A DNA stretch of 23,187 nt from the UHGV virus genome UHGV-0778869; one strand, given 5' to 3'. This document shows, one piece after another, positions 1 to 23,187 of this stretch. How positions within the stretch are numbered: the first letter of the stretch is position 1; every line of letters starts with the position of its first letter. The translations under genes were made by a program, and so were the position numbers. This stretch comes from a virus. A model generated the notes under the pieces. That model had not been told where the DNA came from. It saw only the letters and a list, made by a program, of their open reading frames with translations, and searched no databases.

Positions 1-280
1 AGCCAGTGATTGACGTTTCCACGCTCTGATAAGCCATCAATCATCATTTGCTCATGGTTCCACGTACAGCTCGGAACCAGGGGAATGTGATTAATTCCAG
101 ACATTCGACGTTCTCTGTACCGCGATCAACCAAATCGCCCACCGAGATAAGCAGGTCTTTTTTGGTGTCGAATCCTATCGTCTCCAGTTTTTTCATCAGG
201 TTCGTGTAGCATCCGTGCAGATCGCCAACTACCCAAACATTTCGGTATTTGCTGCCATCAATTCTTTCGTAATAGCGCAT
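1..280 (-). pseudogene. NinI-type Ser/Thr protein phosphatase (calcineurin-like), interrupted by a -1 frameshift
   Basis: Start ATG 280-278; product [25 protein letters not shown]...GDLVDRG...FRAVRG then TMSK-stop at 46-44. The adjacent frame reads [20 protein letters not shown] to the window edge, i.e. the GNHE motif and the rest of the enzyme are out of frame. Confidence 0.8.
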
Positions 281-464
281 CTCTTTCACTCCATCCGCGA
301 TGAACCATGAGAACGTCGTTGACGATGGCGTGCATTTTCCCGTCTTTATCATCAACGTATTTTCTTACCGTGCCGCGACTACATTTCAGTCTGCGTGCTA
401 CTTCTGTCTGGTTTCCGTATGCTTCAACGAGCATGTCTGGAATGGTTTTTACTGAGAACGTCAT
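258..464 (-). CDS. ninH: NinH (68 aa)
   Basis: Product [37 protein letters not shown]... matches lambda NinH as recalled; 23-nt overlap with the phosphatase start as in lambda. Confidence 0.9.
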
Positions 465-1072
465 GCGGCCTCACTTCTGCTATTTCGCAGGTCTTTGAGT
501 TTCTGTTGGTACTCTGCCTTGATCGCCTTGCACTCTTCGATAGTCCAGCGATGGCGGCTATGGTTTGATTCGATTTCGTCTACTGCTTCCTGCCCGATGC
601 GGTTAATCAGTTCGACGCGATACGGAACGAGATTTCCGCTTTTGTGCTGGTTGCACACCACGCATTGCTTGTGAATATTGCGTTCATCAAATCGGAGTTG
701 AGGTGCCGCAGCAGTTGTCCGGTAATGTCCGGCATCCCACTGAGCAGACGTGAGCGTTCCGCACGAGATACATGGTAAGTCGCGGTCTCTTTCTCTGATG
801 AAGGCGTTTACGGCTTGTTGGGCTTGTTTAATCCAGTAACTGCGGGGCTTTAAGGCGAGTTTTCGAATCTTAAGTTTATCTTTCTGTTTCTGATCCTCTC
901 GTCGTCGTTTCTTCTCTGCTGCTTTTTCCGCTTTTTCGCGTTCTTTACTTCGTCGTTCGAGTGCTATCTTTGTTCCACACTCTGGAGAGCACCACCACTG
1001 ATTAGCGAATGCAGGGTGAAACCATTCCCGACATTCATTGTTTTTACATCGTCTTCGCGCTGGTTTAGCCAT
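461..1072 (-). CDS. ninG: NinG / Rap recombination-associated endonuclease (203 aa)
   Basis: Product [41 protein letters not shown]... with Cys-rich motifs, near-identical to lambda NinG as recalled; 4-nt overlap with ninH. Confidence 0.9.
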
Positions 1073-1241
1073 CGTCTTCTTCCTCGTACATTGAGCTATT
1101 CGGATCGCTCATCAGTTCTGCGCAGCAGTGCTCACACACGTGAACTTCCAGCACATGCAGCTTCTGACCGCAGTTAGCGCACGTTAAAGCTCGCTCGACG
1201 CTTTCTTTCTGGTATTGAAGGGATTGGGATGGGCTAAGCAT
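1065..1241 (-). CDS. ninF: NinF (58 aa)
   Basis: Internal ATG of ORF 1065..1298 gives [43 protein letters not shown]..., matching lambda NinF as recalled. Confidence 0.8.
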
Positions 1242-1641
1242 GGCTTTCACCATTAAAAAGTCGCTTGTAAGCATCAATGTCTCGTTTTGCTTCACCAAGC
1301 TTTCGTCTTAATTCCCTGTTTTCTGATTCAAGCTTTTCCATGTCTTGCTGGTATCGATCGCGGTGTTCTTTCCATGCTTTTTGATACGCCTTCATGTATG
1401 TCATGTTGGCCTTTCTCTTTGCCTGACGAACTGCGTGGTGGTTTTTAACAAACCAGTCAGGGTCGTTAAATGCTGCTCTGGCGCATGTATACCAATAATT
1501 TGTTGCCTCCCTGTTTAGCCAATAAATACTGATAAATGGCAACCGGATAGACACCATTTTTCGTTGTGACTCTTTCTCGCCAAACATGTGGCCTTTTTTG
1601 ATGCTAAGTCCAAATCCAGGTTGAATTAAAAGCATTGTCAT
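1234..1641 (-). CDS. Hypothetical protein (about 135 aa) between ninE and ninF; C-terminal predicted coiled coil
   Basis: ORF 1234..1677; ATG at 1641-1639 overlaps the ninE stop (ATGA); alternative ATG at 1635 has a GAGGA SD. No family recognised. Confidence 0.5.
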
Positions 1642-1814
1642 TTCCTCGCACGATGTCTTAGCCACCGGATATCCCACAGGTGAGCCGTGTAGTTGAAGGT
1701 TTTTACGTCAGATTCTTTCGGGATTGGCTTGCGTTTATTTCTGGAGCGTTTCGTTGGAAGGTATTTGCAGTTTTCGCAGATTATGTCGGTGATGCTTCGT
1801 CGCTGTCGTCTCAT
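1638..1814 (-). CDS. ninE: NinE-like small basic protein (58 aa)
   Basis: Product [58 protein letters not shown] resembles lambda NinE as recalled. Confidence 0.75.
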
Positions 1815-2341
1815 GCCGCCATCCTGACGCCCTGCCCGATCGCCATCAATGCCGCTTTGGATACGGTAGTAAACATCCGTCGAGGACTGATGAACGGTCG
1901 CCAAATCAGCAGCATGGAGCCTTTGCTGTTTCCCTTCTTCTCCAGCCCTGTCGATGGTTCGATAAAATTAATCCGTCCATCAGTGATAATACGAACTTCG
2001 TCAACACTCTCCAGAGCCTTGCTGAACCATCCGACTGACATATCCTCTGGCACAAGCATCACTACCGTCTGTCGCTGTTGTATGCACTGCTCAGCGGCTT
2101 TTTCTACCCACGGCCTGATATTGCTGTACGGTGGGTTATTCCAGATTGCACCGTGGCTTACCCACTCAGAATTGAGCGCGTCGTCGGCCTCAGTTAGCCA
2201 GTGAGCGCACAGAGCATTTTTGTCGCTCGCAGCTGAGTCCAGCCAGAATCCAAACTCAATATCCAGTGCATCAAAAAGCCAAAGCGGCGTTTGCCAGCAG
2301 TCTCTAACTTCTTTTGGTGTTTCTGATTTATGCTTAATCAT
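1811..2341 (-). CDS. Phage Dam-family DNA N6-adenine methyltransferase (176 aa)
   Basis: N-terminal [18 protein letters not shown]...LDSAAS and catalytic NPPY ([10 protein letters not shown]) motifs; ATGA overlap with the upstream HNH gene. Confidence 0.8.
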
Positions 2342-2865
2342 TCAACCCTCGCATATTGTCCGTGATATTTGTTGATAGCCTCACTGGCAACCAAACCAGC
2401 AAGCTCAAGATCTTCATAGAACCCAAAATGCAACCGGCCAAAATCTGTGCGCACTTGAACGGCCCATTTATTTTTTTGCTTGTTCCATAAAACATTTTTT
2501 ATTCCAGAACGGCTATTGCACTTAGTTTTCTGATTTCGGCTGTTTGCTATCCGGCTTGCCTCCCTAAGATTTTTTGGGGAATTGTCCAGCCTGTTTCCGT
2601 TAATATGGTCAATATTTTTCAATGGCATTCTTTTGTTGTGCAGCGCAAAAACAACTACGTGAACAAACATCTGAATGCCTGCAAAACACACCTGTCTATA
2701 CCCAGATCCATTTATCGATGTTTTAATTTCATCTCCGGCCCGGTGGCTGTGGTTGGGGTGTTTTAGCGAGTCCTTTTTGTATCTGACTGTATCTCCGTCT
2801 AAATACAGATAATCCTCAATAAGCCGATACCTATCTGACGCTGGCGTATTTGATTTGATAGTCAT
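2338..2865 (-). CDS. HNH endonuclease with AP2-like DNA-binding domain (about 175 aa)
   Basis: HINGNRLDNSPKNLREASRIANSRN motif (HNH_3 type) followed by KNKWAVQVR...GRLHFGFYEDLELAG (AP2-like); start MTIKSN at 2865 overlaps the ninB stop (ATGA). Confidence 0.75.
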   Translation of the reverse strand: MTIKSNTPASDRYRLIEDYLYLDGDTVRYKKDSLKHPNHSHRAGDEIKTSINGSGYRQVCFAGIQMFVHVVVFALHNKRMPLKNIDHINGNRLDNSPKNLREASRIANSRNQKTKCNSRSGIKNVLWNKQKNKWAVQVRTDFGRLHFGFYEDLELAGLVASEAINKYHGQYARVE

Positions 2866-3302
2866 GCAGCCCGATCTCCCCATCGCGCTTTCCATTCGAG
2901 AGCCAGTCGCGCTTCGTCTGACCACTTAACGCCACGCTCTGTACCGAATGCCTGTATAAGCTCTAATAGCTCCGCAAATTCGCTTACACGCATCCTGCTG
3001 GTTGACTGGCCTATTACCACAAAGCCATTCCCGGCAAGGTTAGGAACAACGTCCTGCTGCTTTAATGCAGCTGTAAAAACGCACTTCCAGCTTTCTGCAT
3101 CCAGCCAGCGACCATGCCATTCAACCTGACGAGAGACGTCACCAAGGCAAGCCCAAAGCTTTCGATTCTGGTCTAAGCTGCGGTTGCGTTCCTGAATGGT
3201 TACTACGATTGGTTTGGTTGGGTCTGGAAGGATTTGCTGTACTGCGTGAATAGCATTTTGCTGAAGTGCTGGAGATCGAATTTCAAAGGTCAGTTTTTTC
3301 AT
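2862..3302 (-). CDS. ninB: NinB / Orf recombination mediator (146 aa)
   Basis: From internal ATG at 3302: MKKLTFEIRSPALQQNAIHAVQQILPDPTKPIVVTIQERNRSLDQNRKLWACLGDV..., near-identical to lambda NinB as recalled; SD GAGAGGGAAG upstream. Confidence 0.9.
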   Translation of the reverse strand: MKKLTFEIRSPALQQNAIHAVQQILPDPTKPIVVTIQERNRSLDQNRKLWACLGDVSRQVEWHGRWLDAESWKCVFTAALKQQDVVPNLAGNGFVVIGQSTSRMRVSEFAELLELIQAFGTERGVKWSDEARLALEWKARWGDRAA

Positions 3303-3316
3303 GACTTCCCTCTCCC

Positions 3317-3350
3317 CCAAATAAAAAGGCCTGCGATTACCAGCAGGCCT
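3317..3350 (-). terminator. Intrinsic terminator between helicase and ninB (tR2-like position)
   Basis: On minus strand: stem AGGCCTGC (3350-3343) / GCAGGCCT (3334-3327), 8-nt loop, then TTTTATTTGG. Confidence 0.7.
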
Positions 3351-3378
3351 GTTACAAGCTCAGTGATGTAGATGGTCA

Positions 3379-4815
3379 TCAGAATCCTCCTTTCTTCTTG
3401 GACTGCGGTTCCTCGCGTTCACGGCGGCGCATTTCAGCAGACTGTTGGTCTGTGTCATAAATAGCGCCATTTGCCTGAATGCAATACACCGTGCCGGTAT
3501 TGCCATGACGATTGAGACGAAGGATTAGTTCTGTTTCACCAGGTGGAACACTGTCATCAAAAGCACCTTCACGATGGATCCCCACCCAATAATCGCAATC
3601 CTGTTCAATCTGCCCTGTATCGCGCGAGTCACTTGGTAATGGGCGTTTATTGGTTCTGCTTTCCAGTGCGCGGTTAAGCTGTGTCAGAAGCACAACAACG
3701 CAATCAAGCTCTTTGGCAAGGTTCTTCAGTCCTTTGGTGATCATGCCGTAAGCAAGGTCGTTGCGATCGGCCTTCTCAGCGGTCATTAGTGTCAGGTAAT
3801 CGACCAGAATCATGCCAACACATCCTTTTTCTCGCTTGATTCGACGGCTTTCGCTGACGATTTGAGCCAGAGATAATCCCGGCGTGTCGTCGATGTATAG
3901 CAGGTCGATTTCACTCAAGCGATTGGCTGTTTCGATCGCCCTGTTGAAGTCACCATCGTAATCACCCTGATAGCCGTCATCAGCGTCATTTGTCGCCGGA
4001 AGGTAAAAAATATTCGGGTTAACACCTGACTTCTGTCCTACCAGTTTTTCCAGTATCTGGTCGCCTGGCATTTCAAGGCTGAACATCAGAGCGGGCTTTT
4101 TCTCATGCACTGCGCAGTTGATTGCCATCTGGCTGTATAGCGTCGTTTTCCCCATCTTAGGGCGAGCGCCAATGACAAACAGAGAGCCTTTCACCAGGCC
4201 TTTCGGTGACAGCATCCTGTCCAGCGATGGGATCCCTGTGCTCATTCCTCGTTGTTCGCCTGACGGATCAAATCGCTTCTCAAGGTCGCTAACCCAGTCT
4301 TCCATGACCTCACCAAATGAGCGAAGGCCGCGACGCGATCCGGTTTTTGCATGGTCTGTCAGTTGCGTGAAAATCGCCTGAATAGCTTCGTACTTCTGCG
4401 TTGCAGTCATTCCGTTGCGGGAATAGAGCAATTCCGTCGCTTCAGTCATGCGGTTGATGGCGTAGCGTTCCATTGCGGTTTCACGAACCTGCATTGCATA
4501 GGCAACGATGTTTGCTGCGCTTGGCGTGTTCTTTGCGATCTCAGCGATATAAGCAAAACCGCCAACAGACGCCGTTAACGATTTACGCTCCAGTTCATCG
4601 AAAAGCGTCAGGCCATCTACTGGCTTTTGCTCACGGTGCATTCTGGTTATTTCTTCGAAAATGATTTTGTGTGGTCGGCTGTAAAATGAATCAGGCTTCA
4701 GCATCGCCAGAACTTTCTGGACGCGCTCACTGCTGTCATCATCCAGAAGCAATCCACCAATCACCGCCTGCTCTGCCTCGATGCTATGGGGCGGCGCATA
4801 AAAATTATCGGTCAT
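3379..4815 (-). CDS. DnaB-type replicative helicase (P22 gene 12-like)
   Basis: ATG at 4815 with GAGGG SD; N-terminal SIEAEQAVIGGLLLD (DnaB N-domain), Walker A GARPKMGKTT, Walker B ILVDYLTLM; overlaps the O-like gene end by 11 nt. Confidence 0.85.
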   Translation of the reverse strand: MTDNFYAPPHSIEAEQAVIGGLLLDDDSSERVQKVLAMLKPDSFYSRPHKIIFEEITRMHREQKPVDGLTLFDELERKSLTASVGGFAYIAEIAKNTPSAANIVAYAMQVRETAMERYAINRMTEATELLYSRNGMTATQKYEAIQAIFTQLTDHAKTGSRRGLRSFGEVMEDWVSDLEKRFDPSGEQRGMSTGIPSLDRMLSPKGLVKGSLFVIGARPKMGKTTLYSQMAINCAVHEKKPALMFSLEMPGDQILEKLVGQKSGVNPNIFYLPATNDADDGYQGDYDGDFNRAIETANRLSEIDLLYIDDTPGLSLAQIVSESRRIKREKGCVGMILVDYLTLMTAEKADRNDLAYGMITKGLKNLAKELDCVVVLLTQLNRALESRTNKRPLPSDSRDTGQIEQDCDYWVGIHREGAFDDSVPPGETELILRLNRHGNTGTVYCIQANGAIYDTDQQSAEMRRREREEPQSKKKGGF

Positions 4816-5632
4816 CGTGTTCACCCTCACGAACTTTCAGGTAGGTATTATCGTTAAGCAGGAAATCAAATCCCTTTTTGTGCCAGACGGTTCCGCGTTG
4901 ATGGTTTTGGCGTTCTTCGAACATCCATCGGCAATTTTCGCCTACGTAGCTCAAATAATTTCTCCAGTCCTGCATCGTGAACCCATGCCCGTCAAGCTGG
5001 CGGGTTATCACTCCGGCTTTGCGCCAGAACGTTCGGATCTGGTTTTTACGCTTGTCATTCAGTGCGCGGATTCTTGGCGCTTCAGGAAGGATTTCGTGGT
5101 AAGCATCGACAACATCCTGACAGCTGACGGAAGGTTTTTTCTTGTCAGACTTTTTGTCTGCTGTGGCACTCTCTAATACGTCAGTATTAGAGATATTATT
5201 TATATTATTGTTTATGGACAACCGTTGGACAACCGTTGGACAATATCCGCTGAGAGCCGCGCCATCACTGGTGTTTGCGTTGGACAACTGTTGGACAACC
5301 GTTGGACAATTTTTTGCCTGAAAATCGTCATATTTAACGATTGTAAACAGGCTAAATTTCTTCCCCATCGAGCAAATATTAAGCATACCTTTCGACTCAA
5401 AAGTCCGTAATAAGCTCCGAACTTTGTTGTCGGGGATGAATGTTTCTCTGACCAGTGATGGGCGTCCAGTTATCATCTGACCGCGATCAACAGTTATCGG
5501 ACCGATATCCGTATTGACGACAGTAGATTCGTGATTAGCCTTGAGGATTAAGTGAAGCCAAAGATGTACTGCCTGAGAGTCCTTATAGAGCCTGCTGTCC
5601 ATAAACTGGCGGTGTATAGAGACATACCCCAT
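4805..5632 (-). CDS. Lambda O-like replication initiator containing the origin iterons
   Basis: Start at ATG 5632 (AGGAGG SD) or 5695 (AGGAG SD); iteron-encoded CPTVVQQLS repeats in the middle; C-terminal region resembles lambdoid O proteins. Confidence 0.75.
   Translation of the reverse strand: MGYVSIHRQFMDSRLYKDSQAVHLWLHLILKANHESTVVNTDIGPITVDRGQMITGRPSLVRETFIPDNKVRSLLRTFESKGMLNICSMGKKFSLFTIVKYDDFQAKNCPTVVQQLSNANTSDGAALSGYCPTVVQRLSINNNINNISNTDVLESATADKKSDKKKPSVSCQDVVDAYHEILPEAPRIRALNDKRKNQIRTFWRKAGVITRQLDGHGFTMQDWRNYLSYVGENCRWMFEERQNHQRGTVWHKKGFDFLLNDNTYLKVREGEHDDR
5213..5310. repeat. Origin iterons: six copies of 11-bp GTTGGACAAC(C/T) in two triplets (5213-5244, 5279-5310) separated by 34 bp, next to an AT-rich tract (5181-5212)
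   Basis: Direct tandem repeats read in the sequence, inside the O-like gene as in lambdoid ori. Confidence 0.8.
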
Positions 5633-5681
5633 ACTGGATGCCTCCTGATGTTGTACAGGGTTATGCCTGTAATCAGCTAAC

Positions 5682-5843
5682 TTAACGACGCCCATGTTTC
5701 ACTCCTGCTTTGGCTAGTCTGTAAACACCAACAAGGCGCTCTGCGAACGCCCTGTTATTTGCTGCGGCTACCACTAATCCCTCAGGTGAATCAGGGTGTC
5801 GAATCTCTTCTTTTTCCTGGTATTTCTTACGACGTTTTGTCAT
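5682..5843 (-). CDS. Hypothetical small basic protein (53 aa) between the cII-like and O-like genes
   Basis: ATG 5843-5841 preceded by AGGAG; MTKRRKKYQEKEEIRHPDSPEGLVVAAANNRAFAERLVGVYRLAKAGVKHGRR. Below the ORF-track size cut-off; found by hand. Confidence 0.4.
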   Translation of the reverse strand: MTKRRKKYQEKEEIRHPDSPEGLVVAAANNRAFAERLVGVYRLAKAGVKHGRR

Positions 5844-5877
5844 AATTACTCCTGTGGATTGATCCAGTCTTTCTACA

Positions 5878-6156
5878 TCAGGCCTCGAAGAATTCGCCGT
5901 TCTTCGGGGCTTTTTCTTTTGTCAGCATTCTGGCTACTTTCTTAGCCAGTTCCGCCAACTCCTCGTCTTCAACACCCCATTCAAGAACAGCAAGAAGCAT
6001 TCCCATTTTGGGGATGAAGCTGTCTTTCCATCGCGAAATTTGCGATTCATTAATCCCTAACGCGTCGGCAACCTTTCGCTGACCACGTACAGCAATTCGA
6101 TTCAGGATGTTGCTTGTAATTGCATTCGCTTTCTTGCGAGTACTTGTAAGTTGCAT
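5878..6156 (-). CDS. cII: CII-like transcriptional activator (P22 C1-like, 92 aa)
   Basis: SQISRWK and MLLAVLEWGV motifs shared with lambda CII; position between cro and O. Confidence 0.85.
   Translation of the reverse strand: MQLTSTRKKANAITSNILNRIAVRGQRKVADALGINESQISRWKDSFIPKMGMLLAVLEWGVEDEELAELAKKVARMLTKEKAPKNGEFFEA
6119..6132 (+). promoter_or_regulatory. Candidate pRE CII-binding site TTGC-N6-TTGC (TTGCTTGTAATTGC)
   Basis: Tandem TTGC tetrads 6 bp apart on the cI-sense strand inside the first codons of the cII-like gene, the lambda pRE arrangement. Confidence 0.6.
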
Positions 6157-6189
6157 ATGTAAGTATTTCCTTAACTAATAAGAAGTTAT

Positions 6190-6207
6190 GCGCATCAACT
6201 TATGCGC
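6190..6207 (-). terminator. Candidate tR1-like hairpin downstream of nutR
   Basis: Minus-strand RNA GCGCAU-AAGUUG-AUGCGC followed by AUAACUUCUUAUUAG; T-run imperfect. Confidence 0.35.
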
Positions 6208-6214
6208 GTTGTAT

Positions 6215-6258
6215 TCCCGCATTTCGGCGGGAATGAGGACCATGACTGTTAAAGAGCG
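6215..6258 (-). promoter_or_regulatory. nutR: boxA CGCTCTTTAACA plus boxB hairpin TCCCGC-CGAAAT-GCGGGA
   Basis: Read on minus strand between cro and cII-like; boxA resembles the E. coli rrn boxA; the identical boxA/boxB pair recurs as nutL. Confidence 0.7.
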
Positions 6259-6264
6259 GTGTTA

Positions 6265-6459
6265 CTATTTGTTTTTCTTGTTGCTTGGGAAAGGACGAAC
6301 TTCCTCTCCAATCACACTGCCATCAGGCTTTACCGTAACCATAATGTTACGGCCTGCCAGAATGGCCTTGCTGATAGCGCACTGGATTACACCAAAGTCA
6401 CTGGCTGCTTTAGCCTGTCCATGGATTTTGGCGTAATCGGCAAGTGTCATTCGAATCAT
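6265..6459 (-). CDS. cro: Cro repressor (lambda Cro fold, 64 aa)
   Basis: ATG 6459 with GGAGAG SD; product ...[41 protein letters not shown] parallels lambda Cro. Confidence 0.85.
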
Positions 6460-6488
6460 ATGCACTCTCCGTTATTAACCATGAACAA

Positions 6489-6559
6489 AGAATACTACAG
6501 GTATTCAAAGCAATCAATACTCAGGGTATTTTTAGTTTGAGTACCTTAGCTATTAGAAT
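6489..6559. promoter_or_regulatory. OR region: three 15-bp operators (6491-6505, 6516-6530, 6540-6554) overlapping divergent pR and pRM
   Basis: AATACTACAGGTATT, AATACTCAGGGTATT, AGTACCTTAGCTATT. pR on minus strand: -35 TTGATT (6517-6512), 17-bp spacer, -10 TATTCT (6494-6489). pRM -10 TAGAAT (6554-6559) would start transcription at the cI ATG. Confidence 0.65.
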
Positions 6560-6565
6560 TAAGCT

Positions 6566-7282
6566 ATGGAAAATAAAAAATCACTGACGACAGAACAGCT
6601 CGAAGACGCTAAGCGGCTTAAGGCTTTGTATGAGTCAAAAAAGAAAGAATTGGGAATAACCCAATACTCAATCGCTGATGAACTGGGTATCACCCAAGGA
6701 GCGGTAGGGCATTATCTTAATGGCAGAAACGCGCTAAACGTTGAGGTCGCATCTGGTTTTGCACGTTTGTTGCAAGTCTCAATTGCTGATTTTAGCCAGT
6801 CAATTGCTGCCAAGGTTGCAGAACAGGCAGAAAGCCTTAAGAGCGATGCCAACGTAAGGTATGCAGGGGAATACAGAGCAGGAAAGAGGTATCCGGTGTT
6901 AAGCAGTATCCAGGCTGGCTCGTGGTGTGAAGCATGCGAACCATACACCATTAAAGACATAGATGTTTGGCTTGAGTCTGACGCGCATATTCAAGGTAAT
7001 GCGTTCTGGCTTAAAGTGGAAGGTGATTCAATGACGGCACCGGTTGGGTTAAGCATTCCAGAGGGAACATTCGTTCTTTTCGATACCGGAAGGGAGGCGA
7101 TCAACGGCAGCTTGGTCATAGCAAAACTTTCTGACTCTAACGAAGCAACATTCAAGAAGCTGATAATCGACGGCGGAAATAAATACCTCAAGGGACTTAA
7201 TCCTGCATGGCCTCTCGTGCCAATCAATGGAAACTGCAAGATTATAGGCGTTGCAATTGAGACAAAACTAAGGCTGGTTTGA
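6566..7282 (+). CDS. cI: CI/C2-type prophage repressor (HTH plus S24 LexA-like autopeptidase, 238 aa)
   Basis: N-terminal HTH (ITQYSIADELGITQGAVGHYLNG); Ala-Gly cleavage site (SIQAGSW), catalytic GDSMTAP and FKKL; C-terminal half close to P22 C2 as recalled. Confidence 0.9.
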   Translation: MENKKSLTTEQLEDAKRLKALYESKKKELGITQYSIADELGITQGAVGHYLNGRNALNVEVASGFARLLQVSIADFSQSIAAKVAEQAESLKSDANVRYAGEYRAGKRYPVLSSIQAGSWCEACEPYTIKDIDVWLESDAHIQGNAFWLKVEGDSMTAPVGLSIPEGTFVLFDTGREAINGSLVIAKLSDSNEATFKKLIIDGGNKYLKGLNPAWPLVPINGNCKIIGVAIETKLRLV

Positions 7283-7299
7283 TCACGCAAGGGGCGATT

Positions 7300-7668
7300 A
7301 TGGTTGGAACCGCTATAGCAAGCTTTTTTGGGATGTTGGCAATCTCGACAATTTACGGCTTAGCGCATGCTTTTATTGCGAAATCTCTATCAGAAAAAAT
7401 AAGCCAGGCTTGGGCGCATAGATCAGCTCGTTTCATGATTCTGGTGATCATAGCAATACAAGGGATATCTGCATTTATCCTCTATGGATCAAGCTTATAC
7501 CTATTGTATCAAGGCGCGACATTTACGCCTTACACCAGTGATTACGGAACTCTATACGATGGTAGTGAAGACATCACTGTGGCTTGGATCGTCTTTGGTT
7601 TATCTATGGCCGTGTCTGTTGTAGCAGACATCATTAAGGTAATTATCGTCTTAACCTTCGCTGACTAA
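7300..7668 (+). CDS. Small polytopic membrane protein (about 122 aa) downstream of cI
   Basis: ATG 7300 with AAGGGG SD (alternative ATG 7279 overlaps the cI stop); three to four hydrophobic helices; same strand as cI. Confidence 0.6.
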   Translation: MVGTAIASFFGMLAISTIYGLAHAFIAKSLSEKISQAWAHRSARFMILVIIAIQGISAFILYGSSLYLLYQGATFTPYTSDYGTLYDGSEDITVAWIVFGLSMAVSVVADIIKVIIVLTFAD

Positions 7669-7754
7669 CCTATAATCCCGGCAGCAATAGCTATCGGGAT
7701 CCACTTCACATATCCCGCATAAAAAGCACTGAACAAGCAGACACCGAAAAAATA

Positions 7755-7841
7755 AATATCCTTTGTATTCATTTGCTTATCATTATTTCACCAAAAATAA
7801 ATACCTTGGGTATTTACACAATAAAATACCTACAGTATTCT
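7755..7841 (+). promoter_or_regulatory. OL region: three 15-bp operators (7755-7769, 7800-7814, 7825-7839) overlapping pL
   Basis: AATATCCTTTGTATT, AATACCTTGGGTATT, AATACCTACAGTATT. pL: -35 TTTACA (7813-7818), 17-bp spacer, -10 TATTCT (7836-7841). Confidence 0.6.
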
Positions 7842-7887
7842 TTAGCCATCAGCAGGACGCTGGAAGCCAAACGGAACAGATTGGCAG

Positions 7888-7928
7888 GCTCTTTAACATT
7901 GATGGGATTGTCCCGCCGAAATGCGGGA
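7888..7928 (+). promoter_or_regulatory. nutL: boxA GCTCTTTAACA (7888-7898) plus boxB hairpin TCCCGC-CGAAAT-GCGGGA (7911-7928)
   Basis: Same boxA/boxB as nutR, downstream of pL and upstream of the N-like gene. Confidence 0.7.
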
Positions 7929-8241
7929 ACCAAAGAGTAGTTGGCTTTGGGGTGACGTGAAGTGCAGCTGCACGACGGCAACCGGAAGATAAGCACCCGG
8001 CGCGCCACCGCCAAAGTCAATTCCATAGGCGTTATGCAGCCGCCACCATATTCAAGAAAGCTGCACAAGAGGTAGGAGGATTTATGTGAATACTTACATT
8101 CAATTGAGAGATTAATTAAATAGAACTGATCGAGCAGAGTCCATAAAGGCTCATAAATGCTCTTCCATCCCCGTCTAATTGGCGGGGAAGGAAACAACTT
8201 TGTAATAAAAAAATTCCAAAGTTGTTTCATCGGAGGTCAAC

Positions 8242-8514
8242 ATGACAGTAGTCATTACATATCTGGCTGACGATAACGCCAGAAATCGCCGCAGAGCACG
8301 CAGACAGGCTCAACGTGAACAGGCAATGCAAGAGCAGCGACTGGCGCGAAAAATTGCGCTAAAGCTCTCTGGTTGCGTCAGAGCAGATAAAGCAGCATCA
8401 CTCGGAAGCCTTCGCTGCAAGAAGGCAGATGAATGCAGTGGAAGTATTTGCCTGCCAAACGTAGCCATTTACTCGGCAGGCTACCGGAAATCAAAACAAC
8501 TGACAGCCAGGTAA
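8242..8514 (+). CDS. N-like transcription antiterminator with arginine-rich motif (P22 gp24-like, 90 aa)
   Basis: GGAGG SD; ARM NARNRRRARRQAQREQA near the N-terminus; C-terminal ...YSAGYRKSKQLTAR resembles P22 gp24 as recalled. Confidence 0.8.
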   Translation: MTVVITYLADDNARNRRRARRQAQREQAMQEQRLARKIALKLSGCVRADKAASLGSLRCKKADECSGSICLPNVAIYSAGYRKSKQLTAR

Positions 8515-8517
8515 GTG

Positions 8518-8742
8518 ATGAATCAGACATACATTCCATCATGCTTGAGAAATCTGCCAAAGCAGAAAGCAAAGCCCCGCAAGCAAGCCATAAAGGACGC
8601 TAAGGCAGAGGTTATTGATCAAGCAATACAATTGCTCAGGGAGGAGTTAAGAAGTGGCAAGCTCGAAGGAATGATGATGCCCTATCAGCGCGGATATCTT
8701 TCGGCGATTAGTAAGCTGGAAGTATTGAAGAGTGAATTATGA
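8518..8742 (+). CDS. Hypothetical protein (74 aa)
   Basis: ATG 8518 after AGGTAAG; MNQTYIPSCLRNLPKQKAKPRKQ...; ATGA overlap with the next gene. No family recognised. Confidence 0.5.
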   Translation: MNQTYIPSCLRNLPKQKAKPRKQAIKDAKAEVIDQAIQLLREELRSGKLEGMMMPYQRGYLSAISKLEVLKSEL

Positions 8743-9431
8743 ACTATCTGGAATTTCCGGATGGTTCATTGTTTTGGCAGCAAACCACTTATTTGAGAGG
8801 AATTAATATGTCATCAATCCGCTTAACTACGAGAATGAAAGAGAAAATCGCTCGTAACGCTTTAATTAAGTCTGGGGTTTTCACTGAGCTTGAAGAAGTA
8901 ACAAAGTTAAAGAGCCAGCTTGCACTTGACGCCAGAGTTATTGCGTTTGGCGGTAAAAAGAAAACTGAGGAAGTGGATCAGTTATCATCCAAGTTAGTAG
9001 CTATAAGTGAAGAACTTGAAAAACTGGGATGTTCATTTTACTCATACGATGTTCGTTCTACTTCAATTTATCTGACTGTATCTGGCAGAAGGGTTGGATG
9101 GCTTTCATATGGGGAAGACGGCAACGGCGAAGATATATTGCTCCCTACTCCGACCAAAGATAAATGCATGTTTGACGCAGAACACGAAATAACAAAAAGG
9201 TTTGATGAAATCTGCGCATTGCAACAAAAACTTGAAGCCAAGAAAAAGGATATCGAATCAAATGTATGGGCTGCTTTGAACTCAGTCACAACAGTTAAGC
9301 GACTTATTGAAGTTTGGTCTGAAAGCAAAGAATTGCTACCAAAAGAAGCAGATAAAGCAAGTACAGCACTTCCTGCTTTACGGGTAGAAGATTTGAATAA
9401 GATGATTGGACTTCCTTCCGAGGCCGCATAG
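8739..9431 (+). CDS. Hypothetical protein (230 aa; alternative start 8808)
   Basis: ORF with coupled start; internal ATG 8808 has a GAGAGG SD; stop lies inside the terminator hairpin. No family recognised. Confidence 0.55.
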   Translation: MNYLEFPDGSLFWQQTTYLRGINMSSIRLTTRMKEKIARNALIKSGVFTELEEVTKLKSQLALDARVIAFGGKKKTEEVDQLSSKLVAISEELEKLGCSFYSYDVRSTSIYLTVSGRRVGWLSYGEDGNGEDILLPTPTKDKCMFDAEHEITKRFDEICALQQKLEAKKKDIESNVWAALNSVTTVKRLIEVWSESKELLPKEADKASTALPALRVEDLNKMIGLPSEAA

Positions 9432-9448
9432 TCGGCCTTTATTTTTGG
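9421..9448 (+). terminator. Intrinsic terminator
   Basis: Stem AGGCCG (9421-9426) / CGGCCT (9433-9438), loop CATAGT, then TTATTTTTGG. Confidence 0.7.
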
Positions 9449-9565
9449 CACTAACAACAGAATAAACACAGCACTGTGTATTCATTCCAACGAGTGAATA
9501 CACGGAGCAATGTCGCTCGTAACTAAACAGGAGCCGACTTGTTCTGATTATTGGAAATCTTCTTT

Positions 9566-9594
9566 GCCCTCCAGTGTGAGGGCAATTTTTTTTG
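9566..9594 (+). terminator. Intrinsic terminator immediately upstream of the next gene's RBS
   Basis: Stem GCCCTC / GAGGGC with loop CAGTGT, then AATTTTTTTTG; GGAGG SD follows at 9597. Confidence 0.7.
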
Positions 9595-9605
9595 ATGGAG
9601 GATAT

Positions 9606-10574
9606 ATGAGTGAAGTAACAGATTTAGTTGTTATTGAAAAAGCAAATGCAATGACTGTATTTCAGTCTGCCGACCAGATTGAAGAAATCCTTCAAAAGGT
9701 TGAACGTGAAGTTATGTCCTTTGTGCCTGATATCACAACGGCAAAGGGCAGAAAGGAGATCGCTTCTCTGGCGTATAAAGTTGCGCAGACGAAAACATAT
9801 CTCGATGGTCTTGGCAAAGACCTTGTTGCTGAACTGAAGGAAATTCCAAAGCTAATTGATGCCAACCGCAAGACAGTGCGTGATCGCCTTGATGAGCTGA
9901 AAGCCAAGGCGCGCCAGCCTCTTACTGATTATGAGGAGGAACAGGCACGGATTAAAGCCGAAGAAGAAGCTAAGGCAGCAGCTGAAGCTCTCGCAAAGCA
10001 AATTGAGTCTGACCATGAAATAGCGATTTTGATGGATCGCGAATTTGACCGCCAAAGAGAAGAGGCAAGACTCAAAGCGGAGCAGGAAAAGCGAGAGCAT
10101 GAAGAACGCTTAAAAAGAGAAGCTGAAGAGAAAGCCAGAGCAGAAGCCGAAGCAAAGGCAAAAGCCGAAATTGAAGCAGCAGCAAGGCGAGAAGCAGAAG
10201 CTAAGGCCGCAGCGGAACGTGCAGAGCGTGAACGTATTGAAGCCGAGCAACGAGCACAGCGCGAAGCAAAAGAGGCAGCAGAACGAGCTGAAAGAGAAAA
10301 GCAGGCGGCAATTGAAGCAGAACGCCGAAAAGCACAGGAGGAGGCTGAACGAATCCGGCGCGAGGCTGAAGCAAAAGAGCAAGCAAGAATAGCAGAAGAA
10401 AAAAGAATCAAGGACGAAGAAGAGCGTAGAGCAAAGGATAAAGCTCACCGGAAAGAAGTAAATAACAAAATACTTGCTGACCTTATCAAGGTTGGCGCAT
10501 CAGAAGATGTTGCTAAAAATATCATAACAGCCATCGTAAAAGGCGAAGTATTCGCAACAAAAATAACCTACTAA
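9606..10574 (+). CDS. Hypothetical protein (322 aa): N-terminal globular domain, long Glu/Ala/Lys/Arg-rich coiled-coil, short C-terminal domain
   Basis: ATG 9606 with GGAGG SD; the low-complexity centre (EAEAKAKAEIEAAARREAEAK...) generates several spurious antisense ORFs; sits upstream of the Sak4-like gene. Confidence 0.7.
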   Translation: MSEVTDLVVIEKANAMTVFQSADQIEEILQKVEREVMSFVPDITTAKGRKEIASLAYKVAQTKTYLDGLGKDLVAELKEIPKLIDANRKTVRDRLDELKAKARQPLTDYEEEQARIKAEEEAKAAAEALAKQIESDHEIAILMDREFDRQREEARLKAEQEKREHEERLKREAEEKARAEAEAKAKAEIEAAARREAEAKAAAERAERERIEAEQRAQREAKEAAERAEREKQAAIEAERRKAQEEAERIRREAEAKEQARIAEEKRIKDEEERRAKDKAHRKEVNNKILADLIKVGASEDVAKNIITAIVKGEVFATKITY

Positions 10575-10598
10575 TAAAACCAACATAAGGAACCACCC

Positions 10599-10745
10599 AT
10601 GATTTACGCAATCGCGGGAGGCGCTCGCATGGGTGCCTTCCAACTAAATGAATCTTTACTTGAACGAATCACCCGTAAATTACGTGACGGATGGAAACGA
10701 CTCATCGACGTACTTAATCAGCCAGGAGTTCCAAAAAATGGATAA
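10599..10745 (+). CDS. Hypothetical small protein (48 aa)
   Basis: ATG 10599 with AAGGA SD 7 nt upstream; MIYAIAGGARMGAFQLNESLLERITRKLRDGWKRLIDVLNQPGVPKNG. Below ORF-track cut-off; found by hand. Confidence 0.4.
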   Translation: MIYAIAGGARMGAFQLNESLLERITRKLRDGWKRLIDVLNQPGVPKNG

Positions 10746-10851
10746 AACACTTATGGCTATCCAGACTAAATTCACTATCGCCGCTTTTATTGGCGATGAA
10801 AAGATGTTTCGTGAGGCCGTCGAAGCCTACAGAAAATGGAGGTCAAAATGA
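10738..10851 (+). CDS. Hypothetical small protein (37 aa)
   Basis: ATG 10738 overlaps the previous ORF end; MDKTLMAIQTKFTIAAFIGDEKMFREAVEAYRKWRSK; the upstream extension of this frame (10648) overlaps the 48-aa ORF. Confidence 0.4.
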   Translation: MDKTLMAIQTKFTIAAFIGDEKMFREAVEAYRKWRSK

Positions 10852-11036
10852 TTCCGGTAGAACTGGCGAAAACTCCAGAGTTAAGTCGATTAAAAAGAGA
10901 ATATCACATTGCTGAGGCTCGTTACTGGCGTAAAGCGGGAGATAAATCAAAGAAACAACTTTGCTTATGGCAGGCACAAAGAGAGCGCATGAATGAGCGT
11001 GAGTTTCTTTCCTCCCCATCCGAATTACCATTCTGA
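10848..11036 (+). CDS. Hypothetical small protein (62 aa)
   Basis: ATG 10848 with GGAGG SD and ATGA overlap with the previous ORF; MIPVELAKTPELSRLKREYHIAEARYWRKAGDKSKKQL... Confidence 0.5.
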   Translation: MIPVELAKTPELSRLKREYHIAEARYWRKAGDKSKKQLCLWQAQRERMNEREFLSSPSELPF

Positions 11037-11044
11037 GGCAAATT

Positions 11045-11746
11045 ATGGGAACTGCGACATTAATACTCGGTGAATCTGGCACCGGAAAATCAACCAGCAT
11101 GAGAAATATCAATCCAGAGGAAGCAATACTTATAAAACCAATAGGCAAGCAGCTTCCATTTAAATCAAAAGACTGGCTGGCATGGGATGCCAGAGCAAAA
11201 AAAGGAACCGTAGTTACCACTGACAAATGGGACGTAATAGTTGCCGTAATTAAGCGTGCTCACGAATACGGGAAAAGAATCGTTATTGTTGATGACTTCC
11301 AGTATGTGATGAGCAATGAGTTTATGCGCCGCTCAGAAGAAAAATCGTTTGATAAATTCACTGAGATAGGCCGCCACGCATGGGAGGTGATTAAGGCTGC
11401 ACAGGATGCACCTGATGACCTGAGAGTCTATTTTCTTGCGCACACCGAAGAAACCCCTATGGGGCGTGTGAAAATGAAGACTATCGGCAAAATGCTGGAC
11501 GAGAAAATCACTGTCGAAGGCATGTTTACTATAGTTCTTCGCACCCTTACCCGCGATGACCAGTTCTTTTTCACCACGAAAACAACGGTGCAGACACTGT
11601 TAAATCCCCAATGGGAATGTTTGATTCTAATGAGATTGATAACGATCTCTCTTTCGTCGATGCCACTGTTTGTGATTACTACGGCATCAATAATGTTCAT
11701 CAAATTAAGGAAAACGCCGCATGAGCAACGTGATTTTTACTTATAA
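11045..11746 (+). CDS. Sak4-like RecA-fold ATPase (AAA_24-type), probably frameshifted near 11560-11590; intact-frame end would be 11724
   Basis: Walker A GESGTGKST, Walker B IVIVDDF. After ...DQFFFTTK the in-frame tail looks non-protein-like, while the -1 frame reads NNGADTVKSPMGMFDSNEIDNDLSFVDATVCDYYGINNVHQIKENAA and ends in a stop that overlaps the next ATG. Confidence 0.7.
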   Translation: MGTATLILGESGTGKSTSMRNINPEEAILIKPIGKQLPFKSKDWLAWDARAKKGTVVTTDKWDVIVAVIKRAHEYGKRIVIVDDFQYVMSNEFMRRSEEKSFDKFTEIGRHAWEVIKAAQDAPDDLRVYFLAHTEETPMGRVKMKTIGKMLDEKITVEGMFTIVLRTLTRDDQFFFTTKTTVQTLLNPQWECLILMRLITISLSSMPLFVITTASIMFIKLRKTPHEQRDFYL

Positions 11747-12308
11747 CGAAGAAGCAGCACTGACCGCAGGGCAAGGTGGTTTTATTAACGAAACTGGTGC
11801 TCATATCATTACCATTACTGAAGCAGAACTAAAGCAATCAGAAAAAGGAGCCAAATTTATTGAGTTTTCTGGCGAATCTGACGACGGACGTAAAATCCAA
11901 TATCTTAGCGTCTGTGTTCAGAAAAATGACGGAACGGAAAACAAATTTGGCGCAAATGTCGTTCACGCCATGATGGGGTGTGCCGGGATTGGACAATTAA
12001 CGCAACATATGGTTTCCGCCAGTAAATTTGTTGCTCCTGAGTTTCATGGAAAGAAAATCGGGTTAGTGCTCCAGAAAGTATTAACCACAAACAAAAAGAC
12101 TGGCGCAGACAGCTACCAGATGGAAATACGCATCCCGTTTATTGCACAAACAGGTCAAACCCTTAAAGAAAAGGCGGAAGGCAAGCAACCAGAAACTATC
12201 GCCAACATGGTTGCCAGCCTCAAAGATAAAGACAATCGCTCTAAAAACGTAAGCCAGAATCATGCAGATGATTATGGTTACAGCCAGAACGATTACCCTC
12301 CTTTCTGA
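11721..12308 (+). CDS. Putative ssDNA-binding partner of the Sak4-like ATPase (195 aa)
   Basis: Immediately downstream of the ATPase; acidic C-terminal tail ending ...DDYGYSQNDYPPF, reminiscent of SSB tips (E. coli SSB ends DDDIPF). OB fold not verifiable by eye. Confidence 0.5.
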   Translation: MSNVIFTYNEEAALTAGQGGFINETGAHIITITEAELKQSEKGAKFIEFSGESDDGRKIQYLSVCVQKNDGTENKFGANVVHAMMGCAGIGQLTQHMVSASKFVAPEFHGKKIGLVLQKVLTTNKKTGADSYQMEIRIPFIAQTGQTLKEKAEGKQPETIANMVASLKDKDNRSKNVSQNHADDYGYSQNDYPPF

Positions 12309-12331
12309 TTATTGAAAATAAGGCTCCCATT

Positions 12332-12628
12332 ATGCCAGCGCCTCTGTATGGTGCGGATGACCCGCGCAATTGCTCCGGTAGCTCCAAGGCGGAGGTGCTG
12401 GAAAATATCAAAAACAATTTCGACGCGTTTCTTGCTCTGACACCAGAAACAAAAGCAGAACGGATGTACCGACGCGATATACAACTCGCGCTAAAACAGG
12501 AGAAGGACCGAACAAACGAAACAGCAATGAGACCGTTGCGAAAAGCGACAATAGACAAATTCCCTGAATATATCGACCCGCGCCTGCGTAATTACCGATC
12601 ACGCTATGGCGCTATCAGTAATGACTGA
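12332..12628 (+). CDS. Hypothetical protein (98 aa)
   Basis: ORF with weak AAGG SD; [34 protein letters not shown]...; no family recognised. Confidence 0.45.
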
Positions 12629-12638
12629 GGAATTTACC

Positions 12639-12803
12639 ATGAGAGGACTTGCATACAATCCCGGCATTCTTCAGGCAGAAATGATTATTCGCCAACGCGT
12701 AAAGCCAATGCCATCGAGAGAGGAATTACTTAAGAGAAATAGTTTCGGTTCTGTTAATGACAACAAATATCTGAATGCGATGTGGCGGAGTGGGAAGAAA
12801 TGA
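12639..12803 (+). CDS. Hypothetical small protein (54 aa)
   Basis: ATG 12639 with GAGGA SD 8 nt upstream; [34 protein letters not shown]... Confidence 0.45.
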
Positions 12804-13231
12804 AACAAATGTCACTAATTGAGATGGATGGATTTCTGAAAGGTAAATGCATCCCACGAGATTTAAAGGTTAACGAAACAAACGCTGAATATCTGGTGCG
12901 TAAGTTCGGTGAACTTGAATCAAAACTAGAAACGGCGTTGCGGGAGTGTCGTTCTGCTGGAATCACGATTGATAACCTTGAGGCTAAATGCGCGAAGATG
13001 GCTGCTGAAAATACCTCACTTAAGCAATCTGAGAAGGAATTTAATGACTTTTGTCGTGAGGAGTTTAGCGAATGGGAAGATGATGTTACTGAAACCCCAG
13101 CCACCGATGCTTTTCTGGCTGAAGTACGGGCGCAGGGGGTAGAGATGTTTGCTGACCATCTGTTGTGCCCAGACCTTGATGACACTATCCGTGACTTTGC
13201 TTCCCAGCTTCGCAAAGGAGGCAACCAATGA
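12800..13231 (+). CDS. Hypothetical acidic protein (143 aa)
   Basis: ATG 12800 overlapping the previous stop (ATGA), GGAG SD; predicted helical/coiled-coil. Confidence 0.55.
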
Positions 13232-13845
13232 GCGAGATTGACTATCAGGCATTGCGTGCTAAGGCAGAAAAAGCAACGTGTGGCGAGTGGTCGCTCGAAT
13301 ATGGAGAGGGCCGATTTGATGGTGATGATGCGCTAATTCATCGCGAGGCTGCTGGATATCTTCCCATTTGCAGAATTGAAGGAGCGCATCCTGAAAGCGG
13401 TTTCGATGAAGATTTCCAAATGGAACAGCAGGCCAATGCTGAATTCATCGCCGCAGCCAATCCGGCTACCGTCTTGGCGCTGCTTGGCGAGCTGGAAGCA
13501 GCAGAGAACAACCTTATTGATAGTGAATGCCATGTTGCTGAACTGGAAGAAGCGCTACGCGATAAGCAGGCGTTACTTGAAGCATCAGAAAAGCGCATAG
13601 CAGAACTGGAAGCCGAACTCGTAAGCCAAACTTACAAGTTGAACGAGCTATCGGGCAACTCTCCGGTAACTCCGGATGGTTGGGTTGTAGTGCCGAAGGA
13701 GTTAACACCGGAAATGATGAGAGCCGTTCAGATTAGAAGTGAGCTTGGAGGGTATGCCACTTCCAATCTATCTGGTGCATACAATATGTTTTCTGAGTTC
13801 TGGAATGTTGCTGTCTCAGCTGCGCCTAAGGTGGATGATTTATGA
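13228..13845 (+). CDS. Ead/Ea22-like protein (205 aa)
   Basis: Strong AAAGGAGG SD; N-terminus [22 protein letters not shown]... and central coiled coil resemble the Ead/Ea22-like family of lambdoid prophages as recalled. Confidence 0.55.
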   Translation: MSEIDYQALRAKAEKATCGEWSLEYGEGRFDGDDALIHREAAGYLPICRIEGAHPESGFDEDFQMEQQANAEFIAAANPATVLALLGELEAAENNLIDSECHVAELEEALRDKQALLEASEKRIAELEAELVSQTYKLNELSGNSPVTPDGWVVVPKELTPEMMRAVQIRSELGGYATSNLSGAYNMFSEFWNVAVSAAPKVDDL

Positions 13846-13991
13846 ATCTATATCGCTGCCCATTCTGTGGTTCCACTGTGCTTAACATCGGATACTCATT
13901 CAGTATCAGAGGGAAAATGCGCTATGTGTCATGCAAATGTGGTGCCCAAGGACCAGAAAAACGAACTAGATCTGAAGCGATTTCTTCATGA
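13842..13991 (+). CDS. Small zinc-ribbon protein, Lar-like (restriction alleviation family) candidate (49 aa)
   Basis: MNLYRCPFCGSTVLNIGYSFSIRGKMRYVSCKCGAQGPEKRTRSEAISS; CPFCG...CKCG motif; ATGA overlap with the upstream gene. Found by hand. Confidence 0.45.
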   Translation: MNLYRCPFCGSTVLNIGYSFSIRGKMRYVSCKCGAQGPEKRTRSEAISS

Positions 13992-14000
13992 AATAGTCGA

Positions 14001-14138
14001 ATGAAAGTATGGGTTTATGATCCAGAAACAATATTAAACGTTGAAGAGCGCAGGAGAACAGAAGTCTATATTCATAACCTTAATGAAGATGGATTTACAC
14101 CAGTGCTCGTAAAGGCTACTCCGCAGGAGGTGAAGTGA
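14001..14138 (+). CDS. Hypothetical small protein (45 aa), weakly supported
   Basis: ATG 14001, no clear SD; MKVWVYDPETILNVEERRRTEVYIHNLNEDGFTPVLVKATPQEVK. Confidence 0.25.
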   Translation: MKVWVYDPETILNVEERRRTEVYIHNLNEDGFTPVLVKATPQEVK

Positions 14139-14416
14139 TGGACTCCTTCGCGAAATATACGATTATTGACTGGATAGCATTCCTTCAGGTTTTGCTCATC
14201 TGGTTTTATATGGCTTACAGGAGTGGACAGTGGATTGTCAGTGTAGCCTGTAGCAGGGGATGGCGTTGGTGGAACCGAAAGAATAAAAAAGCACTGGCAT
14301 TGGATTCGTTTTACGAAGCATTCAATCTTAACAGTCTTCAGCCTGGTTCTGTCATTGTAGTCACCACTCAAAGCGGCATGACCATTCAGATTCATAAACC
14401 AAAAGAGGAAAAATGA
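14138..14416 (+). CDS. Small membrane protein (92 aa) with one N-terminal transmembrane helix
   Basis: ATG 14138 with AGGAGG SD; hydrophobic IIDWIAFLQVLLIWFYMAY then basic stretch RGWRWWNRKNKK. Confidence 0.55.
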   Translation: MDSFAKYTIIDWIAFLQVLLIWFYMAYRSGQWIVSVACSRGWRWWNRKNKKALALDSFYEAFNLNSLQPGSVIVVTTQSGMTIQIHKPKEEK

Positions 14417-14502
14417 TGTGGCCTATATGTGTTAATTGCGGACGGATGTGCCTATCTGGATGGTGCCGAAAGTGCGACAAATGCACGAAGAAAAGACAAT
14501 AA
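14413..14502 (+). CDS. Cys-rich mini-protein (29 aa), zinc-ribbon-like
   Basis: AGAGGA SD; MMWPICVNCGRMCLSGWCRKCDKCTKKRQ; start overlaps the upstream stop. Confidence 0.3.
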   Translation: MMWPICVNCGRMCLSGWCRKCDKCTKKRQ

Positions 14503-14536
14503 CAATCCTCGCACTCGCGGGGATTTCTTTTATCTG

Positions 14537-14563
14537 AACTCGCTAGGGCGAGTTTTGTTTTAT
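14537..14563 (+). terminator. Intrinsic terminator
   Basis: Stem AACTCGC / GCGAGTT with loop TAGG, then TTGTTTTAT; the next gene's SD follows. Confidence 0.7.
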
Positions 14564-14574
14564 GGAGACAAGAA

Positions 14575-14919
14575 ATGTCAGATTTGGCTATGAAGGTTTT
14601 GAAATGGCAATCGACTGGCGATGTTGGCATTAGTAGCGCAACTCTTGCCTCAATCGCATGTGGACTGGAAAAGAATATCTATGGTCATCACTTCGGCGCT
14701 CCCCATGACGCAGCAGACTTCCGGCGATGCGTTGCACTTGTTGAGCAGATTCCAGAAATCAGAGATTCATTCGACAAGGTTGCAAAGCGCGTTCCGGCAT
14801 TCAAAGGCATCCTCACCGAATGGGATTCCCTCGTTGCTCTGTTGAAGTCTGAAATGAAGATACACCGAAACAAAGCACCAGAGACTTACAGAAGAATTAG
14901 CGAGTTACGCAAGGACTAA
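14575..14919 (+). CDS. Hypothetical protein (114 aa)
   Basis: ATG 14575 with GGAGA SD; MSDLAMKVLKWQSTGDVGISSATLASIACGLEKNIYGHHFGAPHDAADFRR...; no family recognised. Confidence 0.55.
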   Translation: MSDLAMKVLKWQSTGDVGISSATLASIACGLEKNIYGHHFGAPHDAADFRRCVALVEQIPEIRDSFDKVAKRVPAFKGILTEWDSLVALLKSEMKIHRNKAPETYRRISELRKD

Positions 14920-14977
14920 CCACAGCCTAACACTCGATGAGGCCAGTTCATTTCTCAAGATATCCAGACATACCATC

Positions 14978-15001
14978 GCCGCATCAATGCGGCTTTTTCT
15001 T
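14978..15001 (+). terminator. Intrinsic terminator upstream of xis
   Basis: Stem GCCGCA / TGCGGC with loop TCAA, then TTTTTCTT. Confidence 0.6.
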
Positions 15002-15013
15002 GCGTGTAATTGC
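15000..15013 (+). promoter_or_regulatory. Candidate pI CII-binding site TTGC-N6-TTGC (TTGCGTGTAATTGC)
   Basis: Same motif as at pRE; sits just 5' of the xis ATG so that a dependent transcript would start inside xis, as for lambda pI. Confidence 0.6.
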
Positions 15014-15025
15014 GGAGACTTTGCG

Positions 15026-15244
15026 ATGTACTTGACACTTCAGGAGTGGAACGCTCGCCAGCGACGCCCAAGAAGCCTTGAAACAGTTCGTCGATGGGTG
15101 CGCGAGTGCAGGATATTCCCTCCTCCGGTTAAGGATGGAAGAGAGTATCTGTTCCACGAATCAGCGGTAAAGGTTGACTTAAATCGACCAGTAACAGGTA
15201 GCCTTTTGAAGAGGATCAGAAATGGGAAGAAGGCGAAGTCATGA
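15026..15244 (+). CDS. xis: Excisionase Xis (72 aa)
   Basis: MYLTLQEWNARQRRPRSLETVRRWVRECRIFPPPVKDGREYLFHESAVKVDLNRPVTGSLLKRIRNGKKAKS matches lambda Xis as recalled; overlaps int by 23 nt. Confidence 0.95.
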   Translation: MYLTLQEWNARQRRPRSLETVRRWVRECRIFPPPVKDGREYLFHESAVKVDLNRPVTGSLLKRIRNGKKAKS

Positions 15245-16292
15245 GCGCCGGGATTTACCCCCTAACCTTTATATAAGAAACAATGGATATTACTGCTACA
15301 GGGACCCAAGGACGGGTAAAGAGTTTGGATTAGGCAGAGACAGGAGGATAGCAATCACTGAAGCTATACAGGCCAACATTGAGTTATTTTCAGGACACAA
15401 ACACAAGCCTCTGACAGCGAGAATCAACAGTGATAATTCTGTTACGTTACATTCATGGCTTGATCGCTACGAAAAAATACTCGCCAGCAGAGGAATCAAG
15501 CAGAAGACACTCATAAATTACATGAGCAAAATTAAAGCAATAAGGAGGGGTCTGCCTGATGCTCCACTTGAAGACATCACCACAAAAGAAATTGCGGCAA
15601 TGCTCAATGGATATATAGACGATGGCAAGGCGGCGTCAGCCAAGTTAATCAGATCAACACTGAGCGATGCATTCCGAGAGGCAATAGCTGAAGGCCATAT
15701 AACAACAAACCCGGTCGCTGCCACTCGCGCAGCAAAATCAGAGGTAAGGAGATCAAGGCTTACGGCTGACGAATACCTGAAAATTTATCAAGCAGCAGAA
15801 TCATCACCATGTTGGCTCAGACTTGCAATGGAACTGGCTGTTGTTACCGGGCAGCGAGTTGGTGATTTATGCGAAATGAAGTGGTCTGATATCGTAGATG
15901 GATATCTTTATGTCGAGCAAAGCAAAACAGGCGTAAAAATTGCCATCCCAACAGCATTGCATGTTGATGCCCTCGGGATATCAATGAAGGAAACACTTGA
16001 TAAATGCAAAGAGATTCTTGGCGGAGAAACCATAATTGCATCTACTCGTCGTGAACCGCTTTCATCCGGCACAGTATCAAGGTATTTTATGCGCGCACGA
16101 AAAGCATCAGGTCTTTCCTTCGAAGGGGATCCGCCTACCTTTCACGAGTTGCGCAGTTTGTCTGCAAGACTCTATGAGAAGCAGATAAGCGATAAGTTTG
16201 CTCAACATCTTCTCGGGCATAAGTCGGACACCATGGCATCACAGTATCGTGATGACAGAGGCAGGGAGTGGGACAAAATTGAAATCAAATAA
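15222..16292 (+). CDS. int: Tyrosine integrase, lambda Int type (356 aa)
   Basis: MGRRRSHERRDLPPNLYIRNNGYYCYRDPRTGKEFGLGRDRRIAITEA... ...HELRSLSARLYEKQ...LLGHKSDTMASQYRDD: essentially lambda Int as recalled, with the R-H-R-Y catalytic region. Confidence 0.95.
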   Translation: MGRRRSHERRDLPPNLYIRNNGYYCYRDPRTGKEFGLGRDRRIAITEAIQANIELFSGHKHKPLTARINSDNSVTLHSWLDRYEKILASRGIKQKTLINYMSKIKAIRRGLPDAPLEDITTKEIAAMLNGYIDDGKAASAKLIRSTLSDAFREAIAEGHITTNPVAATRAAKSEVRRSRLTADEYLKIYQAAESSPCWLRLAMELAVVTGQRVGDLCEMKWSDIVDGYLYVEQSKTGVKIAIPTALHVDALGISMKETLDKCKEILGGETIIASTRREPLSSGTVSRYFMRARKASGLSFEGDPPTFHELRSLSARLYEKQISDKFAQHLLGHKSDTMASQYRDDRGREWDKIEIK

Positions 16293-16540
16293 TGATTTTA
16301 TTTTGACTGATAGTGACCTGTTCGTTGCAACAAATTGATAAGCAATGCTTTTTTATAATGCCAACTTAGTATAAAAAAGCTGAACGTGAAACATTAAAAA
16401 TCATTAATATCAATGCATTACAATATCTTTAGTCTAAAAAATAGACTACATAATGCGACAAAACACAACATATCCAGTCACTATGAATCAACCACTTAGA
16501 TGGTATTAGTGACCTGTAACAGAGCATTAGCGCAAGGTGA
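16293..16540. other. attP: P' arm, 15-bp core (16366-16380, reverse complement of GCTTTTTTATACTAA) and P arm
   Basis: P' arm and core match lambda attP as recalled; the P arm (16476-16525) is similar to lambda's but diverged. Confidence 0.85.
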
Positions 16541-16543
16541 TTT

Positions 16544-16584
16544 TTGTCTTCTTGCGCTAATTTTTTGTCAACATACTGGGTTAT
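16544..16584 (+). terminator. sib / tI-like hairpin terminator downstream of attP
   Basis: Stem TTAGCGCAAG / CTTGCGCTAA (10 bp), 14-nt loop, then TTTTTTG; matches the lambda sib/tI region as recalled. Confidence 0.75.
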
Positions 16585-16781
16585 CTGAATTTACAACCAT
16601 GCTCAGTATCTCGATAAGCGCAGAGAAATGATGCAGTGGTGGGCGGACTGGCTTGATGAAAAGGTGGAGTGATCCACCTTTACCATTATCGAAGAGAACA
16701 AAGCCTTGCAAGCCAATGCAAAGCTTTGTGTGTCCCGTTTTTGTCTCAACATAGCCTTAGATATAGACAACGCAATCACTT

Positions 16782-18848
16782 TTATTGGAATGAAATACTG
16801 CACTCCATTTCAGTTGGTGACCCTGTATTGCTGTACGTTACAATAGTCCATGAGGTTGCAGATACCTTGTTTACGACCATGTATCTCCCAGTTCCTGGTG
16901 ACGTAAATGTATATCCTGCAGTCGACATGTCTGTCGGAAATGTTATCACCCAAACACCAGGTGATGTTTTGGATGCTAAGCATCCAACTGCTGATAACAG
17001 AACTCCTGAGCTATTTATATTTACAACACATGGTGAGTTTATAATCTTAACAACACCTGTATCAAGTATGTATGTATCAAACACTTTACCTATTCTGTTG
17101 CCATTTAGGTATGTAACTGCTGTTGCTGACAATCCAGCCCTGTTCCTTAAAACAGTTGAAACTCCAAGCCCTGAGCAATTAGTTACTTGCTGATCTGATA
17201 CCATTCCTGAAGTTGAACTAAATTGCTCCATAATTGCATCAACGGTATTTGACCCATTAAAGCAGTTGAATGAAACGTTCTCTAACTTATTCCTTCTCAC
17301 TGACTTTCCTGAGTCAGATCTAACGTTGCAGATTCTGTTGTACTGCCCTGGAGTGTTTATTTGTACAAATCCACCTCTTATCTTGTTGTCAAGACAGTCT
17401 GTTAATGATTCGCTATGGTCGTATAAATCATACGCTCTTTTAAAATCACCATTATTATTCATGAAGATTAAAACATCTTCTATGAGATTGTTACTACAAC
17501 CTTGAATAGCTATCACGCTATCATTACCATTAAAAGCACCATTTGCGATACTGGTAAATTTACCGCCAACAATCTTGCAGTTAGTGCATCCGCGTGAGAA
17601 CTTAATGTTATTGTTACCACCTATAGCGCCATCGACATTCCCAAGAACTGATGAATTATGAATTCCTTCACAGTTTATGAACTGAAAATCAGTAGTAGGA
17701 AATCCAATACCGTCAGCAGAAGTAGCATGATAATTAACAAGCAGCCCGTTTTCTGCGTATCCTCCCTGAACAAACCCACCCTTAACTCCAAGTATCTCCA
17801 TGTTACCACCGGCCTTAGATTGTCCTATAAACCTTGGCATGGTTATCTCAGGGTCAATAGCGCCGATAACGACAAAGTTACCATGGTTAGCTCCCTTATG
17901 ACCGGTTCCATCAAAGGTGCATCTAATGGCCCTTATCTTTGATCGTCTAGTTGAATCAGCAGATCCGTAAGAAGTATTTCCCATTCTTAATGGCGTCACA
18001 TCTGAATCACCATTGAAATACAGATCTCTTACTTCTATATTATTCCCTGTTAATTCTATTGCACCAAAGCTCTTATTAAACAATGATCCTGTCAAAGTTA
18101 TTCTAGCCTGATTGATGGCTAATATTTTTTTATTGTCAAGGCTTGATATTACGTTATTTGTTATTTTTACATTTATATCTATGTAAATCTCATCAAAATA
18201 TATTAACAACATACTGATTAGTGATGTTATATCACTGTCAGGTGATGTCCAGTCGCTAATTTTTGTGCTTCTAGACCGTGTTCTTTTTTCAAGATAACAA
18301 GTTACCCCGCCAATCACTGCGGAGTTTTGACTCAATGACGATATTGTTCCGCTTGCTGGAGGTGATATATAAAATAATCCAAATTCAGTGTGAATATCTG
18401 TTGTACCAACAGGAATAATATCTCCAACCTTTGCCGTAGCTCTTACATCATTAGGGAATACAACCCCTGGCAATATTTCGTCACGCATTTCATTGACGTA
18501 TACTCTTAACTGGTCAGGGTCATACTTCAACACATTAGGAAAATAGAACTGCTGCGCACCATATGCATCATAAACAGCCATCGAATGACCTTGCACGGTA
18601 ACGAATTTGGCAATCTGTCCGTTATATACCGGGTAACCAGCAGCGTTAATGATGATTGGTTGCGAAACAGGAACGTGAGAACCGTCTTCGTTCTCCACAT
18701 AAACCTGAATCTGGTTTTCAGGATTTACCGGATCCGTGTCAATTTTACCGATATAAATTTTGCCATTGGCTACGGCTTTAAAAGAACGAGCCATAGTGAA
18801 GAGTTGCGAAGGCATGCTTACCACAACATTTGCGGTGATATCTGACAT
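16782..18848 (-). CDS. Tailspike protein: P22-type N-terminal head-binding domain fused to a distinct beta-helix receptor-binding domain (about 688 aa)
   Basis: ATG 18848 with GGAG SD; N-terminus [43 protein letters not shown]...NVLKYDPDQ parallels P22 gp9 residues 1-110; the rest is Gly/Asn-rich repeats typical of right-handed beta-helix depolymerases and unlike P22 gp9. Confidence 0.85.
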
Positions 18849-18969
18849 TTCATTGCTCCAGACGAATGATATGATGCAACCATGATGTGATTGCATACCG
18901 AAATGGTACTATTGAGTATTTATCCAGTAGGTTACGATGCCATTCCACCCAACTGGTGAGGCATCAAGG

Positions 18970-19236
18970 ATGTACAGCAAATACGACGAGGCGCAGTTTC
19001 ACTTGAGACTTCCGCATGAACTCCACGCGAAAATTAAGCAGCGTGCGAAGATGAATAACAGGTCGCTGAACTCAGAGATAATTGCAGCGATTGAAGAATC
19101 ATTGGCTAAACAAAGCTCTGCATCTGTTTACATTGACGATGCAGAGCGTATGGCAGAACAACAATCTGAGATGGTTAAGAAAATTGTCTTTGATACGCTT
19201 AAGACCATGTATAGCAATAATAAAAAGGAAACATAG
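18970..19236 (+). CDS. mnt: Mnt-like ribbon-helix-helix repressor (about 88 aa)
   Basis: AQFHLRLPHELHAKIKQRAKMNNRSLNSEIIAAIEESL ... DAERMAEQQSEMVKKIVFDTLK parallels P22 Mnt as recalled; start uncertain (ATG 18970 or 18937). Confidence 0.75.
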   Translation: MYSKYDEAQFHLRLPHELHAKIKQRAKMNNRSLNSEIIAAIEESLAKQSSASVYIDDAERMAEQQSEMVKKIVFDTLKTMYSNNKKET

Positions 19237-19306
19237 AAATCTAGTTTCCGGCTAAAATGGCATTGCCTTCATGATATCCTGTGAAAAACTAAGGAGAGTT
19301 AACCAT

Positions 19307-19792
19307 ATGAAAAAGTCACTGTTAATTATCCCGCTTCTGCTGGTTGGATGCGCAAAAGTAAGTGACTATCAAGCAAGTTGCGAACAACGCTATCAAAAGC
19401 TTAGCGATATGGCTAATTGCCTTGATGCCAGTGTGAAGAACGACTCACGCATGGCATCAGCACCAACACCTAAGCTGTATGTCCTTGCTGCAAAGATGCT
19501 CGGGCAAAGTGTCGATGAAGGCAAGATAAGTGACGCACAGGCAAGACTTGAGCTTCAGAATCTTTATGTTCAATTACAAAGCCAAGAACAAGCCCAACAA
19601 ATAGCACAAAGCCAAGCATTCCAGCAGGCTTTATTGAATTATCAGGCTGTAAACACAATGCAAGCGATCGAGCAAAAAGCGAGACAGCCTGTTATAACTC
19701 AACCCTATCCAACACGAGTTGACACTTACACAAACTGCAATTCAGGATTTGGAAACACGGTAACATGCAACAGTAGCAGTAGCATCAGATAA
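19307..19792 (+). CDS. Lipoprotein (161 aa) with Gln-rich mature domain
   Basis: AAGGAGAG SD; signal peptide MKKSLLIIPLLLVGC with lipobox LVGC; located between mnt and the ejection-protein gene. Confidence 0.7.
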   Translation: MKKSLLIIPLLLVGCAKVSDYQASCEQRYQKLSDMANCLDASVKNDSRMASAPTPKLYVLAAKMLGQSVDEGKISDAQARLELQNLYVQLQSQEQAQQIAQSQAFQQALLNYQAVNTMQAIEQKARQPVITQPYPTRVDTYTNCNSGFGNTVTCNSSSSIR

Positions 19793-19813
19793 CAATCAGC
19801 AAAGGTATCGCCT

Positions 19814-19891
19814 ATGCAGAGGGATACGATAAACCTCGCGTTCTACATATTTGGTTTTTGCACGTTCCTGGTGTTTGAAAGGCTATTCTGA
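19814..19891 (+). CDS. Candidate hydrophobic mini-peptide (25 aa), weakly supported
   Basis: MQRDTINLAFYIFGFCTFLVFERLF; weak SD; 3' end overlaps the convergent ejection-protein gene. Confidence 0.2.
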   Translation: MQRDTINLAFYIFGFCTFLVFERLF

Positions 19892-21880
19892 CAACGAATC
19901 AGACTTCGCACCCTGCGTCAGTGCATTAATCGCTTTTTGCGCTTGCTGCATGGCTTTCTCAAACGCTGTCGATCCGCGTTGTGTGTTTGCCATTCGTAGC
20001 ATTGCATTTCTGAATGGCTCACTCTCATAGGCGCGAGTAAGAAGTCCGTAGCTTACCGCTGCGCCAGTTGTCGCCGGGTTCATTGCTGTCCCATACCCGA
20101 TAATGAACGGGATGGTTTGCTGCCCTGTTGGTGTTGTTACTGCCGCTTTTGCAGCCTGCTGCGTGGATTGCAGGTAGTTTTTCAATCCTTTCAGATAAGC
20201 AGCGTCCTGCCCCTTAAATGTGATGCCAGTCTGGTTTTGCAGGATGTTAAGCTGTCGAAGGAACTGATCAGGGGAACCCCCTGATTTCTCCATCGCCTTT
20301 CCAATGATGCCATTGCGCATTTGCGCCCTGCCAACACGACCAACTGAGTTATACAGCGTCTTAATTTCCGATTTGTTCTTGCTGAATAGCATGTTGTTGA
20401 CAACTTCCGGCGTCAGATCGCCTTTCATGAGAACATTCTTCAGCCTGGTATTCTTTAGTTTCGCCGCTTCGTTAGCGTAGACGGCATTGGCCTGCTGATA
20501 TTTACGGAGAGTATCGTTGCCAAGATTCTGACCAATGGCACCATTGATATCGTCTGTCATCGCCTTGTAAACGCGCTGAATGGCAGCATCGGAACGGTTT
20601 GGTAACACTGGTCGCTCCCCCTTCACGTCCATTCTGAACTGGCTGCGCAGATCGCTTAATTGCTTCAAATCCAGATTTACCGGACCATCAGGACTAGCAT
20701 TGCGAACAAGCTCATCACGATAGGACTGAAGTTTTGAAATAGTCTCGTTATCAGCAACCTTACCAAGCTTCTGCAGGTTAGATATTTCTGTATCAATCTG
20801 CTGAATTGCTCGCGCAGGCTGAATGTTTACTCCAGCCATAGCATTCTGAACCTGCTCCAGTCGATTACCGGCGGCACGACGAATTCCTGATGTTTTCGCT
20901 TTAAGGCTGTCAATAACAACCGCTGGATCATACTCACCGAATTTATCGGCAAATCTCTGCACCAACTGGCTTCTCGCTTCCTGTTGCGTTGCTCTCATTC
21001 CGCTTGTGCCAGCCAGGGGGATATTTTCTGCTGTAGTCTGCGCCATTTTCCCGACGCGGGAAGTAGGCTGTAACAGGTCTGTGGTGTGCAGAGGAACTCC
21101 TTCACGCTCTGCAAACCTGATAGCCTGTTGAGCTTCTGGTGCTATCGAACCACGAACACCACGATAAGCAGCACCTAATCCACGTCCGGCAGCGTTAATA
21201 GCACCGCCAGCCAGCACACCAACGCCTAAATCGGTGGCGAGTGCTTCCGCATCATCTTTCGCACTGTTTGCAGCAAGTGATCCAACTGCGTTTTCTGCTA
21301 GAAGACGAGTTGCAACCTGAGCAATTCGACCAGCAAGTGTTGGTGCCTGTGTTGCCGCTCTCTCAACGCCAGCAGGAGTGAGGTAAGGCAATGCTTCAGC
21401 AAATACCCTTCCCTCTGTCGTTTGTGGAGTCAGCGCGCCTTGCTGAAGGCCAAAGTCCTGCTCTAATCCCTGCGTTGTTACTCGTGGCGCTGGTTGATAT
21501 GTCCCATCGCCAATTCCGAGTTTACCGCCAGCCCAAGCCGCCGCGCTTGTTACAGCATCGGCAACTGATGCAGGTATGTTTGCCACGTTCACGCCAGCCT
21601 GCACCAGTCCGCGACCAGTTTCTTTCACGGCTTCGCCAAGATCAGACATAAATCCACTTTGCTGTGGTTGTTGCTGTGCTACTGGTTGCTGTGTCTCCAC
21701 TGGCTGCACAGATGGCAATGGATAGGCAGCATAGAAAGCTTGCTTAGCCTGCTCTGCATTTTCTCCGGCTTGCGGGGCAACGACTTCTTTGAAGTATTGC
21801 TCCTGAGCCTGCGCTTTTTGTTCTGGTGCTAACGCCTGATACTGTGGAGAGGCGATAACATCTTTCCATGCTTTAGCCAT
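19883..21880 (-). CDS. Ejection / DNA-transfer protein (P22 gp16 position, 665 aa)
   Basis: Large Ala/Gln/Gly-rich protein upstream of the immI-like region; start overlaps the upstream gene stop (TAATG). Confidence 0.7.
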   Translation of the reverse strand: MAKAWKDVIASPQYQALAPEQKAQAQEQYFKEVVAPQAGENAEQAKQAFYAAYPLPSVQPVETQQPVAQQQPQQSGFMSDLGEAVKETGRGLVQAGVNVANIPASVADAVTSAAAWAGGKLGIGDGTYQPAPRVTTQGLEQDFGLQQGALTPQTTEGRVFAEALPYLTPAGVERAATQAPTLAGRIAQVATRLLAENAVGSLAANSAKDDAEALATDLGVGVLAGGAINAAGRGLGAAYRGVRGSIAPEAQQAIRFAEREGVPLHTTDLLQPTSRVGKMAQTTAENIPLAGTSGMRATQQEARSQLVQRFADKFGEYDPAVVIDSLKAKTSGIRRAAGNRLEQVQNAMAGVNIQPARAIQQIDTEISNLQKLGKVADNETISKLQSYRDELVRNASPDGPVNLDLKQLSDLRSQFRMDVKGERPVLPNRSDAAIQRVYKAMTDDINGAIGQNLGNDTLRKYQQANAVYANEAAKLKNTRLKNVLMKGDLTPEVVNNMLFSKNKSEIKTLYNSVGRVGRAQMRNGIIGKAMEKSGGSPDQFLRQLNILQNQTGITFKGQDAAYLKGLKNYLQSTQQAAKAAVTTPTGQQTIPFIIGYGTAMNPATTGAAVSYGLLTRAYESEPFRNAMLRMANTQRGSTAFEKAMQQAQKAINALTQGAKSDSLSE

Positions 21881-23187
21881 TAATCACCCCATAGTGAAGA
21901 AAAGTTACTGCCAGTAGTAGATTGTTGCCCTGGCATATTCTGCACCGGCTCCTGATAATCAAACTGTTTTTTAACAGTGCTCAACTTGCTTTCAAGCTGA
22001 TTTCTAATCTTTCCGATAGAGTCACGAAAAGCCTTTTCACTCATTTTGGGGCTTAGGGCACCAACCGCATCGGATAATTTTTTACCCTCAGCATCTGAAA
22101 GAGCCCCCATACCCTTAAGGGACTGCACCATAGGAAGGAATGTTTGAGCTTTAAAGGTGTCGAGCCTTGCTTCAAAGTTAGCTGCATCAGAGCCAGGAAC
22201 TGTCGGAAACGCTGAGCGAATTCCTACTGCTTTTGAAAGGCCTGGGCTTTGCTCTATCTCGTTGAGAGAATCAAGCGCTGTGCTGAACGTATCAACTGCA
22301 CCCTGAGCGGCGGCCTGCCTGTCAGCGCGGGCTATGTCAGCCTTTTGCCGAACATCTGCCTGTTTCTGTTTTAGCTCTTCAAGCTTTAACTGATTGCTTT
22401 CTCTGGCTATCTGTCTGTCCAGAGCCTTTTCTTGTAATTCTGCTCTTTGTATTTCTCGGGAAAGAGCAGCATTCTGTGCGCTGATGTTCTGTCCACGTAT
22501 CTGGATGTCCTGACCTCGAGCTGTTAGTGCTTCTCCTGCCTGATTGCTGCGGATTGTCTCTGCCAGTCTGCCTCGGTCAATCTCACGACCAGCCATCTTG
22601 TCCTGAACATTGAAGTAATCAATCGGACCAAGAGCAGCCATTCCAAGGTGATCAACAAACTCACCAAATCCTGAAGGATTCTGCTGATACATCTGAGCAA
22701 CGTTGTTAGGGTCAACACCGACGCGATTCAGTTCCTTGGCGTTGTTTTGCAGCCATGATTGCATTGCTTCTGGAGATGATGATGCAAGGCGAGCGCCAGC
22801 CGCTAAGGTGCCGATAGAATTGCGCTGGTCTTCATCAATGAACCCCATGCCTTTACGAATAGATTCAATCTGGTCTGGATATTGAGTAGCCAACTGACGC
22901 AAAGCTCCGCGATCACCAGACGCATAACCCCTCCGTAGCGTAGTTCCGCCATGCGTAGCGGTGCTGAACGAACGGAAGTGCTCCCGACCGAGCGAGATAC
23001 CCACGAGGAAGCAAGGCGGAGGGCTTTGCCCACACCGCACATAAACGCTTGACTCTGCGCAGCAGTGCCAAACACCGCTTTTTGACCGAGCGACCGAGGG
23101 TGCACGGAGAGAGTGAAGCTGAGCGGAGGATGGCGGATGCGTAGCGTAGGAGCGTGGCTGCGGTGGTCTGAGCATAGCGAAGTCCAC
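21880..23187 (-). CDS. Ejection protein (P22 gp20 position), N-terminus beyond the window edge
   Basis: Open frame to the window edge; residues encoded from about 22900 downward are protein-like (coiled coil, Ala/Gln-rich); the segment 22900-23187 is compositionally anomalous. Confidence 0.6.
   Translation of the reverse strand: MDFAMLRPPQPRSYATHPPSSAQLHSLRAPSVARSKSGVWHCCAESSVYVRCGQSPPPCFLVGISLGREHFRSFSTATHGGTTLRRGYASGDRGALRQLATQYPDQIESIRKGMGFIDEDQRNSIGTLAAGARLASSSPEAMQSWLQNNAKELNRVGVDPNNVAQMYQQNPSGFGEFVDHLGMAALGPIDYFNVQDKMAGREIDRGRLAETIRSNQAGEALTARGQDIQIRGQNISAQNAALSREIQRAELQEKALDRQIARESNQLKLEELKQKQADVRQKADIARADRQAAAQGAVDTFSTALDSLNEIEQSPGLSKAVGIRSAFPTVPGSDAANFEARLDTFKAQTFLPMVQSLKGMGALSDAEGKKLSDAVGALSPKMSEKAFRDSIGKIRNQLESKLSTVKKQFDYQEPVQNMPGQQSTTGSNFSSLWGD

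What the first reader, a model, noticed from the sequence alone, without database searches (positions are those of the whole stretch)
1..280. Frameshifted ninI phosphatase exactly at the GNHE motif
The phosphatase frame stops after [10 protein letters not shown], whereas the next frame continues [20 protein letters not shown], consistent with a single-base deletion relative to lambda ninI. Together with the Sak4-like frameshift this gives two -1 events in 23 kb, suggesting either homopolymer-type sequencing errors or decay of accessory genes.
Basis: partly seen in the sequence, partly recalled or inferred. Interest (0 to 1): 0.4.

Follow-up and report, generated by a model that had tools for sequence, protein, structure and literature searches.

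The report
ninI frameshift, probably a sequencing error
The phage phosphatase gene ninI really is broken by one missing base in this sequence. The break lies 58 bases from the end of an error-prone gut-virome assembly, so it is most likely a sequencing artefact and not biology.

Summary
Observation confirmed. On the minus strand, ninI starts at 280 and reads 74 correct codons. It then reads TMSK and stops at 46-44, while [19 protein letters not shown] continues in the next frame. The cause is one A missing from GGAAAC (A3 to A2, + strand TT at 58-59), at Asn75 of the GNHE motif. The second frameshift is also real: the Sak4-like ATPase has A4 instead of A5 at 11579-11582.

No relative shares the ninI deletion in the phage records, 5,426 E. 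coli genomes, IMG/VR, GTDB genomes or JGI metagenomes.

Two other assemblies hold the same phage genotype: Logan ERR975140 and NCBI CYGL01 ("Assembly HumMal", apparently the 454-sequenced Malawian twin viromes). They show no substitutions against the window outside one 90-nt patch. Apart from that patch and noisy contig ends, they differ from the window only by single-base length changes in short runs. Each assembly has its own broken genes, including essential ones. Both other assemblies read the Sak4-like gene intact. At ninI the Logan contig stops at window 79, and the CYGL contig turns into indel noise over the same last 55 bases. The window's other end is chimeric.

Verdict: known gene, ordinary position, and the frameshift is most likely a homopolymer or contig-end error (about 0.8). 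A real null allele is not excluded (about 0.15).

The parts
1..280 (-). 5' part of ninI (lambda Ser/Thr phosphatase homologue). Codons 1-74 are in frame (59-280). The rest is shifted by one base and cut by the window edge.
   Evidence: PDB 1G5B match of residues 1-93 after repair. Pfam Metallophos PF00149. Annotated as serine/threonine protein phosphatase / NinI in relatives.
58..59 (-). Frameshift site. The coding strand has AA where lambda, WCHEC025943 and every other relative examined have AAA (GGAAAC). It removes Asn75 of GNHE from the frame.
   Evidence: The 40 best hits listed in each span one base more than the query. 124 of 124 fetched loci carry the extra base, though 120 of these were selected for the intact pattern.
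44..46 (-). Premature TGA that ends the 78-codon ORF (…[10 protein letters not shown]).
212..226 (-). Phosphoesterase motif I, GDLHG (residues 19-23), in frame.
   Evidence: Translation, aligned to 1G5B.
119..139 (-). Phosphoesterase motif II, GDLVDRG (residues 48-54), in frame.
   Evidence: Translation, aligned to 1G5B.
258..464 (-). ninH, intact. It overlaps the ninI start by 23 nt, as in lambda.
461..1072 (-). ninG, intact. This exact allele is on record in only three contigs (two Logan ERR97513x/4x contigs and one CYGL01 contig).
11579..11582 (+). Second private frameshift. There is an A4 run in the Sak4-like ATPase gene (11045-11746) where relatives, and both other assemblies of the same phage, have A5.
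   Evidence: Pfam AAA_24. The gene is intact at 226 aa in L129 and L130.
4005..4010 (.). Control site. There is an A6 run in the DnaB-like helicase gene. The window is intact here, but the Logan assembly of the same phage reads A5 and splits the helicase.
22928..23187 (.). Unrelated GC-rich 260 nt that replaces the N-terminus of the gp20-like injection gene. This is a chimeric contig end.

Best explanation
The locus is an ordinary ninI gene (lambda-type Ser/Thr phosphatase) in the ninG-ninH-ninI block of a P22/Sf6-like temperate phage with a lambda-type integrase. The one-base loss at 58-59 is most likely an under-called homopolymer in a low-coverage contig end, so the phage probably has an intact ninI. 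The assembly appears to come from pyrosequenced (454), amplified gut-virome DNA. Shown: the deletion; its uniqueness; the existence of two other assemblies of the same genotype that differ from the window mainly by single-base run-length changes; and the breakdown of all assemblies within about 100 nt of this site. Inferred: that window position 1 is a contig end; that the data are the 454 Malawian-twin viromes; and that the base is present in the real phage.
For: (1) A 30/31-mer test finds no sequence with the deletion in IMG/VR, GTDB genomes, JGI metagenomes, 5,426 E. coli genomes or INPHARED phages. The intact 31-mer occurs in at least 120 IMG/VR contigs. The 78-aa product is not on record.
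(2) Logan contig ERR975140_63 equals window 79-22927 with 0 substitutions. It differs only at two A runs: 4005-4010, where Logan is wrong and its DnaB is split, and 11579-11582, where the window is wrong.
(3) The NCBI CYGL01 contigs of the same genotype have further private single-base run-length indels. One of them splits the essential gp16 injection gene. Essential genes broken in one assembly and intact in another point to artefact, not biology.
(4) At ninI the Logan contig ends at window 79. CYGL01001796.1 carries 9 differences from the window within window 11-55 and ends about 20 nt past window position 1. It also under-calls a second GTGGAAAC to GTGGAAC 45 nt downstream, in the same sequence context.
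(5) There are signs of chimeric contig ends. The window's last 260 nt are foreign. CYGL01000178.1 starts with a 205-nt inverted copy of window 6118-6322.
(6) CYGL01 is titled 'Assembly HumMal, Ma_F259_Contig_…' (PMC10888812). The Malawian twin virome study used 454 pyrosequencing (PMC8672519).
(7) ninI is normally kept intact: 110 of 113 complete copies among fetched loci.
Against: A3 is a short run, and 454 under-calls are rarer there than in long runs. The only other assembly that covers the site (CYGL01001796.1) also reads GGAACC, though inside a noisy tail and probably from the same reads. Window 1-57 is otherwise identical to the E. coli WCHEC025943 copy, so the consensus there is not generally poor. 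ninI is dispensable in lambda (established knowledge: the nin5 deletion removes it), so a real null allele would be tolerated. About 3 of 113 related copies are disrupted. A homopolymer context fits real slippage mutations as well as errors. No reads could be inspected.
Confidence: 0.8

Rival explanations
1. The deletion is real. This phage carries a ninI null allele, a recent private slippage mutation. It makes a 78-residue fragment with motifs I and II but without Asn75/His76 and the C-terminal metal ligands, so there is no phosphatase activity. The phage remains viable because ninI is accessory.
For: CYGL01001796.1 also reads GGAACC at the site. Window 1-57 is clean. About 3 of 113 related copies are disrupted, so natural loss may occur. 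Dispensability of ninI in lambda is established knowledge (nin5 deletion).
Against: No other record in five collections shares it. The companion Sak4 frameshift is contradicted by two assemblies of the same genotype. The site sits where the Logan and CYGL assemblies lose support, about 58 nt from the window's end. The flanks are 100% identical to an intact copy, so there is no further decay.
Confidence: 0.15
2. The first ~78 nt of the window come from a different co-occurring lambdoid phage or a minority variant, joined at a shared ninI repeat. The frameshift would then belong to another genome or subpopulation.
For: The Logan contig ends at 79, as expected at a branch in an assembly graph. 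The window's other end is demonstrably chimeric. The ninI-Q-lysis module is shared among many lambdoid phages.
Against: No sequence difference marks a junction. Window 1-460 matches one E. coli copy perfectly apart from the gap. The CYGL contig runs through the same point.
Confidence: 0.04
3. Programmed recoding: a -1 ribosomal frameshift or transcriptional slippage at GGAACC restores full-length NinI.
For: A -1 shift after GGA would read AAC CAT GAG (N H E), which can be read directly from the sequence.
Against: There is no X XXY YYZ slippery heptamer, and the A run is only 2 nt long, far too short for transcriptional slippage. No relative has this arrangement; all encode NinI in one frame.
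Confidence: 0.01

Closest known systems
Bacteriophage lambda NinI (Nin221, lambda protein phosphatase, PDB 1G5B)
   Same: The 93 N-terminal residues (after restoring one base) align without gaps to residues 1-93 of 1G5B, with 7 substitutions (E = 3.8e-59). Window 1-460 is 96.5% identical in DNA to lambda. The position after ninG-ninH is the same, with the same 23-nt ninH/ninI overlap.
   Different: As written, the frame is lost at Asn75. The rest of the gene (residues 97-221) and the downstream Q gene lie outside the window.
ninI of the E. coli WCHEC025943 prophage (WP_100728191.1) and of Shigella phage Sf6 gene 58
   Same: The WCHEC025943 copy is identical to window 1-460 except for the one base. 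Sf6 is 98.5% identical here and is the best overall phage relative of the window.
   Different: Both are intact 223-aa genes.
Homopolymer-length errors of pyrosequencing assemblies
   Same: These are single-base losses in A runs. Assemblies of the same genotype disagree mainly in run lengths and have noisy contig ends.
   Different: The run at ninI has only 3 bases, at the short end of what such errors usually affect. The platform is inferred from the assembly title and a review table, not from the reads.

Membership tests
Lambda-type Ser/Thr phosphatase NinI (PPP / Metallophos, PF00149) | Sequence homology to lambda phosphatase | tested here: met
   The repaired N-terminus matches 1G5B residues 1-93, E = 3.8e-59. 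Pfam Metallophos E = 1.4e-14.
Lambda-type Ser/Thr phosphatase NinI (PPP / Metallophos, PF00149) | Motif I GDxHG and motif II GDxxDRG in frame | tested here: met
   GDLHG at 212-226 and GDLVDRG at 119-139, minus strand.
Lambda-type Ser/Thr phosphatase NinI (PPP / Metallophos, PF00149) | Motif III GNHE (Asn75 metal ligand, His76 catalytic) in the same frame | tested here: not met
   G74 is in frame, but N-H-E is in the neighbouring frame because one A is missing. This is true of the sequence as given and is probably not true of the phage.
Lambda-type Ser/Thr phosphatase NinI (PPP / Metallophos, PF00149) | C-terminal metal ligands (His139, His186 in lambda phosphatase numbering, from established knowledge of 1G5B) | not testable with these tools
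   The gene runs off the left edge of the window at about codon 96.
Lambda-type Ser/Thr phosphatase NinI (PPP / Metallophos, PF00149) | Position in the nin region, after ninG and ninH and before Q | tested here: met
   ninG 461-1072 and ninH 258-464 lie upstream, in the same order as lambda and WCHEC025943. Q is outside the window.
Programmed frameshift / transcriptional slippage site | Slippery heptamer, or a long homopolymer, at the shift site | tested here: not met
   The site is GTGGAACCATG with only an A2 run.
Programmed frameshift / transcriptional slippage site | Two-frame arrangement conserved in relatives | tested here: not met
   No record has the junction. 110 of 113 related copies are single-frame and intact.
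Homopolymer sequencing / assembly artefact | Indel lies in a homopolymer and is private to the assembly | tested here: met
   A3 to A2. It is absent from all collections.
Homopolymer sequencing / assembly artefact | Independent assemblies of the same genotype disagree in run lengths and not by substitutions | tested here: met
   Window vs Logan ERR975140_63: 0 substitutions and 2 A-run differences in 22.8 kb. The CYGL contigs add their own run-length indels.
Homopolymer sequencing / assembly artefact | Site lies in a poorly supported region (contig end or coverage drop) | tested here: met
   The Logan contig ends at window 79. The CYGL contig is noise over window 11-55 and ends about 20 nt beyond window position 1.
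Homopolymer sequencing / assembly artefact | Reads at the site disagree or have low quality | not testable with these tools
   There is no access to the reads of ERR975139 or ERR975140.

The most novel reading that the evidence does not exclude
The deletion is real. A temperate P22/Sf6-like phage from a child's gut would then be released as virions while carrying a private ninI null allele. That would show that the phosphatase is dispensable in the wild. It would leave about 430 nt untranslated in front of Q, whose start overlaps the ninI stop in relatives. The overlap is 10 nt in WCHEC025943 and 4 nt in lambda. This could lower Q expression and delay lysis through loss of translational coupling.
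Probability: 0.12. Interest if true: 0.15.

Novelty: not a real feature. Interest (0 to 1): 0.06.

Why it matters
It matters mainly as quality control. This window comes from an assembly with homopolymer errors and chimeric ends. Frameshifts and odd junctions in it, including the Sak4-like one and the 260-nt tail, should not be read as gene decay or new biology without read support. If the deletion were real, it would be one more private loss of a well-known accessory gene and of minor interest.

Tried and rejected
1. I looked for the window's own source and for relatives with the deletion. Exact junction patterns were run in IMG/VR, GTDB genomes and JGI metagenomes. Short-junction megablast was run in E. 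coli genomes and phages. An exact look-up of the 78-aa product was also done. All were empty.
2. The look-up of the 704-aa tailspike ORF failed. The ORF as listed probably starts upstream of the real start, because sister contigs aa.
3. Literature searches for the run and assembly accessions gave only the CYGL01 title. The Reyes 2015 paper is not held. A search for 'HumMal'/PRJEB9818 returned only unrelated papers.
4. Programmed frameshifting was considered and rejected on sequence and conservation.
5. Other private indels flagged (1639/1641, 7843, 9598, 12295, 14551-14562, 15007) lie at mosaic junctions or in divergent or intergenic stretches. They do not break conserved ORFs.
6. Frameshift calls involving locus L126 reflect that record's own many frameshifts.
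7. The Rfam scan of the window found nothing.
8. I could not reach the far end of the Logan contig to see whether it re-enters ninI from the Q side.

Full report
**What is in the sequence**

The feature lies on the minus strand. ninI starts at ATG 280-278, behind a GGAG-type ribosome site, and overlaps the end of ninH (258-464) by 23 nt. It reads 74 codons that match lambda phosphatase, then T-M-S-K and TGA at 46-44. The neighbouring frame carries [19 protein letters not shown] to the window edge.

A three-way DNA alignment with lambda and with the closest E. coli prophage copy (strain WCHEC025943) shows a single gap. GGAAAC is GGAAC in the window, which is TT at 58-59 on the + strand. The E. 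coli copy is otherwise identical over window 1-460.

With the base restored, the 93 visible residues align end to end with PDB 1G5B residues 1-93 (E = 3.8e-59). The shift therefore falls on Asn75 of the G74-N75-H76-E77 motif. Motifs GDLHG (212-226) and GDLVDRG (119-139) are in frame. Pfam Metallophos matches profile positions 2-55 in the truncated ORF and 2-74 in the repaired one.

**Context**

The window is a mosaic temperate phage, reversed relative to the lambda map.
- It carries ninI-ninH-ninG-ninF-…-ninB, a DnaB-type helicase, a replication gene, cII, cro and cI.
- It continues with the early-left genes including a Sak4-like ATPase, then xis and a lambda-type int.
- It ends with an attP region, a P22-type tailspike and the gp16/gp20-type injection genes.
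- Sf6 is the best overall phage relative, with 49% of the window at 96% identity. No record in the phage or E. coli collections holds the whole window.
- The int-tailspike adjacency shows the non-integrated (phage) arrangement.

**Is the deletion shared?**

No.
- The 40 best hits listed from the phage collection and the 40 best from the E. coli collection all span one base more than the query.
- A 30-mer and a 22-mer across the junction are absent from IMG/VR and from one genome per GTDB species. The 22-mer is also absent from JGI metagenomes.
- A 46-nt junction query that can only seed if the deletion is present finds nothing in 5,426 complete E. coli genomes or in 50,697 phage records.
- The intact 31-mer is in at least 120 IMG/VR contigs.
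- The 78-aa product is not on record among 153 billion gene positions.
- Among fetched loci with a complete ninI, 110 of 113 are intact. The gene is normally maintained. This sample was selected for the intact junction, so it only measures other kinds of damage.

**The second frameshift**

The Sak4-like ATPase (11045-11746, Pfam AAA_24) has A4 at 11579-11582 where relatives have A5. Its last ~50 residues are out of frame. A blastx scan of the whole window against ORFs from 128 related loci found no further frameshift that is private to the window. The other signals come from one noisy comparison record or from non-coding polymorphic runs.

**The decisive comparison**

Exact-protein look-ups with two window proteins led to other assemblies of the same phage genotype. 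These are Logan contig ERR975140_63 (37.5 kb), Logan ERR975139_192 (1.8 kb), and NCBI GCA_001292545.1 contigs CYGL01000178.1 and CYGL01001796.1.

- The Logan 37.5-kb contig equals window 79-22927 with no substitution at all. It differs at two A runs only. At 4005-4010 the window has A6 like all relatives, while Logan has A5 and a split helicase. At 11579-11582 Logan has A5 and an intact 226-aa Sak4-like gene, while the window has A4.
- The CYGL contigs also read A5 at the Sak4 site.
- The CYGL contigs carry their own private one-base indels, for example an extra C at 20850 that splits the gp16 injection gene. They also have a 90-nt patch of differences (19185-19274) and noisy ends.
- Each assembly of one genotype therefore has a different set of broken genes, including genes a virion-forming phage needs. 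That pattern indicates sequencing error, not gene decay.

**What happens at ninI in those assemblies**

- The Logan contig ends at window 79, 20 nt short of the site.
- ERR975139_192 ends at 139.
- CYGL01001796.1 runs through the site and also reads GGAACC. From there to its end, about 20 nt beyond window position 1, it is riddled with insertions and deletions: 9 differences from the window within window 11-55.
- Those errors include a second GTGGAAAC read as GTGGAAC 45 nt further on, in the same sequence context.
- The Logan and CYGL assemblies thus lose support within about 100 nt of each other. The window starts 2 nt inside the last base of the CYGL contig that aligns to it.
- I infer that window position 1 is a contig end, and that the last ~80 nt rest on very few read tails.

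**Nature of the data**

One paper's table lists CYGL01000085.1 as "Assembly HumMal, Ma_F259_Contig_623" (PMC10888812). That title fits the Malawian twin gut virome study. A systematic review lists that study as 454 pyrosequencing (PMC8672519). The link between the two is my inference, because the original paper is not held.

Internal evidence agrees with amplified, pyrosequenced virome DNA.
- Disagreements are almost all run-length differences.
- CYGL01000178.1 begins with a 205-nt inverted copy of window 6118-6322.
- The window's last 260 nt (22928-23187, 62% GC) replace the N-terminus of the gp20-like gene with unrelated sequence.
- The only relative of that tail is a GC-rich repeat island in an unverified faecal phage scaffold.

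**Weighing the explanations**

A homopolymer context does not by itself separate error from real slippage. Several points favour a real allele:
- the run has only 3 bases;
- the CYGL contig shares the reading;
- window 1-57 is otherwise clean;
- ninI is dispensable in lambda (established knowledge: the nin5 deletion);
- a few percent of related copies are disrupted.

Several points favour error:
- the assembly has a demonstrated error of the same kind (Sak4-like);
- sister assemblies have their own errors;
- the site lies in the one place where every assembly fails;
- the sister contig shows the same under-call in the same context nearby;
- no relative shares the deletion;
- there is no other sign of decay around it.

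I put sequencing or assembly error at about 0.8, a real private null allele at about 0.15, a chimeric or minority-variant join at about 0.04, and programmed recoding at about 0.01. Recoding is unlikely because there is no slippery site, the A run is only 2 nt, and the arrangement is not conserved.

**If it were real**

The product would be a 78-residue fragment with two of the metal-binding motifs. It would lack Asn75, His76 and the C-terminal ligands, so it would be inactive. In relatives the ninI stop overlaps the Q start, by 10 nt in WCHEC025943 and 4 nt in lambda. Early termination could therefore also weaken translational coupling to Q. This is inference and cannot be examined, because Q lies outside the window.

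**Verdict**

The gene is a known one in its usual place. The frameshift is most likely not a property of the phage. Interest is low.

Noticed in passing
window 22928-23187: The last 260 nt (62% GC vs 46% for the window) are unrelated to the gp20-like injection gene they interrupt. The Logan contig of the same phage continues normally at this point. The only similar sequence found is a GC-rich repetitive ~2-kb island in an unverified human faecal phage scaffold (MT836516.1), matched in permuted order as for a tandem repeat unit. It is probably a chimeric contig end.
   Followed up: partly
window 11045-11746 (site 11579-11582): The Sak4-like ATPase (Pfam AAA_24) is frameshifted by A5 to A4. Two other assemblies of the same phage genotype read A5 and have an intact 226-aa gene, so this one is almost certainly an assembly error.
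   Followed up: yes
window 4005-4010; L129 152-1587; L130 15660-17658: Sister assemblies of the same phage have their own private one-base indels that split essential genes: the DnaB-like helicase in Logan ERR975140_63 and the gp16 injection protein in CYGL01000178.1. The window is intact at those sites.
   Followed up: yes
L130 1-205 (CYGL01000178.1) vs window 6118-6322: The NCBI contig starts with a 205-nt inverted copy of the cro/cI region. This is the kind of inverted chimera produced by multiple-displacement amplification.
   Followed up: no
window 2338-2925: An HNH-type endonuclease ORF (Pfam HNH_3 in the sister contigs) sits between the Dam-type methyltransferase and ninB. The closest E. 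coli nin regions fetched lack it there, so it is a likely mobile insertion.
   Followed up: no
window 19185-19274: There is a cluster of 8 differences within 90 nt between the window and CYGL01000178.1, at the end of the Arc/Mnt-like gene and the intergenic stretch after it (the sister contigs vs 88 aa here). The Logan contig agrees with the window. It is either another noisy patch in the CYGL assembly or a real variant.
   Followed up: no
window 8739-9431: There is a 230-aa ORF with Pfam Nmad5 (putative nucleotide-modification protein, per the sister-contig annotation) in the early-left operon, next to a TolA-like coiled-coil ORF at 9510-10574.
   Followed up: no

What the first reader, a model, noticed from the sequence alone, without database searches (positions are those of the whole stretch)
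1811..2865. HNH endonuclease plus Dam-type methyltransferase pair in the ninC position
Between ninB and ninE, where lambda has ninC, this phage has a translationally coupled HNH/AP2 endonuclease and an N6-adenine methyltransferase. An extra coiled-coil ORF (1234-1641) also sits between ninE and ninF. The methyltransferase may protect phage DNA from host restriction or from the adjacent nuclease; the HNH may be a homing enzyme or part of packaging.
Basis: partly seen in the sequence, partly recalled or inferred. Interest (0 to 1): 0.4.

Follow-up and report, generated by a model that had tools for sequence, protein, structure and literature searches.

The report
Selfish HNH nuclease inserted into phage dam
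A common phage GATC methylase gene has a rare, probably mobile HNH "homing" nuclease gene inserted in its first codons; the two are neighbours by parasitism rather than partners, and the case is tidy but ordinary.

Summary
On the minus strand, ninB (3302-2862), an HNH gene (2865-2338), a Dam-family methyltransferase gene (2341-1811), ninE (1814-1638) and a coiled-coil ORF (1641-1234) are all joined by ATGA stop/start overlaps.

The Dam protein is 97% identical to VT2-Sakai Dam (M.EcoVT2Dam, a GATC enzyme). It is the normal occupant of this slot. Its uninterrupted 5' end occurs in 1,508 of 5,426 complete E. coli genomes.

The HNH gene occurs in only 34 of those genomes and in none of 50,697 phage records. 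When present it is always at the same site. Phage ECP1 has the same ninB-dam sequence without it.

The insertion lies inside dam. The HNH gene reuses dam's first 26 nt as its own start and brings 39 nt of replacement dam 5' end.

It occurs behind four different upstream contexts, once directly after a second, unrelated HNH gene. There are also disrupted copies and deletion scars.

The protein has an I-HmuI-like HNH domain followed by an AP2-like DNA-binding domain.

Best reading: a free-standing homing endonuclease gene that targets the dam 5' end. It is not a nuclease/methylase pair and not a packaging nuclease. Cleavage and homing are inferred, not shown. I class it as a new member of a known kind.

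The parts
2862..3302 (-). ninB (146 aa). Its stop codon overlaps the HNH start codon (ATGA at 2865-2862).
   Evidence: Pfam NinB E 2.6e-54; sequence read; same 441-nt gene in ECP1.
2338..2865 (-). HNH-AP2 endonuclease gene (175 aa), the putative free-standing homing endonuclease.
   Evidence: Pfam HNH_3 E 4.6e-11. PHROG 99 HNH endonuclease E 6e-43. Family profile hits I-HmuI 1U3E at E 6e-8. AF2 model pLDDT 89. Foldseek top hit I-HmuI.
2840..2865 (-). First 26 nt of the HNH gene (ATGACTATCAAATCAAATACGCCAGC). They are identical to the first 26 nt of uninterrupted (type-1) dam, so this is the captured start of the target gene.
   Evidence: Alignments with ECP1 and VT2-Sakai. Residues 1-8 are outside any secondary-structure element and residues 1-3 have pLDDT below 50 in the model.
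2536..2667 (-). HNH_3 catalytic core (residues 67-110), including H69, D86-H87, N99 and N108.
   Evidence: Pfam stretch 67-110. These positions are invariant columns in the 39-sequence alignment. They align with the I-HmuI motif.
2353..2505 (-). AP2-like DNA-binding domain (about residues 121-171; three strands then a helix).
   Evidence: Family profile hits the AP2 domains of WRI1 (E 1e-7), TEM1 (E 6e-6) and ERF1 (E 0.017). 16 of 39 homologues hit Pfam AP2. Model superposes on TEM1 AP2 at rmsd 1.5-1.8 A over 45-51 residues. Pfam AP2 does not hit this sequence directly.
2303..2839 (-). The inserted cassette as defined by comparison with empty sites: 537 nt (HNH body plus replacement dam 5' end) in place of 10 nt (ACACGACAAG) of type-1 dam. 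Boundaries are good to about 2 nt.
   Evidence: Alignments A1 and A2 and junction listings.
2303..2341 (-). Replacement (type-2) dam 5' end, 39 nt encoding [13 protein letters not shown]. It travels with the HNH gene.
   Evidence: Found in 50 places in E. coli genomes against 43 places for the HNH. Diversity pi 0.0036 against 0.020 in the dam body. It resembles the dam start next to the 78%-identical HNH of L036, while the rest of that dam is about 45% identical.
1811..2341 (-). Orphan Dam-family N6-adenine methyltransferase (176 aa). NPPY motif at 2137-2126.
   Evidence: Pfam PF05869 E 8e-66. TIGR01712 equivalog. 166/172 residues identical to VT2-Sakai Dam, an enzyme reported to target GATC (PMC6602927, citing Radlinska and Bujnicki 2001).
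1638..1814 (-). ninE, ATGA-coupled to dam.
   Evidence: Pfam NinE E 2e-43; sequence read.
1234..1641 (-). Coiled-coil ORF (135 aa) in the variable slot between ninE and ninF. It is not part of the HNH element.
   Evidence: PHROG 1511, unknown function, E 9e-86. Present in ECP1 and P27. Most HNH-positive loci do not match this segment.
3327..3350 (-). Terminator-like hairpin followed by a T run, just upstream of ninB. It marks the start of the coupled ninB-HNH-dam-ninE block.
   Evidence: Consensus scan only.

Best explanation
The two genes are not a functional pair.

Dam is the ordinary orphan GATC N6-adenine methyltransferase found in many lambdoid and Stx phages (M.EcoVT2Dam type).

The HNH gene is a free-standing homing endonuclease gene of the HNH-AP2 kind. 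It has inserted about 26 nt into the dam coding sequence. It avoids inactivating dam in three ways:
- It reuses dam's own start codon, its first 9 codons and its ATGA coupling to ninB for its own translation.
- It ends in a new Shine-Dalgarno-like sequence and ATGA overlap (GAGGGTTGAATGA).
- It supplies 13 replacement N-terminal codons, so that dam resumes at the conserved DCWQTP motif.

Inferred mechanism: the gene is transcribed with the delayed-early nin operon. In a cell that also holds a related phage or prophage with an uninterrupted type-1 ninB-dam junction, the enzyme nicks or cuts at or near that junction. Recombinational repair from the HNH-bearing genome then copies in the HNH gene together with the short replacement dam 5' end (co-conversion). 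The occupied allele would be immune because the site is split and its right half is replaced. Copies that are no longer spreading decay or are deleted.

Shown here: the anatomy, the presence/absence pattern, the linkage of the replacement 5' end, the degenerate copies and scars, the domain architecture and the intact catalytic residues.

Inferred: the cleavage activity, the identity of the target site, and present-day homing.
For: **Anatomy**
- ECP1 matches the 2.2-kb query at 98% identity except for the 528-nt HNH gene.
- The HNH gene's first 26 nt equal the dam start of ECP1 and VT2-Sakai. The dam gene downstream has a different 39-nt 5' end up to GACTGCTGG.

**Distribution**
- The HNH gene is in 34 of 5,426 E. 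coli genomes (43 places), always ninB|HNH|dam.
- The empty type-1 site is in 1,508 genomes (2,025 places).
- No phage record encodes this protein above 60% identity.

**Several backgrounds**
- The HNH follows type-1 ninB, type-2 ninB, a third ninB type with a GTG start, and the P27-type HNH in tandem.
- Three of these contexts have matching empty alleles: ECP1, VT2-Sakai and P27.

**Diversity**
- pi is 0.008 in the HNH gene and 0.0036 in the replacement 5' end, against 0.020 in the dam body.
- Dam bodies from HNH-positive and HNH-negative loci are intermixed.

**Cassette ancestry**
- A 78%-identical HNH (L036) also sits directly upstream of a dam gene.
- That dam matches ours at 15 of its first 19 residues but is only about 45% identical overall.
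- Nucleotide identity drops at the cassette boundary.

**Selection**
- dN/dS against L036 is about 0.09.
- Within the population there are 6 synonymous and 17 non-synonymous changes, including nonsense changes.

**Decay and loss**
- L019 has a G121 stop codon, L022 has two 1-nt deletions, and L023 is truncated at the 5' end.
- E. coli E2 retains a 14-codon scar. E308 and L3Cip3 have a ninB ending in the HNH's last codons (...RVE*).

**Protein**
- HNH_3 domain with invariant H69, D86-H87, N99 and N108.
- The family profile hits I-HmuI and plant AP2 domains. The structure model agrees.
- HNH-AP2 proteins are a recognised family of homing endonuclease genes (PMC10448857, citing Magnani 2004).
Against: - No cleavage, target-site or homing data exist for this protein or any close relative.
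- Lambdoid phages are highly mosaic, so ordinary homologous recombination at the conserved ninB and dam flanks could spread the cassette without nuclease action.
- Within the population the non-synonymous to synonymous ratio is near neutral, and 3 of 17 IMG/VR loci are defective (one further locus, L025, is cut off by its contig end). Many present-day copies may therefore be inactive.
- The element is rare (about 2% of sites), which is not what a strongly driving element would show.
- The conserved adjacency to dam in two lineages could also be read as a functional link.
Confidence: 0.72

Rival explanations
1. Passive mosaic module. The HNH gene is an inert or decaying passenger that spreads only by ordinary homologous recombination between the conserved ninB and dam flanks of lambdoid phages. 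Nuclease-driven gene conversion plays no part.
For: Lambdoid nin regions are strongly mosaic. The element is rare, at 34 of 5,426 genomes. Within-population substitutions are 17 non-synonymous to 6 synonymous, and defective copies exist.
Against: Long-term dN/dS of about 0.09 against the 78%-identical relative shows the protein has been under selection. Catalytic residues are intact. The same cassette, with identical boundaries, sits behind four upstream contexts. Its diversity is 2.5 times lower than that of the dam gene it sits in. A second, unrelated HNH gene targets the same 40-bp junction.
Confidence: 0.17
2. Functional nuclease/methylase pair, similar to a restriction-modification or toxin-antidote module. 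Dam methylation would protect the phage's own DNA from the adjacent HNH nuclease, which would attack unmethylated competitor or host DNA.
For: The genes are adjacent and translationally coupled. A 78%-identical HNH is also directly upstream of a dam gene in an unrelated phage. A GATC lies 12-15 nt upstream of the junction in type-1 ninB.
Against: Dam occurs without the HNH in 1,508 genomes and with it in 34. Homologues of the HNH sit in contexts without a methylase. PADLOC's best matches are an orphan methyltransferase and a homing endonuclease. E. coli hosts already methylate GATC (established knowledge; PMC6602927). The upstream GATC is kept in the occupied alleles with type-1 ninB and is absent from some variants. 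The adjacency is explained by the insertion site lying inside dam.
Confidence: 0.05
3. Packaging-associated HNH. The nuclease would assist terminase in genome cutting, like HK97 gp74.
For: Only that some phage HNH proteins have this role (mentioned in PMC11855218).
Against: The gene lies in the early nin operon between ninB and dam, not next to a terminase gene. It has the I-HmuI-like HNH_3 plus AP2 architecture. The phage is P22-like, with a P22 head-binding tailspike and an injectosome protein; that type packages by the headful (established knowledge). About 98% of related phages lack the gene.
Confidence: 0.02

Closest known systems
M.EcoVT2Dam (Dam of Stx2 phage VT2-Sakai; Pfam PF05869, TIGR01712)
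   Same: 166 of 172 aligned residues are identical, the NPPY motif is present, and it holds the same position after ninB and before ninE. It is reported to be GATC-specific (PMC6602927, citing Radlinska and Bujnicki 2001).
   Different: The first 12 residues differ ([12 protein letters not shown] instead of MTIKSNTPAHD), because the 5' end was replaced together with the HNH insertion.
HNH-AP2 homing endonuclease genes (Magnani et al. 2004; the IPA-HNH genes of vibriophage ICP1, PMC10448857)
   Same: N-terminal HNH domain and C-terminal AP2 DNA-binding domain. Sporadic distribution at boundaries of genetic exchange between related phages.
   Different: It is in a temperate lambdoid/P22-like phage. 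The AP2 domain is too divergent for the Pfam model. The gene is inserted inside a coding sequence and shares that gene's start.
I-HmuI (PDB 1U3E), the intron-encoded HNH nicking endonuclease of Bacillus phage SPO1
   Same: Best match by both sequence profile and fold for the N-terminal and catalytic part. The DH...N...N motif is conserved.
   Different: I-HmuI is encoded in an intron and has NUMOD-type C-terminal DNA-binding modules. This protein is free-standing and has an AP2 domain. Overall TM-score is only 0.40.
Free-standing Seg and Mob endonucleases of T4 (intronless homing, marker exclusion; PMC2988022, PMC2790892)
   Same: The endonuclease gene lies between or at the edge of conserved genes, is present in some relatives and absent in others, and flanking sequence is co-converted.
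   Different: Those genes sit in intergenic positions with their own starts. This one borrows the target gene's first 9 codons and supplies a substitute 5' end. Activity here is untested.
ShiLan-domain hidden HNH inserted in an actinophage DNA methylase gene (PMC11855218)
   Same: An HNH homing element whose home site is a phage methylase gene and which leaves the methylase reading frame usable.
   Different: ShiLan is an internal insertion read through in the methylase frame, with the HNH in another frame. Here the methylase is re-started downstream of a separate, coupled HNH ORF.
P27-type NUMOD4-HNH_3 gene of Stx phages (vB_EcoS_P27 gp36)
   Same: It occupies the same ninB/dam junction in 77 of 5,426 E. 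coli genomes. It also captures a neighbour's end: its C-terminus KARWGDSAA matches the ninB tail (KARWGDRAA).
   Different: It is unrelated outside the HNH motif (31% identity over 58 residues). It inserts about 35 bp upstream, in the 3' end of ninB, and leaves the type-1 dam start intact.

Membership tests
Phage N6-adenine methyltransferase (Pfam PF05869 Dam / TIGR01712 / M.EcoVT2Dam) | Score above the curated family thresholds | tested here: met
   PF05869 221 bits against a cut-off of 28.1. TIGR01712 equivalog 263.9 bits against 97.05.
Phage N6-adenine methyltransferase (Pfam PF05869 Dam / TIGR01712 / M.EcoVT2Dam) | Catalytic (D/N)PPY motif | tested here: met
   NPPY at residues 69-72, window 2137-2126.
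Phage N6-adenine methyltransferase (Pfam PF05869 Dam / TIGR01712 / M.EcoVT2Dam) | Near-identity to the characterised enzyme | tested here: met
   166/172 residues identical to VT2-Sakai Dam.
Phage N6-adenine methyltransferase (Pfam PF05869 Dam / TIGR01712 / M.EcoVT2Dam) | m6A methylation of GATC | not testable with these tools
   Known only from the literature for the VT2 enzyme (PMC6602927). It would need SMRT or nanopore sequencing of phage DNA grown in a dam-negative host.
HNH_3 / I-HmuI-like beta-beta-alpha-metal nucleases | Pfam HNH_3 above the gathering score | tested here: met
   42.6 bits against 24.8, residues 67-110.
HNH_3 / I-HmuI-like beta-beta-alpha-metal nucleases | Conserved catalytic His and metal or structural Asn residues | tested here: met
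   H69, D86-H87, N99 and N108 are invariant columns in 39 homologues. They align with the I-HmuI motif DHKDGN...NL...N.
HNH_3 / I-HmuI-like beta-beta-alpha-metal nucleases | Fold similarity to a solved member | tested here: met
   AF2 model pLDDT 89. Foldseek top hit 1U3E, E 8.9e-4, probability 1.00, but TM-score only 0.40.
HNH_3 / I-HmuI-like beta-beta-alpha-metal nucleases | Nuclease activity | not testable with these tools
   Needs an in vitro assay.
HNH-AP2 homing endonuclease genes | C-terminal AP2 domain detected by Pfam on the protein itself | tested here: not met
   No PF00847 hit at E<=10, either for the whole protein or for the C-terminal 60 residues.
HNH-AP2 homing endonuclease genes | C-terminal AP2 domain detected through the family profile, homologues or structure | tested here: met
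   Profile hits WRI1 (1e-7), TEM1 (6e-6) and ERF1 (0.017). 16 of 39 aligned homologues hit PF00847. Model superposes on TEM1 AP2 at rmsd 1.5-1.8 A.
Free-standing homing endonuclease gene (functional class) | Sporadic presence or absence at one site among close relatives | tested here: met
   43 occupied places against 2,025 empty type-1 places in E. coli genomes. ECP1 is identical apart from the insert.
Free-standing homing endonuclease gene (functional class) | The same element with the same boundaries in different genomic backgrounds | tested here: met
   Four upstream contexts. Dam bodies are as diverse as the whole population.
Free-standing homing endonuclease gene (functional class) | Co-conversion of flanking sequence | tested here: inconclusive
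   The 39-nt replacement dam 5' end is tightly linked to the HNH and shares its ancestry. The conversion process itself was not observed.
Free-standing homing endonuclease gene (functional class) | The occupied allele lacks the cleavage site | tested here: inconclusive
   The insertion splits the type-1 sequence and replaces its right half. The recognition site is unknown.
Free-standing homing endonuclease gene (functional class) | Site-specific cleavage of the empty allele and biased inheritance in crosses | not testable with these tools
   Needs biochemistry and phage crosses.
Restriction-modification-like nuclease/methylase pair | The two genes are inherited together | tested here: not met
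   Dam occurs without the HNH in 1,508 genomes and with it in 34. Homologues of the HNH occur without a methylase.
Terminase-associated HNH (HK97 gp74 type) | Gene lies next to terminase or portal genes at the packaging end of the genome | tested here: not met
   Its neighbours are ninB and dam in the early-right operon.

The most novel reading that the evidence does not exclude
The most novel reading not excluded is as follows.

This is an active homing endonuclease that invades a protein-coding gene without an intron or an intein, by a start-swap. It takes over the target's start codon, first codons and translational coupling, and carries a substitute 5' coding end that restarts the target gene downstream.

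Together with the unrelated P27-type HNH, which does the mirror-image thing to the 3' end of ninB, it would make the 40-bp ninB/dam junction a contested homing site. Through that site, lambdoid and Stx phages and co-resident prophages would convert and exclude each other's nin-region alleles.
Probability: 0.4. Interest if true: 0.5.

Novelty: new member of a known kind. Interest (0 to 1): 0.3.

Why it matters
- **Annotation.** An HNH gene next to a methylase gene in a lambdoid nin region should not be read as a restriction-modification-like or defence pair.
- **A natural series for study.** The data include empty, occupied, doubly occupied, decayed and scarred alleles of one homing site. The site lies in experimentally tractable temperate coliphages, including Stx phages.
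- **Experiments this enables.** Homing, co-conversion tract length and phage-phage or prophage-phage competition could be measured with standard lambda genetics.
- **Mechanism.** The start-codon capture plus replacement 5' end shows how a homing gene can sit inside a coding sequence without splicing.

Tried and rejected
- **Pfam AP2 on the protein and on its C-terminal 60 residues.** No hit even at E<=10. The AP2 assignment therefore rests on the profile and the structure model.
- **Single-sequence search of the PDB.** Only a chance match at E 0.94.
- **NCBIfam.** No family for either HNH protein.
- **Scan of GTDB representative genomes for the HNH.** One distant locus at 39% identity. The element is too rare to appear in species representatives.
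- **Phage collection (INPHARED).** No record encodes this HNH above 60% identity, so its context had to come from E. coli genomes and IMG/VR.
- **Whole-window search.** No complete E. coli genome covers more than 48% of the window, so the source genome was not identified.
- **Defence-system membership.** Considered and rejected. PADLOC gives only 'homing endonuclease' (E 7e-4) and 'orphan methyltransferase'.
- **The GATC 12-15 nt upstream of the junction as a link between Dam and the HNH.** Considered and rejected. It is retained in the occupied alleles with type-1 ninB and is missing from some variants.
- **Gene conversion between two co-resident prophages in strain Br_190_kylling.** Suggestive only. 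The shared tract is 99.7% identical against 98.3% in the neighbouring helicase gene.
Full report
**1. What is there**

All genes in window 1-6156 lie on the minus strand. They form the early-right operon of a lambdoid phage:
- a cII-like gene
- a replication gene
- a DnaB-type helicase gene (4830-3379)
- a terminator-like hairpin (3350-3327)
- ninB (3302-2862)
- an HNH gene (2865-2338)
- a Dam-family methyltransferase gene (2341-1811)
- ninE (1814-1638)
- a 135-aa coiled-coil ORF (1641-1234)
- ninF, ninG, ninH and the start of ninI

ninB, the HNH gene, dam, ninE and the coiled-coil ORF are joined by four ATGA stop/start overlaps. The scan finds no promoter-like or terminator-like site between the HNH gene and dam.

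The rest of the window shows a P22-like phage in vegetative gene order. It has a tailspike with the P22 head-binding domain, an injectosome protein, a lambda-type integrase and an S24 repressor. No complete E. coli genome covers more than 48% of the window.

**2. The methyltransferase is ordinary**

The protein scores 221 bits on Pfam PF05869 and 264 bits on the NCBIfam equivalog TIGR01712. It has an NPPY motif.

It is 166/172 identical to the Dam of Stx2 phage VT2-Sakai. That enzyme is listed as the orphan GATC methylase M.EcoVT2Dam (PMC6602927, citing Radlinska and Bujnicki 2001).

A 60-nt probe for the uninterrupted 5' end of this dam gene finds 2,025 places in 1,508 of 5,426 complete E. 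coli genomes. Every listed full-length match abuts ninB.

Dam is a slot of its own rather than a ninC replacement. E. coli E308 has the order ninB-dam-ninC-ninD-ninE.

**3. The HNH gene is a rare insertion inside dam**

The 528-nt HNH gene occurs in only 34 of 5,426 genomes (43 places), always between ninB and dam. No record in a collection of 50,697 phage genomes encodes it above 60% protein identity.

Phage ECP1 matches the 2.2-kb query at 98% identity except for exactly this gene.

Base-level alignment defines the insertion:
- The first 26 nt of the HNH gene (ATGACTATCAAATCAAATACGCCAGC) are the first 26 nt of the uninterrupted dam gene of ECP1 and VT2-Sakai.
- Next come 537 nt that replace 10 nt of that dam gene.
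- The last 39 of those 537 nt (ATGATTAAGCAT...GTTAGA, encoding [13 protein letters not shown]) are a substitute dam 5' end. It rejoins the common sequence at GACTGCTGG, the conserved DCWQTP motif.

So the HNH gene uses dam's start codon, its first nine codons and its coupling to ninB. It restores dam with a new Shine-Dalgarno-like sequence, a new ATGA overlap and a new N-terminus.

In the structure model, residues 1-8 lie outside any secondary-structure element and residues 1-3 have pLDDT below 50. This fits a tolerated fusion.

**4. Evidence that the cassette moves**

*Upstream contexts.* In 17 IMG/VR loci carrying the HNH at 97-100% identity, plus the RefSeq genomes, the cassette follows four different upstream contexts:
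- type-1 ninB
- type-2 ninB
- a third ninB type, where the HNH start codon is GTG
- a different HNH gene, in tandem (L011)

For three of these contexts a matching empty allele exists: ECP1, VT2-Sakai and P27.

*Diversity.* Nucleotide diversity is 0.008 in the HNH gene and 0.0036 in the replacement 5' end, but 0.020 in the dam body. Dam bodies from HNH-positive and HNH-negative loci are intermixed. A young, uniform cassette therefore sits on backgrounds as diverse as the whole population.

*A more distant relative.* A 78%-identical HNH from a metagenome assembly (L036) lies between a DUF1367 gene and a dam gene. That dam is only about 45% identical to ours, yet its first 19 residues (MIKHKSQTPIESRDCWRTP) match our replacement 5' end at 15 of 19 positions. 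Nucleotide identity falls from about 75-84% to about 50% at the cassette boundary. The replacement 5' end therefore shares the HNH's ancestry, as a co-conversion tract would.

*Selection.* Between the two lineages dN/dS is about 0.09 (dN 0.15, dS 1.6). Within the population the changes are 6 synonymous and 17 non-synonymous.

*Decay and loss.*
- L019 has a nonsense codon at G121, L022 has two 1-nt deletions, and L023 is truncated at the 5' end.
- E. coli E2 keeps a 14-codon scar (MTINKYHGQYVRVE) formed across a CTATCAA microhomology.
- E308 and L3Cip3 have a ninB that ends in the HNH's last codons (...RVE*), followed by the replacement dam start.
- Seven of the 50 places with the replacement 5' end lack the HNH.

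Long-term constraint, local decay and loss are what the homing-gene life cycle predicts.

**5. The protein**

- Pfam HNH_3 hits residues 67-110.
- H69, D86-H87, N99 and N108 are invariant among 39 homologues.
- A profile of the family hits the homing endonuclease I-HmuI (1U3E, E 6e-8) with its N-terminal part. Its C-terminal part hits the plant AP2 domains of WRI1 (1e-7), TEM1 (6e-6) and ERF1 (0.017).
- 16 of 39 homologues hit Pfam AP2 individually. The window protein does not.
- The AlphaFold model (pLDDT 89) has I-HmuI as its best PDB match. Its last 50 residues superpose on TEM1 AP2 at 1.5-1.8 A.
- HNH-AP2 proteins are a recognised class of homing endonuclease genes in phages (PMC10448857, citing Magnani et al. 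2004).
- More distant homologues sit in unrelated places: next to holin genes in Jersey-like Salmonella phages, in up to 10 places per genome in T5-like phages, and just upstream of ninG in an Stx1 phage.

**6. Interpretation**

The best-supported reading is a free-standing homing endonuclease gene whose home site is the 5' end of phage dam. Dam is the host gene of the parasite, not its partner. Free-standing endonucleases, co-conversion and marker exclusion are established for T4 (PMC2988022, PMC2790892). An HNH element homing into an actinophage methylase gene has also been described (PMC11855218).

Cleavage, target identity and present-day mobility are inferred, not shown.

Three rivals were considered:
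- **Passive spread by ordinary recombination.** This cannot be excluded. It fits poorly with the long-term purifying selection, the constant boundaries in four contexts, and a second nuclease gene at the same junction.
- **A protective nuclease/methylase pair.** This is contradicted by the 1,508 to 34 distribution and by PADLOC's best matches, an orphan methyltransferase and a homing endonuclease.
- **A packaging role.** This is contradicted by the gene's position, its family and the phage type.

**7. A contested junction**

Stx phage P27 and 77 of 5,426 E. coli genomes carry an unrelated NUMOD4-HNH_3 gene about 35 bp upstream of our insertion point, in the 3' end of ninB. Its C-terminus (KARWGDSAA) matches the tail of ninB (KARWGDRAA), and it leaves the type-1 dam start intact. 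L011 carries both nuclease genes in tandem.

In strain Br_190_kylling two different co-resident prophages share a 2.66-kb tract at 99.7% identity. The tract contains an additional upstream HNH-AP2 gene, ninB, our HNH and dam. One of the two prophages has a third HNH-AP2 gene between ninF and ninG.

**8. Verdict**

The methylase is already known. The HNH is a new member of a known kind. The start-capture and 5'-end-replacement architecture is a modest new twist. Interest is moderate to low (0.3).

The coiled-coil ORF (PHROG 1511, unknown function) is an unrelated occupant of the variable slot between ninE and ninF.

Noticed in passing
L011 1975-4055 (IMGVR_UViG_2703719355_000002): Two unrelated HNH genes lie in tandem at one junction: ninB, a P27-type NUMOD4-HNH (whose C-terminus matches the ninB tail), the HNH-AP2 of this finding, then dam.
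   Followed up: partly
L037 2534-5197 and L038 (E. coli Br_190_kylling NZ_CP182387.1, about 1.529 Mb and 3.514 Mb): Two different co-resident lambdoid prophages share a 2,664-bp tract at 99.7% identity. It holds an upstream 203-aa HNH-AP2 gene, a small ORF, ninB, the HNH of this finding and dam. One prophage has a third HNH-AP2 gene (188 aa) between ninF and ninG. This may reflect gene conversion between prophages. Nine of the 34 HNH-positive genomes carry two copies.
   Followed up: partly
L006 about 1463-1504 (E. coli E2); L004 and L005 about 1490-1504 (E308, L3Cip3): These are deletion scars of the HNH gene. E2 has a 14-codon mini-ORF (MTINKYHGQYVRVE) that still bridges ninB and dam with ATGA overlaps. 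E308 and L3Cip3 have ninB alleles ending in the HNH's last codons (...RVE*).
   Followed up: partly
L003 2402-3007 (Stx1 phage AU6Stx1): An HNH-AP2 gene (201 aa, 38% identical to the window's HNH) overlaps the start of ninG. This is a further nuclease insertion point in nin regions.
   Followed up: no
window 3327-3350 (-): A GC-rich hairpin followed by a T run (AGGCCTGCTGGTAATCGCAGGCCT TTTTATTT) lies just upstream of ninB, in the position of lambda's tR2-type terminator.
   Followed up: no
window 9510-10574 (+): A 354-aa ORF with a long Glu/Ala/Lys/Arg-rich coiled-coil segment. It causes an extreme purine skew (AT skew 0.60, GC skew 0.24 at 10001-10500). Similar loci are annotated 'TolA'.
   Followed up: no
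window 8739-9431 (+): An Nmad5 protein (PF18757, E 9e-69), a nucleotide-modification-associated domain, lies in the early-left operon. It may be a second nucleic-acid modification function in the same phage.
   Followed up: no
window 16782-18896 (-): A tailspike gene with a P22 head-binding domain. Its distal part lies in the lowest-GC stretch of the window (GC 0.34-0.43 against about 0.47 in the early-right operon). This suggests a recently exchanged receptor-binding module.
   Followed up: no
window 1234-1641 (-): The coiled-coil ORF between ninE and ninF (PHROG 1511, unknown function) is shared with ECP1 and P27. In other relatives the same slot holds NinX/DUF2591, a Dcm-type methylase or an antirepressor gene.
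   Followed up: partly

What the first reader, a model, noticed from the sequence alone, without database searches (positions are those of the whole stretch)
6119..15013. Two CII-type TTGC-N6-TTGC sites placed as in lambda pRE and pI
TTGCTTGTAATTGC lies inside the first codons of the cII-like gene on the cI-sense strand (6119-6132), and TTGCGTGTAATTGC lies just 5' of xis (15000-15013). This reproduces the lambda logic of CII-activated repressor establishment and int-without-xis expression, here with a P22 C1-like activator and a lambda-type int module. The pI site overlaps the T-tract of the terminator at 14978-15001.
Basis: partly seen in the sequence, partly recalled or inferred. Interest (0 to 1): 0.4.

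Follow-up and report, generated by a model that had tools for sequence, protein, structure and literature searches.

The report
Known CII-activated promoters; pRE site mis-assigned

Summary
Both 14-mers exist. TTGCGTGTAATTGC is at 15000-15013 as stated. TTGCTTGTAATTGC is at 6110-6123, not 6119-6132.

The int-side site is lambda pI itself. From the terminator T-tract into xis codon 4 it is base-identical in lambda, 434, HK022 and an Stx1a phage. It has the usual hexamer (TGTACT) 13 nt downstream and a hairpin terminator just upstream.

The repressor-side assignment is wrong in detail. The site homologous to lambda pRE is TTGCGAGTACTTGT at 6134-6147, which is nt 10-23 of the c1/cII-like gene. 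It has AAGTAT at 6161-6166 in the same register as lambda pRE, pI and paQ and P22 pRE and Pa23. GenBank records of P22, Sf6, HK620 and HK244 annotate that position as the C1/CII site, and 12 of 13 cII homologues compared (besides the window) carry a site there.

It reads CTGC in P22 and is absent from the other cII lineages. About 9% of synonymous recodings of the protein produce it by chance, so its function is unproven.

The motif is not enriched in the window (4 found, 2.0 expected). The activator is a Phage_CII protein and a cIII homologue is present. Overall this is a known system in an ordinary lambdoid mosaic.

The parts
5878..6156 (-). c1/cII-like activator gene (92 aa)
   Evidence: Pfam Phage_CII PF05269, E 1.8e-42, full length. 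86% aa identity to P22 C1, 100% to HK244/HK542 CII, 53% to lambda CII. Recognition-helix segment SQISRWK is identical to lambda CII, PDB 1xwr/1zs4.
6134..6147 (+). Proximal C1/CII site TTGCGAGTACTTGT, the homologue of the lambda/P22 pRE activator site (gene nt 10-23)
   Evidence: The same gene position is annotated as the C1/CII binding site in P22 BK000583, Sf6, HK620, HK244 and mEp213. A site at nt 10-23 or 13-26 is present in 12 of the 13 other homologues compared. The tetramers are invariant in 119/119 IMG/VR alleles.
6161..6166 (+). pRE -10-like hexamer AAGTAT, 13 nt after the proximal site
   Evidence: Same register (+27 from the first T) as lambda pRE AAGTAT, pI TGTACT, paQ TAGTAT, P22 pRE GAACAT and Pa23 TAGTAT. 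HK244 annotates it as minus_10_signal.
6110..6123 (+).
   Evidence: The hexamer in register is CGAGTA. It reads CTGCTGGTAATTGC in P22/ES18 and is absent from lambda-, ST64T-, Yersinia-, Klebsiella- and Erwinia-type cII genes. It is perfect in 98/119 and CTGC in 21/119 IMG/VR alleles. 8.9% of synonymous recodings produce it.
6265..6465 (-). cro, crossed antisense by the pRE transcript
   Evidence: Pfam Cro PF09048, E 3.6e-26.
6566..7282 (+). cI-type repressor, the target of pRE
   Evidence: Pfam HTH_3 + Peptidase_S24. 99.7% nt identity to the mEpX2 immunity region and 98.5% to HK620.
5880..5912 (+). oop-like terminator on the cI-sense strand at the 3' end of c1
   Evidence: Terminator scan: 14-pair stem plus T-tract. 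P22 annotates the oop terminator at the equivalent place.
10599..10745 (+). cIII homologue (about 48 codons; stop six codons earlier than in lambda)
14978..15001 (+). Intrinsic terminator immediately upstream of, and 2 nt overlapping, the pI site
   Evidence: Lambda has a hairpin of different sequence at the same place (dG -13.0), so the structure is conserved. The 434 record annotates a terminator here.
15000..15013 (+). pI CII site TTGCGTGTAATTGC
   Evidence: Identical in lambda, 434, HK022 and an Stx1a phage. The 434 record annotates 'pI promoter; CII-controlled' at this position.
15027..15032 (+). pI -10-like hexamer TGTACT, overlapping the xis start codon
   Evidence: Register +27, identical to lambda.
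15026..15244 (+). xis
   Evidence: Pfam Exc PF07825, E 3.9e-41.
15222..16292 (+). lambda-type integrase
   Evidence: Pfam Arm-DNA-bind_1 + Phage_integrase. 97.7% nt identity to 434 int-xis.
16366..16380 (-). attP core GCTTTTTTATACTAA
   Evidence: Read directly from the sequence. It aligns to the annotated 434 attP core.
16526..16568 (+). tI/sib-type terminator downstream of attP
   Evidence: Identical to the 434 segment annotated as a terminator. Hairpin read from the sequence.

Best explanation
The window carries two of the three classic CII-dependent promoters of lambdoid phages, served by a P22/HK620-type C1 (CII-family) activator.

After infection, rightward transcription (the - strand here) makes cro and c1. 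C1 is presumably protected by the cIII product. It binds the direct repeat TTGC-N6-TTG(C/T) that straddles a poor -35 and recruits RNA polymerase.

(1) pRE. The site is at 6134-6147 and the -10 hexamer AAGTAT at 6161-6166. The start is inferred about 6-7 nt further on, near 6173. The transcript runs on the + strand, antisense through the c1 ribosome-binding site and cro, into cI (6566-7282).

(2) pI. The site is at 15000-15013 and the -10 hexamer TGTACT at 15027-15032. The start is inferred near 15039, inside xis, so the message encodes Int but not Xis. It should end at the tI terminator beyond attP. The hairpin terminator at 14978-15001 insulates pI from non-antiterminated upstream transcription.

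The perfect motif at 6110-6123 is most likely incidental, or at most an auxiliary site; it is not the pRE activator site.

Shown here: the sequences, their register, conservation and homology, and family membership of the activator. Inferred from lambda/P22 knowledge: C1 binding, transcription start points, and the Int-without-Xis outcome.
For: - Activator: Phage_CII hit at E 1.8e-42, and the recognition helix matches lambda CII of PDB 1xwr/1zs4.
- Annotation of the proximal site: its position equals the annotated C1/CII site in P22, Sf6, HK620, HK244 and mEp213.
- Conservation of the proximal site: the position holds in 12 of 13 other homologues, down to 44% aa identity. The tetramers are invariant in 119/119 metagenomic alleles while neighbouring synonymous positions vary.
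- Register: a hexamer ending in T starts 27 nt after the first T in all five reference promoters and in the window's proximal and pI sites.
- pI: this region is base-identical to lambda, 434, HK022 and an Stx1a phage, and the 434 record annotates it as CII-controlled pI.
- Activator dependence: neither promoter is found by a sigma-70 consensus scan, as expected for activator-dependent promoters.
- Accessory parts: a cIII homologue is present. attP core and tI are conserved.
Against: - There is no experimental data for this phage.
- The primary P22 C1 papers (Ho et al. 1992; Mondal et al. 2015) could not be read here, so the annotated P22 site is taken from GenBank records rather than from the footprint itself.
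- The proximal site is imperfect (TTGT in the second repeat), while a perfect site lies 24 bp away on the same strand. A perfect site within +/-50 nt by chance has a genome-background probability of about 0.004.
- The two degenerate third-codon positions inside the distal tetramers are also invariant across alleles, so some function of the distal site is not excluded.
Confidence: 0.85

Rival explanations
1. One reading: the perfect TTGCTTGTAATTGC at 6110-6123 is the CII site of pRE, positioned as in lambda.
For: It is a perfect consensus on the correct strand inside the 5' part of the cII-like gene. It is 13/14 identical to the pI site. It is present in 98/119 alleles of this c1 type.
Against: It lies at gene nt 34-47, whereas lambda and all other homologues with a site have it at nt 10-23 or 13-26. 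The hexamer in register is CGAGTA, with neither A at position 2 nor T at position 6. In P22 and ES18 it is CTGC.... No GenBank record annotates it, and four records with the same or nearly the same sequence annotate the proximal site instead.
Confidence: 0.04
2. Tandem-site architecture: both 6110-6123 and 6134-6147 bind C1 tetramers. The distal one would act as an auxiliary element that sharpens the response to C1 concentration, adds a roadblock to rightward transcription, or drives a weak second start near 6149.
For: Two same-strand sites lie 24 bp apart, and a perfect site this close is unlikely on genome background (about 0.004; derived). All four degenerate third-codon positions inside the four tetramers are invariant, while 9 of 19 third positions in the first 20 codons vary among alleles (hypergeometric p about 0.05). 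A third lineage (L149) also has a perfect distal site with a different spacer.
Against: The distal site is absent or imperfect in P22/ES18 and in all other cII lineages. The 24-bp centre-to-centre spacing is off helical phase. There is no in-register -10 hexamer. 8.9% of synonymous recodings create it by chance. Close relatives show no variation, so selection cannot be measured.
Confidence: 0.11

Closest known systems
Lambda pI (CII-activated int promoter)
   Same: The sequence is identical from the terminator T-tract through the CII site, the -10 hexamer and xis codons 1-4. It has the same position relative to xis/int, the attP core and tI.
   Different: The upstream hairpin stem has the 434/HK022 sequence rather than lambda's, although the structure is conserved. 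The activator is a P22/HK620-type C1, 53% identical to lambda CII.
P22 pRE with its C1 site, and the equivalent annotated pRE of HK620, HK244 and Sf6
   Same: TTGC-N6-TTGT at nt 10-23 of c1, on the antisense strand, with a hexamer 13 nt downstream. The window's 6100-6170 is identical to HK244, HK620 and Sf6.
   Different: Against P22 itself, the spacer differs by one base (GAGTAC vs GAGTGC) and the -10 is AAGTAT (lambda-like) instead of GAACAT. The extra upstream motif is perfect here and CTGC in P22.
Lambda pRE
   Same: Same gene position (nt 10-23 of cII), the same -10 hexamer AAGTAT, and an identical sequence from CATATGTAAGTATTTCCTTA onward.
   Different: The second repeat is TTGT rather than TTGC, and the N6 spacer differs. 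An additional perfect motif lies 24 bp upstream that lambda lacks.
Lambda paQ / P22 Pa23 (third CII/C1-dependent promoter)
   Same: Same motif and register.
   Different: It cannot be assessed. The window ends in ninH/ninI and the Q/23 gene lies outside it.

Membership tests
CII/C1-dependent promoter class (lambda pRE, pI, paQ; P22 pRE, Pa23) | Direct repeat TTGC-N6-TTG(C/T) straddling the -35 region | tested here: met
   Met at 6134-6147, 15000-15013 and 6110-6123.
CII/C1-dependent promoter class (lambda pRE, pI, paQ; P22 pRE, Pa23) | A -10-like hexamer ending in T that starts 27 nt after the first T of the repeat | tested here: met
   AAGTAT for 6134 and TGTACT for 15000, in the same register as all five reference promoters. 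Not met for 6110-6123, where the hexamer is CGAGTA.
CII/C1-dependent promoter class (lambda pRE, pI, paQ; P22 pRE, Pa23) | Conserved placement: pRE at nt 10-23 of cII on the antisense strand facing cI; pI at the xis start | tested here: met
CII/C1-dependent promoter class (lambda pRE, pI, paQ; P22 pRE, Pa23) | No functional sigma-70 consensus promoter without the activator (poor -35) | tested here: inconclusive
   The consensus scan finds no promoter at either place. This is consistent with the feature, but a pattern scan is not a functional test.
CII/C1-dependent promoter class (lambda pRE, pI, paQ; P22 pRE, Pa23) | Transcription depends on the CII/C1 protein; footprint over the repeat | not testable with these tools
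   Needs in vitro transcription, footprinting or reporter fusions.
Phage_CII activator family (PF05269) | Full-length match to the family profile above the curated cut-off | tested here: met
   143.9 bits against a cut-off of 21.3, covering residues 1-91 of 91 profile positions.
Phage_CII activator family (PF05269) | Conserved HTH recognition helix that reads TTGC | tested here: met
   SQISRWK is identical to lambda CII in the alignment to PDB 1xwr/1zs4. Specificity itself is inferred.
Lambda-type Int/Xis site-specific recombination module | Arm-binding plus catalytic integrase domains, an Exc-family Xis overlapping int, the lambda attP core and a downstream tI/sib hairpin | tested here: met
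   Pfam. Core GCTTTTTTATACTAA at 16366-16380. tI is identical to 434.

The most novel reading that the evidence does not exclude
In the HK620/Sf6/mEpX2-type c1 allele, pRE has evolved a two-site architecture. A perfect C1 site at about -63 to -50 and the canonical TTGC-N6-TTGT site at about -39 to -26 would both be occupied. This would alter the dose-response of repressor establishment, or add an antisense start or roadblock inside c1, relative to lambda and P22.
Probability: 0.12. Interest if true: 0.3.

Novelty: already known. Interest (0 to 1): 0.1.

Why it matters
It matters little beyond annotation. The finding confirms that this mosaic P22-like phage uses the standard CII/CIII lysogeny-establishment circuit. 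It fixes the correct pRE coordinates (6134-6147 with 6161-6166, not 6110-6123 or 6119-6132). The practical lesson is that the best consensus match is not necessarily the functional site; register with the -10 hexamer and positional conservation across diverged homologues decide. The only open point is whether the neighbouring perfect motif, common in E. coli/Shigella P22-like phages, does anything. That is a small question, easily tested with synonymous mutations.

Tried and rejected
- **Motif enrichment:** TTGC-N6-TTGC (4 vs 2.04) and TTGY-N6-TTGY (9 vs 6.2) are not enriched, so counting motifs gives no support.
- **Close relatives:** 80 IMG/VR relatives of the c1 gene showed no variation at all across 6100-6160. 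They were useless for measuring constraint, so I switched to diverged homologues and a back-translated pattern scan.
- **Motifs at 16698-16721 (- strand):** these form TTGC-N6-TTGC-N6-TTGT and are labelled 'CII binding site' by pattern in the 434 record. I considered them a possible third CII target and rejected that. They are the arms and loop of a 13-bp terminator hairpin found in 157 phage records, including lambda, P22 and L, where it is annotated as a terminator. No -10 hexamer is in register.
- **Site at 8569-8582 (- strand):** there is no supporting context, and the in-register hexamer AGATTT lacks A at position 2. I treated it as chance.
- **paQ/Pa23 equivalent:** not testable, because the Q gene lies beyond the window's left end.
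- **Literature:** Ho et al. 1992 (JBC), Mondal et al. 2015 (PMC4601593) and PMID 6305007 are not held. One held paper's statement of the P22 site as 'TTTCN6TTGT' (PMC12111858) does not match the P22 sequence, which reads TTGCGAGTGCTTGT.
- **Sigma-70 consensus scans:** they find neither promoter. This is expected and not informative about activator dependence.
Full report
**Observation**

The two 14-mers exist. TTGCGTGTAATTGC is at 15000-15013 on the + strand, as stated.

The motif is not over-represented in the window:
- TTGC-N6-TTGC occurs four times against 2.04 expected, and 14 of 100 shuffles reach four.
- The relaxed TTGY-N6-TTGY occurs nine times against 6.2 expected.

Any significance must therefore come from placement and homology.

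**Context**

The window is part of a P22-like (Lederbergvirus-type) mosaic phage genome, not a prophage with host flank.
- Region 16782-23187 encodes tailspike and DNA-ejection proteins.
- No phage record covers more than 49% of the window, and no E. coli genome covers more than 48%.

On the - strand lie these genes:
- cro (6265..6465; Pfam Cro).
- A c1/cII-like gene (5878..6156; Pfam Phage_CII, E 1.8e-42).
- An O-like gene and a DnaB-type helicase gene.

On the + strand lie these genes:
- A cI-type repressor (6566..7282).
- N (8242..8514).
- A cIII homologue (10599..10745), followed by kil and recombination genes.
- xis (15026..15244) and a lambda-type int (15222..16292).
- The lambda attP core (16366-16380) and a tI-type terminator (16526-16568).

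The immunity region is 99.7% identical to phage mEpX2 and 98.5% to HK620. The int-xis region is 97.7% identical to phage 434.

The activator is 86% identical to P22 C1 and 53% to lambda CII. It shares the recognition-helix segment SQISRWK with lambda CII, whose structure is solved (1xwr, 1zs4).

**The pI site**

From the T-tract through the CII repeat, the hexamer TGTACT and xis codons 1-4, the window is base-for-base identical to lambda, 434, HK022 and an Stx1a phage. The 434 GenBank record annotates exactly this as 'pI promoter; CII-controlled', with a terminator just upstream.

The terminator is confirmed:
- Stem 14978-14993 and T-tract to 15001, with dG -10.5 and z -3.3.
- Lambda has a hairpin of different sequence at the same place, so the structure rather than the sequence is conserved.
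- The overlap with the pI site is 2 nt.

From established lambda knowledge (my recollection of the annotated lambda sequence, not a tool result), pI starts about 13 nt inside xis. That would be about 15039 here, giving int without xis.

**The pRE site**

I tabulated the five reference promoters: lambda pRE, pI and paQ, and P22 pRE and Pa23. The P22 sites are as annotated in BK000583. In every one, a hexamer ending in T starts 27 nt after the first T of the repeat: AAGTAT, TGTACT, TAGTAT, GAACAT and TAGTAT.

In the window this register is met by two sites:
- TTGCGAGTACTTGT at 6134-6147, followed by AAGTAT at 6161-6166.
- The pI site.

The 6134-6147 site occupies nt 10-23 of the c1 gene. That gene position is annotated as the C1/CII binding site of pRE in several records:
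- P22, Sf6, HK244 and mEp213; HK244 also marks the -35 and -10 signals.
- HK620 annotates the first 24 nt of cII as the binding site, which contains nt 10-23.

I compared 13 cII/c1 homologues besides the window, down to 44% amino-acid identity. They include lambda, P22, ES18, ST64T, mEp043, and Yersinia, Klebsiella and Erwinia phages. A TTGC-N6-TTGY site sits at nt 10-23, or at nt 13-26 where the protein has one extra codon, in all but one.

A second site at nt 34-47 occurs only in the HK620/Sf6/HK244/HK140/Stx2c allele. P22 and ES18 read CTGCTGGTAATTGC there.

**Is the distal perfect motif functional?**

A back-translated pattern scan of IMG/VR returned 119 alleles of this N-terminus, of which 25 are distinct.
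- The proximal tetramers are invariant in all 119.
- The distal motif is perfect in 98 and CTGC in 21.
- One further lineage has a perfect distal motif with a different spacer.

Evidence on selection is weak in both directions.
- The third-codon positions inside all four tetramers never vary, while 9 of 19 third positions in the first 20 codons do. This gives a hypergeometric p of about 0.05 for all four, but only about 0.26 for the distal pair alone.
- Recoding the first 25 codons at random with the window's codon usage produces the distal perfect site in 8.9% of trials and the proximal one in 3.6%.
- Close relatives carry no variation there.

The distal motif is therefore not demonstrably more than a by-product of coding Ala-Ile-Thr-Ser-Asn, though an auxiliary role is not excluded. 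Its centre lies 24 bp upstream of the proximal site, off helical phase, at about -63 to -50 relative to the inferred start.

**Mechanism (shown versus inferred)**

Shown here:
- The anatomy, the register, positional conservation and identity to characterised promoters.
- Family membership of the activator.
- Presence of cIII, the upstream terminator, attP and tI.

Inferred from lambda and P22 biology:
- C1 binds the repeats and activates pRE (start about 6173, reading antisense through cro into cI).
- C1 activates pI (start about 15039, Int without Xis, ending at tI).

Not testable here:
- C1 dependence of either promoter.
- The third promoter (paQ/Pa23), because the window ends in ninH/ninI upstream of the Q gene.

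**Comparison and novelty**

This is the known CII regulon. The pairing of this c1 allele with a lambda/434-type int-xis module already exists in sequenced phages, such as Huey, HK630 and IME10. Nothing here is new in kind. The useful result is the corrected pRE coordinates and the demotion of the perfect motif to 'unproven neighbour'.

**Side results**

- *Motifs near attP.* The other two perfect motif hits are not CII sites.
  - Region 16698-16721 (- strand) forms a TTGY triple repeat, but it is a 13-bp terminator hairpin. The block is conserved in 157 phage records, including lambda, P22 and L.
  - Site 8569-8582 has no supporting context.
- *oop.* An oop-type terminator lies at 5880-5912.
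- *ninI.* The phosphatase gene carries a 1-nt deletion in a homopolymer relative to all 13 relatives that cover it.
- *cIII.* The homologue has a stop six codons earlier than lambda's.

**Limits**

The primary P22 C1 biochemistry (Ho et al. 1992; Mondal et al. 2015) and the paper cited for the 434 terminator (PMID 6305007) are not in the held library. The 'known' P22 site therefore rests on curated GenBank annotation and on conservation, not on my reading of the footprints.

Noticed in passing
window 16698-16731 (- strand): TTGC-N6-TTGC-N6-TTGT triple repeat just downstream of the tailspike ORF. It is the stem and loop of a 13-bp hairpin terminator (dG -21.8). The ~40-nt block is conserved in 157 phage records with different integrases, including lambda 27473-27510, 434, P22, ST64T and L. 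The 434 record labels it 'CII binding site' by pattern only, while phage L labels it a terminator.
   Followed up: yes
window ~58-60 (- strand gene, left end): The ninI (Ser/Thr phosphatase) reading frame is broken by a 1-nt deletion in a homopolymer: TT here against TTT in all 13 related loci that cover it. The frame stops at 44-46. This is either a pseudogene or a sequencing error.
   Followed up: partly
window 10599-10745 (+): A cIII homologue 78.6% identical to lambda CIII, with a stop codon six residues before the lambda C-terminus. It is shorter than 50 aa, so the ORF list missed it. It overlaps the start of the kil ORF.
   Followed up: partly
window 5880-5912 (+): Strong terminator-like hairpin (14 pairs plus a T-tract) on the cI-sense strand inside the 3' end of c1. 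This is the position of the oop antisense RNA terminator annotated in P22.
   Followed up: partly
window 1-23187: The window is a continuous phage genome segment: nin region, replication genes, immunity region, early-left genes, int, attP, tailspike and ejection proteins. The attP is intact and there is no host DNA. It is a new mosaic of known modules: the best phage record covers 49% (Sf6) and the best E. coli genome 48%.
   Followed up: partly
window 7814-8230 (-): A 138-aa ORF on the opposite strand between the cI-hkaS block and N. Its only match is a weak hit to an unknown-function PHROG (phrog_6589). It may be a moron or exclusion gene.
   Followed up: no
window 6110-6156 (+): CTTGTAATTGCAT (6112-6124) and CTTGTAAGTTGCAT (6143-6156) are near-repeats. 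The TTGY tetramers in this 47-nt stretch start at 6110, 6114, 6120, 6134, 6144 and 6151. This local density makes extra consensus matches easy to generate.
   Followed up: no

What the first reader, a model, noticed from the sequence alone, without database searches (positions are those of the whole stretch)
6215..7928. Matched nutR and nutL sites with identical boxB, consistent with the N-like ARM protein
boxA (C)GCTCTTTAACA followed by boxB TCCCGC-CGAAAT-GCGGGA occurs once on the minus strand after cro (6215-6258) and once on the plus strand after pL (7888-7928). The boxA is close to the E. coli rrn boxA and boxB has a 6-nt rather than GNRA-like 5-nt loop. This pairs a P22 gp24-like ARM protein with its probable RNA target.
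Basis: partly seen in the sequence, partly recalled or inferred. Interest (0 to 1): 0.4.

Follow-up and report, generated by a model that had tools for sequence, protein, structure and literature searches.

The report
Known HK620-type nutL/nutR antitermination sites
These two short matched sequences are the start signals that let a temperate phage's N protein push transcription past terminators; they are real, but identical copies were already annotated in coliphage HK620 in 2001, so the finding is correct and ordinary.

Summary
boxA GCTCTTTAACA, a 12-14 nt spacer and boxB TCCCGC-CGAAAT-GCGGGA occur exactly twice: at 6215-6257 (-), 7 nt after the cro stop codon, and at 7888-7928 (+), about 41 nt after the predicted pL start. 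None of 100 shuffles gave a match. The region is the HK620/HK140/mEpX2 immunity region. GenBank AF335538 (HK620) already annotates identical sequences at the homologous positions as putative nutL and nutR.

The gene after nutL (8242-8514) is an N protein (Pfam PF25694). [quoted passage not shown] This holds while the rest of N is mosaic and while at least 9 unrelated immunity cassettes lie between the two sites. No locus with another boxB class carries this motif.

One refinement: natural variants of the loop (CGAAAU, CGAGAU, AGAGAU, AGAAAU, AGUAAU) all fit [C/A]-GNRA-U. The "6-nt loop" is therefore most likely a true GNRA tetraloop closed by a C•U or A-U pair. This parallels the phi21 hexaloop, the P22 nutR loop and the VT2-Sakai GAAA boxB.

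I found no experimental study of this N-boxB pair in the held literature. Interest is low.

The parts
7888..7898 (+). nutL boxA, GCTCTTTAACA (rrn-type consensus; presumed NusB/NusE site on the RNA)
   Evidence: lies inside the HK620 'nutL' feature (HK620 locus coordinate + 4333 = window coordinate)
7899..7910 (+). nutL spacer TTGATGGGATTG (contains AUU)
   Evidence: the spacer is conserved across the class
7911..7928 (+). nutL boxB hairpin UCCCGC-C[GAAA]U-GCGGGA
6247..6258 (-). nutR boxA, CGCTCTTTAACA, starting 7 nt after the cro stop codon
   Evidence: lies inside the HK620 'nutR' feature
6233..6246 (-). nutR spacer GTCATGGTCCTCAT
6213..6234 (-). nutR boxB hairpin; the core at 6215-6232 is identical to nutL, and here the stem is extended to 8 bp (AUUCCCGC...GCGGGAAU)
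   Evidence: (z = -4.0)
8242..8514 (+). N antitermination protein gene (90 aa)
   Evidence: Pfam PF25694 N_peptide 1.6e-15; PHROG 271 5.8e-34; 97-99% identical to the N proteins of HK620, HK140 and JEP4
8269..8331 (+). Codons for the arginine-rich motif, residues 10-30 (DDNARNRRRARRQAQREQAMQ); inferred boxB-binding helix
7813..7841 (+). pL-like promoter (TTTACA-17-TATTCT); transcript start predicted near 7848 by alignment with the lambda pL leader
6482..6517 (-). pR, transferred from the HK620 annotation; the simple promoter scan did not detect it
6265..6465 (-). cro (HK620 annotates the start equivalent to 6459)
6566..7282 (+). cI repressor (HTH_3 + Peptidase_S24)
5878..6156 (-). cII, the first gene after nutR
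   Evidence: Phage_CII 1.8e-42
6190..6207 (-). Hairpin GCGCAU-AAGUUG-AUGCGC between nutR and cII, in the region HK620 calls tR1. It has no clean U-tract. A Rho-dependent terminator is inferred by analogy with lambda only.
7930..7961 (+). Second hairpin after boxB (CCAAAG...CUUUGG) followed by GGGGUGACGUG. It aligns with lambda ...GGCUUUGGGGUGUGUG, the boxC region.
3327..3350 (-). Strong intrinsic-terminator-like site between the helicase gene (P) and ninB, downstream of nutR; candidate target of N read-through (tR2 position)
9420..9585 (+). Two intrinsic-terminator-like sites (9420-9439 and 9564-9585) in the leftward operon downstream of nutL and N; candidate tL terminators

Best explanation
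These are the nutL and nutR sites of a P22-like (HK620-type) temperate phage. As RNA polymerase leaves pL and pR it transcribes boxA and then boxB. The N-terminal arginine-rich helix of the phage N protein (8242-8514) binds the boxB hairpin. Host NusB/NusE bind the rrn-type boxA, and NusA binds the spacer and the middle of N. The tethered complex makes the polymerase resistant to terminators downstream, such as 3327-3350 on the rightward side and 9420-9585 on the leftward side. boxB is recognised as a canonical GNRA tetraloop (GAAA) closed by a non-canonical C•U pair on a CCGC/GCGG stem. Shown here: sequence, position, fold, gene identity, and co-variation of the ARM with boxB. Inferred from the lambda/P22/phi21/H-19B paradigm: binding, the Nus factor roles, read-through, and the 3D shape of the loop.
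For: There are exactly two copies in the correct orientation and position. They are identical to the annotated nutL and nutR of HK620. N belongs to PF25694 and PHROG 271. Of 145 nut-plus-gene pairs scored, 118 with this boxB class carry the ARM N[AS][RK]NRR[RK]. Six more did not match the regular expression: four carry the same motif with single substitutions, one is a truncated ORF call, and one is a nutR site followed by cII. None of 21 loci with other boxB classes carries the motif. The ARM is constant while the middle and C-terminus of N swap between phi21-like, P22-like and 933W-like modules. The same boxB pair flanks at least 9 unrelated immunity cassettes in 103 loci. Mosaic junctions fall exactly at boxA. 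Stem pairs are maintained through U-A/C-G/U•G changes. Loop variants in Escherichia, Pantoea, Serratia and Chimaeribacter prophages and in IMG/VR contigs are all [C/A]-GNRA-U: GAAA, GAGA and GUAA, with the closing C•U replaced by A-U. The genome scan that found several of them left the loop unconstrained. boxA matches the rrn boxA at 11 of 11 positions. Terminator-like sites exist downstream in both operons.
Against: There is no experimental evidence for this N-boxB pair; I found none in the held literature. nutL and the 5' end of N are physically adjacent, so part of their co-inheritance is simple linkage. The loci are related and were collected by sequence searches, so the counts are not independent events. 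Covariation in the stem is modest, and the inner 4 bp never vary. The GNRA fold of the loop is inferred from sequence variation and from analogy with phi21 and P22, not from a structure.
Confidence: 0.9

Rival explanations
1. The sites are nut sites, but boxB is read as a true hexaloop with its own fold (for example a phi21-like U-turn or another geometry), not as a GNRA tetraloop closed by C•U.
For: ViennaRNA draws a 6-nt loop. C•U is not a standard pair. The phi21 boxB shows that hexaloops with non-GNRA sequence exist in this system.
Against: Every natural variant keeps G-N-R-A at loop positions 2-5. The flanking C changes to A, which gives a Watson-Crick A-U closing pair (L154, Serratia, Chimaeribacter). 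Even the phi21 hexaloop is a tetraloop-like fold flanked by a C•C pair (PMC12550061). The ARM shares A-x-x-R-R-x-x-R-R with lambda, P22 and VT2-Sakai, whose loops are GNRA-like.
Confidence: 0.2
2. Antitermination here is driven mainly by the rrn-type consensus boxA with host Nus factors alone. The hairpin is incidental, or is a processing or stability element.
For: boxA is the full rrn consensus. rrn antitermination needs no boxB or N (PMC2724277).
Against: An 18-nt hairpin is kept identical at both sites across at least 9 immunity types. It co-varies perfectly with the N ARM class, while boxA is shared by all classes. An N gene sits immediately downstream of nutL.
Confidence: 0.04
3. The two hairpins are terminators, or they are DNA-level palindromes bound by a protein (operator-like), and are unrelated to N.
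For: They are GC-rich inverted repeats that flank the immunity region symmetrically, as the operators do.
Against: No U-tract follows either hairpin, and the terminator scan did not call them. The operators are a separate, different repeat (I1). Each copy is oriented with the transcript and sits at a fixed distance from a boxA.
Confidence: 0.02

Closest known systems
Coliphage HK620 nutL / nutR (GenBank AF335538, features 'putative N-utilization leftward/rightward'); also the boxA features of mEpX2 and HK140
   Same: The sequence from boxA through boxB is identical at both sites. The flanking genes are the same (cro-nutR-cII; cI-hkaS-pL-nutL-N), and N is 97% identical.
   Different: The window carries a 206-nt insertion (8022-8227) in the leader between nutL and N that HK620 and mEpX2 lack; HK140 appears to share it (one aligned piece over the region). 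N differs at three residues.
Phage P22 nutR boxB (ACCGC-C-GACAA-C-GCGGU) and gp24
   Same: The stem is CCGC/GCGG. A GNRA-type loop is flanked by a pyrimidine-pyrimidine mismatch (C•C in P22, C•U here). boxA is of the consensus type. The N C-terminus LP.VA.Y.AG.RKSKQ.TAR is shared, and the ARM shares N-A-[KR]-x-R-R-x-x-R-R.
   Different: The P22 loop is the pentaloop GACAA with an extruded C (PDB 1A4T, as described in PMC12550061). Here the loop is GAAA with no extra base. The second half of the ARM is unrelated.
Phage phi21 boxB hexaloop CUAACC with the N ARM GTAKSRYKARRAELIAERR (PDB 1NYB)
   Same: The loop is 6 nt, read as a tetraloop-like fold flanked by a non-canonical pair. boxA and the pL leader are identical, and the middle segment of N (ARKIALKLSGCVRADKAASLGSLRCKK) is shared.
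   Different: The loop core is UAAC (UMAC) rather than GNRA. The ARM has Y in place of the second R. Phages with NRYRARR ARMs carry CUAGCA loops, not this boxB.
H-19B / 933W / VT2-Sakai type nut sites (boxB GGCU-GAAA-AGCC and CGCU-GAAA-AGCG)
   Same: The loop is a GAAA tetraloop. The ARM core RRRARR is identical in VT2-Sakai N, and the N C-terminus is the same. N of H-19B has been shown experimentally to act at its nutR (PMC3526286).
   Different: The closing pair is Watson-Crick U-A on a short 4-bp stem, the spacer is much longer with an extra hairpin, and the stem sequence is different.
Phage lambda nutL / nutR
   Same: The architecture is the same: pL/pR - boxA - spacer - boxB - (boxC), with N immediately after nutL. 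The ARM shares A-x-x-RRR-x-RR.
   Different: Lambda boxA is the weaker CGCUCUUA. Its boxB is a GAAAA/GAAGA pentaloop. Lambda N has W18, which has no counterpart here, and is only 23% identical overall.

Membership tests
Lambdoid N-utilisation (nut) site | One copy early in each of the two divergent early transcripts, on the transcribed strand: after cro on the pR side, and between pL and N on the pL side | tested here: met
Lambdoid N-utilisation (nut) site | boxA matching the CGCUCUU(U)A / rrn UGCUCUUUA consensus | tested here: met
   GCUCUUUAACA at both sites; this is 11 of 11 positions of the rrn boxA-spacer (PMC2724277)
Lambdoid N-utilisation (nut) site | boxB stem-loop about 8-15 nt 3' of boxA, the same or nearly the same in nutL and nutR | tested here: met
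   The 18-nt hairpin is identical at both sites, with spacers of 12 and 14 nt
Lambdoid N-utilisation (nut) site | Cognate N protein with an N-terminal arginine-rich motif encoded downstream of nutL | tested here: met
Lambdoid N-utilisation (nut) site | The N ARM class and the boxB class change together across phages | tested here: met
   118 of 118 ARM-positive loci carry this boxB class, and 0 of 21 loci with other boxB classes carry the ARM. The pairing also holds in four Enterobacterales genera and across at least 9 immunity cassettes. Caveats: physical linkage and non-independent samples.
Lambdoid N-utilisation (nut) site | N- and Nus-dependent read-through of downstream terminators; direct ARM-boxB binding | not testable with these tools
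   Only candidate terminators could be located
Lambda/P22-type boxB (GNRA-like pentaloop with one extruded base) | Five-nucleotide loop G-N-(x)-R-A closed by a base pair | tested here: not met
   The loop is C-GAAA-U with no fifth nucleotide inside the GNRA
phi21-type boxB (hexaloop C-UAAC-C) | Six-nucleotide loop: a tetraloop-like core flanked by a non-canonical pyrimidine pair | tested here: inconclusive
   The loop length and the pyrimidine-pyrimidine flank are met. The core is GNRA rather than UMAC, and the ARM lacks the Tyr. The fold itself cannot be tested here.
Pfam PF25694 (N_peptide; P22 gp24 / phi21 N family) | Score above the curated gathering threshold | tested here: met
   57.8 bits against a cut-off of 27.9, covering residues 11-90
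Rfam RNA families | Match at the gathering score to any curated family | tested here: not met
   0 matches in the whole window

The most novel reading that the evidence does not exclude
The HK620-type N ARM ([DE]NA[RK][NS]RR[RK]A[RK]RA) and its boxB form a distinct specificity class that has not been characterised biochemically. It is spread across Enterobacterales prophages. In it the peptide reads a genuine GNRA tetraloop with no extruded base, closed by a C•U or A-U pair. A single Arg-to-Tyr change in the ARM (NRRRARR to NRYRARR) accompanies a switch to a phi21-like CUAGCA loop. If the pair is orthogonal to lambda, P22 and phi21, it would be another peptide-RNA tethering pair, and a natural test of how much the extruded loop base matters for assembly of the NusA-dependent complex.
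Probability: 0.5. Interest if true: 0.3.

Novelty: already known. Interest (0 to 1): 0.15.

Why it matters
For genome annotation it matters little: this is the standard N/nut module of a lambdoid phage, already annotated in HK620. The modest value lies in the comparative result. One ARM class tracks one boxB class ([C/A]-GNRA-U on a CCGC stem) through many mosaic N proteins, at least 9 immunity types and several genera. That defines an untested N-boxB specificity pair and suggests simple specificity rules, including R to Y paired with GNRA to CUAGCA. Such pairs could serve peptide-RNA tethering tools or studies of ARM recognition.

Tried and rejected
- An Rfam scan of the whole window found no family.
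- A PDB sequence search with N found only spurious low-complexity hits (RNF168, E = 0.34). The N-peptide entries were not retrieved.
- Literature searches for HK620 with boxB/nutL, for lambdoid ARM classes, and for HK620 with antitermination found no experimental work on this pair. Cilley & Williamson 2003 (PMC1370434) is not held.
- The third boxA-like match at 8905-8915 (-) has no hairpin after it and was rejected as chance.
- The genome-contig scan with an unconstrained loop returned mostly unrelated hits, from many phyla and with no nut-like spacer. Only the 7 loci with the nutL/nutR spacer were informative.
- The simple sigma-70 scan did not find pR, so its position is taken from the HK620 annotation.
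- The 138-aa ORF at 7814-8230 on the minus strand, opposite nutL, was not treated as a gene. The HK620 and HK140 records annotate no minus-strand gene there.
- A long duplication as the source of the match was rejected, because identity is confined to boxA and boxB and the spacers differ.
Full report
**1. Observation**

The composite pattern boxA-N(8-20)-boxB (GCTCTTTAACA ... TCCCGCCGAAATGCGGGA) occurs exactly twice in the 23,187-nt window. One copy is at 6215-6257 on the minus strand and the other at 7888-7928 on the plus strand. None of 100 dinucleotide-preserving shuffles gave a match. boxB has no third copy even with three mismatches allowed.

A third boxA-like match with one mismatch lies at 8905-8915 (-). 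No hairpin follows it, and about 0.5 such matches are expected by chance.

The two sites share only boxA, a few spacer positions (A-n-T-n-ATGG) and boxB plus one following A. The spacers are 12 and 14 nt and otherwise differ. The match is therefore two conserved blocks, not a leftover of a long duplication.

As RNA, both boxB sequences fold into the hairpin described. The stem is 6 bp at nutL and 8 bp at nutR (AUUCCCGC/GCGGGAAU), each with a 6-nt loop. The isolated nutR hairpin is at z = -4.0 against shuffles and the nutL hairpin at z = -2.0.

**2. Context**

The genes around the sites are those of a lambdoid immunity region:
- cII at 5878-6156 (-) (Phage_CII, 1.8e-42)
- cro at 6265-6465 (-) (Cro, 3.6e-26)
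- cI at 6566-7282 (+) (HTH_3 + Peptidase_S24)
- a small gene of unknown function at 7279-7668 (+)
- a 90-aa N protein at 8242-8514 (+) (PF25694 N_peptide, 57.8 bits against a cut-off of 27.9; PHROG 271, 5.8e-34)

nutR starts 7 nt after the cro stop codon. nutL lies after a pL-like promoter at 7813-7841. By alignment with the lambda pL leader, nutL begins about 41 nt into the transcript. Both copies are on the transcribed strand.

The wider window is a P22-like (Lederbergvirus-type) phage genome. It carries a DnaB-type helicase, NinB, NinG, Dam, a lambda-type integrase, a tailspike with the P22 head-binding domain, Mnt/Arc, and an injection protein.

Terminator-like sites that N would have to override lie downstream of both nut sites. 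One is at 3327-3350 (-) between the helicase gene and ninB. Two more are at 9420-9439 and 9564-9585 (+).

**3. Already annotated**

Megablast places the region in the HK620/HK140/mEpX2 immunity group at 95-99.5% identity. The HK620 record (AF335538) annotates 'nutL; putative N-utilization leftward' and 'nutR; putative N-utilization rightward'. Shifted by 4333 nt, these fall at window 7887-7928 and 6213-6258. The aligned sequences are identical through boxA, spacer and boxB.

The mEpX2 and HK140 records annotate the same boxA elements. Pairing these sites with this N is therefore existing annotation rather than a discovery. I found no experimental paper on this particular N-boxB pair in the held library.

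**4. Does this N go with this boxB?**

In 103 loci that hold both copies, the DNA between them falls into at least 9 clusters. These clusters share only 34-197 nt with the window's immunity region. The same boxB pair has therefore been kept on both sides of unrelated cI/cro cassettes.

Downstream of nutL, the N-terminal 30 residues of the N ORF (TYLADDNARNRRRARRQAQREQAMQ) are almost invariant. The rest of the protein switches between several modules:
- a phi21-like middle (ARKIALKLSGCVRADKAASLGSLRCKK)
- a P22-like middle (DASLARRVANSTCSTRV...)
- C-termini of the 933W/P22 type (CLPNVAIYAAGYRKSKQLTAR)
- C-termini of the phi21/lambda type (...GRQKMKLGSKPLI)

Scans with boxA plus spacer, which leave boxB free, brought in other boxB classes in the same context. 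A contingency count gave these results:
- 118 loci have this boxB class and the ARM N[AS][RK]NRR[RK].
- 6 further pairs did not match the regular expression. Four carry the same motif with single substitutions, one is a truncated ORF call, and one is a nutR site followed by cII.
- 0 of 21 loci with other boxB classes have this ARM.

The other classes pair as expected:
- CUAACC loops go with GTAKSRYKARRAELIAERR (phi21 type).
- CUAGCA loops go with NRYRARR ARMs.
- UCUCCCGCCCUUGUGGGAGA goes with SVSRRYLKRGELIAKRR.
- GGGGAUGAUUCGUCCCC goes with KAREIRKLERARKHK.

There are caveats. nutL and the 5' end of N are adjacent, so part of this association is linkage. The samples are related and were drawn by sequence search. 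The retention of nutR across swapped immunity regions is the part that linkage does not explain.

**5. What the 'six-nucleotide loop' is**

Reference sites taken from database records:

| Phage | boxB |
|---|---|
| lambda | GCCCU-GAA(A/G)A-AGGGC |
| P22 nutL | GCGCU-GACAA-AGCGC |
| P22 nutR | CCGC-C-GACAA-C-GCGG (C•C flank) |
| phi21-type | UCUCAAC-CUAACC-GUUGAGA |
| VT2-Sakai | GGCU-GAAA-AGCC and CGCU-GAAA-AGCG |

Within the window's class, the natural variants of the loop are:
- CGAAAU (most loci)
- CGAGAU (L148)
- AGAGAU (L154)
- AGAAAU (Serratia fonticola)
- AGUAAU (two Chimaeribacter species)

A related nutR has CGCAAU. The genome scan that found the Serratia, Chimaeribacter and Pantoea sites left all six loop positions free. 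Each of these prophages encodes the same ARM class.

All variants fit [C/A]-G-N-R-A-U. When the first position is A, it can pair with the final U. The simplest reading is a canonical GNRA tetraloop closed by a C•U or A-U pair.

This reading has precedent. The phi21 CUAACC hexaloop is described as a tetraloop-like UAAC fold flanked by a C•C pair (PDB 1NYB). The P22 pentaloop is a GNRA fold with one base looped out (PMC12550061).

The ARM aligns with those of lambda, P22 and VT2-Sakai at A13, R16, R17, R20 and R21. It lacks lambda's Trp and P22's His.

Stem pairs are maintained. The outermost pair is U-A in 6, C-G in 4 and U•G in 3 of 13 distinct hairpins. Three other pairs vary only to G•U. The inner CCGC/GCGG pairs barely vary, so covariation support is real but modest.

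**6. boxA and flanks**

GCUCUUUAACA matches the E. coli rrn boxA-spacer (ugcucuuuaacaauuua) at 11 of 11 positions. This is the 'consensus' form, unlike lambda's CGCUCUUA (PMC2724277).

The pL leader from the transcript start to boxA is conserved between the window, lambda, P22, a phi21-type phage and VT2-Sakai. Similarity breaks right after boxA and resumes after boxB, in a second hairpin and a GGCUUUGGGGUG... segment that aligns with lambda's boxC region. Mosaic junctions at boxA are also visible among the IMG/VR loci.

**7. Mechanism and rivals**

The best-supported explanation is the standard one. N binds boxB RNA through its ARM, and the Nus factors bind boxA and the spacer. The complex then rides with RNA polymerase through the tR1 region, the terminator at 3327-3350 and the leftward terminators. 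Binding, Nus dependence and read-through are inferred from lambda, P22, phi21 and H-19B (for example PMC3526286) and were not tested here.

I considered three rivals:
- A non-GNRA hexaloop fold. This is possible but disfavoured by the variation pattern.
- rrn-like antitermination through boxA alone. This is disfavoured by the strict ARM-boxB coupling.
- Terminators or DNA palindromes. No U-tract follows the hairpins, and the operators are a separate repeat.

**8. Verdict**

The added value is a cleaner description of the boxB class ([C/A]-GNRA-U on a CCGC stem) and of its dedicated ARM. Interest is low.

Noticed in passing
window 8022-8227: The leader between nutL and the N ribosome-binding site carries a 206-nt insertion relative to HK620 and mEpX2. 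It contains a strong SD followed by a start-stop mini-ORF (AGGAGG-ATTT-ATG-TGA, 8074-8089). It also has a 16-bp hairpin (8191-8206 / 8213-8228) ending just before the N Shine-Dalgarno. In related loci this leader ranges from 107 to about 560 nt. The whole 413-nt leader folds much better than shuffles (z = -5.2).
   Followed up: partly
L134 (and one further IMG/VR locus), between nutL and N: Some relatives carry an HNH-type endonuclease ORF (…HIDHINGCR.DNR..NLREV…) inserted between nutL and the N gene. The nutL-N leader therefore looks like a hotspot for insertions.
   Followed up: no
L150, L159: N proteins whose ARM differs from the window's mainly by Arg to Tyr (NRYRARR) sit after a different boxB, UUCCUCU-CUAGCA-GGAGGAA. 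Its loop resembles the phi21 CUAACC loop. This suggests a simple specificity switch.
   Followed up: partly
L127, L130, L134, L138, L142: In a further N class (ARM MNAKQRCKLRRLERR) the nutL and nutR boxB sequences are not identical: GUAUGCC-GAGA-GGUGUAC against CCCUGC-C-GCAA-U-G(U/C)GGGG. Both contain a GNRA tetraloop.
   Followed up: partly
window 7848-7898 and 7930-7961; L123-L126: The pL leader from the transcript start to boxA is conserved among the window, lambda, P22, a phi21-type phage and VT2-Sakai. So are a second hairpin and a GGGGUG segment after boxB. Only the spacer and boxB segment is swapped between classes.
   Followed up: partly
window 6157-6174 and 8082-8099: An 18-nt inverted repeat (83% complementary) links the cII ribosome-binding and start region to the start-stop mini-ORF inside the leader insertion (…AATACTTACAT…). 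It may be chance or a trace of the insertion's origin.
   Followed up: no
window 2338-2925 (-): An ORF with an HNH_3 endonuclease domain lies between ninB and the Dam methyltransferase gene in the nin region. It is possibly a mobile homing-endonuclease insertion.
   Followed up: no
window 8739-9431 (+): The second gene after N encodes an Nmad5 (nucleotide modification associated domain 5) protein (9.4e-69). A terminator-like hairpin follows it immediately at 9420-9439.
   Followed up: no
L222 and L227 (genome contigs): Contigs binned as 'Bacillales' and 'Segatella copri' MAGs carry this Enterobacterales phage nut/N module at or near identity. They are probably mis-binned phage contigs.
   Followed up: no

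What the first reader, a model, noticed from the sequence alone, without database searches (positions are those of the whole stretch)
6489..7841. Immunity region: six 15-bp AATAC-N5-GTATT operators in two triplets flanking the repressor
OR and OL each contain three imperfectly palindromic sites spaced about 24-25 bp apart and overlapping -35/-10 elements of divergent pR/pRM and of pL; both pR and pL use the same -10 TATTCT. The operator sequence is not that of lambda, 434 or P22 as far as I recall, so this may be a distinct immunity specificity. The pRM -10 position predicts a leaderless cI mRNA.
Basis: seen in the sequence. Interest (0 to 1): 0.45.

Follow-up and report, generated by a model that had tools for sequence, protein, structure and literature searches.

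The report
HK620-type lambdoid phage immunity switch

Summary
Four perfect AATAC-N5-GTATT palindromes (0.02 expected by chance) and a degenerate fifth (OR3) lie between cro and cI and just upstream of pL. They overlap pR, pRM and pL as in phage lambda.

The region is 99.2% identical, with no indels, to phage HK620. That GenBank record (AF335538) already annotates OR1-3, OL1-3, pR, pL, nutL and nutR here. The same module is present in 146 of 5,426 complete E. coli genomes. CI and Cro are true lambda homologues (53% identity in the CI N-terminal domain, 61% for Cro) with altered recognition residues. The half-site nAATACy fits the published Cro "evolutionary code".

About 20 diverged prophage relatives from at least 12 genera keep the same recognition helix, the same motif and the same OR geometry. 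All have a -10 hexamer 5-7 nt before the cI ATG and no Shine-Dalgarno sequence, which supports a leaderless cI mRNA.

One correction follows. The sixth site is not 24-25 bp from OL2. HK620's annotated OL3 (7777-7793) does not match the motif. The best candidate is 7754-7770, 45 bp from OL2, a spacing conserved in eight independent relatives. It overlaps an A/T-rich pL-upstream element shared with lambda.

Verdict: already known and ordinary. Nothing here has been tested by binding experiments.

The parts
6490..6506 (.). OR1, GAATACTACAGGTATTC (17-bp frame); overlaps the pR -10
   Evidence: Perfect 15-bp core. Annotated OR1 in HK620. Conserved at -74 to -77 from the cI ATG in family loci.
6515..6531 (.). 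OR2, CAATACTCAGGGTATTT; its end overlaps the pR -35 and abuts the pRM -35
   Evidence: Perfect core. HK620 annotation. Conserved at -50 to -52.
6539..6555 (.). OR3, GAGTACCTTAGCTATTA (weak, 2 core mismatches); its last 2 nt are the first 2 nt of the pRM -10
   Evidence: Rank 6 of 23,171 positions with the four-site matrix. 10.0 bits with the leave-one-out family matrix. Conserved at -26 to -28. Same distance (19 bp) from the cI ATG as lambda OR3.
6482..6517 (-). pR: -35 TTGATT (6517..6512), 17-bp spacer, -10 TATTCT (6494..6489), inferred +1 at about 6482
   Evidence: Read from the sequence. Same span annotated pR in HK620. Geometry relative to OR1/OR2 matches lambda. Scores 8/12, below the scan threshold of 9.
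6531..6566 (+). pRM: weak -35 TTTAGT (6531-6536), -10 TAGAAT (6554-6559), inferred +1 = A of the cI ATG (6566), giving a leaderless mRNA
   Evidence: Lambda has TAGATT + 6 nt + ATG and the window has TAGAAT + 6 nt + ATG. A TANNNT hexamer lies 5-7 nt before the ATG, with no SD, in 22/22 family loci.
6566..7282 (+). cI repressor, 238 aa, HTH_3 + Peptidase_S24
   Evidence: Pfam. 43% identity to lambda CI. Q33, D38, Q44, N52, A117-G118, S155 and K197/198 are conserved. 53% identity to lambda in the N-terminal domain.
6265..6459 (-). cro, 64 aa, lambda-type Cro fold family
   Evidence: Pfam PF09048, E = 3.6e-26. 61% identical to lambda Cro. Recognition helix QCAISK against lambda QSAINK.
7300..7668 (+). 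hkaS, 122-aa hydrophobic protein of unknown function, co-oriented with cI (in the position of rex in lambda)
   Evidence: HK620 annotation. phrog_6534, unknown function; no Pfam or PADLOC hit.
7754..7770 (.). Probable distal OL3, AAATATCCTTTGTATTC (9/10 core match), 45 bp from OL2; overlaps the 3' end of a conserved A-tract (about 7747-7757) shared with lambda
   Evidence: Rank 5 in the window, 0.3 expected per 23 kb. Same 45-bp offset in OS31, L012, L010, L011, L062, L019 and L029. Either/or relation with a proximal site. Lambda has AAAAAATAAATTC at the same offset.
7799..7815 (.). OL2, AAATACCTTGGGTATTT; overlaps the pL -35
   Evidence: Perfect core. HK620 annotation. The OL1-OL2 spacing of 25 bp is conserved (24 bp in L019) in the family loci analysed.
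7824..7840 (.). OL1, AAATACCTACAGTATTC; overlaps the pL -10
   Evidence: Perfect core. HK620 annotation.
7813..7848 (+). pL: -35 TTTACA (7813-7818), 17-bp spacer, -10 TATTCT (7836-7841), inferred +1 at 7848
   Evidence: Found by the promoter scan, 9/12. HK620 annotation. The initial transcribed sequence ATCAGCAGGACGC is shared with lambda pL.
6213..6258 (-). nutR (boxA CGCTCTTTAA plus boxB hairpin)
   Evidence: HK620 annotation mapped without indels.
7887..7928 (+). nutL (boxA GGCTCTTTAA plus the same boxB hairpin)
   Evidence: HK620 annotation mapped without indels.
6110..6123 (+). CII box TTGCTTGTAATTGC of the presumed pRE, inside the 5' end of cII and reading towards cI
   Evidence: Pattern search. 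Annotated as a cII binding site in mEpX2. cII is Pfam Phage_CII.

Best explanation
Window 6110-7930 is the immunity (lysis/lysogeny switch) module of a lambdoid phage or prophage. It is of the HK620 immunity type and sits in a mosaic P22/Sf6-like genome.

A lambda-homologous CI repressor (HTH plus an S24 self-cleaving domain) and a lambda-fold Cro both recognise 17-bp operators with the consensus nAATACy-N3-rGTATTn.

At OR, three sites lie 25 and 24 bp apart. OR1 covers the pR -10 and OR2 covers the pR -35. OR2 also abuts the weak pRM -35, so CI bound there can activate pRM. OR3 covers the pRM -10, so CI at high concentration, or Cro, shuts off pRM. cI is transcribed from pRM as a leaderless mRNA that starts at its AUG.

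At OL, OL1 and OL2 (25 bp apart) cover the pL -10 and -35. pL drives N through nutL. A third, weaker CI site most likely lies 45 bp upstream of OL2 at 7754-7770, over the A/T-rich pL-upstream element. It does not lie at the position annotated as OL3 in HK620.

Shown here: the sequence anatomy, the homology and the comparative conservation. Inferred: protein binding, the transcription start points, activation at pRM and any role of the distal site.
For: - Motif enrichment: 4 perfect sites against 0.02 expected. The six best matrix scores in 23 kb all fall in the two regulatory gaps.
- Identity: 99.2%, without indels, to HK620, whose record annotates OR1-3, OL1-2, pR, pL and the nut sites at these positions.
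- Proteins: CI has HTH_3 + S24, Cro is PF09048, and cII and N are also present. CI and Cro are homologous to lambda's, with conserved DNA-contact residues (Q33, Q44), activation residue (D38) and cleavage residues (A117-G118, S155, K197/198).
- Geometry against lambda: the cI ATG is 19 bp from the OR3 centre in both. The -10 + 6 nt + ATG arrangement is the same in both. The pL initial transcribed sequence is shared.
- Cro code: H1 = Q, H3 = A and H6 = K predict A2, A5 and C6 (PMC6649833). The observed family frequencies are A2 0.99, A5 1.0 and C6 0.93.
- Specificity control: every one of about 22 relatives with the helix (T/S)QG(A/G)(V/I)(G/A)HY (QGAVGHY in nearly all) carries the motif at conserved OR offsets, and about 35 loci with other N-terminal domains do not.
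- OS31 (DNA diverged, recognition helices identical) reproduces the 25/24 and 25/45 spacings.
- Distal OL3: 8-16 bits at the -45 offset only in lineages that lack a proximal site, and negative at that offset in lineages with a site at 21 or 30 bp.
Against: - There are no binding, footprinting or transcript-mapping data for this immunity type in the literature I could search.
- pR scores only 8/12 against the sigma-70 consensus and is missed by the scan.
- The distal site overlaps an A-tract that is conserved even in lambda, where it cannot be an operator of this specificity. Part of its matrix score and its positional conservation could therefore come from that other element.
- Its right half-site is degenerate in several relatives.
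- A spacing of 45 bp (about 4.3 helical turns) is not a spacing at which lambda CI is known to bind adjacent sites cooperatively (own knowledge).
Confidence: 0.9

Rival explanations
1. OL has only two operators (OL1 and OL2), as in phage 933W. On this reading 7754-7770 is not a CI site. It is only the ancestral A/T-rich pL-upstream element (a UP-like or IHF region) and resembles a half-operator by chance.
For: - Lambda carries AAAAAATAAATTC at the same 45-bp offset from OL2.
- All family members keep AAAAATAAAT(A/T) there, including those with a separate proximal OL3.
- A UP element next to lambda OL is described in the literature (PMC3708714).
- 933W lacks an OL3 (PMC5977221).
- The right half-site is weak in OS31, L011 and L019.
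Against: - In the window, L010 and L029 the site is a 9-10/10 two-sided palindrome with GTATTC on the right. The conserved A-tract does not explain that.
- The diagnostic A at position 5 (ATAC) appears at this offset only in lineages without a proximal OL3. Lineages with a proximal site, and lambda, have T there (ATTC).
- It is the fifth best match in the whole window.
Confidence: 0.3
2. The third OL operator is where the HK620 GenBank record places it, at window 7777-7793 (TTATCATTATTTCACCA), 22 bp from OL2. CI would bind it through cooperativity despite the poor sequence match.
For: HK620 annotation. The spacing would resemble lambda's OL2-OL3 spacing of 20 bp.
Against: - It matches 3 of 10 core positions and scores -35 bits, rank about 15,000 of 23,171.
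- No motif appears at offsets 18-34 in any of the six closest family members.
- The stretch is not conserved in OS31, L012, L010, L011 or L062.
- One of its bases (7791), and the base next to it (7776), differ between the window and HK620. None differs in 7754-7770.
Confidence: 0.03
3. The palindromes are not CI/Cro operators. They are chance repeats or sites for another protein.
For: No direct binding data exist.
Against: - The enrichment is about 200-fold over chance.
- The sites lie exactly on promoter hexamers, with lambda geometry.
- The motif co-occurs strictly with one CI recognition helix across genera.
- It agrees with the Cro residue/base code.
Confidence: 0.02

Closest known systems
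Coliphage HK620 immunity region (GenBank AF335538; Clark et al. 2001, J Mol Biol 311:657)
   Same: - 99.2% identical over 1,801 bp with no indels.
- Same cI, cro, hkaS, cII, N and nut sites.
- OR1-3, OL1-2, pR and pL are annotated at exactly these positions.
   Different: - 15 substitutions, only one of them in an operator 17-mer (the outermost base of OR3).
- The window has a 206-bp insertion between nutL and N, and the rest of the genome is a different mosaic, Sf6/IME10-like.
- My analysis disagrees with the record's OL3 position.
Phage lambda OR/OL-CI-Cro switch
   Same: - Homologous CI (53% in the N-terminal domain) and Cro (61%).
- 17-bp operators symmetric about a central base pair.
- Three OR sites with nearly the same spacing (24/23 in lambda, 25/24 here).
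- The same overlap of operators with pR, pRM and pL.
- Leaderless cI.
- A shared pL initial transcribed sequence and a shared upstream A-tract.
- N/nut, cII and pRE.
   Different: - Half-site nAATACy instead of TATCACC: base pairs 3 and 4 differ, and base pairs 2, 5 and 6 are retained.
- CI recognition residues differ: S45G, G46A, A49H, L50Y. Cro differs at S28C and N31S.
- hkaS replaces rexAB.
- The third OL site is 45 bp, not 20 bp, from OL2.
Phage 933W (Stx2) immunity region
   Same: A lambdoid switch in which OL departs from the canonical three adjacent sites. 933W has no OL3 (PMC5977221).
   Different: A different repressor and operator sequence. Here a distal third site probably exists.
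Prophage CI/operator family in other Enterobacterales (Serratia phage OS31; prophages of Tatumella, Pantoea, Lelliottia, Siccibacter, Enterobacter, Lonsdalea, Providencia, Proteus, Yersinia, Pectobacterium, Kluyvera, Scandinavium)
   Same: Same recognition helix (QGAVGHY in nearly all), same operator core, same OR geometry and the same leaderless pRM arrangement.
   Different: - CI is only 54-76% identical overall.
- The flanking base at position 1 and the OL3 position vary: 45, 21 or 30 bp, or absent.
- The genes between cI and OL vary.

Membership tests
Lambdoid immunity region (CI/Cro bistable switch) | CI-type repressor with an N-terminal HTH and a C-terminal S24 (LexA-like) self-cleavage domain | tested here: met
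   Pfam HTH_3 plus Peptidase_S24. The Ala-Gly cleavage site and the Ser and Lys catalytic residues align with lambda's.
Lambdoid immunity region (CI/Cro bistable switch) | A divergently transcribed cro next to cI, with a tripartite OR overlapping pR and pRM | tested here: met
   Cro is PF09048. Three sites lie at lambda-like positions over the promoter hexamers.
Lambdoid immunity region (CI/Cro bistable switch) | OL operators overlapping pL, which drives N through nutL | tested here: met
   OL1 and OL2 lie over the pL -10 and -35. nutL and N are present.
Lambdoid immunity region (CI/Cro bistable switch) | A third OL operator (OL3) | tested here: inconclusive
   There is no site at the canonical spacing. 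A candidate lies 45 bp away with comparative support, but it overlaps a conserved non-operator element.
Lambdoid immunity region (CI/Cro bistable switch) | CI and Cro physically bind the operators, with differential affinity and cooperativity | not testable with these tools
   This needs EMSA or footprinting. No published data were found.
Lambdoid immunity region (CI/Cro bistable switch) | Leaderless cI mRNA from pRM (a lambda feature) | tested here: met
   At sequence level only. The -10 hexamer lies 5-7 nt before the ATG, with no SD, in the window, in lambda and in 22/22 relatives. The transcription start was not mapped.
HK620 immunity type | Near-identical cI, cro and operator sequences, so that cross-immunity is expected | tested here: met
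   99.2% DNA identity. The five clear operators are identical except for one flanking base. Cross-immunity itself was not tested.
Cro 'evolutionary code' (Hall, Lefevre and Cordes 2005, as described in PMC6649833) | Recognition-helix residues H1, H3 and H6 covary with operator base pairs 2, 5 and 6 (Gln-A2, Ala-A5, Lys-C6/G-6) | tested here: met
   The Cro helix is Q-C-A-I-S-K. The half-site has A2, A5 and C6. The code is as quoted.

The most novel reading that the evidence does not exclude
In this sub-lineage of lambda-like switches the canonical proximal OL3 has been lost, and a new CI site has evolved 45 bp upstream of OL2. That site lies directly over the ancestral A/T-rich UP-like element which, in lambda, boosts pL and, through the OL-OR loop, pRM.

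CI binding there would regulate by occluding a UP element. Alternatively it would re-phase the OL-OR loop, rather than acting as an adjacent cooperative site. The database annotation of HK620 OL3 would then be wrong.
Probability: 0.3. Interest if true: 0.4.

Novelty: already known. Interest (0 to 1): 0.15.

Why it matters
It matters little for discovery. The module is a textbook lambda-type switch of an immunity type sequenced and annotated in 2001, and it is common in E. coli prophages (2.7% of complete genomes).

It has three modest uses:
- It gives a clean, comparatively supported operator consensus, nAATACy-N3-rGTATTn, for a CI/Cro specificity shared across at least a dozen enterobacterial genera. 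That predicts cross-immunity between their prophages.
- It flags a probable error in the HK620 OL3 annotation.
- It shows that the OL3 position is evolutionarily labile (45, 21 or 30 bp, or absent) while OR and OL1-OL2 are fixed. That bears on how far long-range OL3-OR3 repression of pRM generalises beyond lambda.

Tried and rejected
- Rfam scan of 5500-9000 at E <= 1: only a meaningless eukaryotic scaRNA hit.
- Sigma-70 and terminator scan: it finds pL but not pR (8/12). It finds no canonical terminator between hkaS and OL, so the tIMM annotated in HK620 at 7750-7780 has no hairpin plus T-run by this test.
- Literature searches for experimental work on HK620 or mEpX2 operators, immunity or repressor: nothing relevant is held. 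Cui et al. 2013 (PMC3581938) is not held, and one search term was malformed. Clark et al. 2001 could not be read, so only its GenBank features were used.
- Small minus-strand ORF 7772..7668 as the reason the 7754-7770 sequence is conserved: rejected. The equivalent frame in OS31 stops after 14 codons by my hand translation of the sequence printed. The ORF has no PHROG or PADLOC hit, and it is not annotated in HK620, mEpX2 or phi296.
- IHF core (WATCAANNNNTTR) at the distal site: a manual comparison found no convincing match in the window. Only the A-tract is shared with lambda. This was inspection, not a tool result.
- hkaS function: no Pfam or PADLOC hit, and a PHROG family of unknown function.
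Full report

Yes, for five of the six sites. The pattern AATAC-N5-GTATT occurs four times without mismatch, at 6491, 6516, 7800 and 7825. Dinucleotide-preserving shuffles give 0.02 such sites. With up to two mismatches the window has 21 matches against 9.5 expected. These include 6540-6554 (OR3, 2 mismatches) and 7755-7769 (1 mismatch).

A position weight matrix built only from the four perfect sites ranks 7754-7770 fifth and OR3 (6539-6555) sixth among all 23,171 positions. The six best matches in 23 kb therefore all lie in the cro-cI gap or just upstream of pL.

- pR is TTGATT-17-TATTCT on the minus strand, with its -10 at 6494..6489.
- pL is TTTACA-17-TATTCT at 7813-7841.
- The pRM -10, TAGAAT (6554-6559), lies 6 nt before the cI ATG at 6566.

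What is not right is the claim that OL is a triplet spaced 24-25 bp apart. OL1-OL2 is 25 bp, but the next motif-like site is 45 bp from OL2. Nothing in between resembles the motif.

**2. What it is**

Genes around the sites are:
- cI at 6566-7282 (+), with HTH_3 and Peptidase_S24 domains
- cro at 6265-6459 (-), Pfam Cro
- cII at 5878-6156 (-)
- N at 8242-8514 (+)

The 1.8-kb stretch 6200-8000 is 99.2% identical, with no indels, to coliphage HK620. It is 99.7% identical to mEpX2, phi296 and phi367. Near-identical copies are in HK630, HK140, HF4s and two Stx2c phages.

The HK620 GenBank record already annotates these features:

| Feature | Window coordinates |
|---|---|
| OR1 | 6490-6506 |
| OR2 | 6515-6531 |
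| OR3 | 6539-6555 |
| OL1 | 7824-7840 |
| OL2 | 7799-7815 |
| OL3 | 7777-7793 |

It also annotates pR, pL, nutR, nutL, tIMM and pRE.

The same module occurs at 95% identity or more in 146 of 5,426 complete E. coli genomes. The rest of the window is a different mosaic: Sf6/IME10-like at about 96% over about half its length. This is therefore the known HK620 immunity module in another lambdoid/P22-like backbone.

**3. Relation to lambda, tested against the real lambda sequence**

CI is 43% identical to lambda CI overall and 53% in the N-terminal domain. Cro is 61% identical to lambda Cro.

Residues that are conserved in CI, with their lambda roles given from established knowledge of the lambda repressor:
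- Gln33 and Gln44, which contact DNA
- Asn52, also conserved
- Asp38, which contacts sigma for pRM activation
- the Ala-Gly site and the Ser and Lys residues used for RecA-stimulated self-cleavage

The residues that differ lie in the recognition helix. Lambda has QSGVGALF and this CI has QGAVGHYL.

The geometry is lambda's:
- The cI ATG is 19 bp from the OR3 centre in both phages.
- OR spacings are 25/24 bp here and 24/23 bp in lambda.
- The pR -35 overlaps the last 3 bp of OR2 in both.
- The pRM -10 begins with the last two bases of OR3 and is followed by 6 nt and the ATG in both.
- The pL initial transcribed sequence ATCAGCAGGACGC is shared. By homology this places the pL start at 7848.

**4. 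An independent test of the operator assignment**

The published Cro "evolutionary code" pairs recognition-helix positions H1, H3 and H6 with operator base pairs 2, 5 and 6: Gln-A2, Ala-A5 and Lys-G(-6) (PMC6649833). This Cro has Q, A and K at those positions.

In the 17-bp frame the half-site is n1 A2 A3 T4 A5 C6 y7, so all three predictions are met. The differences from lambda (T3C4 becomes A3T4) coincide with changes at H2 and H5 of Cro and at Ser45 of CI.

**5. Comparative evidence**

A scan of one genome per species found 80 CI relatives.
- About 22 share the helix (T/S)QG(A/G)(V/I)(G/A)HY(L/I/M)NGR, which reads QGAVGHY in nearly all of them. They include Tatumella, Serratia, Pantoea, Lelliottia, Siccibacter, Enterobacter, Lonsdalea, Providencia, Proteus, Yersinia, Pectobacterium, Kluyvera and Scandinavium, at 54-76% overall identity. 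All of them carry the motif at about -75, -51 and -27 from the cI ATG.
- About 35 loci whose N-terminal domain is different have no such sites. This serves as a specificity control.

Seventy-five sites (OR1, OR2, OL1 and OL2) from 19 loci give A2 0.99, A3 0.97, T4 0.99, A5 1.0, C6 0.93 and Y7 0.98, with an unconstrained centre.

Serratia phage OS31 has diverged DNA but identical CI and Cro recognition helices. It reproduces the whole architecture: OR spacings of 25/24 bp and OL spacings of 25/45 bp.

In all 22 family loci a TANNNT hexamer lies 5-7 nt before the cI ATG and there is no Shine-Dalgarno sequence. The leaderless arrangement is therefore conserved.

**6. The third OL site**

HK620's annotated OL3 (7777-7793, TTATCATTATTTCACCA) matches 3 of 10 core positions and scores -35 bits. 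It is not conserved in the closest relatives.

The site at 7754-7770 (AAATATCCTTTGTATTC) lies at the same 45-bp offset from OL2 in the window, OS31, L012, L010, L011, L062, L019/L020 and L029.

With a leave-one-locus-out family matrix the pattern is either/or:

| Loci | Score at the 45-bp offset | Score at a proximal offset |
|---|---|---|
| Seven loci (window, L004, L012, L010, L011, L062, L029) | 8-16 bits | no convincing site (negative in six; 3.6 bits at -30 in L029) |
| Nine loci | negative | 12-23 bits (21 or 30 bp) |
| L019 | 6.9 bits | 13.3 bits (21 bp) |
| Three loci (L005, L017, L018) | negative | no convincing site |

There is a caution. Lambda itself has AAAAAATAAATTC at exactly this offset, -94 to -78 from the pL start, and every family member keeps the A-tract. 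In lambda a UP element next to OL is reported to stimulate pL and, through looping, pRM (PMC3708714, which cites Giladi 1998 and Cui 2013). I could not read those papers to confirm the exact coordinates.

The distal site therefore overlies an ancestral non-operator element, and part of its conservation may be due to that. The features that are operator-specific appear only where no proximal OL3 exists: A rather than T at position 5, and GTATTC on the right.

I put the distal OL3 at about 0.65, a two-site OL at about 0.3, and the HK620-annotated position at about 0.03. Loss or relocation of OL3 has precedent, since 933W has none (PMC5977221).

**7. Mechanism**

The anatomy is shown. The function is inferred from lambda.
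- In a lysogen, CI dimers occupy OR1/OR2 and OL1/OL2 and block pR and pL.
- CI at OR2 abuts the weak pRM -35 (TTTAGT) and activates pRM through the conserved Asp38 patch.
- cI mRNA starts at its AUG.
- OR3 is the weakest site and overlaps the pRM -10. It allows negative autoregulation by CI and shut-off by Cro.
- RecA-stimulated self-cleavage of CI induces the prophage.
- N acts at nutL and nutR.
- CII acts at the TTGC-N6-TTGC box at 6110-6123 to establish repression.
- The distal OL site, if bound, could occlude the UP-like element or take part in an OL-OR loop. This is speculation.

**8. Novelty and score**

Already known. The module and five of its six operators are annotated in a 2001 GenBank record, and the mechanism is the lambda paradigm. 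I found no experimental test of this immunity type in the searchable literature, so the operators remain predictions, though well-supported ones.

The incremental points are the reassignment of OL3 and the family-wide consensus. Interest is 0.15.

Noticed in passing
window 8021-8226: A 206-bp insertion between nutL and the N start codon, relative to HK620, phi296 and mEpX2. The only other phage record that holds it is CUS-3 (99.5%), where it is annotated 'bsq5; boundary sequence'. The + strand RNA, which would be part of the pL transcript, folds unusually well (MFE -58.1 kcal/mol, z = -4.8) and has two strong 3' hairpins preceded by a boxA-like UGCUCUU. There is no Rfam hit.
   Followed up: partly
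window 7668-7772 (- strand): A 35-codon ORF, MNTKDIYFFGVCLFSAFYAGYVKWIPIAIAAGIIG, encoding a hydrophobic peptide. It starts inside the distal OL site and reads away from pL. It is not annotated in HK620, mEpX2 or phi296 and has no PHROG or PADLOC hit. The equivalent frame in OS31 stops after 14 codons (hand translation), so it is probably not a conserved gene.
   Followed up: partly
window 7750-7780: The 'tIMM' terminator annotated in HK620 at this position has no G+C-rich hairpin plus T-run. The scan finds no canonical terminator on the + strand between hkaS and OL. Several relatives (for example OS31, L014, L019) do have a clear hairpin plus T-run 10-15 bp upstream of the conserved A-tract.
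   Followed up: partly
window 7746-7757; lambda NC_001416 about 35672-35684: The A-tract AAAAA(A)TAAAT lies at a fixed distance (about -100 to -90) upstream of pL. It is conserved between lambda and all relatives of this immunity family, although their operator specificities differ. It is probably the UP-like element described next to lambda OL.
   Followed up: partly
loci L005-L032 and L062 (prophages of at least 12 enterobacterial genera): One CI/Cro operator specificity (recognition helix QGAVGHY, operator AATAC-N5-GTATT) is shared by prophages from Tatumella and Pantoea to Proteus and Yersinia, while CI identity falls to 54%. This predicts cross-immunity across genera. The OL3 position varies (45, 21 or 30 bp, or absent) while OR and OL1-OL2 are fixed.
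   Followed up: yes
window 15000-15013: A second exact CII-box-like TTGC-N6-TTGC (TTGCGTGTAATTGC, + strand), closely resembling the pRE box at 6110-6123. It could be a CII-dependent pI- or paQ-type promoter. The overall count of the looser pattern (8) is not far above chance (3.5).
   Followed up: no
window 8739-9431: A 230-aa protein in the early left (pL) operon just after N, with a full-length Pfam Nmad5 domain (nucleotide modification associated domain 5, E = 9e-69).
   Followed up: no
window 7300-7668: hkaS is a 122-aa hydrophobic protein co-transcribed with cI, in the position of lambda rexAB. It belongs to PHROG 6534 (unknown function) and has no Pfam or PADLOC match. It is a candidate prophage-expressed exclusion or membrane protein of unknown role.
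   Followed up: partly

What the first reader, a model, noticed from the sequence alone, without database searches (positions are those of the whole stretch)
7279..7668. Lysogen-expressed polytopic membrane protein directly downstream of cI (rex / exclusion position)
A roughly 122-aa protein with three to four hydrophobic helices overlaps the repressor stop, so it would be co-transcribed with cI from pRM in a lysogen. In lambda this slot holds rexA/rexB (abortive-infection exclusion), and in other lambdoid phages it holds unrelated exclusion or defence morons. No RexA-like partner is present and I could not assign a family, so it is a candidate stand-alone prophage-encoded exclusion or defence effector.
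Basis: inference. Interest (0 to 1): 0.6.

Follow-up and report, generated by a model that had tools for sequence, protein, structure and literature searches.

The report
HkaS: prophage membrane protein after cI
The ORF is real: it is hkaS, a long-annotated gene of unknown function that encodes a small three-helix inner-membrane protein. Lambdoid prophages of enteric bacteria carry it directly behind their repressor gene, in the slot where other phages keep anti-phage genes, but its function is still untested.

Summary
The ORF is a real gene under purifying selection. It is 98% identical to hkaS of coliphage HK620, annotated 'unknown' in that record. The conserved start is ATG 7300 (122 aa, stop 7668), 17 nt after the cI stop. 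The TTG at 7279 that overlaps cI is out of frame in Hafnia-type relatives. The protein has three transmembrane helices, with predicted N-out/C-in topology (AlphaFold2 pLDDT 95). It has no match in Pfam, NCBIfam or PADLOC and no informative fold match. PHROG 6534 (unknown function) is its only family. It is an orphan family of 33 clusters, all 121-122 aa and all from Enterobacterales, found in 146 of 5,426 complete E. coli genomes. Nearly every copy sits 17-20 nt behind a cI gene and is followed by a stable hairpin, then OL/pL and N. This indicates a cI-hkaS operon with no RexA-like partner. One sub-clade has moved to the other classic moron slot: Q, then tRNAs, then hkaS, then terminators, then holin. 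It is not related to RexB or P22 SieA. The most likely role is a lysogen-expressed membrane exclusion or defence protein, but this is inference only. It is a new member of a known kind, of moderate interest.

The parts
6466..6565 (.). OR operators with divergent pR and pRM, between cro and cI. This is the presumed source of the cI-hkaS transcript in a lysogen.
   Evidence: The HK620 record annotates OR1-OR3 and pR here; locus L001 1483-1556 equals window 6482-6555. cro is at 6265-6465 on the - strand and cI at 6566 on the + strand. pRM itself is not annotated and is inferred.
6566..7282 (+). cI repressor, 238 aa, LexA-like (HTH_3 + Peptidase_S24), HK620 immunity type.
   Evidence: Pfam hits at 8e-10 and 5e-24. 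It is 99.6-100% identical to cI of HK620, mEpX2, HK140, HK630 and Stx2c phages.
7289..7294 (+). Shine-Dalgarno AAGGGG of hkaS, 5 nt before the ATG, inside the 17-nt cI-hkaS spacer (7283-7299).
   Evidence: Read from the sequence. An AAGGA/AAGGG motif sits in the same place in all lineages, including the late-slot copies.
7300..7668 (+). hkaS coding sequence: 122 aa, three transmembrane helices, predicted N-terminus periplasmic and C-terminus cytoplasmic.
7675..7700 (+). GC-rich hairpin (AUCCCGG...UCGGGAU) 7 nt after the hkaS stop. It is the probable end or 3' stabiliser of the cI-hkaS transcript and has no U-tract in this lineage.
   Evidence: RNAfold -14.1 kcal/mol, z -3.5. A hairpin of different sequence lies in the same place in 12 of 12 lineages (mean z -3.4), with a canonical U-tract in L097 and L113. 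It is present in 80 of 80 IMG/VR loci.
7755..7841 (+). OL operators (AATAYC-N3-RTATT at 7755-7769, 7800-7814 and 7825-7839) and pL (TTTACA-17-TATTCT, 7813-7841). This starts the separate N operon.
   Evidence: and the HK620 annotation.
8242..8514 (+). N antiterminator (90 aa), first gene of the pL operon. It marks the far edge of the cI-N slot.
   Evidence: Pfam N_peptide 1.6e-15.

Best explanation
The ORF is hkaS, the second gene of a two-gene cI-hkaS operon in an HK620-immunity module carried here by a P22/Sf6-like prophage.

Shown or strongly supported:
- It is a real gene under purifying selection, 122 aa, starting at ATG 7300.
- It is a compact three-helix integral membrane protein. By the positive-inside rule the N-terminus is periplasmic. 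The loop at 28-44 (K28, K33, R41, R44) is cytoplasmic. The acidic beta-hairpin loop at 71-91 is periplasmic. The C-terminus is cytoplasmic.
- It has no partner gene and no detectable relative outside a narrow enterobacterial prophage family.
- It behaves as a self-contained moron (ORF plus SD). It stays attached to the 3' end of cI while every flanking module changes, and it has once jumped to the Q-tRNA-lysis slot.

Inferred:
- In a lysogen it is made from the pRM transcript together with repressor, and from pRE during establishment.
- It inserts in the inner membrane and acts there against incoming phages. The most likely mode is interference with genome entry through the inner membrane (superinfection exclusion in the manner of P22 SieA or T4 Imm). 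A less likely mode is action as a membrane-damaging abortive effector.
- The invariant cytoplasmic-face residues (W38, H40, A43-R44-F45, D110, K113, the VLTFAD tail) and Q54 in TM2 would form the conserved working or assembly surface. The fast-evolving periplasmic loop would set target specificity.

Sub-claim confidence: gene, operon and membrane protein about 0.9; accessory moron about 0.85; anti-phage function about 0.4; block of DNA entry specifically about 0.25.
For: Identity and reality of the gene:
- 98% identical to HK620 hkaS and a full-length match to PHROG 6534.
- dN/dS is 0.14 against the Hafnia-type copy and 0.09-0.20 elsewhere. dN is 4-5 times that of the adjacent cI.
- 80 of 80 IMG/VR copies are intact.

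Membrane protein:
- Hydropathy.
- AlphaFold2 pLDDT 90 with 4 sequences and 95 with 28 sequences, giving the same three long helices plus a loop hairpin.

Operon:
- A 17-20 nt gap after cI in every cI-linked lineage.
- The only promoter-like site in 6400-8300 is pL, and no terminator-like site lies between cI and hkaS.
- A hairpin follows the stop in 12 of 12 lineages.
- The HK620 record places the terminator of the cI transcript after hkaS.

Moron behaviour:
- Replication, N, recombination and virion modules differ around a constant Cro-cI-HkaS core.
- L113/L114 have a different cI DNA-binding domain and an unrelated Cro, but the same cI C-terminal domain followed by hkaS.
- L091-L094 carry the gene 21 nt after a tRNA-Met/Phe/Thr cluster, between Q plus variable cargo (KAP NTPase, DUF6575, DUF6037, methyltransferase) and the S21 holin. 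Two intrinsic terminators lie between hkaS and the holin. This clade is nested inside cI-linked ones.

Slot precedent:
- Lambda has rexAB here.
- BTP1 has the abortive-infection gene bstA here, and the cI-N interval is described as a mosaic hotspot under the strongly transcribed repressor promoter (PMC8585504).

Functional precedent:
- P22 SieA is a prophage-expressed inner-membrane protein with three predicted TM helices that blocks DNA delivery (PMC10883804).

Conservation pattern:
- The cytoplasmic loop and C-tail are most conserved and the periplasmic loop most variable.
Against: No functional evidence of any kind was found. There is no PADLOC, Pfam or NCBIfam hit for any of 28 members. 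There is no similarity to RexB or SieA. Fold searches return only generic helical bundles. No paper on hkaS was found.

The gene travels with the immunity module, not with any virion or injection module; it occurs in P22-like, lambda-like, HK97-like and Stx podovirus backgrounds. That is unlike SieA, which sits next to the ejection-protein genes. It argues against a block tailored to the phage's own injection machinery.

The same slot also carries non-defence or unknown cargo, for example a secreted 134-aa protein in 434 and Huey.

The hairpin after hkaS lacks a U-tract in this lineage, so termination there is not proven. Lysogen expression was not observed.
Confidence: 0.45

Rival explanations
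1. Stand-alone abortive-infection effector. HkaS would be a latent membrane pore or depolariser, working like RexB but without RexA. A superinfecting phage would trigger it directly, and it would kill or arrest the cell.
Confidence: 0.15
2. Lysogenic-conversion membrane protein unrelated to phage defence. It would change host envelope physiology, for example immunity to a pore-forming bacteriocin or tail-like toxin, or stress, acid or antimicrobial tolerance.
For: Both slots it occupies also carry conversion genes: the stx position in the late operon and assorted envelope proteins behind cI. From general knowledge (not tested here), E1-type colicin immunity proteins are about 113-aa, three-helix inner-membrane proteins, a close match in size and shape. 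The gene is frequent in animal and human E. coli, including O111:H8 and Stx2c-phage lysogens.
Against: No Pfam hit to any immunity or resistance family. No bacteriocin gene is nearby. The protein evolves 4-5 times faster than cI, with the fastest change in the periplasmic loop. That fits an arms race better than a housekeeping envelope role.
Confidence: 0.2
3. Lysis-related protein: an antiholin-like or holin-modulating protein that controls lysis timing or protects lysogens from lysis by another phage.
For: Predicted N-out/C-in with three helices, which from general knowledge is the topology of class I holins such as lambda S105. In L091-L094 the gene lies upstream of an S21 holin and SAR-lysozyme cassette, in the same orientation.
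Against: It lacks the charged hydrophilic C-terminal tail of holins; it ends in VLTFAD. No holin Pfam family is hit. The late-slot phages already have a complete holin/endolysin/spanin set, and two intrinsic terminators separate it from them. In more than 95% of copies seen it is behind cI, where a lethal holin could not be tolerated.
Confidence: 0.08
4. Lysogeny-maintenance factor acting with the repressor. It would be a membrane protein that tunes establishment or induction, for example by acting on FtsH/HflKC or other membrane proteases that control CII/CIII, or by protecting the repressor.
For: Very tight linkage to the 3' end of cI across all lineages, even when the cI DNA-binding domain and Cro are swapped. 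It would also be made from pRE during establishment. The analogous 434 gene is labelled 'repressor protection protein' by one depositor.
Against: The late-slot clade functions away from cI. Phages with related cI genes (52-71% identical) lack the gene: only the 16 records with near-identical cI carry it, and the Serratia OS31 record (71%) annotates no gene in the slot. So it is not needed for this repressor type. The 434 protein is an unrelated secreted protein, and no paper uses that label.
Confidence: 0.07
5. Not a functional gene: a hydrophobic ORF kept only because it lies in DNA conserved for other reasons.
For: No annotation beyond 'hypothetical' in any record. A few frameshifted copies exist (P0006, P0007, P0009).
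Against: dN/dS is 0.1-0.2 with saturated synonymous sites. Length is fixed at 121-122 aa down to 52% identity. There are 22 invariant residues. 80 of 80 IMG/VR copies are intact. The SD is conserved, and the ORF was relocated independently together with its SD.
Confidence: 0.02

Closest known systems
hkaS of coliphage HK620 (AAK28867, 'unknown'), with copies in HK630, HK140, mEpX2, HF4s and Stx2c phages; PHROG 6534
   Same: Same gene: 96.7-99% amino-acid identity in 15 of the 16 phage records (90% in HF4s), same position 17 nt after an identical cI, and the same downstream hairpin, OL/pL and N.
   Different: Nothing material. The window copy differs by one or two residues (T93/V94 versus the common S/M). 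It sits in a P22/Sf6-like prophage whose N leader carries a 206-bp insertion relative to HK620.
Lambda RexB (with RexA), the occupant of the same slot
   Same: Lies downstream of cI and upstream of OL/pL. Presumed to be transcribed with cI in the lysogen. It is a small polytopic inner-membrane protein (RexB properties as summarised in PMC8585504).
   Different: No sequence relationship (hhalign probability 0.2%). Three helices and 122 aa versus four helices (general knowledge) and 144 aa. No RexA-like sensor gene is present.
P22 SieA superinfection-exclusion protein
   Same: Prophage-expressed inner-membrane protein with three predicted TM helices, sufficient on its own for exclusion (PMC10883804). 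It is the best functional analogy for a single small membrane protein.
   Different: No sequence relationship to type A SieA (hhalign probability 0.3%). SieA is 162-164 aa, has its own promoter and lies beside the ejection-protein genes. HkaS is tied to cI and occurs with several virion types. In the window the sieA position holds an unrelated lipoprotein.
BstA of Salmonella prophage BTP1
   Same: A single gene directly downstream of cI in a P22-like prophage. The authors presume it shares the repressor promoter, and report it highly expressed in lysogeny. It is anti-phage (PMC8585504).
   Different: BstA acts at sites of phage DNA replication and carries a self-immunity DNA element. HkaS is a 122-aa membrane protein with no PADLOC hit.
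Class I holins (lambda S105) and E1-type pore-forming-colicin immunity proteins
   Same: Size of about 105-120 aa and three TM helices. The predicted N-out/C-in topology matches that of S105. These resemblances are from general knowledge.
   Different: No Pfam hit to any holin or immunity family. No charged C-terminal tail. Presumably expressed constitutively with the repressor, which a holin could not tolerate.

Membership tests
HkaS family (PHROG 6534) | Full-length sequence match to the family profile | tested here: met
   phrog_6534 E 7.6e-79 over residues 1-122 of 122. 98% identical to HK620 HkaS.
HkaS family (PHROG 6534) | 121-122 aa, three TM helices, invariant W38/H40/A43-R44-F45/Q54/D110/K113 and the VLTFAD C-terminus | tested here: met
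   Alignments of 28 and 34 distinct members. AlphaFold2 pLDDT 95.
HkaS family (PHROG 6534) | Position 17-20 nt downstream of a LexA-like cI, followed by a hairpin and then OL/pL | tested here: met
   Window coordinates. 79 of 80 IMG/VR loci and all cI-linked lineages.
Lambda RexB | Sequence or profile similarity to RexB | tested here: not met
   hhalign family profile versus lambda RexB: probability 0.2%. No Pfam hit above noise.
Lambda RexB | Four transmembrane helices | tested here: not met
   Three helices by hydropathy and AlphaFold2.
Lambda RexB | Adjacent rexA sensor gene | tested here: not met
   Only hkaS lies between cI and OL/pL. The same is true in all related loci.
P22 SieA | Sequence similarity to a SieA type | tested here: not met
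   hhalign versus P22 (type A) SieA: probability 0.3%. Types B and C were not tested because their sequences were not at hand.
P22 SieA | Inner-membrane protein with three predicted TM helices | tested here: met
   Prediction only. SieA description in PMC10883804.
P22 SieA | Own promoter, located beside ejection-protein genes 16/20 | tested here: not met
   hkaS is behind cI. The window's sieA position (19271-19792) holds a lipoprotein.
P22 SieA | Blocks DNA delivery of superinfecting phage | not testable with these tools
   Needs plating, K+ efflux and DNA-entry assays.
Known anti-phage defence systems (PADLOC-DB 2.0) | Match to any defence protein model | tested here: not met
   Zero hits for the window protein. 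One of 28 members gives E 0.044 to a model of unknown function.
Holins (class I) | Match to a holin family, a charged C-terminal tail, and membership of the lysis cassette | tested here: not met
   No Pfam holin hit. The C-terminus is VLTFAD. Late-slot phages have their own S21 holin, separated from hkaS by terminators.
Prophage moron (accessory gene) | Dispensable insert between core genes, present in some relatives and absent in others, and mobile between genomic contexts | tested here: met
   Absent from phages with cI 52-71% identical. Present with two immunity specificities. Present in two slots.
Prophage moron (accessory gene) | Expressed from the repressed prophage | not testable with these tools
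   Inferred from operon anatomy only.

The most novel reading that the evidence does not exclude
HkaS is a new single-gene, membrane-embedded anti-phage system. The reading is a 122-aa three-helix protein made with the repressor that by itself stops hetero-immune or lytic phages at the inner membrane. A conserved cytoplasmic-face motif (W38, H40, ARF, D110, K113, VLTFAD) would do the work, and a rapidly diversifying periplasmic hairpin loop would choose the target. The same module would be used in two expression contexts: behind cI, and behind the late-region tRNAs upstream of the late terminators.
Probability: 0.3. Interest if true: 0.6.

Novelty: new member of a known kind. Interest (0 to 1): 0.4.

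Why it matters
The interval behind the repressor is one of the most strongly transcribed places in a prophage. In lambda (rexAB), BTP1 (bstA) and, from general knowledge, HK022 (nun) it holds systems that decide which other phages can grow in a lysogen.

HkaS fills that place in about 2.7% of complete E. coli genomes, including O111:H8 strains, and in sequenced Stx2c-converting phages. It is also present in Salmonella, Klebsiella, Enterobacter, Citrobacter, Cronobacter and Hafnia prophages. Yet it has no known function and no relatives.

It is small and acts without a partner gene. It exists in natural variants from 52 to 99% identity, with a hypervariable loop. That makes it an easy target for a phage-panel test. 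If positive, it would add a minimal membrane exclusion protein that rides with immunity modules rather than with virion modules.

If it is not anti-phage, it is still a widespread lysogen-expressed envelope protein of pathogenic E. coli that is worth a phenotype.

Tried and rejected
- **Start codon.** The TTG start at 7279 (129 aa, overlapping cI) is rejected. It is out of frame in Hafnia-type loci, and the ATG plus SD are conserved.
- **Family libraries.** Pfam, NCBIfam and PADLOC scans of the window protein and of 28 family members give only sub-threshold noise: Cation_ATPase_C at 17.6 bits versus a 27.3-bit cut-off, and TssN.
- **Remote homology.** 5.8 billion proteins searched by single sequence (9 hits, all at least 77% identical). 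1.84 billion representatives searched with a profile (2 representatives). A diverse-profile search gave 33 clusters, all in the family. A PDB sequence profile gave one hit at E 0.36. No distant relatives were found.
- **Direct comparisons.** RexB, P22 SieA and the 434 cI-downstream protein are all unrelated.
- **35-aa hydrophobic ORF on the minus strand (7665-7772).** This was a candidate small toxin. It is rejected as a chance ORF. Its ATG-AAT-AC start is the OL3-like operator, and the frame is not kept in any other lineage (10-40 aa, no similarity). PGAP does not call it.
- **138-aa minus-strand ORF (7814-8230).** It spans pL, nutL and the N leader. It has only a 20-residue PHROG fragment match and no Pfam hit. 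It is treated as spurious.
- **Rfam.** A scan of the whole window gave no family at gathering score.
- **GTDB representative genomes.** The protein-pattern scan and a DNA-junction scan found nothing.
- **Literature.** Searches for hkaS, HK620 plus hkaS, mEpX2 and 'repressor protection protein' found no functional study.
- **Late-slot promoter.** Attempts to locate the late promoter upstream of the late-slot copies were inconclusive. Only a weak TTGCGT-17-TATCAT candidate lies before the tRNAs.
Full report
**What is at the coordinates**

The + strand carries a mechanical ORF at 7279-7668 (TTG start, 129 aa).

Upstream lies a 238-aa HTH_3 + Peptidase_S24 repressor (6566-7282). cro (6265-6465), cII (5878-6156) and an O-like gene are divergent from it. 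Downstream come a sigma-70-like promoter at 7813-7841, three 15-bp palindromic operators (7755, 7800, 7825) and an N antiterminator at 8242-8514.

This is the lambda order cI, (rex slot), OL/pL, N. The lambda record confirms that rexA and rexB lie in that slot. The window as a whole is a P22/Sf6-like prophage, with a tailspike head-binding domain, ejection-protein genes and an integrase.

**It is a known, named, uncharacterised gene**

Megablast shows the 2.1-kb immunity region is 95.5-99.4% identical to HK620, HK630, HK140, mEpX2, HF4s, two Belgian EHEC phages and Stx2c-converting phages. In the HK620 record the ORF is hkaS, product 'unknown'. That record places the cI-transcript terminator tIMM, OL1-3, pL and nutL after it. 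Other records call it hypothetical.

Only 16 of 50,697 phage records encode it. These are exactly the 16 records whose cI is at least 99% identical to the window's. It matches PHROG 6534 (unknown function) end to end. No paper in the library discusses hkaS.

**Start codon and overlap**

In Hafnia-type homologues the TTG is 22 nt before the ATG and so out of frame, while the ATG and an AAGGA-type SD are kept. In 80 IMG/VR loci the ATG lies 17 nt (64 loci), 18 nt (12) or 19 nt (3) after the cI stop. More distant lineages have 17-20 nt. The gene therefore starts at 7300 and does not overlap cI.

**Reality of the gene**

The family has a fixed length of 121-122 aa down to 52% identity and 22 invariant residues. 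dN/dS is 0.14 against the Hafnia type and 0.09-0.20 in other measurable pairs; elsewhere synonymous sites are saturated. Amino-acid change is 4-5 times faster than in the adjacent cI (dN 0.097 versus 0.022; 0.3-0.45 versus 0.06-0.09). All 80 IMG/VR copies are intact. A few frameshifted variants exist but are rare.

**The protein**

Hydropathy gives three segments: 1-27, 42-68 and 90-122. AlphaFold2 gives helices 2-29, 41-73 and 89-121, a short amphipathic helix at 31-38 and a small beta hairpin at 78-86. Confidence is pLDDT 90.3 with 4 sequences and 95.0 (pTM 0.82) with 28 sequences.

Charge distribution supports a topology:
- Loop 28-44 carries K28, K33, R41 and R44, so it is predicted cytoplasmic.
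- Loop 71-91 carries D81, D87, E90 and D91 and no basic residue, so it is predicted periplasmic.
- This gives N-out/C-in. It is an inference from the positive-inside rule.

Across 34 distinct sequences the cytoplasmic loop and the C-terminal tail are the most conserved (mean entropy 0.91 and 0.47). The periplasmic loop is the most variable (1.35). Invariant residues include W38, H40, A43-R44-F45, Q54 in TM2, and D110 and K113 in TM3.

**No relatives, no informative fold match**

- Pfam, NCBIfam and PADLOC give nothing above noise for the window protein or for 28 members.
- A single-sequence search of 5.8 billion proteins found 9 clusters, all at least 77% identical.
- A profile search of 1.84 billion representatives found 2.
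- A diverse profile found 33 clusters, all family members. The ones named are from E. coli, Hafnia, Salmonella, Cronobacter, Citrobacter, Enterobacter and Klebsiella.
- The PDB sequence profile gave nothing.
- Foldseek against BFVD and PDB gave nothing at E<=0.001.
- hhalign of the family profile against lambda RexB and P22 SieA gave probabilities of 0.2% and 0.3%.

**Genomic behaviour**

The gene is in 146 of 5,426 complete E. coli genomes. It is always chromosomal and always beside a LexA-family gene.

Around it, mosaic partners change freely:
- O/P versus DnaB-type replication genes.
- N_peptide versus N36 antiterminators.
- RecT, Erf or Rad52 recombinases.
- P22-like, lambda-like, HK97-like and Stx-podovirus virion modules.

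The Cro-cI-HkaS core stays constant.

In L113/L114 the cI N-terminal DNA-binding domain is of another type (about 20% identity) and Cro is an unrelated P22_Cro protein. The cI C-terminal domain is about 90% identical and hkaS follows it. The gene is therefore not tied to one immunity specificity. It simply stays attached to the 3' end of cI.

Phages with cI 52-71% identical lack the gene. The Serratia OS31 record, for example, annotates no gene between cI and the next operon.

**A second slot**

Four IMG/VR loci (L091-L094) carry homologues 57-60% identical to the window protein in a different place. The order there is:
1. Q antiterminator, followed immediately by a bidirectional terminator.
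2. Variable minus-strand cargo: a KAP P-loop NTPase with a 152-aa protein, DUF6575/DUF7226 with a 145-aa protein, a methyltransferase, or DUF6037.
3. tRNA-Met, tRNA-Phe and tRNA-Thr.
4. A 21-nt gap.
5. The hkaS-like gene.
6. Two intrinsic terminators.
7. S21 holin, SAR lysozyme and spanin.

By position behind the late-region tRNAs this resembles where Stx phages carry stx (general knowledge). The transferred unit is essentially SD plus ORF: AAGGACTTCnAAATG at the 5' joint and TAACCC at the 3' joint, both shared with cI-linked relatives. This clade is nested among cI-linked sequences at 77-79% identity, so the move is derived. It is not present in complete E. coli genomes.

The gene lies upstream of the terminators, so it may be expressed without Q read-through. 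I could not locate the promoter.

**Operon end**

Every one of 12 lineages has a stable GC-rich hairpin within 60 nt of the hkaS stop. The hairpin sequences are not homologous between lineages. Energies are -12 to -18.5 kcal/mol and the mean z is -3.4 against shuffles. Two lineages (L097, L113) have a canonical U-tract. In the window the hairpin is at 7675-7700. No promoter-like or terminator-like site lies between cI and hkaS.

Together with the 17-nt gap, this is good anatomical evidence for a bicistronic cI-hkaS transcript from pRM (and pRE). It is not direct evidence of expression.

**What it most likely does**

The gene is a moron in a slot where known occupants act on other phages:
- lambda rexAB.
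- BTP1 bstA. Its authors stress the conserved position behind the repressor and the high transcription there.
- HK022 nun (general knowledge).

The nearest functional analogue for a lone small membrane protein is P22 SieA. It is a prophage-expressed inner-membrane protein with three predicted TM helices that is sufficient to block DNA delivery.

Three observations fit a membrane exclusion protein whose periplasmic face meets variable phage components:
- Fast evolution relative to cI.
- A hypervariable periplasmic loop.
- A conserved cytoplasmic face.

Use in both a lysogenic and a late-region slot is also easier to reconcile with an entry block, which is useful in both states, than with abortive infection.

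Against this reading, there is no experimental evidence at all. The gene travels with immunity modules rather than injection modules. The same slot also carries unrelated envelope proteins of unknown role, such as the secreted 134-aa protein of 434 and Huey.

I put the anti-phage reading at about 0.4 and an entry block specifically at about 0.25. The rivals are a lone abortive membrane effector, non-phage lysogenic conversion, a lysis modulator, a lysogeny factor, and a non-functional ORF (effectively excluded).

**Verdict**

The positional interpretation is sound. The functional claim remains a hypothesis. The gene already has a name and a PHROG family, so it is not a discovery of a new locus. 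It is an uncharacterised orphan family in a well-known hotspot, with one new point: it has two slots. I rate it a new member of a known kind and of moderate interest, and it is directly testable with a plasmid and a phage panel.

Noticed in passing
window 8021-8226: There is a 206-bp insertion in the N leader relative to HK620. It begins just before an orphaned SD plus ATG-TGA (about 8076-8090) that corresponds to the N start of other lineages. It contains two hairpins (CCCCG...CGGGG, and an 11-bp perfect repeat AAACAACTTTG...CAAAGTTGTTT) before a second SD and the real N start at 8242. HK140 has a version of the insert about 70% identical, with changes on both arms of the first stem. It may be a regulatory or terminator element in front of N.
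   Followed up: partly
L091 2119-6928; also L092, L093, L094: The late-region moron slot has the order Q, bidirectional terminator, variable minus-strand cargo, tRNA-Met/Phe/Thr, hkaS-like gene, two terminators, S21 holin. The cargo is a KAP P-loop NTPase with a 152-aa protein, DUF6575/DUF7226 with a 145-aa protein, a methyltransferase, or DUF6037 with a 117-aa protein. The cargo pairs look like candidate defence systems.
   Followed up: partly
window 19271-19792 (+): A 173-aa predicted lipoprotein (MKKSLLIIPLLLVGC lipobox) lies convergent with the gene-16 ejection-protein homologue. This is the position where P22 has sieA. It has no similarity to P22 SieA and no Pfam hit. It may be a different surface or exclusion moron. 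An Arc/Mnt-like repressor is next to it at 18937-19236.
   Followed up: partly
window 7665-7772 (-): A 35-aa hydrophobic ORF lies antisense to the hkaS-OL interval and looks like a small toxin. Its start is the OL3-like operator read backwards, and the frame is not conserved in any other lineage. It is a chance ORF.
   Followed up: yes
window 7755-7769: An operator-like palindrome AATATCCTTTGTATT lies 45 nt before OL2. It is conserved in position in most of the lineages checked. The HK620 record instead annotates OL3 at the equivalent of 7777-7793 and tIMM at 7750-7780. The stable hairpin is actually at 7675-7700, so those two annotations in the HK620 record may be misplaced.
   Followed up: partly
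L004-L009, just after the hkaS stop (e.g. L005 1813-1825): In Hafnia-type loci a poly-C tract of 8 to 10 C follows the hkaS stop codon directly, and its length differs between contigs. It could be a slippage-prone tract or an assembly artefact.
   Followed up: no
window 9510-10574 (+): A 354-aa pL-operon protein contains a roughly 150-residue E/K/A/R-rich, coiled-coil-like low-complexity stretch and has no Pfam hit. The complementary strand shows long artefactual ORFs across the same repeat.
   Followed up: no
L116 2109-2513 (phage 434) and L119 2209-2613 (phage Huey): The gene in the same slot of 434-immunity phages overlaps the cI stop (ATGA) and encodes a 134-aa protein with a signal peptide. 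One depositor labels it 'repressor protection protein' and another labels it 'PagP'. Neither label could be traced to any paper.
   Followed up: partly
L113 and L114, 2067-2980: There is a recombination joint inside cI. The N-terminal DNA-binding domain and Cro are of a different (P22_Cro-type) immunity, while the cI C-terminal domain (about 90% identical) and hkaS are retained. This is a clear example of domain-level mosaicism within a repressor gene.
   Followed up: yes

What the first reader, a model, noticed from the sequence alone, without database searches (positions are those of the whole stretch)
7929..8241. Unusually long structured leader between nutL and the N-like gene
About 310 nt separate nutL from the N start with no convincing ORF. 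The leader contains a strong SD (AGGAGG, 8075-8080) followed by ATG-TGA (8085-8090), a start-stop mini-cistron; a GC hairpin (8170-8188); and a 10-bp inverted repeat (8192-8201 / 8219-8228, 17-nt A-rich loop) ending 3 nt before the N SD. This could be a processing or translational control element analogous to the RNase III site in the lambda N leader, or could hide a small RNA.
Basis: inference. Interest (0 to 1): 0.4.

Follow-up and report, generated by a model that had tools for sequence, protein, structure and literature searches.

The report
Optional structured RNA cassette before N
The leader of this prophage's N antiterminator gene is about twice the usual length because a portable 206-base non-coding, hairpin-rich RNA cassette with a conserved "start-stop" ribosome site sits between the lambda-type RNase III stem and the N ribosome-binding site; its function is untested.

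Summary
The window is a lambdoid immunity region: cI-like gene, pL, nutL, then N. The pL leader is about 394 nt, against 188 nt in phage HK620, which has 98% identical flanks. The whole difference is one discrete 206-nt block, 8022-8227. The block sits between a 19-bp long-range stem (7940-7959/8001-8021) and the N Shine-Dalgarno. That stem is the sequence homologue of the lambda N-leader stem I recall as the RNase III site.

The block is present in CUS-3, HK140 and 159 of 5,426 E. coli genomes. 315 genomes carry the block-less junction. It also occurs in front of P22-type and other N genes, and once in front of a different first gene. It is non-coding. It folds into five hairpins, three of which have compensatory changes. 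It has no Rfam match, promoter or terminator.

Its AGGAGG-N4-AUG-UGA is invariant across haplotypes that differ by about 29%. The 12-bp hairpin next to the N SD does not sequester the SD.

Best reading: an optional cis-acting 5'-UTR cassette that modulates N mRNA translation or stability. The mechanism is inferred.

The parts
7813..7841 (+). pL promoter (-35 TTTACA, -10 TATTCT). Inferred transcript start is A7848 (AUCAGCAGGACGC, the same 5' end as the lambda pL RNA).
   Evidence: Promoter scan. HK620 annotation of the homologous pL/OL sites. Alignment with lambda.
7888..7928 (+). nutL: boxA GCTCTTTAACA 7888-7898 and boxB hairpin UCCCGC-CGAAAU-GCGGGA 7911-7928.
   Evidence: HK620 and HK140 annotations. 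Fold.
7940..8021 (+). Long-range stem-loop domain. The 5' strand 7940-7959 pairs with the 3' strand 8001-8021 (11+4+4 bp). It is the homologue of the lambda N-leader stem recalled as the RNase III site. It is shared with module-less leaders.
   Evidence: Folds of the window, HK620 and lambda leaders. Alignment of the conserved strands.
8022..8227 (+). 206-nt optional non-coding cassette ('module'). It is AT-rich (30-43% GC against 50-63% upstream). Absent from HK620-type leaders; present in CUS-3 and HK140.
   Evidence: Alignments. BLAST distribution. Composition. Non-coding tests.
8011..8021 (+). Left copy of the flanking direct repeat, CCAAAGTCAAT. It is also the base of the 3' strand of the long stem.
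   Evidence: the repeat finder D5/D1. In the P22-type variant the repeat is a perfect 14 bp, CAAAGCCATTTCAC.
8216..8227 (+). Right copy of the flanking direct repeat, CCAAAGTTGTTT. It is also the 3' arm of hairpin H2.
8035..8065 (+). Hairpin Pa: UGCAGC 8035-8040 pairs with GCUGCA 8060-8065. The stem is invariant and the 17-19-nt loop is variable.
   Evidence: RNAalifold and pair counts.
8074..8089 (+). Start-stop minicistron: SD AGGAGG 8074-8079, spacer AUUU, AUG 8084-8086, UGA 8087-8089. It lies inside an 18-nt island that is invariant in all haplotypes.
   Evidence: Sequence. Conservation in sets chosen by other motifs: 63/63, 59/59 and 20/20.
8087..8102 (+). Hairpin Pb (inner): UGAAU/AUUCA, directly after the AUG. 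The stop codon is in the stem.
   Evidence: No covariation.
8112..8121 (+). Invariant island TTAATTAAAT, predicted to be largely unpaired.
   Evidence: Alignment A3.
8132..8162 (+). Hairpin Pc: GAGCA-GAG-U-CC / GG-CUC-AUAAA-UGCUC. Four pairs have changes on both sides.
8168..8188 (+). The closing pair covaries (U-A to G-C) and the loop is not conserved.
8191..8228 (+). Two compensatory pairs in the P22-type variant. Most other variants carry one central mismatch that the window lacks.
8232..8514 (+). N Shine-Dalgarno GGAGG 8232-8236 and the N-like antiterminator gene 8242-8514 (90 aa, arginine-rich motif).
   Evidence: ORF list. Pfam PF25694 above its cut-off. HK620 N annotation.

Best explanation
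The interval is the distal part of a roughly 394-nt pL leader made of two parts.

Part 1 (7940-8021) is the ordinary lambdoid N-leader long-range stem. It is the homologue of the lambda stem I recall as the RNase III site, and in module-less relatives it ends about 10 nt before the N SD.

Part 2 (8022-8227) is an optional, horizontally exchanged, non-coding RNA cassette inserted exactly between that stem and the SD. It folds on its own into five hairpins (Pa, Pb, Pc, H1, H2). It carries a strong ribosome-binding site whose AUG is followed at once by UGA. Its last hairpin (H2) uses a copy of the same CCAAAG... strand that normally precedes the SD, so the immediate surroundings of the N start site are recreated.

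Proposed function (inferred, not shown): the cassette acts in cis on the N mRNA as an accessory 5'-UTR domain. It moves the N start site about 200 nt away from nutL and the long stem. If RNase III cuts that stem, the cassette becomes the 5' end of the N message. Its hairpins, and a ribosome parked on the start-stop, would then set message stability and N translation. It does not work by sequestering the N SD.
For: Shown:
- Discrete indel with 98% identical flanks against HK620.
- Always found between nutL and the first pL gene: in 3 phage records, 168 places in 159 E. coli genomes, 65 viral contigs and 20 metagenome contigs.
- Found in front of four different downstream contexts: HK620-type N, P22-type N, a third N type, and a 66-aa ORF that precedes N.
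- Haplotypes A and B differ at 62 positions plus 6 gap columns, yet sit in nearly identical flanks, and A/B recombinants exist.
- No codon periodicity and no conserved ORF.
- The structure is better than shuffles (z -4.5).
- 96% of cells are paired against 36-48% in slid controls. Seven pairs have changes on both sides, against 0-2 in slid controls and 1 of 500 shuffles.
- G-U pairs favour the N-sense strand.
- The 18-nt SD-AUG-UGA island is invariant in loci picked by other motifs.
- The long stem is homologous to the lambda N-leader stem.
- RBS opening energy is unchanged by the cassette.
- No promoter or terminator inside.

From the literature: N and Nus factors bound at nutL repress N translation through an RNA loop, and the structured spacer is thought to matter (PMC5725501, citing Wilson 1997 and 2002). 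Start-stops bind ribosomes in E. coli (bioRxiv 10.1101/520783).
Against: - No experimental data bear on function.
- The cassette is dispensable: about two thirds of E. coli prophages with this N start lack it.
- Covariation rests on only about four deep haplotypes. Pa, Pb and the start-stop are invariant, so they say nothing about pairing.
- Predicted RBS accessibility does not change, so no effect on translation is predicted by thermodynamics.
- An SD-start-stop occurs by chance in 21% of shuffled windows.
- No species-representative genome carries the cassette, so its range is narrow.
Confidence: 0.5

Rival explanations
1. Neutral mosaic scar. The 206 nt are a leftover with no present function, for example a diverged partial duplication of the leader or the remnant of a lost small gene whose SD and AUG survive. 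It would be carried along by recombination at the CCAAAG microhomology.
For: - The cassette is optional.
- It is flanked by direct repeats of 7-14 bp.
- It shares short motifs with the upstream leader: TGCAGC(T/C)GC, AGCTGCAC, CGCCACC, CCAAAGT.
- It lies within what the CUS-3 authors annotated as a mosaic 'boundary sequence'.
- Other leaders carry unrelated insertions at other points.
Against: - Two haplotypes about 29% apart keep the same length, the same invariant islands and compensatory changes in three helices.
- The cassette persists in four different leader and N contexts.
- In the P22-type context the 5' arm of H2 has changed together with the replaced 3' arm.
- Junk DNA in a packaging-limited phage genome would be expected to decay or be deleted.
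Confidence: 0.2
2. The inverted repeat next to the SD (H2), alone or with H1, is an RNase III site or a translational operator that controls N initiation directly.
For: - H2 is a perfect 12-bp stem that ends 3 nt before the SD.
- Its pairing is partly maintained by compensatory changes.
- Its core (CUUUG/CAAAG) mimics the base of the upstream long stem.
Against: - The SD and AUG lie outside the stem, and RBS opening energy is the same with and without the cassette.
- 27 of 35 distinct variants carry a central mismatch in H2.
- Twelve base pairs is short for an RNase III substrate, which is usually about two helical turns (general knowledge).
- The true homologue of the lambda stem is upstream.
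Confidence: 0.1
3. The cassette is the precursor of a trans-acting small RNA, released from the leader by RNase III at the upstream stem and by a second cut near H2.
For: - It is a compact, independently folding domain with variable loops and conserved single-stranded islands such as UUAAUUAAAU and CCGCCA.
- Its 5' border coincides with the foot of a likely RNase III stem.
- Old allelic haplotypes could reflect different targets.
Against: - No own promoter, and no intrinsic terminator or U-tail for Hfq.
- No Rfam family.
- No notable complementarity to the rest of the window.
- It would only be made from derepressed pL.
- The strongest conserved element is a ribosome-binding site, which is typical of a cis element.
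Confidence: 0.1
4. A second nut-like or decoy site. The island UGCUCUU resembles the boxA core and is followed by hairpin H1, so it might bind NusB/NusE or another antiterminator.
For: GAUGCUCUU matches 7 of 8 bases of the boxA core and is conserved. A GC hairpin follows 3-5 nt later.
Against: - The island pairs with GAGCA in helix Pc, and the two covary together in L061 (GAACA/UGUUC). That change also breaks the boxA core.
- The H1 loop is not conserved (UAAUU, AAUUC, UUAU, UAUAU), unlike a boxB loop.
Confidence: 0.05
5. Protein-coding. Either the 138-aa antisense ORF 7814-8230, which PGAP annotates in some genomes, or a small sense ORF is a real gene.
For: - The antisense frame is open across much of the cassette in several variants.
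- PGAP calls WP_011478232.1 there.
- HK140_048 is annotated on the sense strand.
Against: - Substitutions show no third-position bias in any frame (8/9/5 and 6/6/4).
- 2-nt indels separate the haplotypes.
- The ORF ends differ or are truncated in the C and D variants.
- The 206-nt deletion in HK620 shifts the frame.
- There is no SD before the antisense ATG: the CCUCC there is the complement of the N SD.
- No Pfam hit.
Confidence: 0.03

Closest known systems
Phage lambda N leader (pL, nutL, long stem recalled as the RNase III site, N SD)
   Same: - Same 5' end (AUCAGCAGGACGC).
- Same order of elements.
- The long-range stem is built from the same conserved strands (GGCUUUGGGGUG... / ...CACC-N-CCAAAG) and ends just before the SD in module-less relatives.
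- N and Nus factors at nutL repress N translation (PMC5725501, citing Wilson 1997). RNase III relieving that repression is recalled from the cited Wilson 2002 paper, which I could not read.
   Different: Here 206 nt of extra structured RNA separate the stem from the SD, which nearly doubles the leader. Lambda and HK620 have no SD-AUG-stop in the leader. Whether RNase III cuts this stem was not tested.
Start-stop minimal ORFs of E. coli (yecJ, hslR; Meydan et al., bioRxiv 10.1101/520783)
   Same: An SD-like sequence, an AUG and an immediately following stop codon. That paper shows such sites bind ribosomes and slightly modulate expression of the host gene.
   Different: Those sites lie inside coding genes, out of frame. 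This one lies in a 5' UTR, 155 nt upstream of the regulated start, in a phage. Ribosome binding here is untested.
BoxA/Nus-factor loop repression of suhB (PMC5725501)
   Same: A boxA-bound Nus complex tethered to RNA polymerase is proposed to occlude a downstream SD through an RNA loop. The authors draw the parallel with lambda N themselves.
   Different: In suhB, repression survived insertions of up to 100 nt. This natural insertion is 206 nt, structured, and carries its own ribosome site. Its effect on loop repression is unknown.
5'-UTR mRNA stabilisers such as the ompA leader (recalled from memory, not checked here)
   Same: Hairpins plus a ribosome-binding region at the 5' end that protect a message from RNase E. 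This is what the cassette would resemble after RNase III processing.
   Different: No sequence relationship, and no decay data for this RNA. It is an analogy of mechanism only.
Mosaic boundary sequences and moron-type optional inserts of lambdoid phages (CUS-3 'bsq5')
   Same: Present or absent between otherwise near-identical genomes, with a different base composition, and exchanged among lineages.
   Different: Morons are transcription units with a gene. This block has no gene, promoter or terminator, and it lies inside a 5' UTR.

Membership tests
Lambdoid N-leader long stem (recalled as the RNase III site) | Long-range duplex located between nutL and the N SD on the pL transcript | tested here: met
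   7940-7959 pairs with 8001-8021 (19 bp, one bulge, one mismatch) in the MFE and centroid folds. The same stem appears in HK620 and lambda.
Lambdoid N-leader long stem (recalled as the RNase III site) | Sequence homology of both strands to the lambda stem (GGCUUUGGGGUG / CACC-N-CCAAAG) | tested here: met
   Alignment of lambda, HK620, ENT47670 and the window.
Lambdoid N-leader long stem (recalled as the RNase III site) | Actual cleavage by RNase III and its effect on N translation | not testable with these tools
   Needs rnc+/rnc- mapping. That the lambda stem is the cleavage site is recalled from Steege 1987 and Wilson 2002. These papers are cited in PMC5371410 and PMC5725501, but I could not read them.
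   It is only a 12-bp local hairpin, absent from module-less leaders, and not homologous to the lambda stem.
nut site (boxA + boxB) | A boxA consensus followed by a boxB hairpin with a conserved loop | tested here: met
   True nutL at 7888-7928. The module's look-alike (UGCUCUU plus H1) fails: the H1 loop is not conserved and the island covaries as a helix strand.
Start-stop minimal ORF | An SD at working distance, a start codon, and a stop codon immediately after it | tested here: met
   AGGAGG-AUUU-AUG-UGA, 8074-8089.
Start-stop minimal ORF | Conservation beyond the neighbouring sequence | tested here: met
   The 18-nt island is invariant in haplotypes A, B, C and D. It is also invariant in 63/63, 59/59 and 20/20 loci selected by other motifs. 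Most of those loci are close relatives.
Start-stop minimal ORF | Ribosome occupancy at the AUG | not testable with these tools
   Needs toeprinting or Ribo-RET.
Small-RNA gene or intrinsic terminator | Own promoter, and a GC stem followed by a U-tract | tested here: not met
   No promoter-like or terminator-like site inside 8022-8241 on either strand. H1 and H2 are not followed by a run of U.
Any Rfam family | Covariance-model score at or above the gathering threshold | tested here: not met
   No hits at gathering threshold over the whole window. Best sub-threshold match is E 1.6 (RsaE, 17.8 bits against 79).
Protein-coding gene | A conserved ORF and codon-position bias of substitutions | tested here: not met
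MITE or insertion sequence | Terminal inverted repeats, and copies at many unrelated loci | tested here: not met
   The ends (TCCATAGG... / ...AAGTTGTTT) are not inverted repeats. Every copy examined lies in a pL leader. Flanking direct repeats of 7-14 bp do exist.
SD-sequestering operator or RNA thermometer | The SD or AUG of the regulated gene is paired within the element | tested here: not met
   H2 ends 3 nt before the SD. SD unpaired probability is 0.39 with the module and 0.40 without it, and opening energy is similar.
Rho-dependent attenuator | A C-rich, G-poor unstructured rut region | tested here: not met
   GC skew inside the module is about -0.16 to +0.38, with no sustained C excess.

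The most novel reading that the evidence does not exclude
The 206-nt block is a previously undescribed family of portable phage RNA cassette. It would be a self-folding 5'-UTR module with a built-in ribosome-loading start-stop, spreading among lambdoid pL leaders by recombination at the conserved CCAAAG strand. It would retune the N autoregulatory circuit, for example by uncoupling N translation from nutL/Nus loop repression and RNase III, or by stabilising the processed N message. That would change the timing of the lysis-lysogeny or induction decision. Its old A and B alleles might confer different settings.
Probability: 0.3. Interest if true: 0.6.

Novelty: new variant of a known kind. Interest (0 to 1): 0.4.

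Why it matters
N is the first gene expressed by a lambdoid phage, and its level gates all delayed-early transcription. In lambda, N is autoregulated through nutL and the leader stem. This window shows a natural, widespread presence/absence polymorphism: about one third of E. coli prophages with this N start carry the block. The polymorphism inserts a conserved structured RNA with a ribosome site exactly between those control elements and the N start. That provides a ready-made natural experiment on how leader geometry and upstream ribosome loading tune an antiterminator. The cassette occurs in the K1-capsule-modifying prophage CUS-3 of extraintestinal pathogenic E. coli. The finding also flags two probable mis-annotations (an antisense 'hypothetical protein' and HK140_048) across this leader.

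Tried and rejected
- Rfam at gathering threshold and at E up to 10: nothing.
- Promoter and terminator scan: only pL, plus one weak antisense terminator-like site in the long stem.
- Protein-coding tests on all six frames: rejected.
- Two genome contigs pattern scans (one genome per species): no true hit, only chance matches in unrelated GC-rich taxa.
- The metagenome scan added 20 near-identical copies and 22 chance hits, with no new haplotype.
- Pattern hits L027, L065, L070, L079 and L080 are chance matches.
- SD sequestration by the cassette: not supported.
- An alternative helix pairing the start-stop SD/AUG with CAUAAAUGCUCUUCC is isoenergetic with Pc only in the window and CUS-3 haplotype. 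It is disfavoured by 3-11 kcal/mol in the others, so it is not a conserved switch.
- Rho rut-like composition: absent.
- Complementarity of the cassette to the rest of the window: only scattered 11-12-mers.
- Prophage anti-sRNAs (AgvB, AsxR): these lie in the pR' moron region, not here (PMC4104026).
- ERIC, MITE or IS origin: no terminal inverted repeats, and a single locus type.
- Literature searches found no description of this cassette. Wilson 2002 could not be retrieved.
- Host of the P22-type (L076) and L061 variants: only indirect. L076's nearest phage relatives are from Cronobacter and Enterobacter.

Full report
**Context.** The window is a lambdoid immunity region read in the leftward-operon direction.
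- A cI-like repressor (HTH plus S24 peptidase) lies at 6566-7282, followed by a membrane ORF at 7279-7668.
- pL is at 7813-7841. nutL consists of boxA (7888-7898) and the boxB hairpin (7911-7928).
- A 90-aa N gene lies at 8242-8514 and matches Pfam N_peptide above its cut-off.
- The region is 98% identical to phage HK620, whose authors annotated pL, OL1-3, nutL and N at the matching positions.
- The transcript most likely starts at A7848. AUCAGCAGGACGC is also the 5' end of the lambda pL RNA. This start is inferred.

**Check of the observation.** Every feature exists.
- The GC hairpin is 8168-8175/8181-8188.
- The inverted repeat extends to 12 perfect pairs, 8191-8202/8217-8228, with a 14-nt A-rich loop. 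It ends 3 nt before GGAGG 8232-8236.
- The leader folds better than all shuffles: z -4.0 for 7848-8262 and z -4.5 for 8022-8262.
- An SD-start-stop by itself is not improbable, since 21% of shuffled windows have one.

**Why the leader is long.** Alignment with HK620 shows a single clean indel.
- HK620 reads ...CCGCCAAAGTCAAT|CATCGGAGGTCAACATG.
- The window has 206 extra bases (8022-8227) at the bar.
- The distance from boxA to the SD is 138 nt in HK620 and in an Stx1a phage, 225 in vB_EcoP-611R6, 342-344 in the window, CUS-3 and HK140, and 475 in an Stx2c phage.
- The leader is therefore a mosaic hot spot, and the window carries one specific cassette.

**Distribution of the cassette.**
- Only CUS-3 (99.5% identical) and HK140 (71%) have it among 50,697 phage records.
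- It is found at 168 places in 159 of 5,426 complete E. coli genomes. The three copies inspected in detail lie just upstream of an N gene.
- 315 genomes carry the cassette-less junction.
- In IMG/VR, 65 contigs carry it.
- No species-representative genome carries it.

**The RNase III analogy belongs elsewhere.**
- In the window, HK620 and lambda, the minimum-energy and centroid folds contain a long-range stem just after nutL. In module-less leaders its 3' strand ends a few bases before the SD.
- In the window this stem is 7940-7950/8011-8021, 7951-7954/8006-8009 and 7956-7959/8001-8004.
- Both strands (GGCUUUGGGGUG... and ...CACC-N-CCAAAG) align among lambda, HK620, the P22-type Cronobacter phage ENT47670 and the window.
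- From memory of Steege 1987 and Wilson 2002, this lambda stem is the RNase III processing site. Those papers are cited in PMC5371410 and PMC5725501, but I could not read them.
- The cassette is inserted exactly at the 3' foot of this stem.

**Nature of the cassette.** It is non-coding.
- Haplotypes A (window, CUS-3) and B (HK140) differ at 62 positions and 6 gap columns, with no third-position excess (8/9/5 and 6/6/4).
- 2-nt indels separate the haplotypes, and no ORF is kept in all variants.
- The antisense 138-aa ORF that PGAP annotates in UTI89-like genomes has no family match, and it starts opposite the N SD.
- The flanks of A and B are nearly identical while the cassettes are about 29% apart, and A/B recombinants exist with the junction at the start-stop. 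The alleles are therefore old and are shuffled into similar backgrounds.

Further haplotypes sit in other contexts:
- downstream of a P22-type nutL (boxB GCGCUGACAAAGCGC) and upstream of a gene-24-like N (L015, L044, L062, L076);
- upstream of a third N type (L061);
- upstream of a 66-aa ORF that precedes N (L041).

In the P22-type context the cassette is flanked by a perfect 14-bp direct repeat, CAAAGCCATTTCAC, which is single-copy in the cassette-less phage ENT47670. In the window the repeat is CCAAAGTCAAT / CCAAAGTTGTTT. The cassette is AT-rich relative to the rest of the leader.

**Structure.** RNAalifold on 35 distinct sequences gives five hairpins.
- Pa: UGCAGC/GCUGCA, with a variable loop.
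- Pb: holds the AUG-UGA.
- Pc: GAGCA.../...UGCUC.
- H1 and H2.

With this structure, 96.1% of cells pair, against 36-48% when the partners are slid. Seven pairs have changes on both sides, against 0-2 in the slid controls and 1 of 500 shuffles. Those seven pairs lie in Pc (4), H1 (1) and H2 (2). Pa and Pb never vary, so they are uninformative. Several G-U pairs would be C-A on the other strand, which favours the N-sense RNA. Only about four deep haplotypes exist, so statistical power is modest.

In H2 the window has a perfect stem. 27 of the 35 variants have a central mismatch there. The P22-type variant changed both arms: C-G became U-A, and a mismatch became G-C.

**Start-stop.** AGGAGGATTTATGTGAAT is invariant in all haplotypes, although the bases on both sides differ. 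Loci chosen by independent motifs all contain it exactly: Pa 63/63, H2 59/59, and TTAATTAAAT...ATGCTCTT...CCCC 20/20. Most of those loci are close relatives. Start-stops are known to bind ribosomes and to modulate expression slightly in E. coli (bioRxiv 10.1101/520783).

**What it does not do.**
- It does not hide the N RBS. SD unpaired probability is 0.39 against 0.40, and opening energy is 7.8-11.0 against 9.4 kcal/mol, with and without the cassette.
- It has no promoter, terminator or rut-like composition.
- It has no Rfam relative.
- An alternative helix between the start-stop SD and CAUAAAUGCUCUUCC competes with Pc in the window haplotype only.

**Interpretation.** These points are shown: the cassette is an optional, horizontally exchanged, structured, non-coding part of the N mRNA, placed between the long leader stem and the SD. 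Its last hairpin re-creates the 'stem strand then SD' arrangement of ordinary leaders.

The function is inferred. It probably acts in cis on N expression. It could lengthen and restructure the RNA loop through which N and Nus factors at nutL repress N translation (PMC5725501). If RNase III cuts the upstream stem, the cassette would form the 5' end of the N message, where its hairpins and a parked ribosome could affect stability.

I give about 0.5 to this general cis-regulatory reading.

**Novelty.** I found no description of this cassette in Rfam or in the searched literature. The kind of element, a regulatory N leader, is well known. I therefore rate it a new variant of a known kind, of moderate interest.

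Noticed in passing
window 8739-9431 (+): An Nmad5-family gene (PF18757, E 9e-69; 'nucleotide modification associated domain 5') sits in the pL operon just after N and a 75-aa ORF. The same family follows N in E. coli strain Es_ST80.
   Followed up: no
window 7814-8230 (-); L004 1320-1709 (-): PGAP annotates an antisense 'hypothetical protein' (WP_011478232.1) that runs across the cassette, nutL and pL in UTI89-like genomes. It has no family hit, no codon periodicity and no SD. It is probably a mis-annotation, as is HK140_048 on the sense strand.
   Followed up: yes
L007 about 1030-1280 (Stx2c phage Stx2_5044): A different insertion of about 250 nt lies directly after boxB. It also carries a strong SD and a tiny ORF (AACAGGAGG-N7-ATG GTG CAC TAA). 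Upstream mini-cistrons may be a recurring feature of long N leaders.
   Followed up: no
L008 and L007 central leader, aligned to window about 7952-8005: The apical part of the long stem-loop is replaced by unrelated sequence in some phages, while the stem strands GGCTTTGGG / CCAAAGTCAAT are kept. That is the pattern expected of a conserved stem with a free-evolving top.
   Followed up: partly
window 8158-8164: The conserved island (G)AUGCUCUU resembles the boxA core and is followed by hairpin H1, so it looks like a nut site. Covariation with GAGCA (GAACA/UGUUC in L061) argues that it is a helix strand instead.
   Followed up: yes
window 8069-8086 with 8152-8169: In the window and CUS-3 haplotype only, the start-stop SD and AUG can pair with CAUAAAUGCUCUUCC (15 of 18 pairs). 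This is isoenergetic with helix Pc. In the other haplotypes Pc wins by 3-11 kcal/mol.
   Followed up: yes
window 8242-8255: The N start codon lies in a small hairpin (AUGAC-AGUA-GUCAU) in every fold, with or without the cassette.
   Followed up: no
window 7852-7864 with 8022-8037: In the full-leader MFE the 5' end of the pL transcript (GCA.GACGCU.GGA) pairs with the first bases of the cassette (UCC...GGCGUU.UGC). The pairing is weaker in haplotype B, and its significance is unknown.
   Followed up: no
window 10952-10963 (+): A third exact copy of the 12-mer GAAACAACTTTG (the 5' arm of H2) lies inside ORF 10836-11036. About 0.003 copies are expected by chance, but it lies in coding sequence with no partner arm nearby.
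   Followed up: partly
L041 3133-3330 (-): In one IMG/VR prophage the cassette and the CATCGGAGGT SD are followed by a 66-aa ORF (MSSRISNEQKDRLCRLLSEFGV...), and only then by N. So the cassette marks the first pL cistron, not N as such.
   Followed up: partly

What the first reader, a model, noticed from the sequence alone, without database searches (positions are those of the whole stretch)
9421..15001. Four intrinsic terminators inside the pL operon, two placed directly against downstream RBSs
Hairpin plus T-run terminators at 9421-9448, 9566-9594, 14537-14563 and 14978-15001 lie between co-oriented genes. Expression of the recombination and xis/int modules would therefore depend on N-mediated antitermination, and the terminators partition the operon into modules that look like independently acquired cassettes. 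A 9-bp inverted repeat (9476-9484 / 9495-9503) sits between the first two terminators.
Basis: seen in the sequence. Interest (0 to 1): 0.35.

Follow-up and report, generated by a model that had tools for sequence, protein, structure and literature searches.

The report
Lambda-type pL terminators plus PreS sRNA
The hairpin-plus-T-run sites are real, but they are copies of terminators already named in phages lambda, 434 and HK620, and the second one, with the inverted repeat before it, is the known small RNA PreS, so the finding is ordinary biology.

Summary
All four hairpin+T-run sites and the inverted repeat are at the stated coordinates, on the sense strand of a lambdoid early-left (pL) operon: HK620-type cI, pL, nutL and N, ending in lambda xis-int-attP-tI/sib.

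Three of the four sit on short islands 92-98% identical to lambda, flanked by genes lambda lacks.
- 9564-9593 is lambda tL2a. It is the 3' end of the published Hfq-dependent sRNA PreS/LPR1 (window 9505-9592, 2 mismatches in 88, seed identical).
- The "9-bp repeat" is a 14-bp stem (dG -21.7) that ends exactly at PreS +1.
- 14978-15001 is the site annotated t'I in phage 434. It lies directly upstream of the cII site of promoter pI.
- 14537-14563 is the second hairpin of a tandem pair.
- 9420-9447 is a variable, lineage-specific hairpin, degenerate in lambda.

Every gap longer than 25 nt between N and int holds such a site. Homology breakpoints against other phages concentrate there, so the "cassette" idea holds, but it is known lambdoid mosaicism. 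Dependence on N is the textbook inference and was not tested; int also has pI.

Novelty: already known. One small new point is that two unrelated hairpins occupy the same place before PreS.

The parts
7813..7841 (+). pL-like promoter (TTTACA, 17-nt spacer, TATTCT), flanked by AATACC..GGTATT operator repeats
   Evidence: Promoter scan. Sequence read. This stretch is 98% identical to the HK620 region annotated OL/pL.
7887..7928 (+). nutL: boxA-like GCTCTTTAACA (7888-7898) and a boxB-like hairpin (7911-7928)
   Evidence: Position-for-position equivalent of the HK620 feature 'nutL; putative N-utilization leftward' (L005 5085-5126). Window 7700-8021 matches L005 4898-5219 at 98.1%. Fold.
8242..8514 (+). 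N antitermination protein (90 aa)
   Evidence: Pfam PF25694 N_peptide 1.6e-15; phrog_271 'anti-termination protein N-like' 5.8e-34.
8739..8777 (+). T0: 14-bp hairpin + UGUUUUGG in the 65-nt gap between orf75 and the Nmad5 gene.
   Evidence: dG -20.3, z -5.2. Homology to other phages breaks at about 8776 and 8797, just after its T-run.
9420..9447 (+). T1: 7-bp hairpin GAGGCCG/CGGCCTT + UAUUUUUGG. The TAG stop codon of the Nmad5 gene lies in the loop.
   Evidence: dG -11.0. A terminator-like hairpin ends 64-69 nt before PreS +1 in 53 of 113 IMG/VR loci, in several sequence types including one compensatory pair change. HK022 and 434 carry an unrelated hairpin there. Lambda's version is degenerate.
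9471..9508 (+). Long hairpin (core stem 9474-9487 / 9492-9505). Its 3' arm ends at PreS +1.
   Evidence: dG -21.7, z -7.3. Present in 107 of 113 PreS loci and replaced by an unrelated hairpin at the same place in 6. The same replacement occurs in APC_JM3.2 and E. coli 162.2.
9505..9592 (+). PreS (LPR1) small RNA. Seed region about 9540-9556. Terminator tL2a: stem 9564-9571 / 9578-9585 and U8 at 9586-9593.
   Evidence: 93.8% identity to lambda 34087-33911. 2 mismatches in 88 nt against lambda PreS. The 5' end GAGCAATGTCGCTCG and the seed-deletion borders come from the preprint's primers. The preprint equates the 3' end with tL2a. HK620 annotates 'tL2A' at the same place.
14504..14533 (+). tL4 homologue: 9-bp hairpin + UCUUUUAU, starting 1 nt after the TAA stop of the 29-aa ORF.
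   Evidence: dG -13.1, z -4.8. It aligns with the feature 'terminator t-L4' of phage 434 record M60848 and with lambda 29361-29283.
14536..14563 (+). Second hairpin of the tandem pair + UUGUUUUAU, followed by GGAG and ATG at 14575.
   Evidence: dG -10.1. Directly adjacent to the tL4 hairpin in 96 of 117 IMG/VR loci and separated from it by 0.5-1 kb in 5. HK106 has a queuine tRNA-ribosyltransferase gene between the two hairpins.
14978..15001 (+). t'I homologue: hairpin GCCGCA/TGCGGC + UUUUUCUU.
   Evidence: dG -10.5. It aligns with 'terminator t'-I' of M60848. Lambda has GCCGCC/GGCGGT at the same place, so the stem is kept through a change on both sides. Homology to lambda, JEP4 and HK629 starts exactly at 14978.
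15000..15013 (+). cII-binding site TTGC-N6-TTGC of the integration promoter pI, abutting the t'I T-run
   Evidence: Sequence read, identical to lambda. The same motif is annotated in mEp235 and HK629.
15026..16292 (+). Lambda-type xis (15026-15244) and int (15222-16292), the distal genes of the operon
   Evidence: Pfam PF07825 3.9e-41 for Xis. 96.6-97.8% DNA identity to lambda 29126-27528.
16526..16567 (+). tI/sib hairpin and T-run beyond an intact attP
   Evidence: Within the 14978-16576 match to lambda. Sequence. Fold -24.3 kcal/mol.

Best explanation
The window carries the early-left (pL) operon of a mosaic lambdoid phage. It has the usual set of intrinsic terminators placed in the few intergenic gaps.

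Proposed mechanism:
- RNA polymerase that starts at pL without N stops at these sites.
- Polymerase modified at nutL by N and the host Nus factors reads through to the recombination genes, xis and int, and past tI into sib.

The individual sites:
- tL2a has a second, documented role. It forms the Hfq-binding 3' end of the small RNA PreS (9505-9592). In lambda, PreS raises host dnaN translation and helps phage DNA replication.
- The long hairpin just upstream marks the PreS 5' end. PreS is most likely cut out of the pL transcript there rather than made from its own promoter.
- t'I shields xis-int from unmodified upstream transcription, so that during establishment of lysogeny int is driven by the cII-dependent pI just downstream.
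- The terminator-bearing gaps are conserved linkers. Recombination between lambdoid phages has joined different gene cassettes at these linkers.

Shown here: sequence, structure, homology, placement and breakpoint distribution.
Inferred: termination efficiency, N-dependence, PreS expression and PreS processing in this phage.
For: Operon identity.

Homology islands to lambda at 9428-9605, 14499-14577 and from 14978 onward, flanked by genes lambda lacks.

Named equivalents:
- HK620 tL2A.
- Phage 434 t-L4 and t'-I.

PreS:
- The preprint 10.1101/2024.10.31.621285 places LPR1/PreS between ral and ea10, with its 3' end at tL2a.
- It reports bands of about 88 and 68 nt, lytic-cycle expression and compensatory-mutation proof of pairing with dnaN.
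- Its primers fix the 5' end and the seed.
- The window differs from lambda PreS at 2 of 88 positions, both in the terminator 3' arm and tail.
- The review PMC12197685 lists PreS.

Structure conservation:
- The t'I stem is kept through a change on both sides, window/434 versus lambda.
- T1 shows a compensatory variant, and unrelated hairpins occur at the same position.
- Two unrelated hairpins abut PreS +1.

Placement: all gaps longer than 25 nt between N and int are occupied, with a 6:0 strand bias among the strong sites.

Mosaic linkers:
- 36 of 94 homology endpoints fall in 5.8% of the operon length, using loci not chosen through these segments.
- At least 10 different upstream gene ends and at least 5 different downstream gene starts flank the tL4 pair.

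No sigma-70-like promoter lies between T1 and PreS +1.
Against: - No transcript data exist for this phage, so termination and readthrough are inferred.
- Each short hairpin alone is only 2-3 sd better than shuffles. T1 is weakest (z -1.8), and it is absent or degenerate in lambda and in 60 of 113 PreS loci.
- If N-modified polymerase ignores tL2a, the way the PreS 3' end forms is unclear. It could be residual termination or trimming back to the hairpin.
- The promoter scan covers only consensus-like sigma-70 sites.
- The loci compared are related to each other. Several were picked through these very segments, and conserved islands contribute two endpoints each. The breakpoint statistic therefore overstates independence.
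Confidence: 0.85

Rival explanations
1. The T1-hairpin-PreS-T2 interval is an autonomous small-RNA gene with its own promoter. T1 insulates it from upstream transcription, and T2 is simply its terminator. The two sites would then say little about N-dependent control of downstream genes.
For: - A terminator-like hairpin recurs just upstream of the PreS unit in several unrelated sequence forms. This is what insulation of a separate transcription unit would select for.
- The stretch between T1 and the hairpin is conserved.
- TTGGCA (5 of 6 matches to the -35 consensus) lies at 9445-9450.
Against: - No promoter-like site was found between 9440 and 9505.
- No acceptable -10 element lies at a workable distance from TTGGCA or from +1 (read).
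- T1 is missing in 60 of 113 loci and degenerate in lambda, where PreS is nevertheless made.
- PreS appears only in the lytic cycle, from 10 min after induction, as expected for a pL product.
Confidence: 0.1
2. The hairpins act mainly as RNA 3'-end stabilisers or processing barriers, or merely as conserved recombination linkers at the DNA level. Transcription stop sites would not be their main role.
For: - Homology breakpoints concentrate at their edges.
- The CUS-3 record labels comparable intergenic stretches 'boundary sequence'.
- The long hairpin at 9471-9508 has no T-run and cannot be a terminator.
- A paper on phage L states that the roles of intra-operon terminators are not known (PMC8022706).
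Against: - Each of the six sites has the T-run that termination needs and mere stabilisation does not.
- All six are on the sense strand.
- Stems are kept through compensatory changes, which points to selection on RNA structure rather than on DNA identity.
- The tL2a sequence is reported as a termination site of the lambda early-left operon.
- The roles are not exclusive of one another.
Confidence: 0.1
3. The hairpin+T-run matches are chance products of an AT-rich phage sequence.
For: The simple scan finds about 11 such matches in shuffled sequence of this length. Individual z-scores are modest.
Against: - The sites occupy every sizeable intergenic gap.
- All the strong ones are on the sense strand.
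- They are conserved at 92-98% in hundreds of phage records, next to unrelated genes.
- Three are annotated terminators in relatives.
Confidence: 0.02

Closest known systems
Lambda tL2a terminator / PreS (LPR1) Hfq-dependent small RNA, located between ral and ea10
   Same: - Window 9428-9605 is 93.8% identical to lambda 34087-33911.
- The PreS body and seed are identical to lambda's.
- The terminator hairpin and the upstream 14-bp hairpin are the same.
- The position in the pL operon, upstream of cIII, is the same.
   Different: - Both flanking genes differ: an Nmad5-family gene and a 322-aa coiled-coil 'TolA-like' gene, instead of ral and ea10.
- The U-run is longer (8 against 6), and one stem pair is U-A instead of U-G.
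- A good hairpin (T1) precedes the unit here, whereas lambda's is degenerate.
- Expression and function were not tested in this phage.
Terminators t-L4 and t'-I of phage 434 (GenBank M60848), with their lambda counterparts at 29361-29283 and 29126-29103
   Same: - Same sequences, in the same order: tL4 pair, ORF114, t'I, pI cII site, xis, int.
- Window 14550-16399 is 97.6% identical to phage 434.
   Different: - ORF55 of 434 and lambda is absent here, so the tL4 pair abuts ORF114 directly.
- The upstream gene is a 29-aa Cys-rich ORF, rather than ea8.5 in lambda.
HK620 pL operon as annotated in AF335538 (tL1, tL2A-D, tL3). The related phage CUS-3 (CP000711) annotates 'boundary sequences'.
   Same: - Same immunity region, pL, nutL and N (98%).
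- Same cIII-kil-Sak4-abc2 block (94.6%).
- Same tL2A.
   Different: - The HK620 tL1 site lies in genes that are absent here.
- The window positions matching HK620's tL2C, tL2D and tL3 fall inside coding sequence and show no convincing hairpin+T-run.
- The window has an extra 205 bp between nutL and N.
Lambda N/nut processive antitermination of the early operons
   Same: N protein family, a nutL with boxA and a boxB-like hairpin just downstream of pL, and a series of terminators before the distal genes.
   Different: N is of the short HK620/H-19B/21 type rather than lambda's. The boxB sequence differs from lambda's. Function was not tested.
DicF small RNA of the Qin cryptic prophage (from my own knowledge, not checked here)
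   Same: A small RNA lying inside a lambdoid early-left-type operon, released from the polycistronic transcript by processing, with a hairpin 3' end.
   Different: No sequence relationship. Different targets (ftsZ against dnaN).

Membership tests
Intrinsic (Rho-independent) terminator | G+C-rich hairpin immediately followed by a U-rich tract on the transcribed strand | tested here: met
   All six sites (T0, T1, tL2a, tL4, its partner, t'I) have stems of 6-14 bp with at least 4-5 G-C pairs and at least 5 T in the next 8-10 nt, on the + strand. T0 has an A+U-rich stem and an interrupted T-run and is the least typical.
Intrinsic (Rho-independent) terminator | Located downstream of, or between, genes in the direction of transcription | tested here: met
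   All six lie in the four intergenic gaps longer than 25 nt between N and int.
Intrinsic (Rho-independent) terminator | Causes transcript release in vitro or in vivo | not testable with these tools
   Only indirect evidence. The lambda tL2a sequence is reported as a termination site and forms the PreS 3' end. tL4 and t'I are annotated as terminators in M60848.
PreS/LPR1 small RNA of lambda | Sequence similarity to lambda LPR1. The preprint's criterion is at least 92% identity and no more than 3 gaps. | tested here: met
   2 mismatches in 88 nt and no gaps.
PreS/LPR1 small RNA of lambda | Seed region that pairs with dnaN and alaS is intact (the bases changed in mutants M1 and M2, and the seed deletion) | tested here: met
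   Window 9540-9559 is identical to the lambda sequence in primers P838/P839, P888/P889 and P970/P971.
PreS/LPR1 small RNA of lambda | Hfq-type 3' end: terminator hairpin plus poly-U | tested here: met
   Stem of 8 bp and a U8 tail.
PreS/LPR1 small RNA of lambda | Expressed in the lytic cycle, bound by Hfq, and raises dnaN translation | not testable with these tools
   Shown for lambda only.
N-antiterminated lambdoid early-left operon | N-family protein encoded just downstream of pL | tested here: met
   PF25694 at 57.8 bits against a cut-off of 27.9; phrog_271.
N-antiterminated lambdoid early-left operon | nut site (boxA plus boxB hairpin) between pL and N | tested here: met
   GCTCTTTAACA at 7888-7898 and a hairpin at 7911-7928, equivalent to the annotated nutL of HK620. 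That annotation itself says 'putative'.
N-antiterminated lambdoid early-left operon | Distal gene expression requires N | not testable with these tools
   Inference from lambda. int additionally has the cII-dependent pI at 15000-15013 onward.
Rfam-curated RNA family | Match at the gathering score to any Rfam 15 model | tested here: not met
   No match anywhere in the window. No Rfam 15 model matched the PreS region.

The most novel reading that the evidence does not exclude
The PreS unit may be a self-contained mobile cassette with a fixed architecture: (optional terminator) - hairpin - small RNA - terminator.

- The hairpin abutting PreS +1 would be an obligatory biogenesis element. It could be a processing signal that sets the 5' end, or a 3' cap for the upstream mRNA.
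- This is suggested because two unrelated sequences form a hairpin at exactly that place, and homology between phages can begin precisely at +1.
- Likewise, the tL4 tandem pair would act as a preferred slot where single genes are inserted between two terminators, as in HK106.

Neither point is made in the parts of the PreS preprint or in the database records consulted here.
Probability: 0.3. Interest if true: 0.35.

Novelty: already known. Interest (0 to 1): 0.12.

Why it matters
It matters little as a discovery. Terminators inside the pL operon that N overrides are the classic lambda paradigm. The specific sites are already named in lambda, 434 and HK620, and the PreS small RNA was described in 2024.

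The practical value is for annotation:
- This phage carries an intact PreS gene, and the intergenic stretch at 9432-9605 should not be left blank.
- The tL4 pair and t'I can be labelled.
- The data give a clean example of conserved regulatory linkers that join unrelated gene cassettes in lambdoid phages.

The observation that two unrelated hairpins sit immediately 5' of PreS gives a cheap, testable handle on how this small RNA is cut out of the operon transcript.

Tried and rejected
- **Rfam 15 at gathering thresholds on the whole window.** No match, so no curated family covers PreS or the hairpins.
- **A promoter for PreS between T1 and +1.** The scan found none. By eye, TTGGCA at 9445-9450 has no usable -10 element. 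Rejected as the main reading.
The aligned lambda sequence folds no better than shuffles (dG -6, z +0.45). T1 is therefore not a conserved lambda site.
- **HK620's annotated tL2C, tL2D and tL3 mapped onto the window** (about 10777-10797, 10951-10968 and 12733-12745). They lie inside genes with weak or no hairpins and no T-run, so I did not count them.
- **The extra 205 bp at 8022-8226 as a mobile element.** It is single-copy in 134 of 5426 E. coli genomes and occurs in one phage record, CUS-3. It is not a multicopy repeat.
- **A host junction to the right of int.** Instead there is an intact attP and tI/sib. The window is phage DNA throughout.
- **Literature searches for tL1-tL4 and for module boundaries.** They returned nothing useful. 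The Casjens & Hendrix lambda review was not held. The names tL4 and t'I therefore rest on GenBank feature tables, not on papers I could read.
- **Formal covariation counts on the two hairpin types before PreS.** Not run, because the two stems are out of register by 1-2 nt and are better described as analogous than as alignable.

Full report
**What the window is**

The + strand from about 6566 to 16570 is the immunity and early-left region of a lambdoid phage.
- cI is at 6566-7282. A pL-like promoter at 7813-7841 sits among AATACC..GGTATT operator repeats.
- A nutL at 7887-7928 is position-for-position equivalent to the one annotated in HK620. Window 7700-8021 matches HK620 at 98.1%.
- N is a short N protein at 8242-8514 (PF25694, 1.6e-15; phrog_271).
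- Then follow an Nmad5-family gene, a 322-aa coiled-coil gene, cIII (PF02061), kil, a Sak4-like ATPase/DUF669/abc2 recombination block, ead/Ea22-like genes, DUF4752, a 29-aa ORF and ORF114.
- The operon ends with lambda xis (PF07825) and int.
- Beyond int lie an intact lambda-type attP and the tI/sib hairpin. This is phage DNA in circular or virion order, not a prophage-host junction.

**The observation**

- Fold energies are -10 to -13 kcal/mol, 2-3 sd below shuffles. The first site is weaker (z -1.8).
- The scan finds 20 terminator-like matches in 5500-17000, against 10.9 +/- 3.5 in shuffles. All six matches with at least 5 G-C pairs are on the + strand.
It becomes intergenic once the Nmad5 gene is started at ATG 8808, like its 207-aa homologues.
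- With these two added, every gap longer than 25 nt between N and int holds at least one such site: 8743-8807, 9432-9605, 14503-14574 and 14920-15025. Together the gaps are about 5% of the span.
- The "9-bp" repeat is a 14-bp stem with two extra outer pairs (dG -21.7, z -7.3).

**What the sites are**

A blastn comparison with lambda gives only short islands inside this otherwise non-lambda gene set:

| Window | Lambda | Identity | Lambda context |
|---|---|---|---|
| 9428-9605 | 34087-33911 | 93.8% | ral-ea10 spacer |
| 10650-10840 | 33418-33228 | 93.7% | cIII/kil |
| 14499-14577 | 29361-29283 | 92.4% | between ea8.5 and ORF55 |
| 14978-16576 | 29126-27528 | 96.6% | xis, int, attP, tI |

*Second site: tL2a and PreS.*
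- It is lambda tL2a. HK620's record labels the same sequence "tL2A".
- The preprint 10.1101/2024.10.31.621285 states that the 3' end of the Hfq-dependent small RNA LPR1/PreS, encoded between ral and ea10, corresponds to tL2a.
- The preprint's primers put PreS +1 at GAGCAATGTCGCTCG, which is window 9505. They delimit the seed at window positions about 9540-9556.
- The window differs from lambda PreS at 2 of 88 positions, both in the terminator 3' arm and tail.
- In lambda, PreS appears as bands of about 88 and 68 nt. It is made in the lytic cycle, pairs with dnaN (shown by compensatory mutations), raises dnaN translation and aids phage DNA replication.

*Third site: partner of tL4.*
- It is the second hairpin of a pair.
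- The first hairpin (14504-14533) aligns with the feature "terminator t-L4" of phage 434 record M60848.

*Fourth site: t'I.*
- It aligns with "terminator t'-I" of the same record.
- It is followed at once by TTGC-N6-TTGC (15000-15013), the cII site of promoter pI that mEp235 and HK629 annotate.

*First site: T1.*
- It has no good lambda counterpart. The aligned lambda sequence folds at -6 kcal/mol (z +0.45).

**Evidence that the structures are under selection**

- **t'I.** Window and 434 have GCCGCA/TGCGGC, whereas lambda has GCCGCC/GGCGGT. One pair changes on both sides and one changes G-C to G-U.
- **tL4 and its partner.** They differ between phages by wobble-to-Watson-Crick changes.
- **T1.**
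  - Among 113 IMG/VR loci that contain PreS, 53 have a terminator-like hairpin ending 64-69 nt before PreS +1.
  - These come in several forms. One pair is compensatory (AGGCCG/CGGCCT against AGGACG/CGTCCT).
  - HK022 and 434 carry an unrelated hairpin plus T-run at that place (AACCCGC..GCGGGTT).
- **PreS.**
  - The body at 9505-9571 is invariant in 13 of the 15 complete copies among the 16 phage loci checked.
  - In these copies, variation is confined to the terminator loop, the last stem pairs and the tail.
- **The hairpin before PreS.**
  - 107 of 113 loci have the GTGTATTCATTC..GAGTGAATACAC stem.
  - 6 have an unrelated stem (ATAGCAGATT..GAGTCTGCTAT, -13 to -16 kcal/mol) ending 1-2 nt before +1. 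APC_JM3.2 and an E. coli prophage have it too.
  - In these phages, homology to the window begins exactly at 9505.
  - Replacement by a different palindrome argues for an RNA-structure role rather than a protein-binding site.
  - No sigma-70-like promoter is detectable between T1 and +1.
  - I therefore infer that PreS is cut from the pL transcript at the base of this hairpin. This step is an inference.

**The "cassette" claim**

I compared window 7700-16400 with 15 phage or prophage loci by blastn.
- 64 of 167 alignment endpoints between N and int fall in the four terminator gaps, which are 5.8% of the length.
- Using only the 8 loci that were not chosen through these segments, the count is 36 of 94. 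Only 13 of 94 fall near the 15 other gene junctions.
- Islands typically start at 9470 or 9505 and end at 9589-9591 (the end of the T-run) or 9605 (the base before the ATG).
- The tL4 island runs from 14498 to 14538, 14555, 14568 or 14577.
- Lambda-type xis homology starts at 14978.
- In 117 IMG/VR loci the tL4 hairpin follows at least 10 different gene ends. Its partner is adjacent in 96 loci, lies 0.5-1 kb away in 5, and precedes at least 5 different gene starts.
- HK106 has a queuine tRNA-ribosyltransferase gene between the two hairpins.

The terminator-bearing gaps therefore behave as conserved linkers between exchangeable cassettes. This is the familiar mosaicism of lambdoid phages. CUS-3's record even annotates "boundary sequences".

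Caveats: the loci are related to each other, and each conserved island contributes two endpoints. The statistic is descriptive, not a probability.

**Mechanism and its limits**

The best reading is the lambda paradigm (established knowledge of N/nut antitermination, plus the homologies above).
- Unmodified polymerase from pL stops at T0, T1, tL2a, the tL4 pair or t'I.
- N-modified polymerase reads through to the recombination genes, xis, int and past tI into sib.
- tL2a also makes the PreS 3' end.
- t'I keeps unmodified transcripts out of xis-int, so that pI can drive int alone.

None of this was measured for this phage. How the PreS 3' end forms while N is active is open. A paper on phage L notes that the roles of intra-operon terminators "are not known" and offers the same two ideas: partial termination, or a block to non-antiterminated transcription (PMC8022706).

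**Verdict**

Its main gaps are the missed PreS locus, the missed tL4 and T0 sites, and pI as an N-independent route to int.

Everything essential is already known, so interest is low. The only mildly new point is the structural, not sequence, conservation of a hairpin directly 5' of PreS, together with the recurrent re-creation of a terminator upstream of it.

Noticed in passing
window 8022-8226: An extra 205 bp lies between nutL and the N start, compared with HK620, JEP4 and an E. coli prophage, where window 8021 and 8227 are contiguous. The only phage record that shares it is CUS-3, inside a feature called 'bsq5; boundary sequence'. It is single-copy in 134 of 5426 E. coli genomes. Its effect on the N leader is unknown.
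   Followed up: partly
window ~11581 (gene 11045-11746): The Sak4-like ATPase gene has a 1-nt shorter A-run than HK620 hkaL. This shifts the frame for the last 45 or so codons and makes the ORF overlap the DUF669 gene by 26 nt. It is either a pseudogene or a sequencing error.
   Followed up: partly
window 13654-13683: A 30-nt stretch inside the ead/Ea22-like gene is 97-100% identical in at least 8 otherwise divergent phages, forming an isolated homology island. It sits in a predicted local hairpin. Its meaning is unknown.
   Followed up: no
window 14413-14502: A 29-aa Cys-rich ORF (MMWPICVNCGRMCLSGWCRKCDKCTKKRQ, two CxxC pairs) overlaps the DUF4752 gene's stop and ends 1 nt before tL4. HK106 annotates the same ORF (gp30). 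It has no Pfam or PHROG family.
   Followed up: no
L013 (Stx2a phage Stx2_131033) ~6548-7856; L014 (HK022) 2438-3494: In an Stx2a-converting phage, PreS is split within its seed by a 1.3-kb insertion that begins TGAACCGCCCCGGG (IS629-like, from memory). In HK022, the annotated IS903 splits the hairpin just upstream of PreS.
   Followed up: partly
window 5880-5920 (+): A strong hairpin and T-run lie on the + strand inside the 3' end of the minus-strand cII gene. This is the position and orientation of the oop antisense RNA terminator, which HK629 annotates at the equivalent place.
   Followed up: no
window 16340-16570: The window has an intact lambda-type attP (core about 16363-16377, with both arms) followed by the tI/sib hairpin at 16526-16567. 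The window therefore comes from a non-integrated phage genome or a circular permutation. The large minus-strand ORFs to the right (704 and 665 aa) have no NCBIfam match.
   Followed up: partly
L006 (HK106) 10615-11428: A queuine tRNA-ribosyltransferase gene sits exactly between the two hairpins of the tL4 pair, with a short duplication of the spacer on both sides. Five IMG/VR loci show a similar 0.5-1 kb insert.
   Followed up: partly
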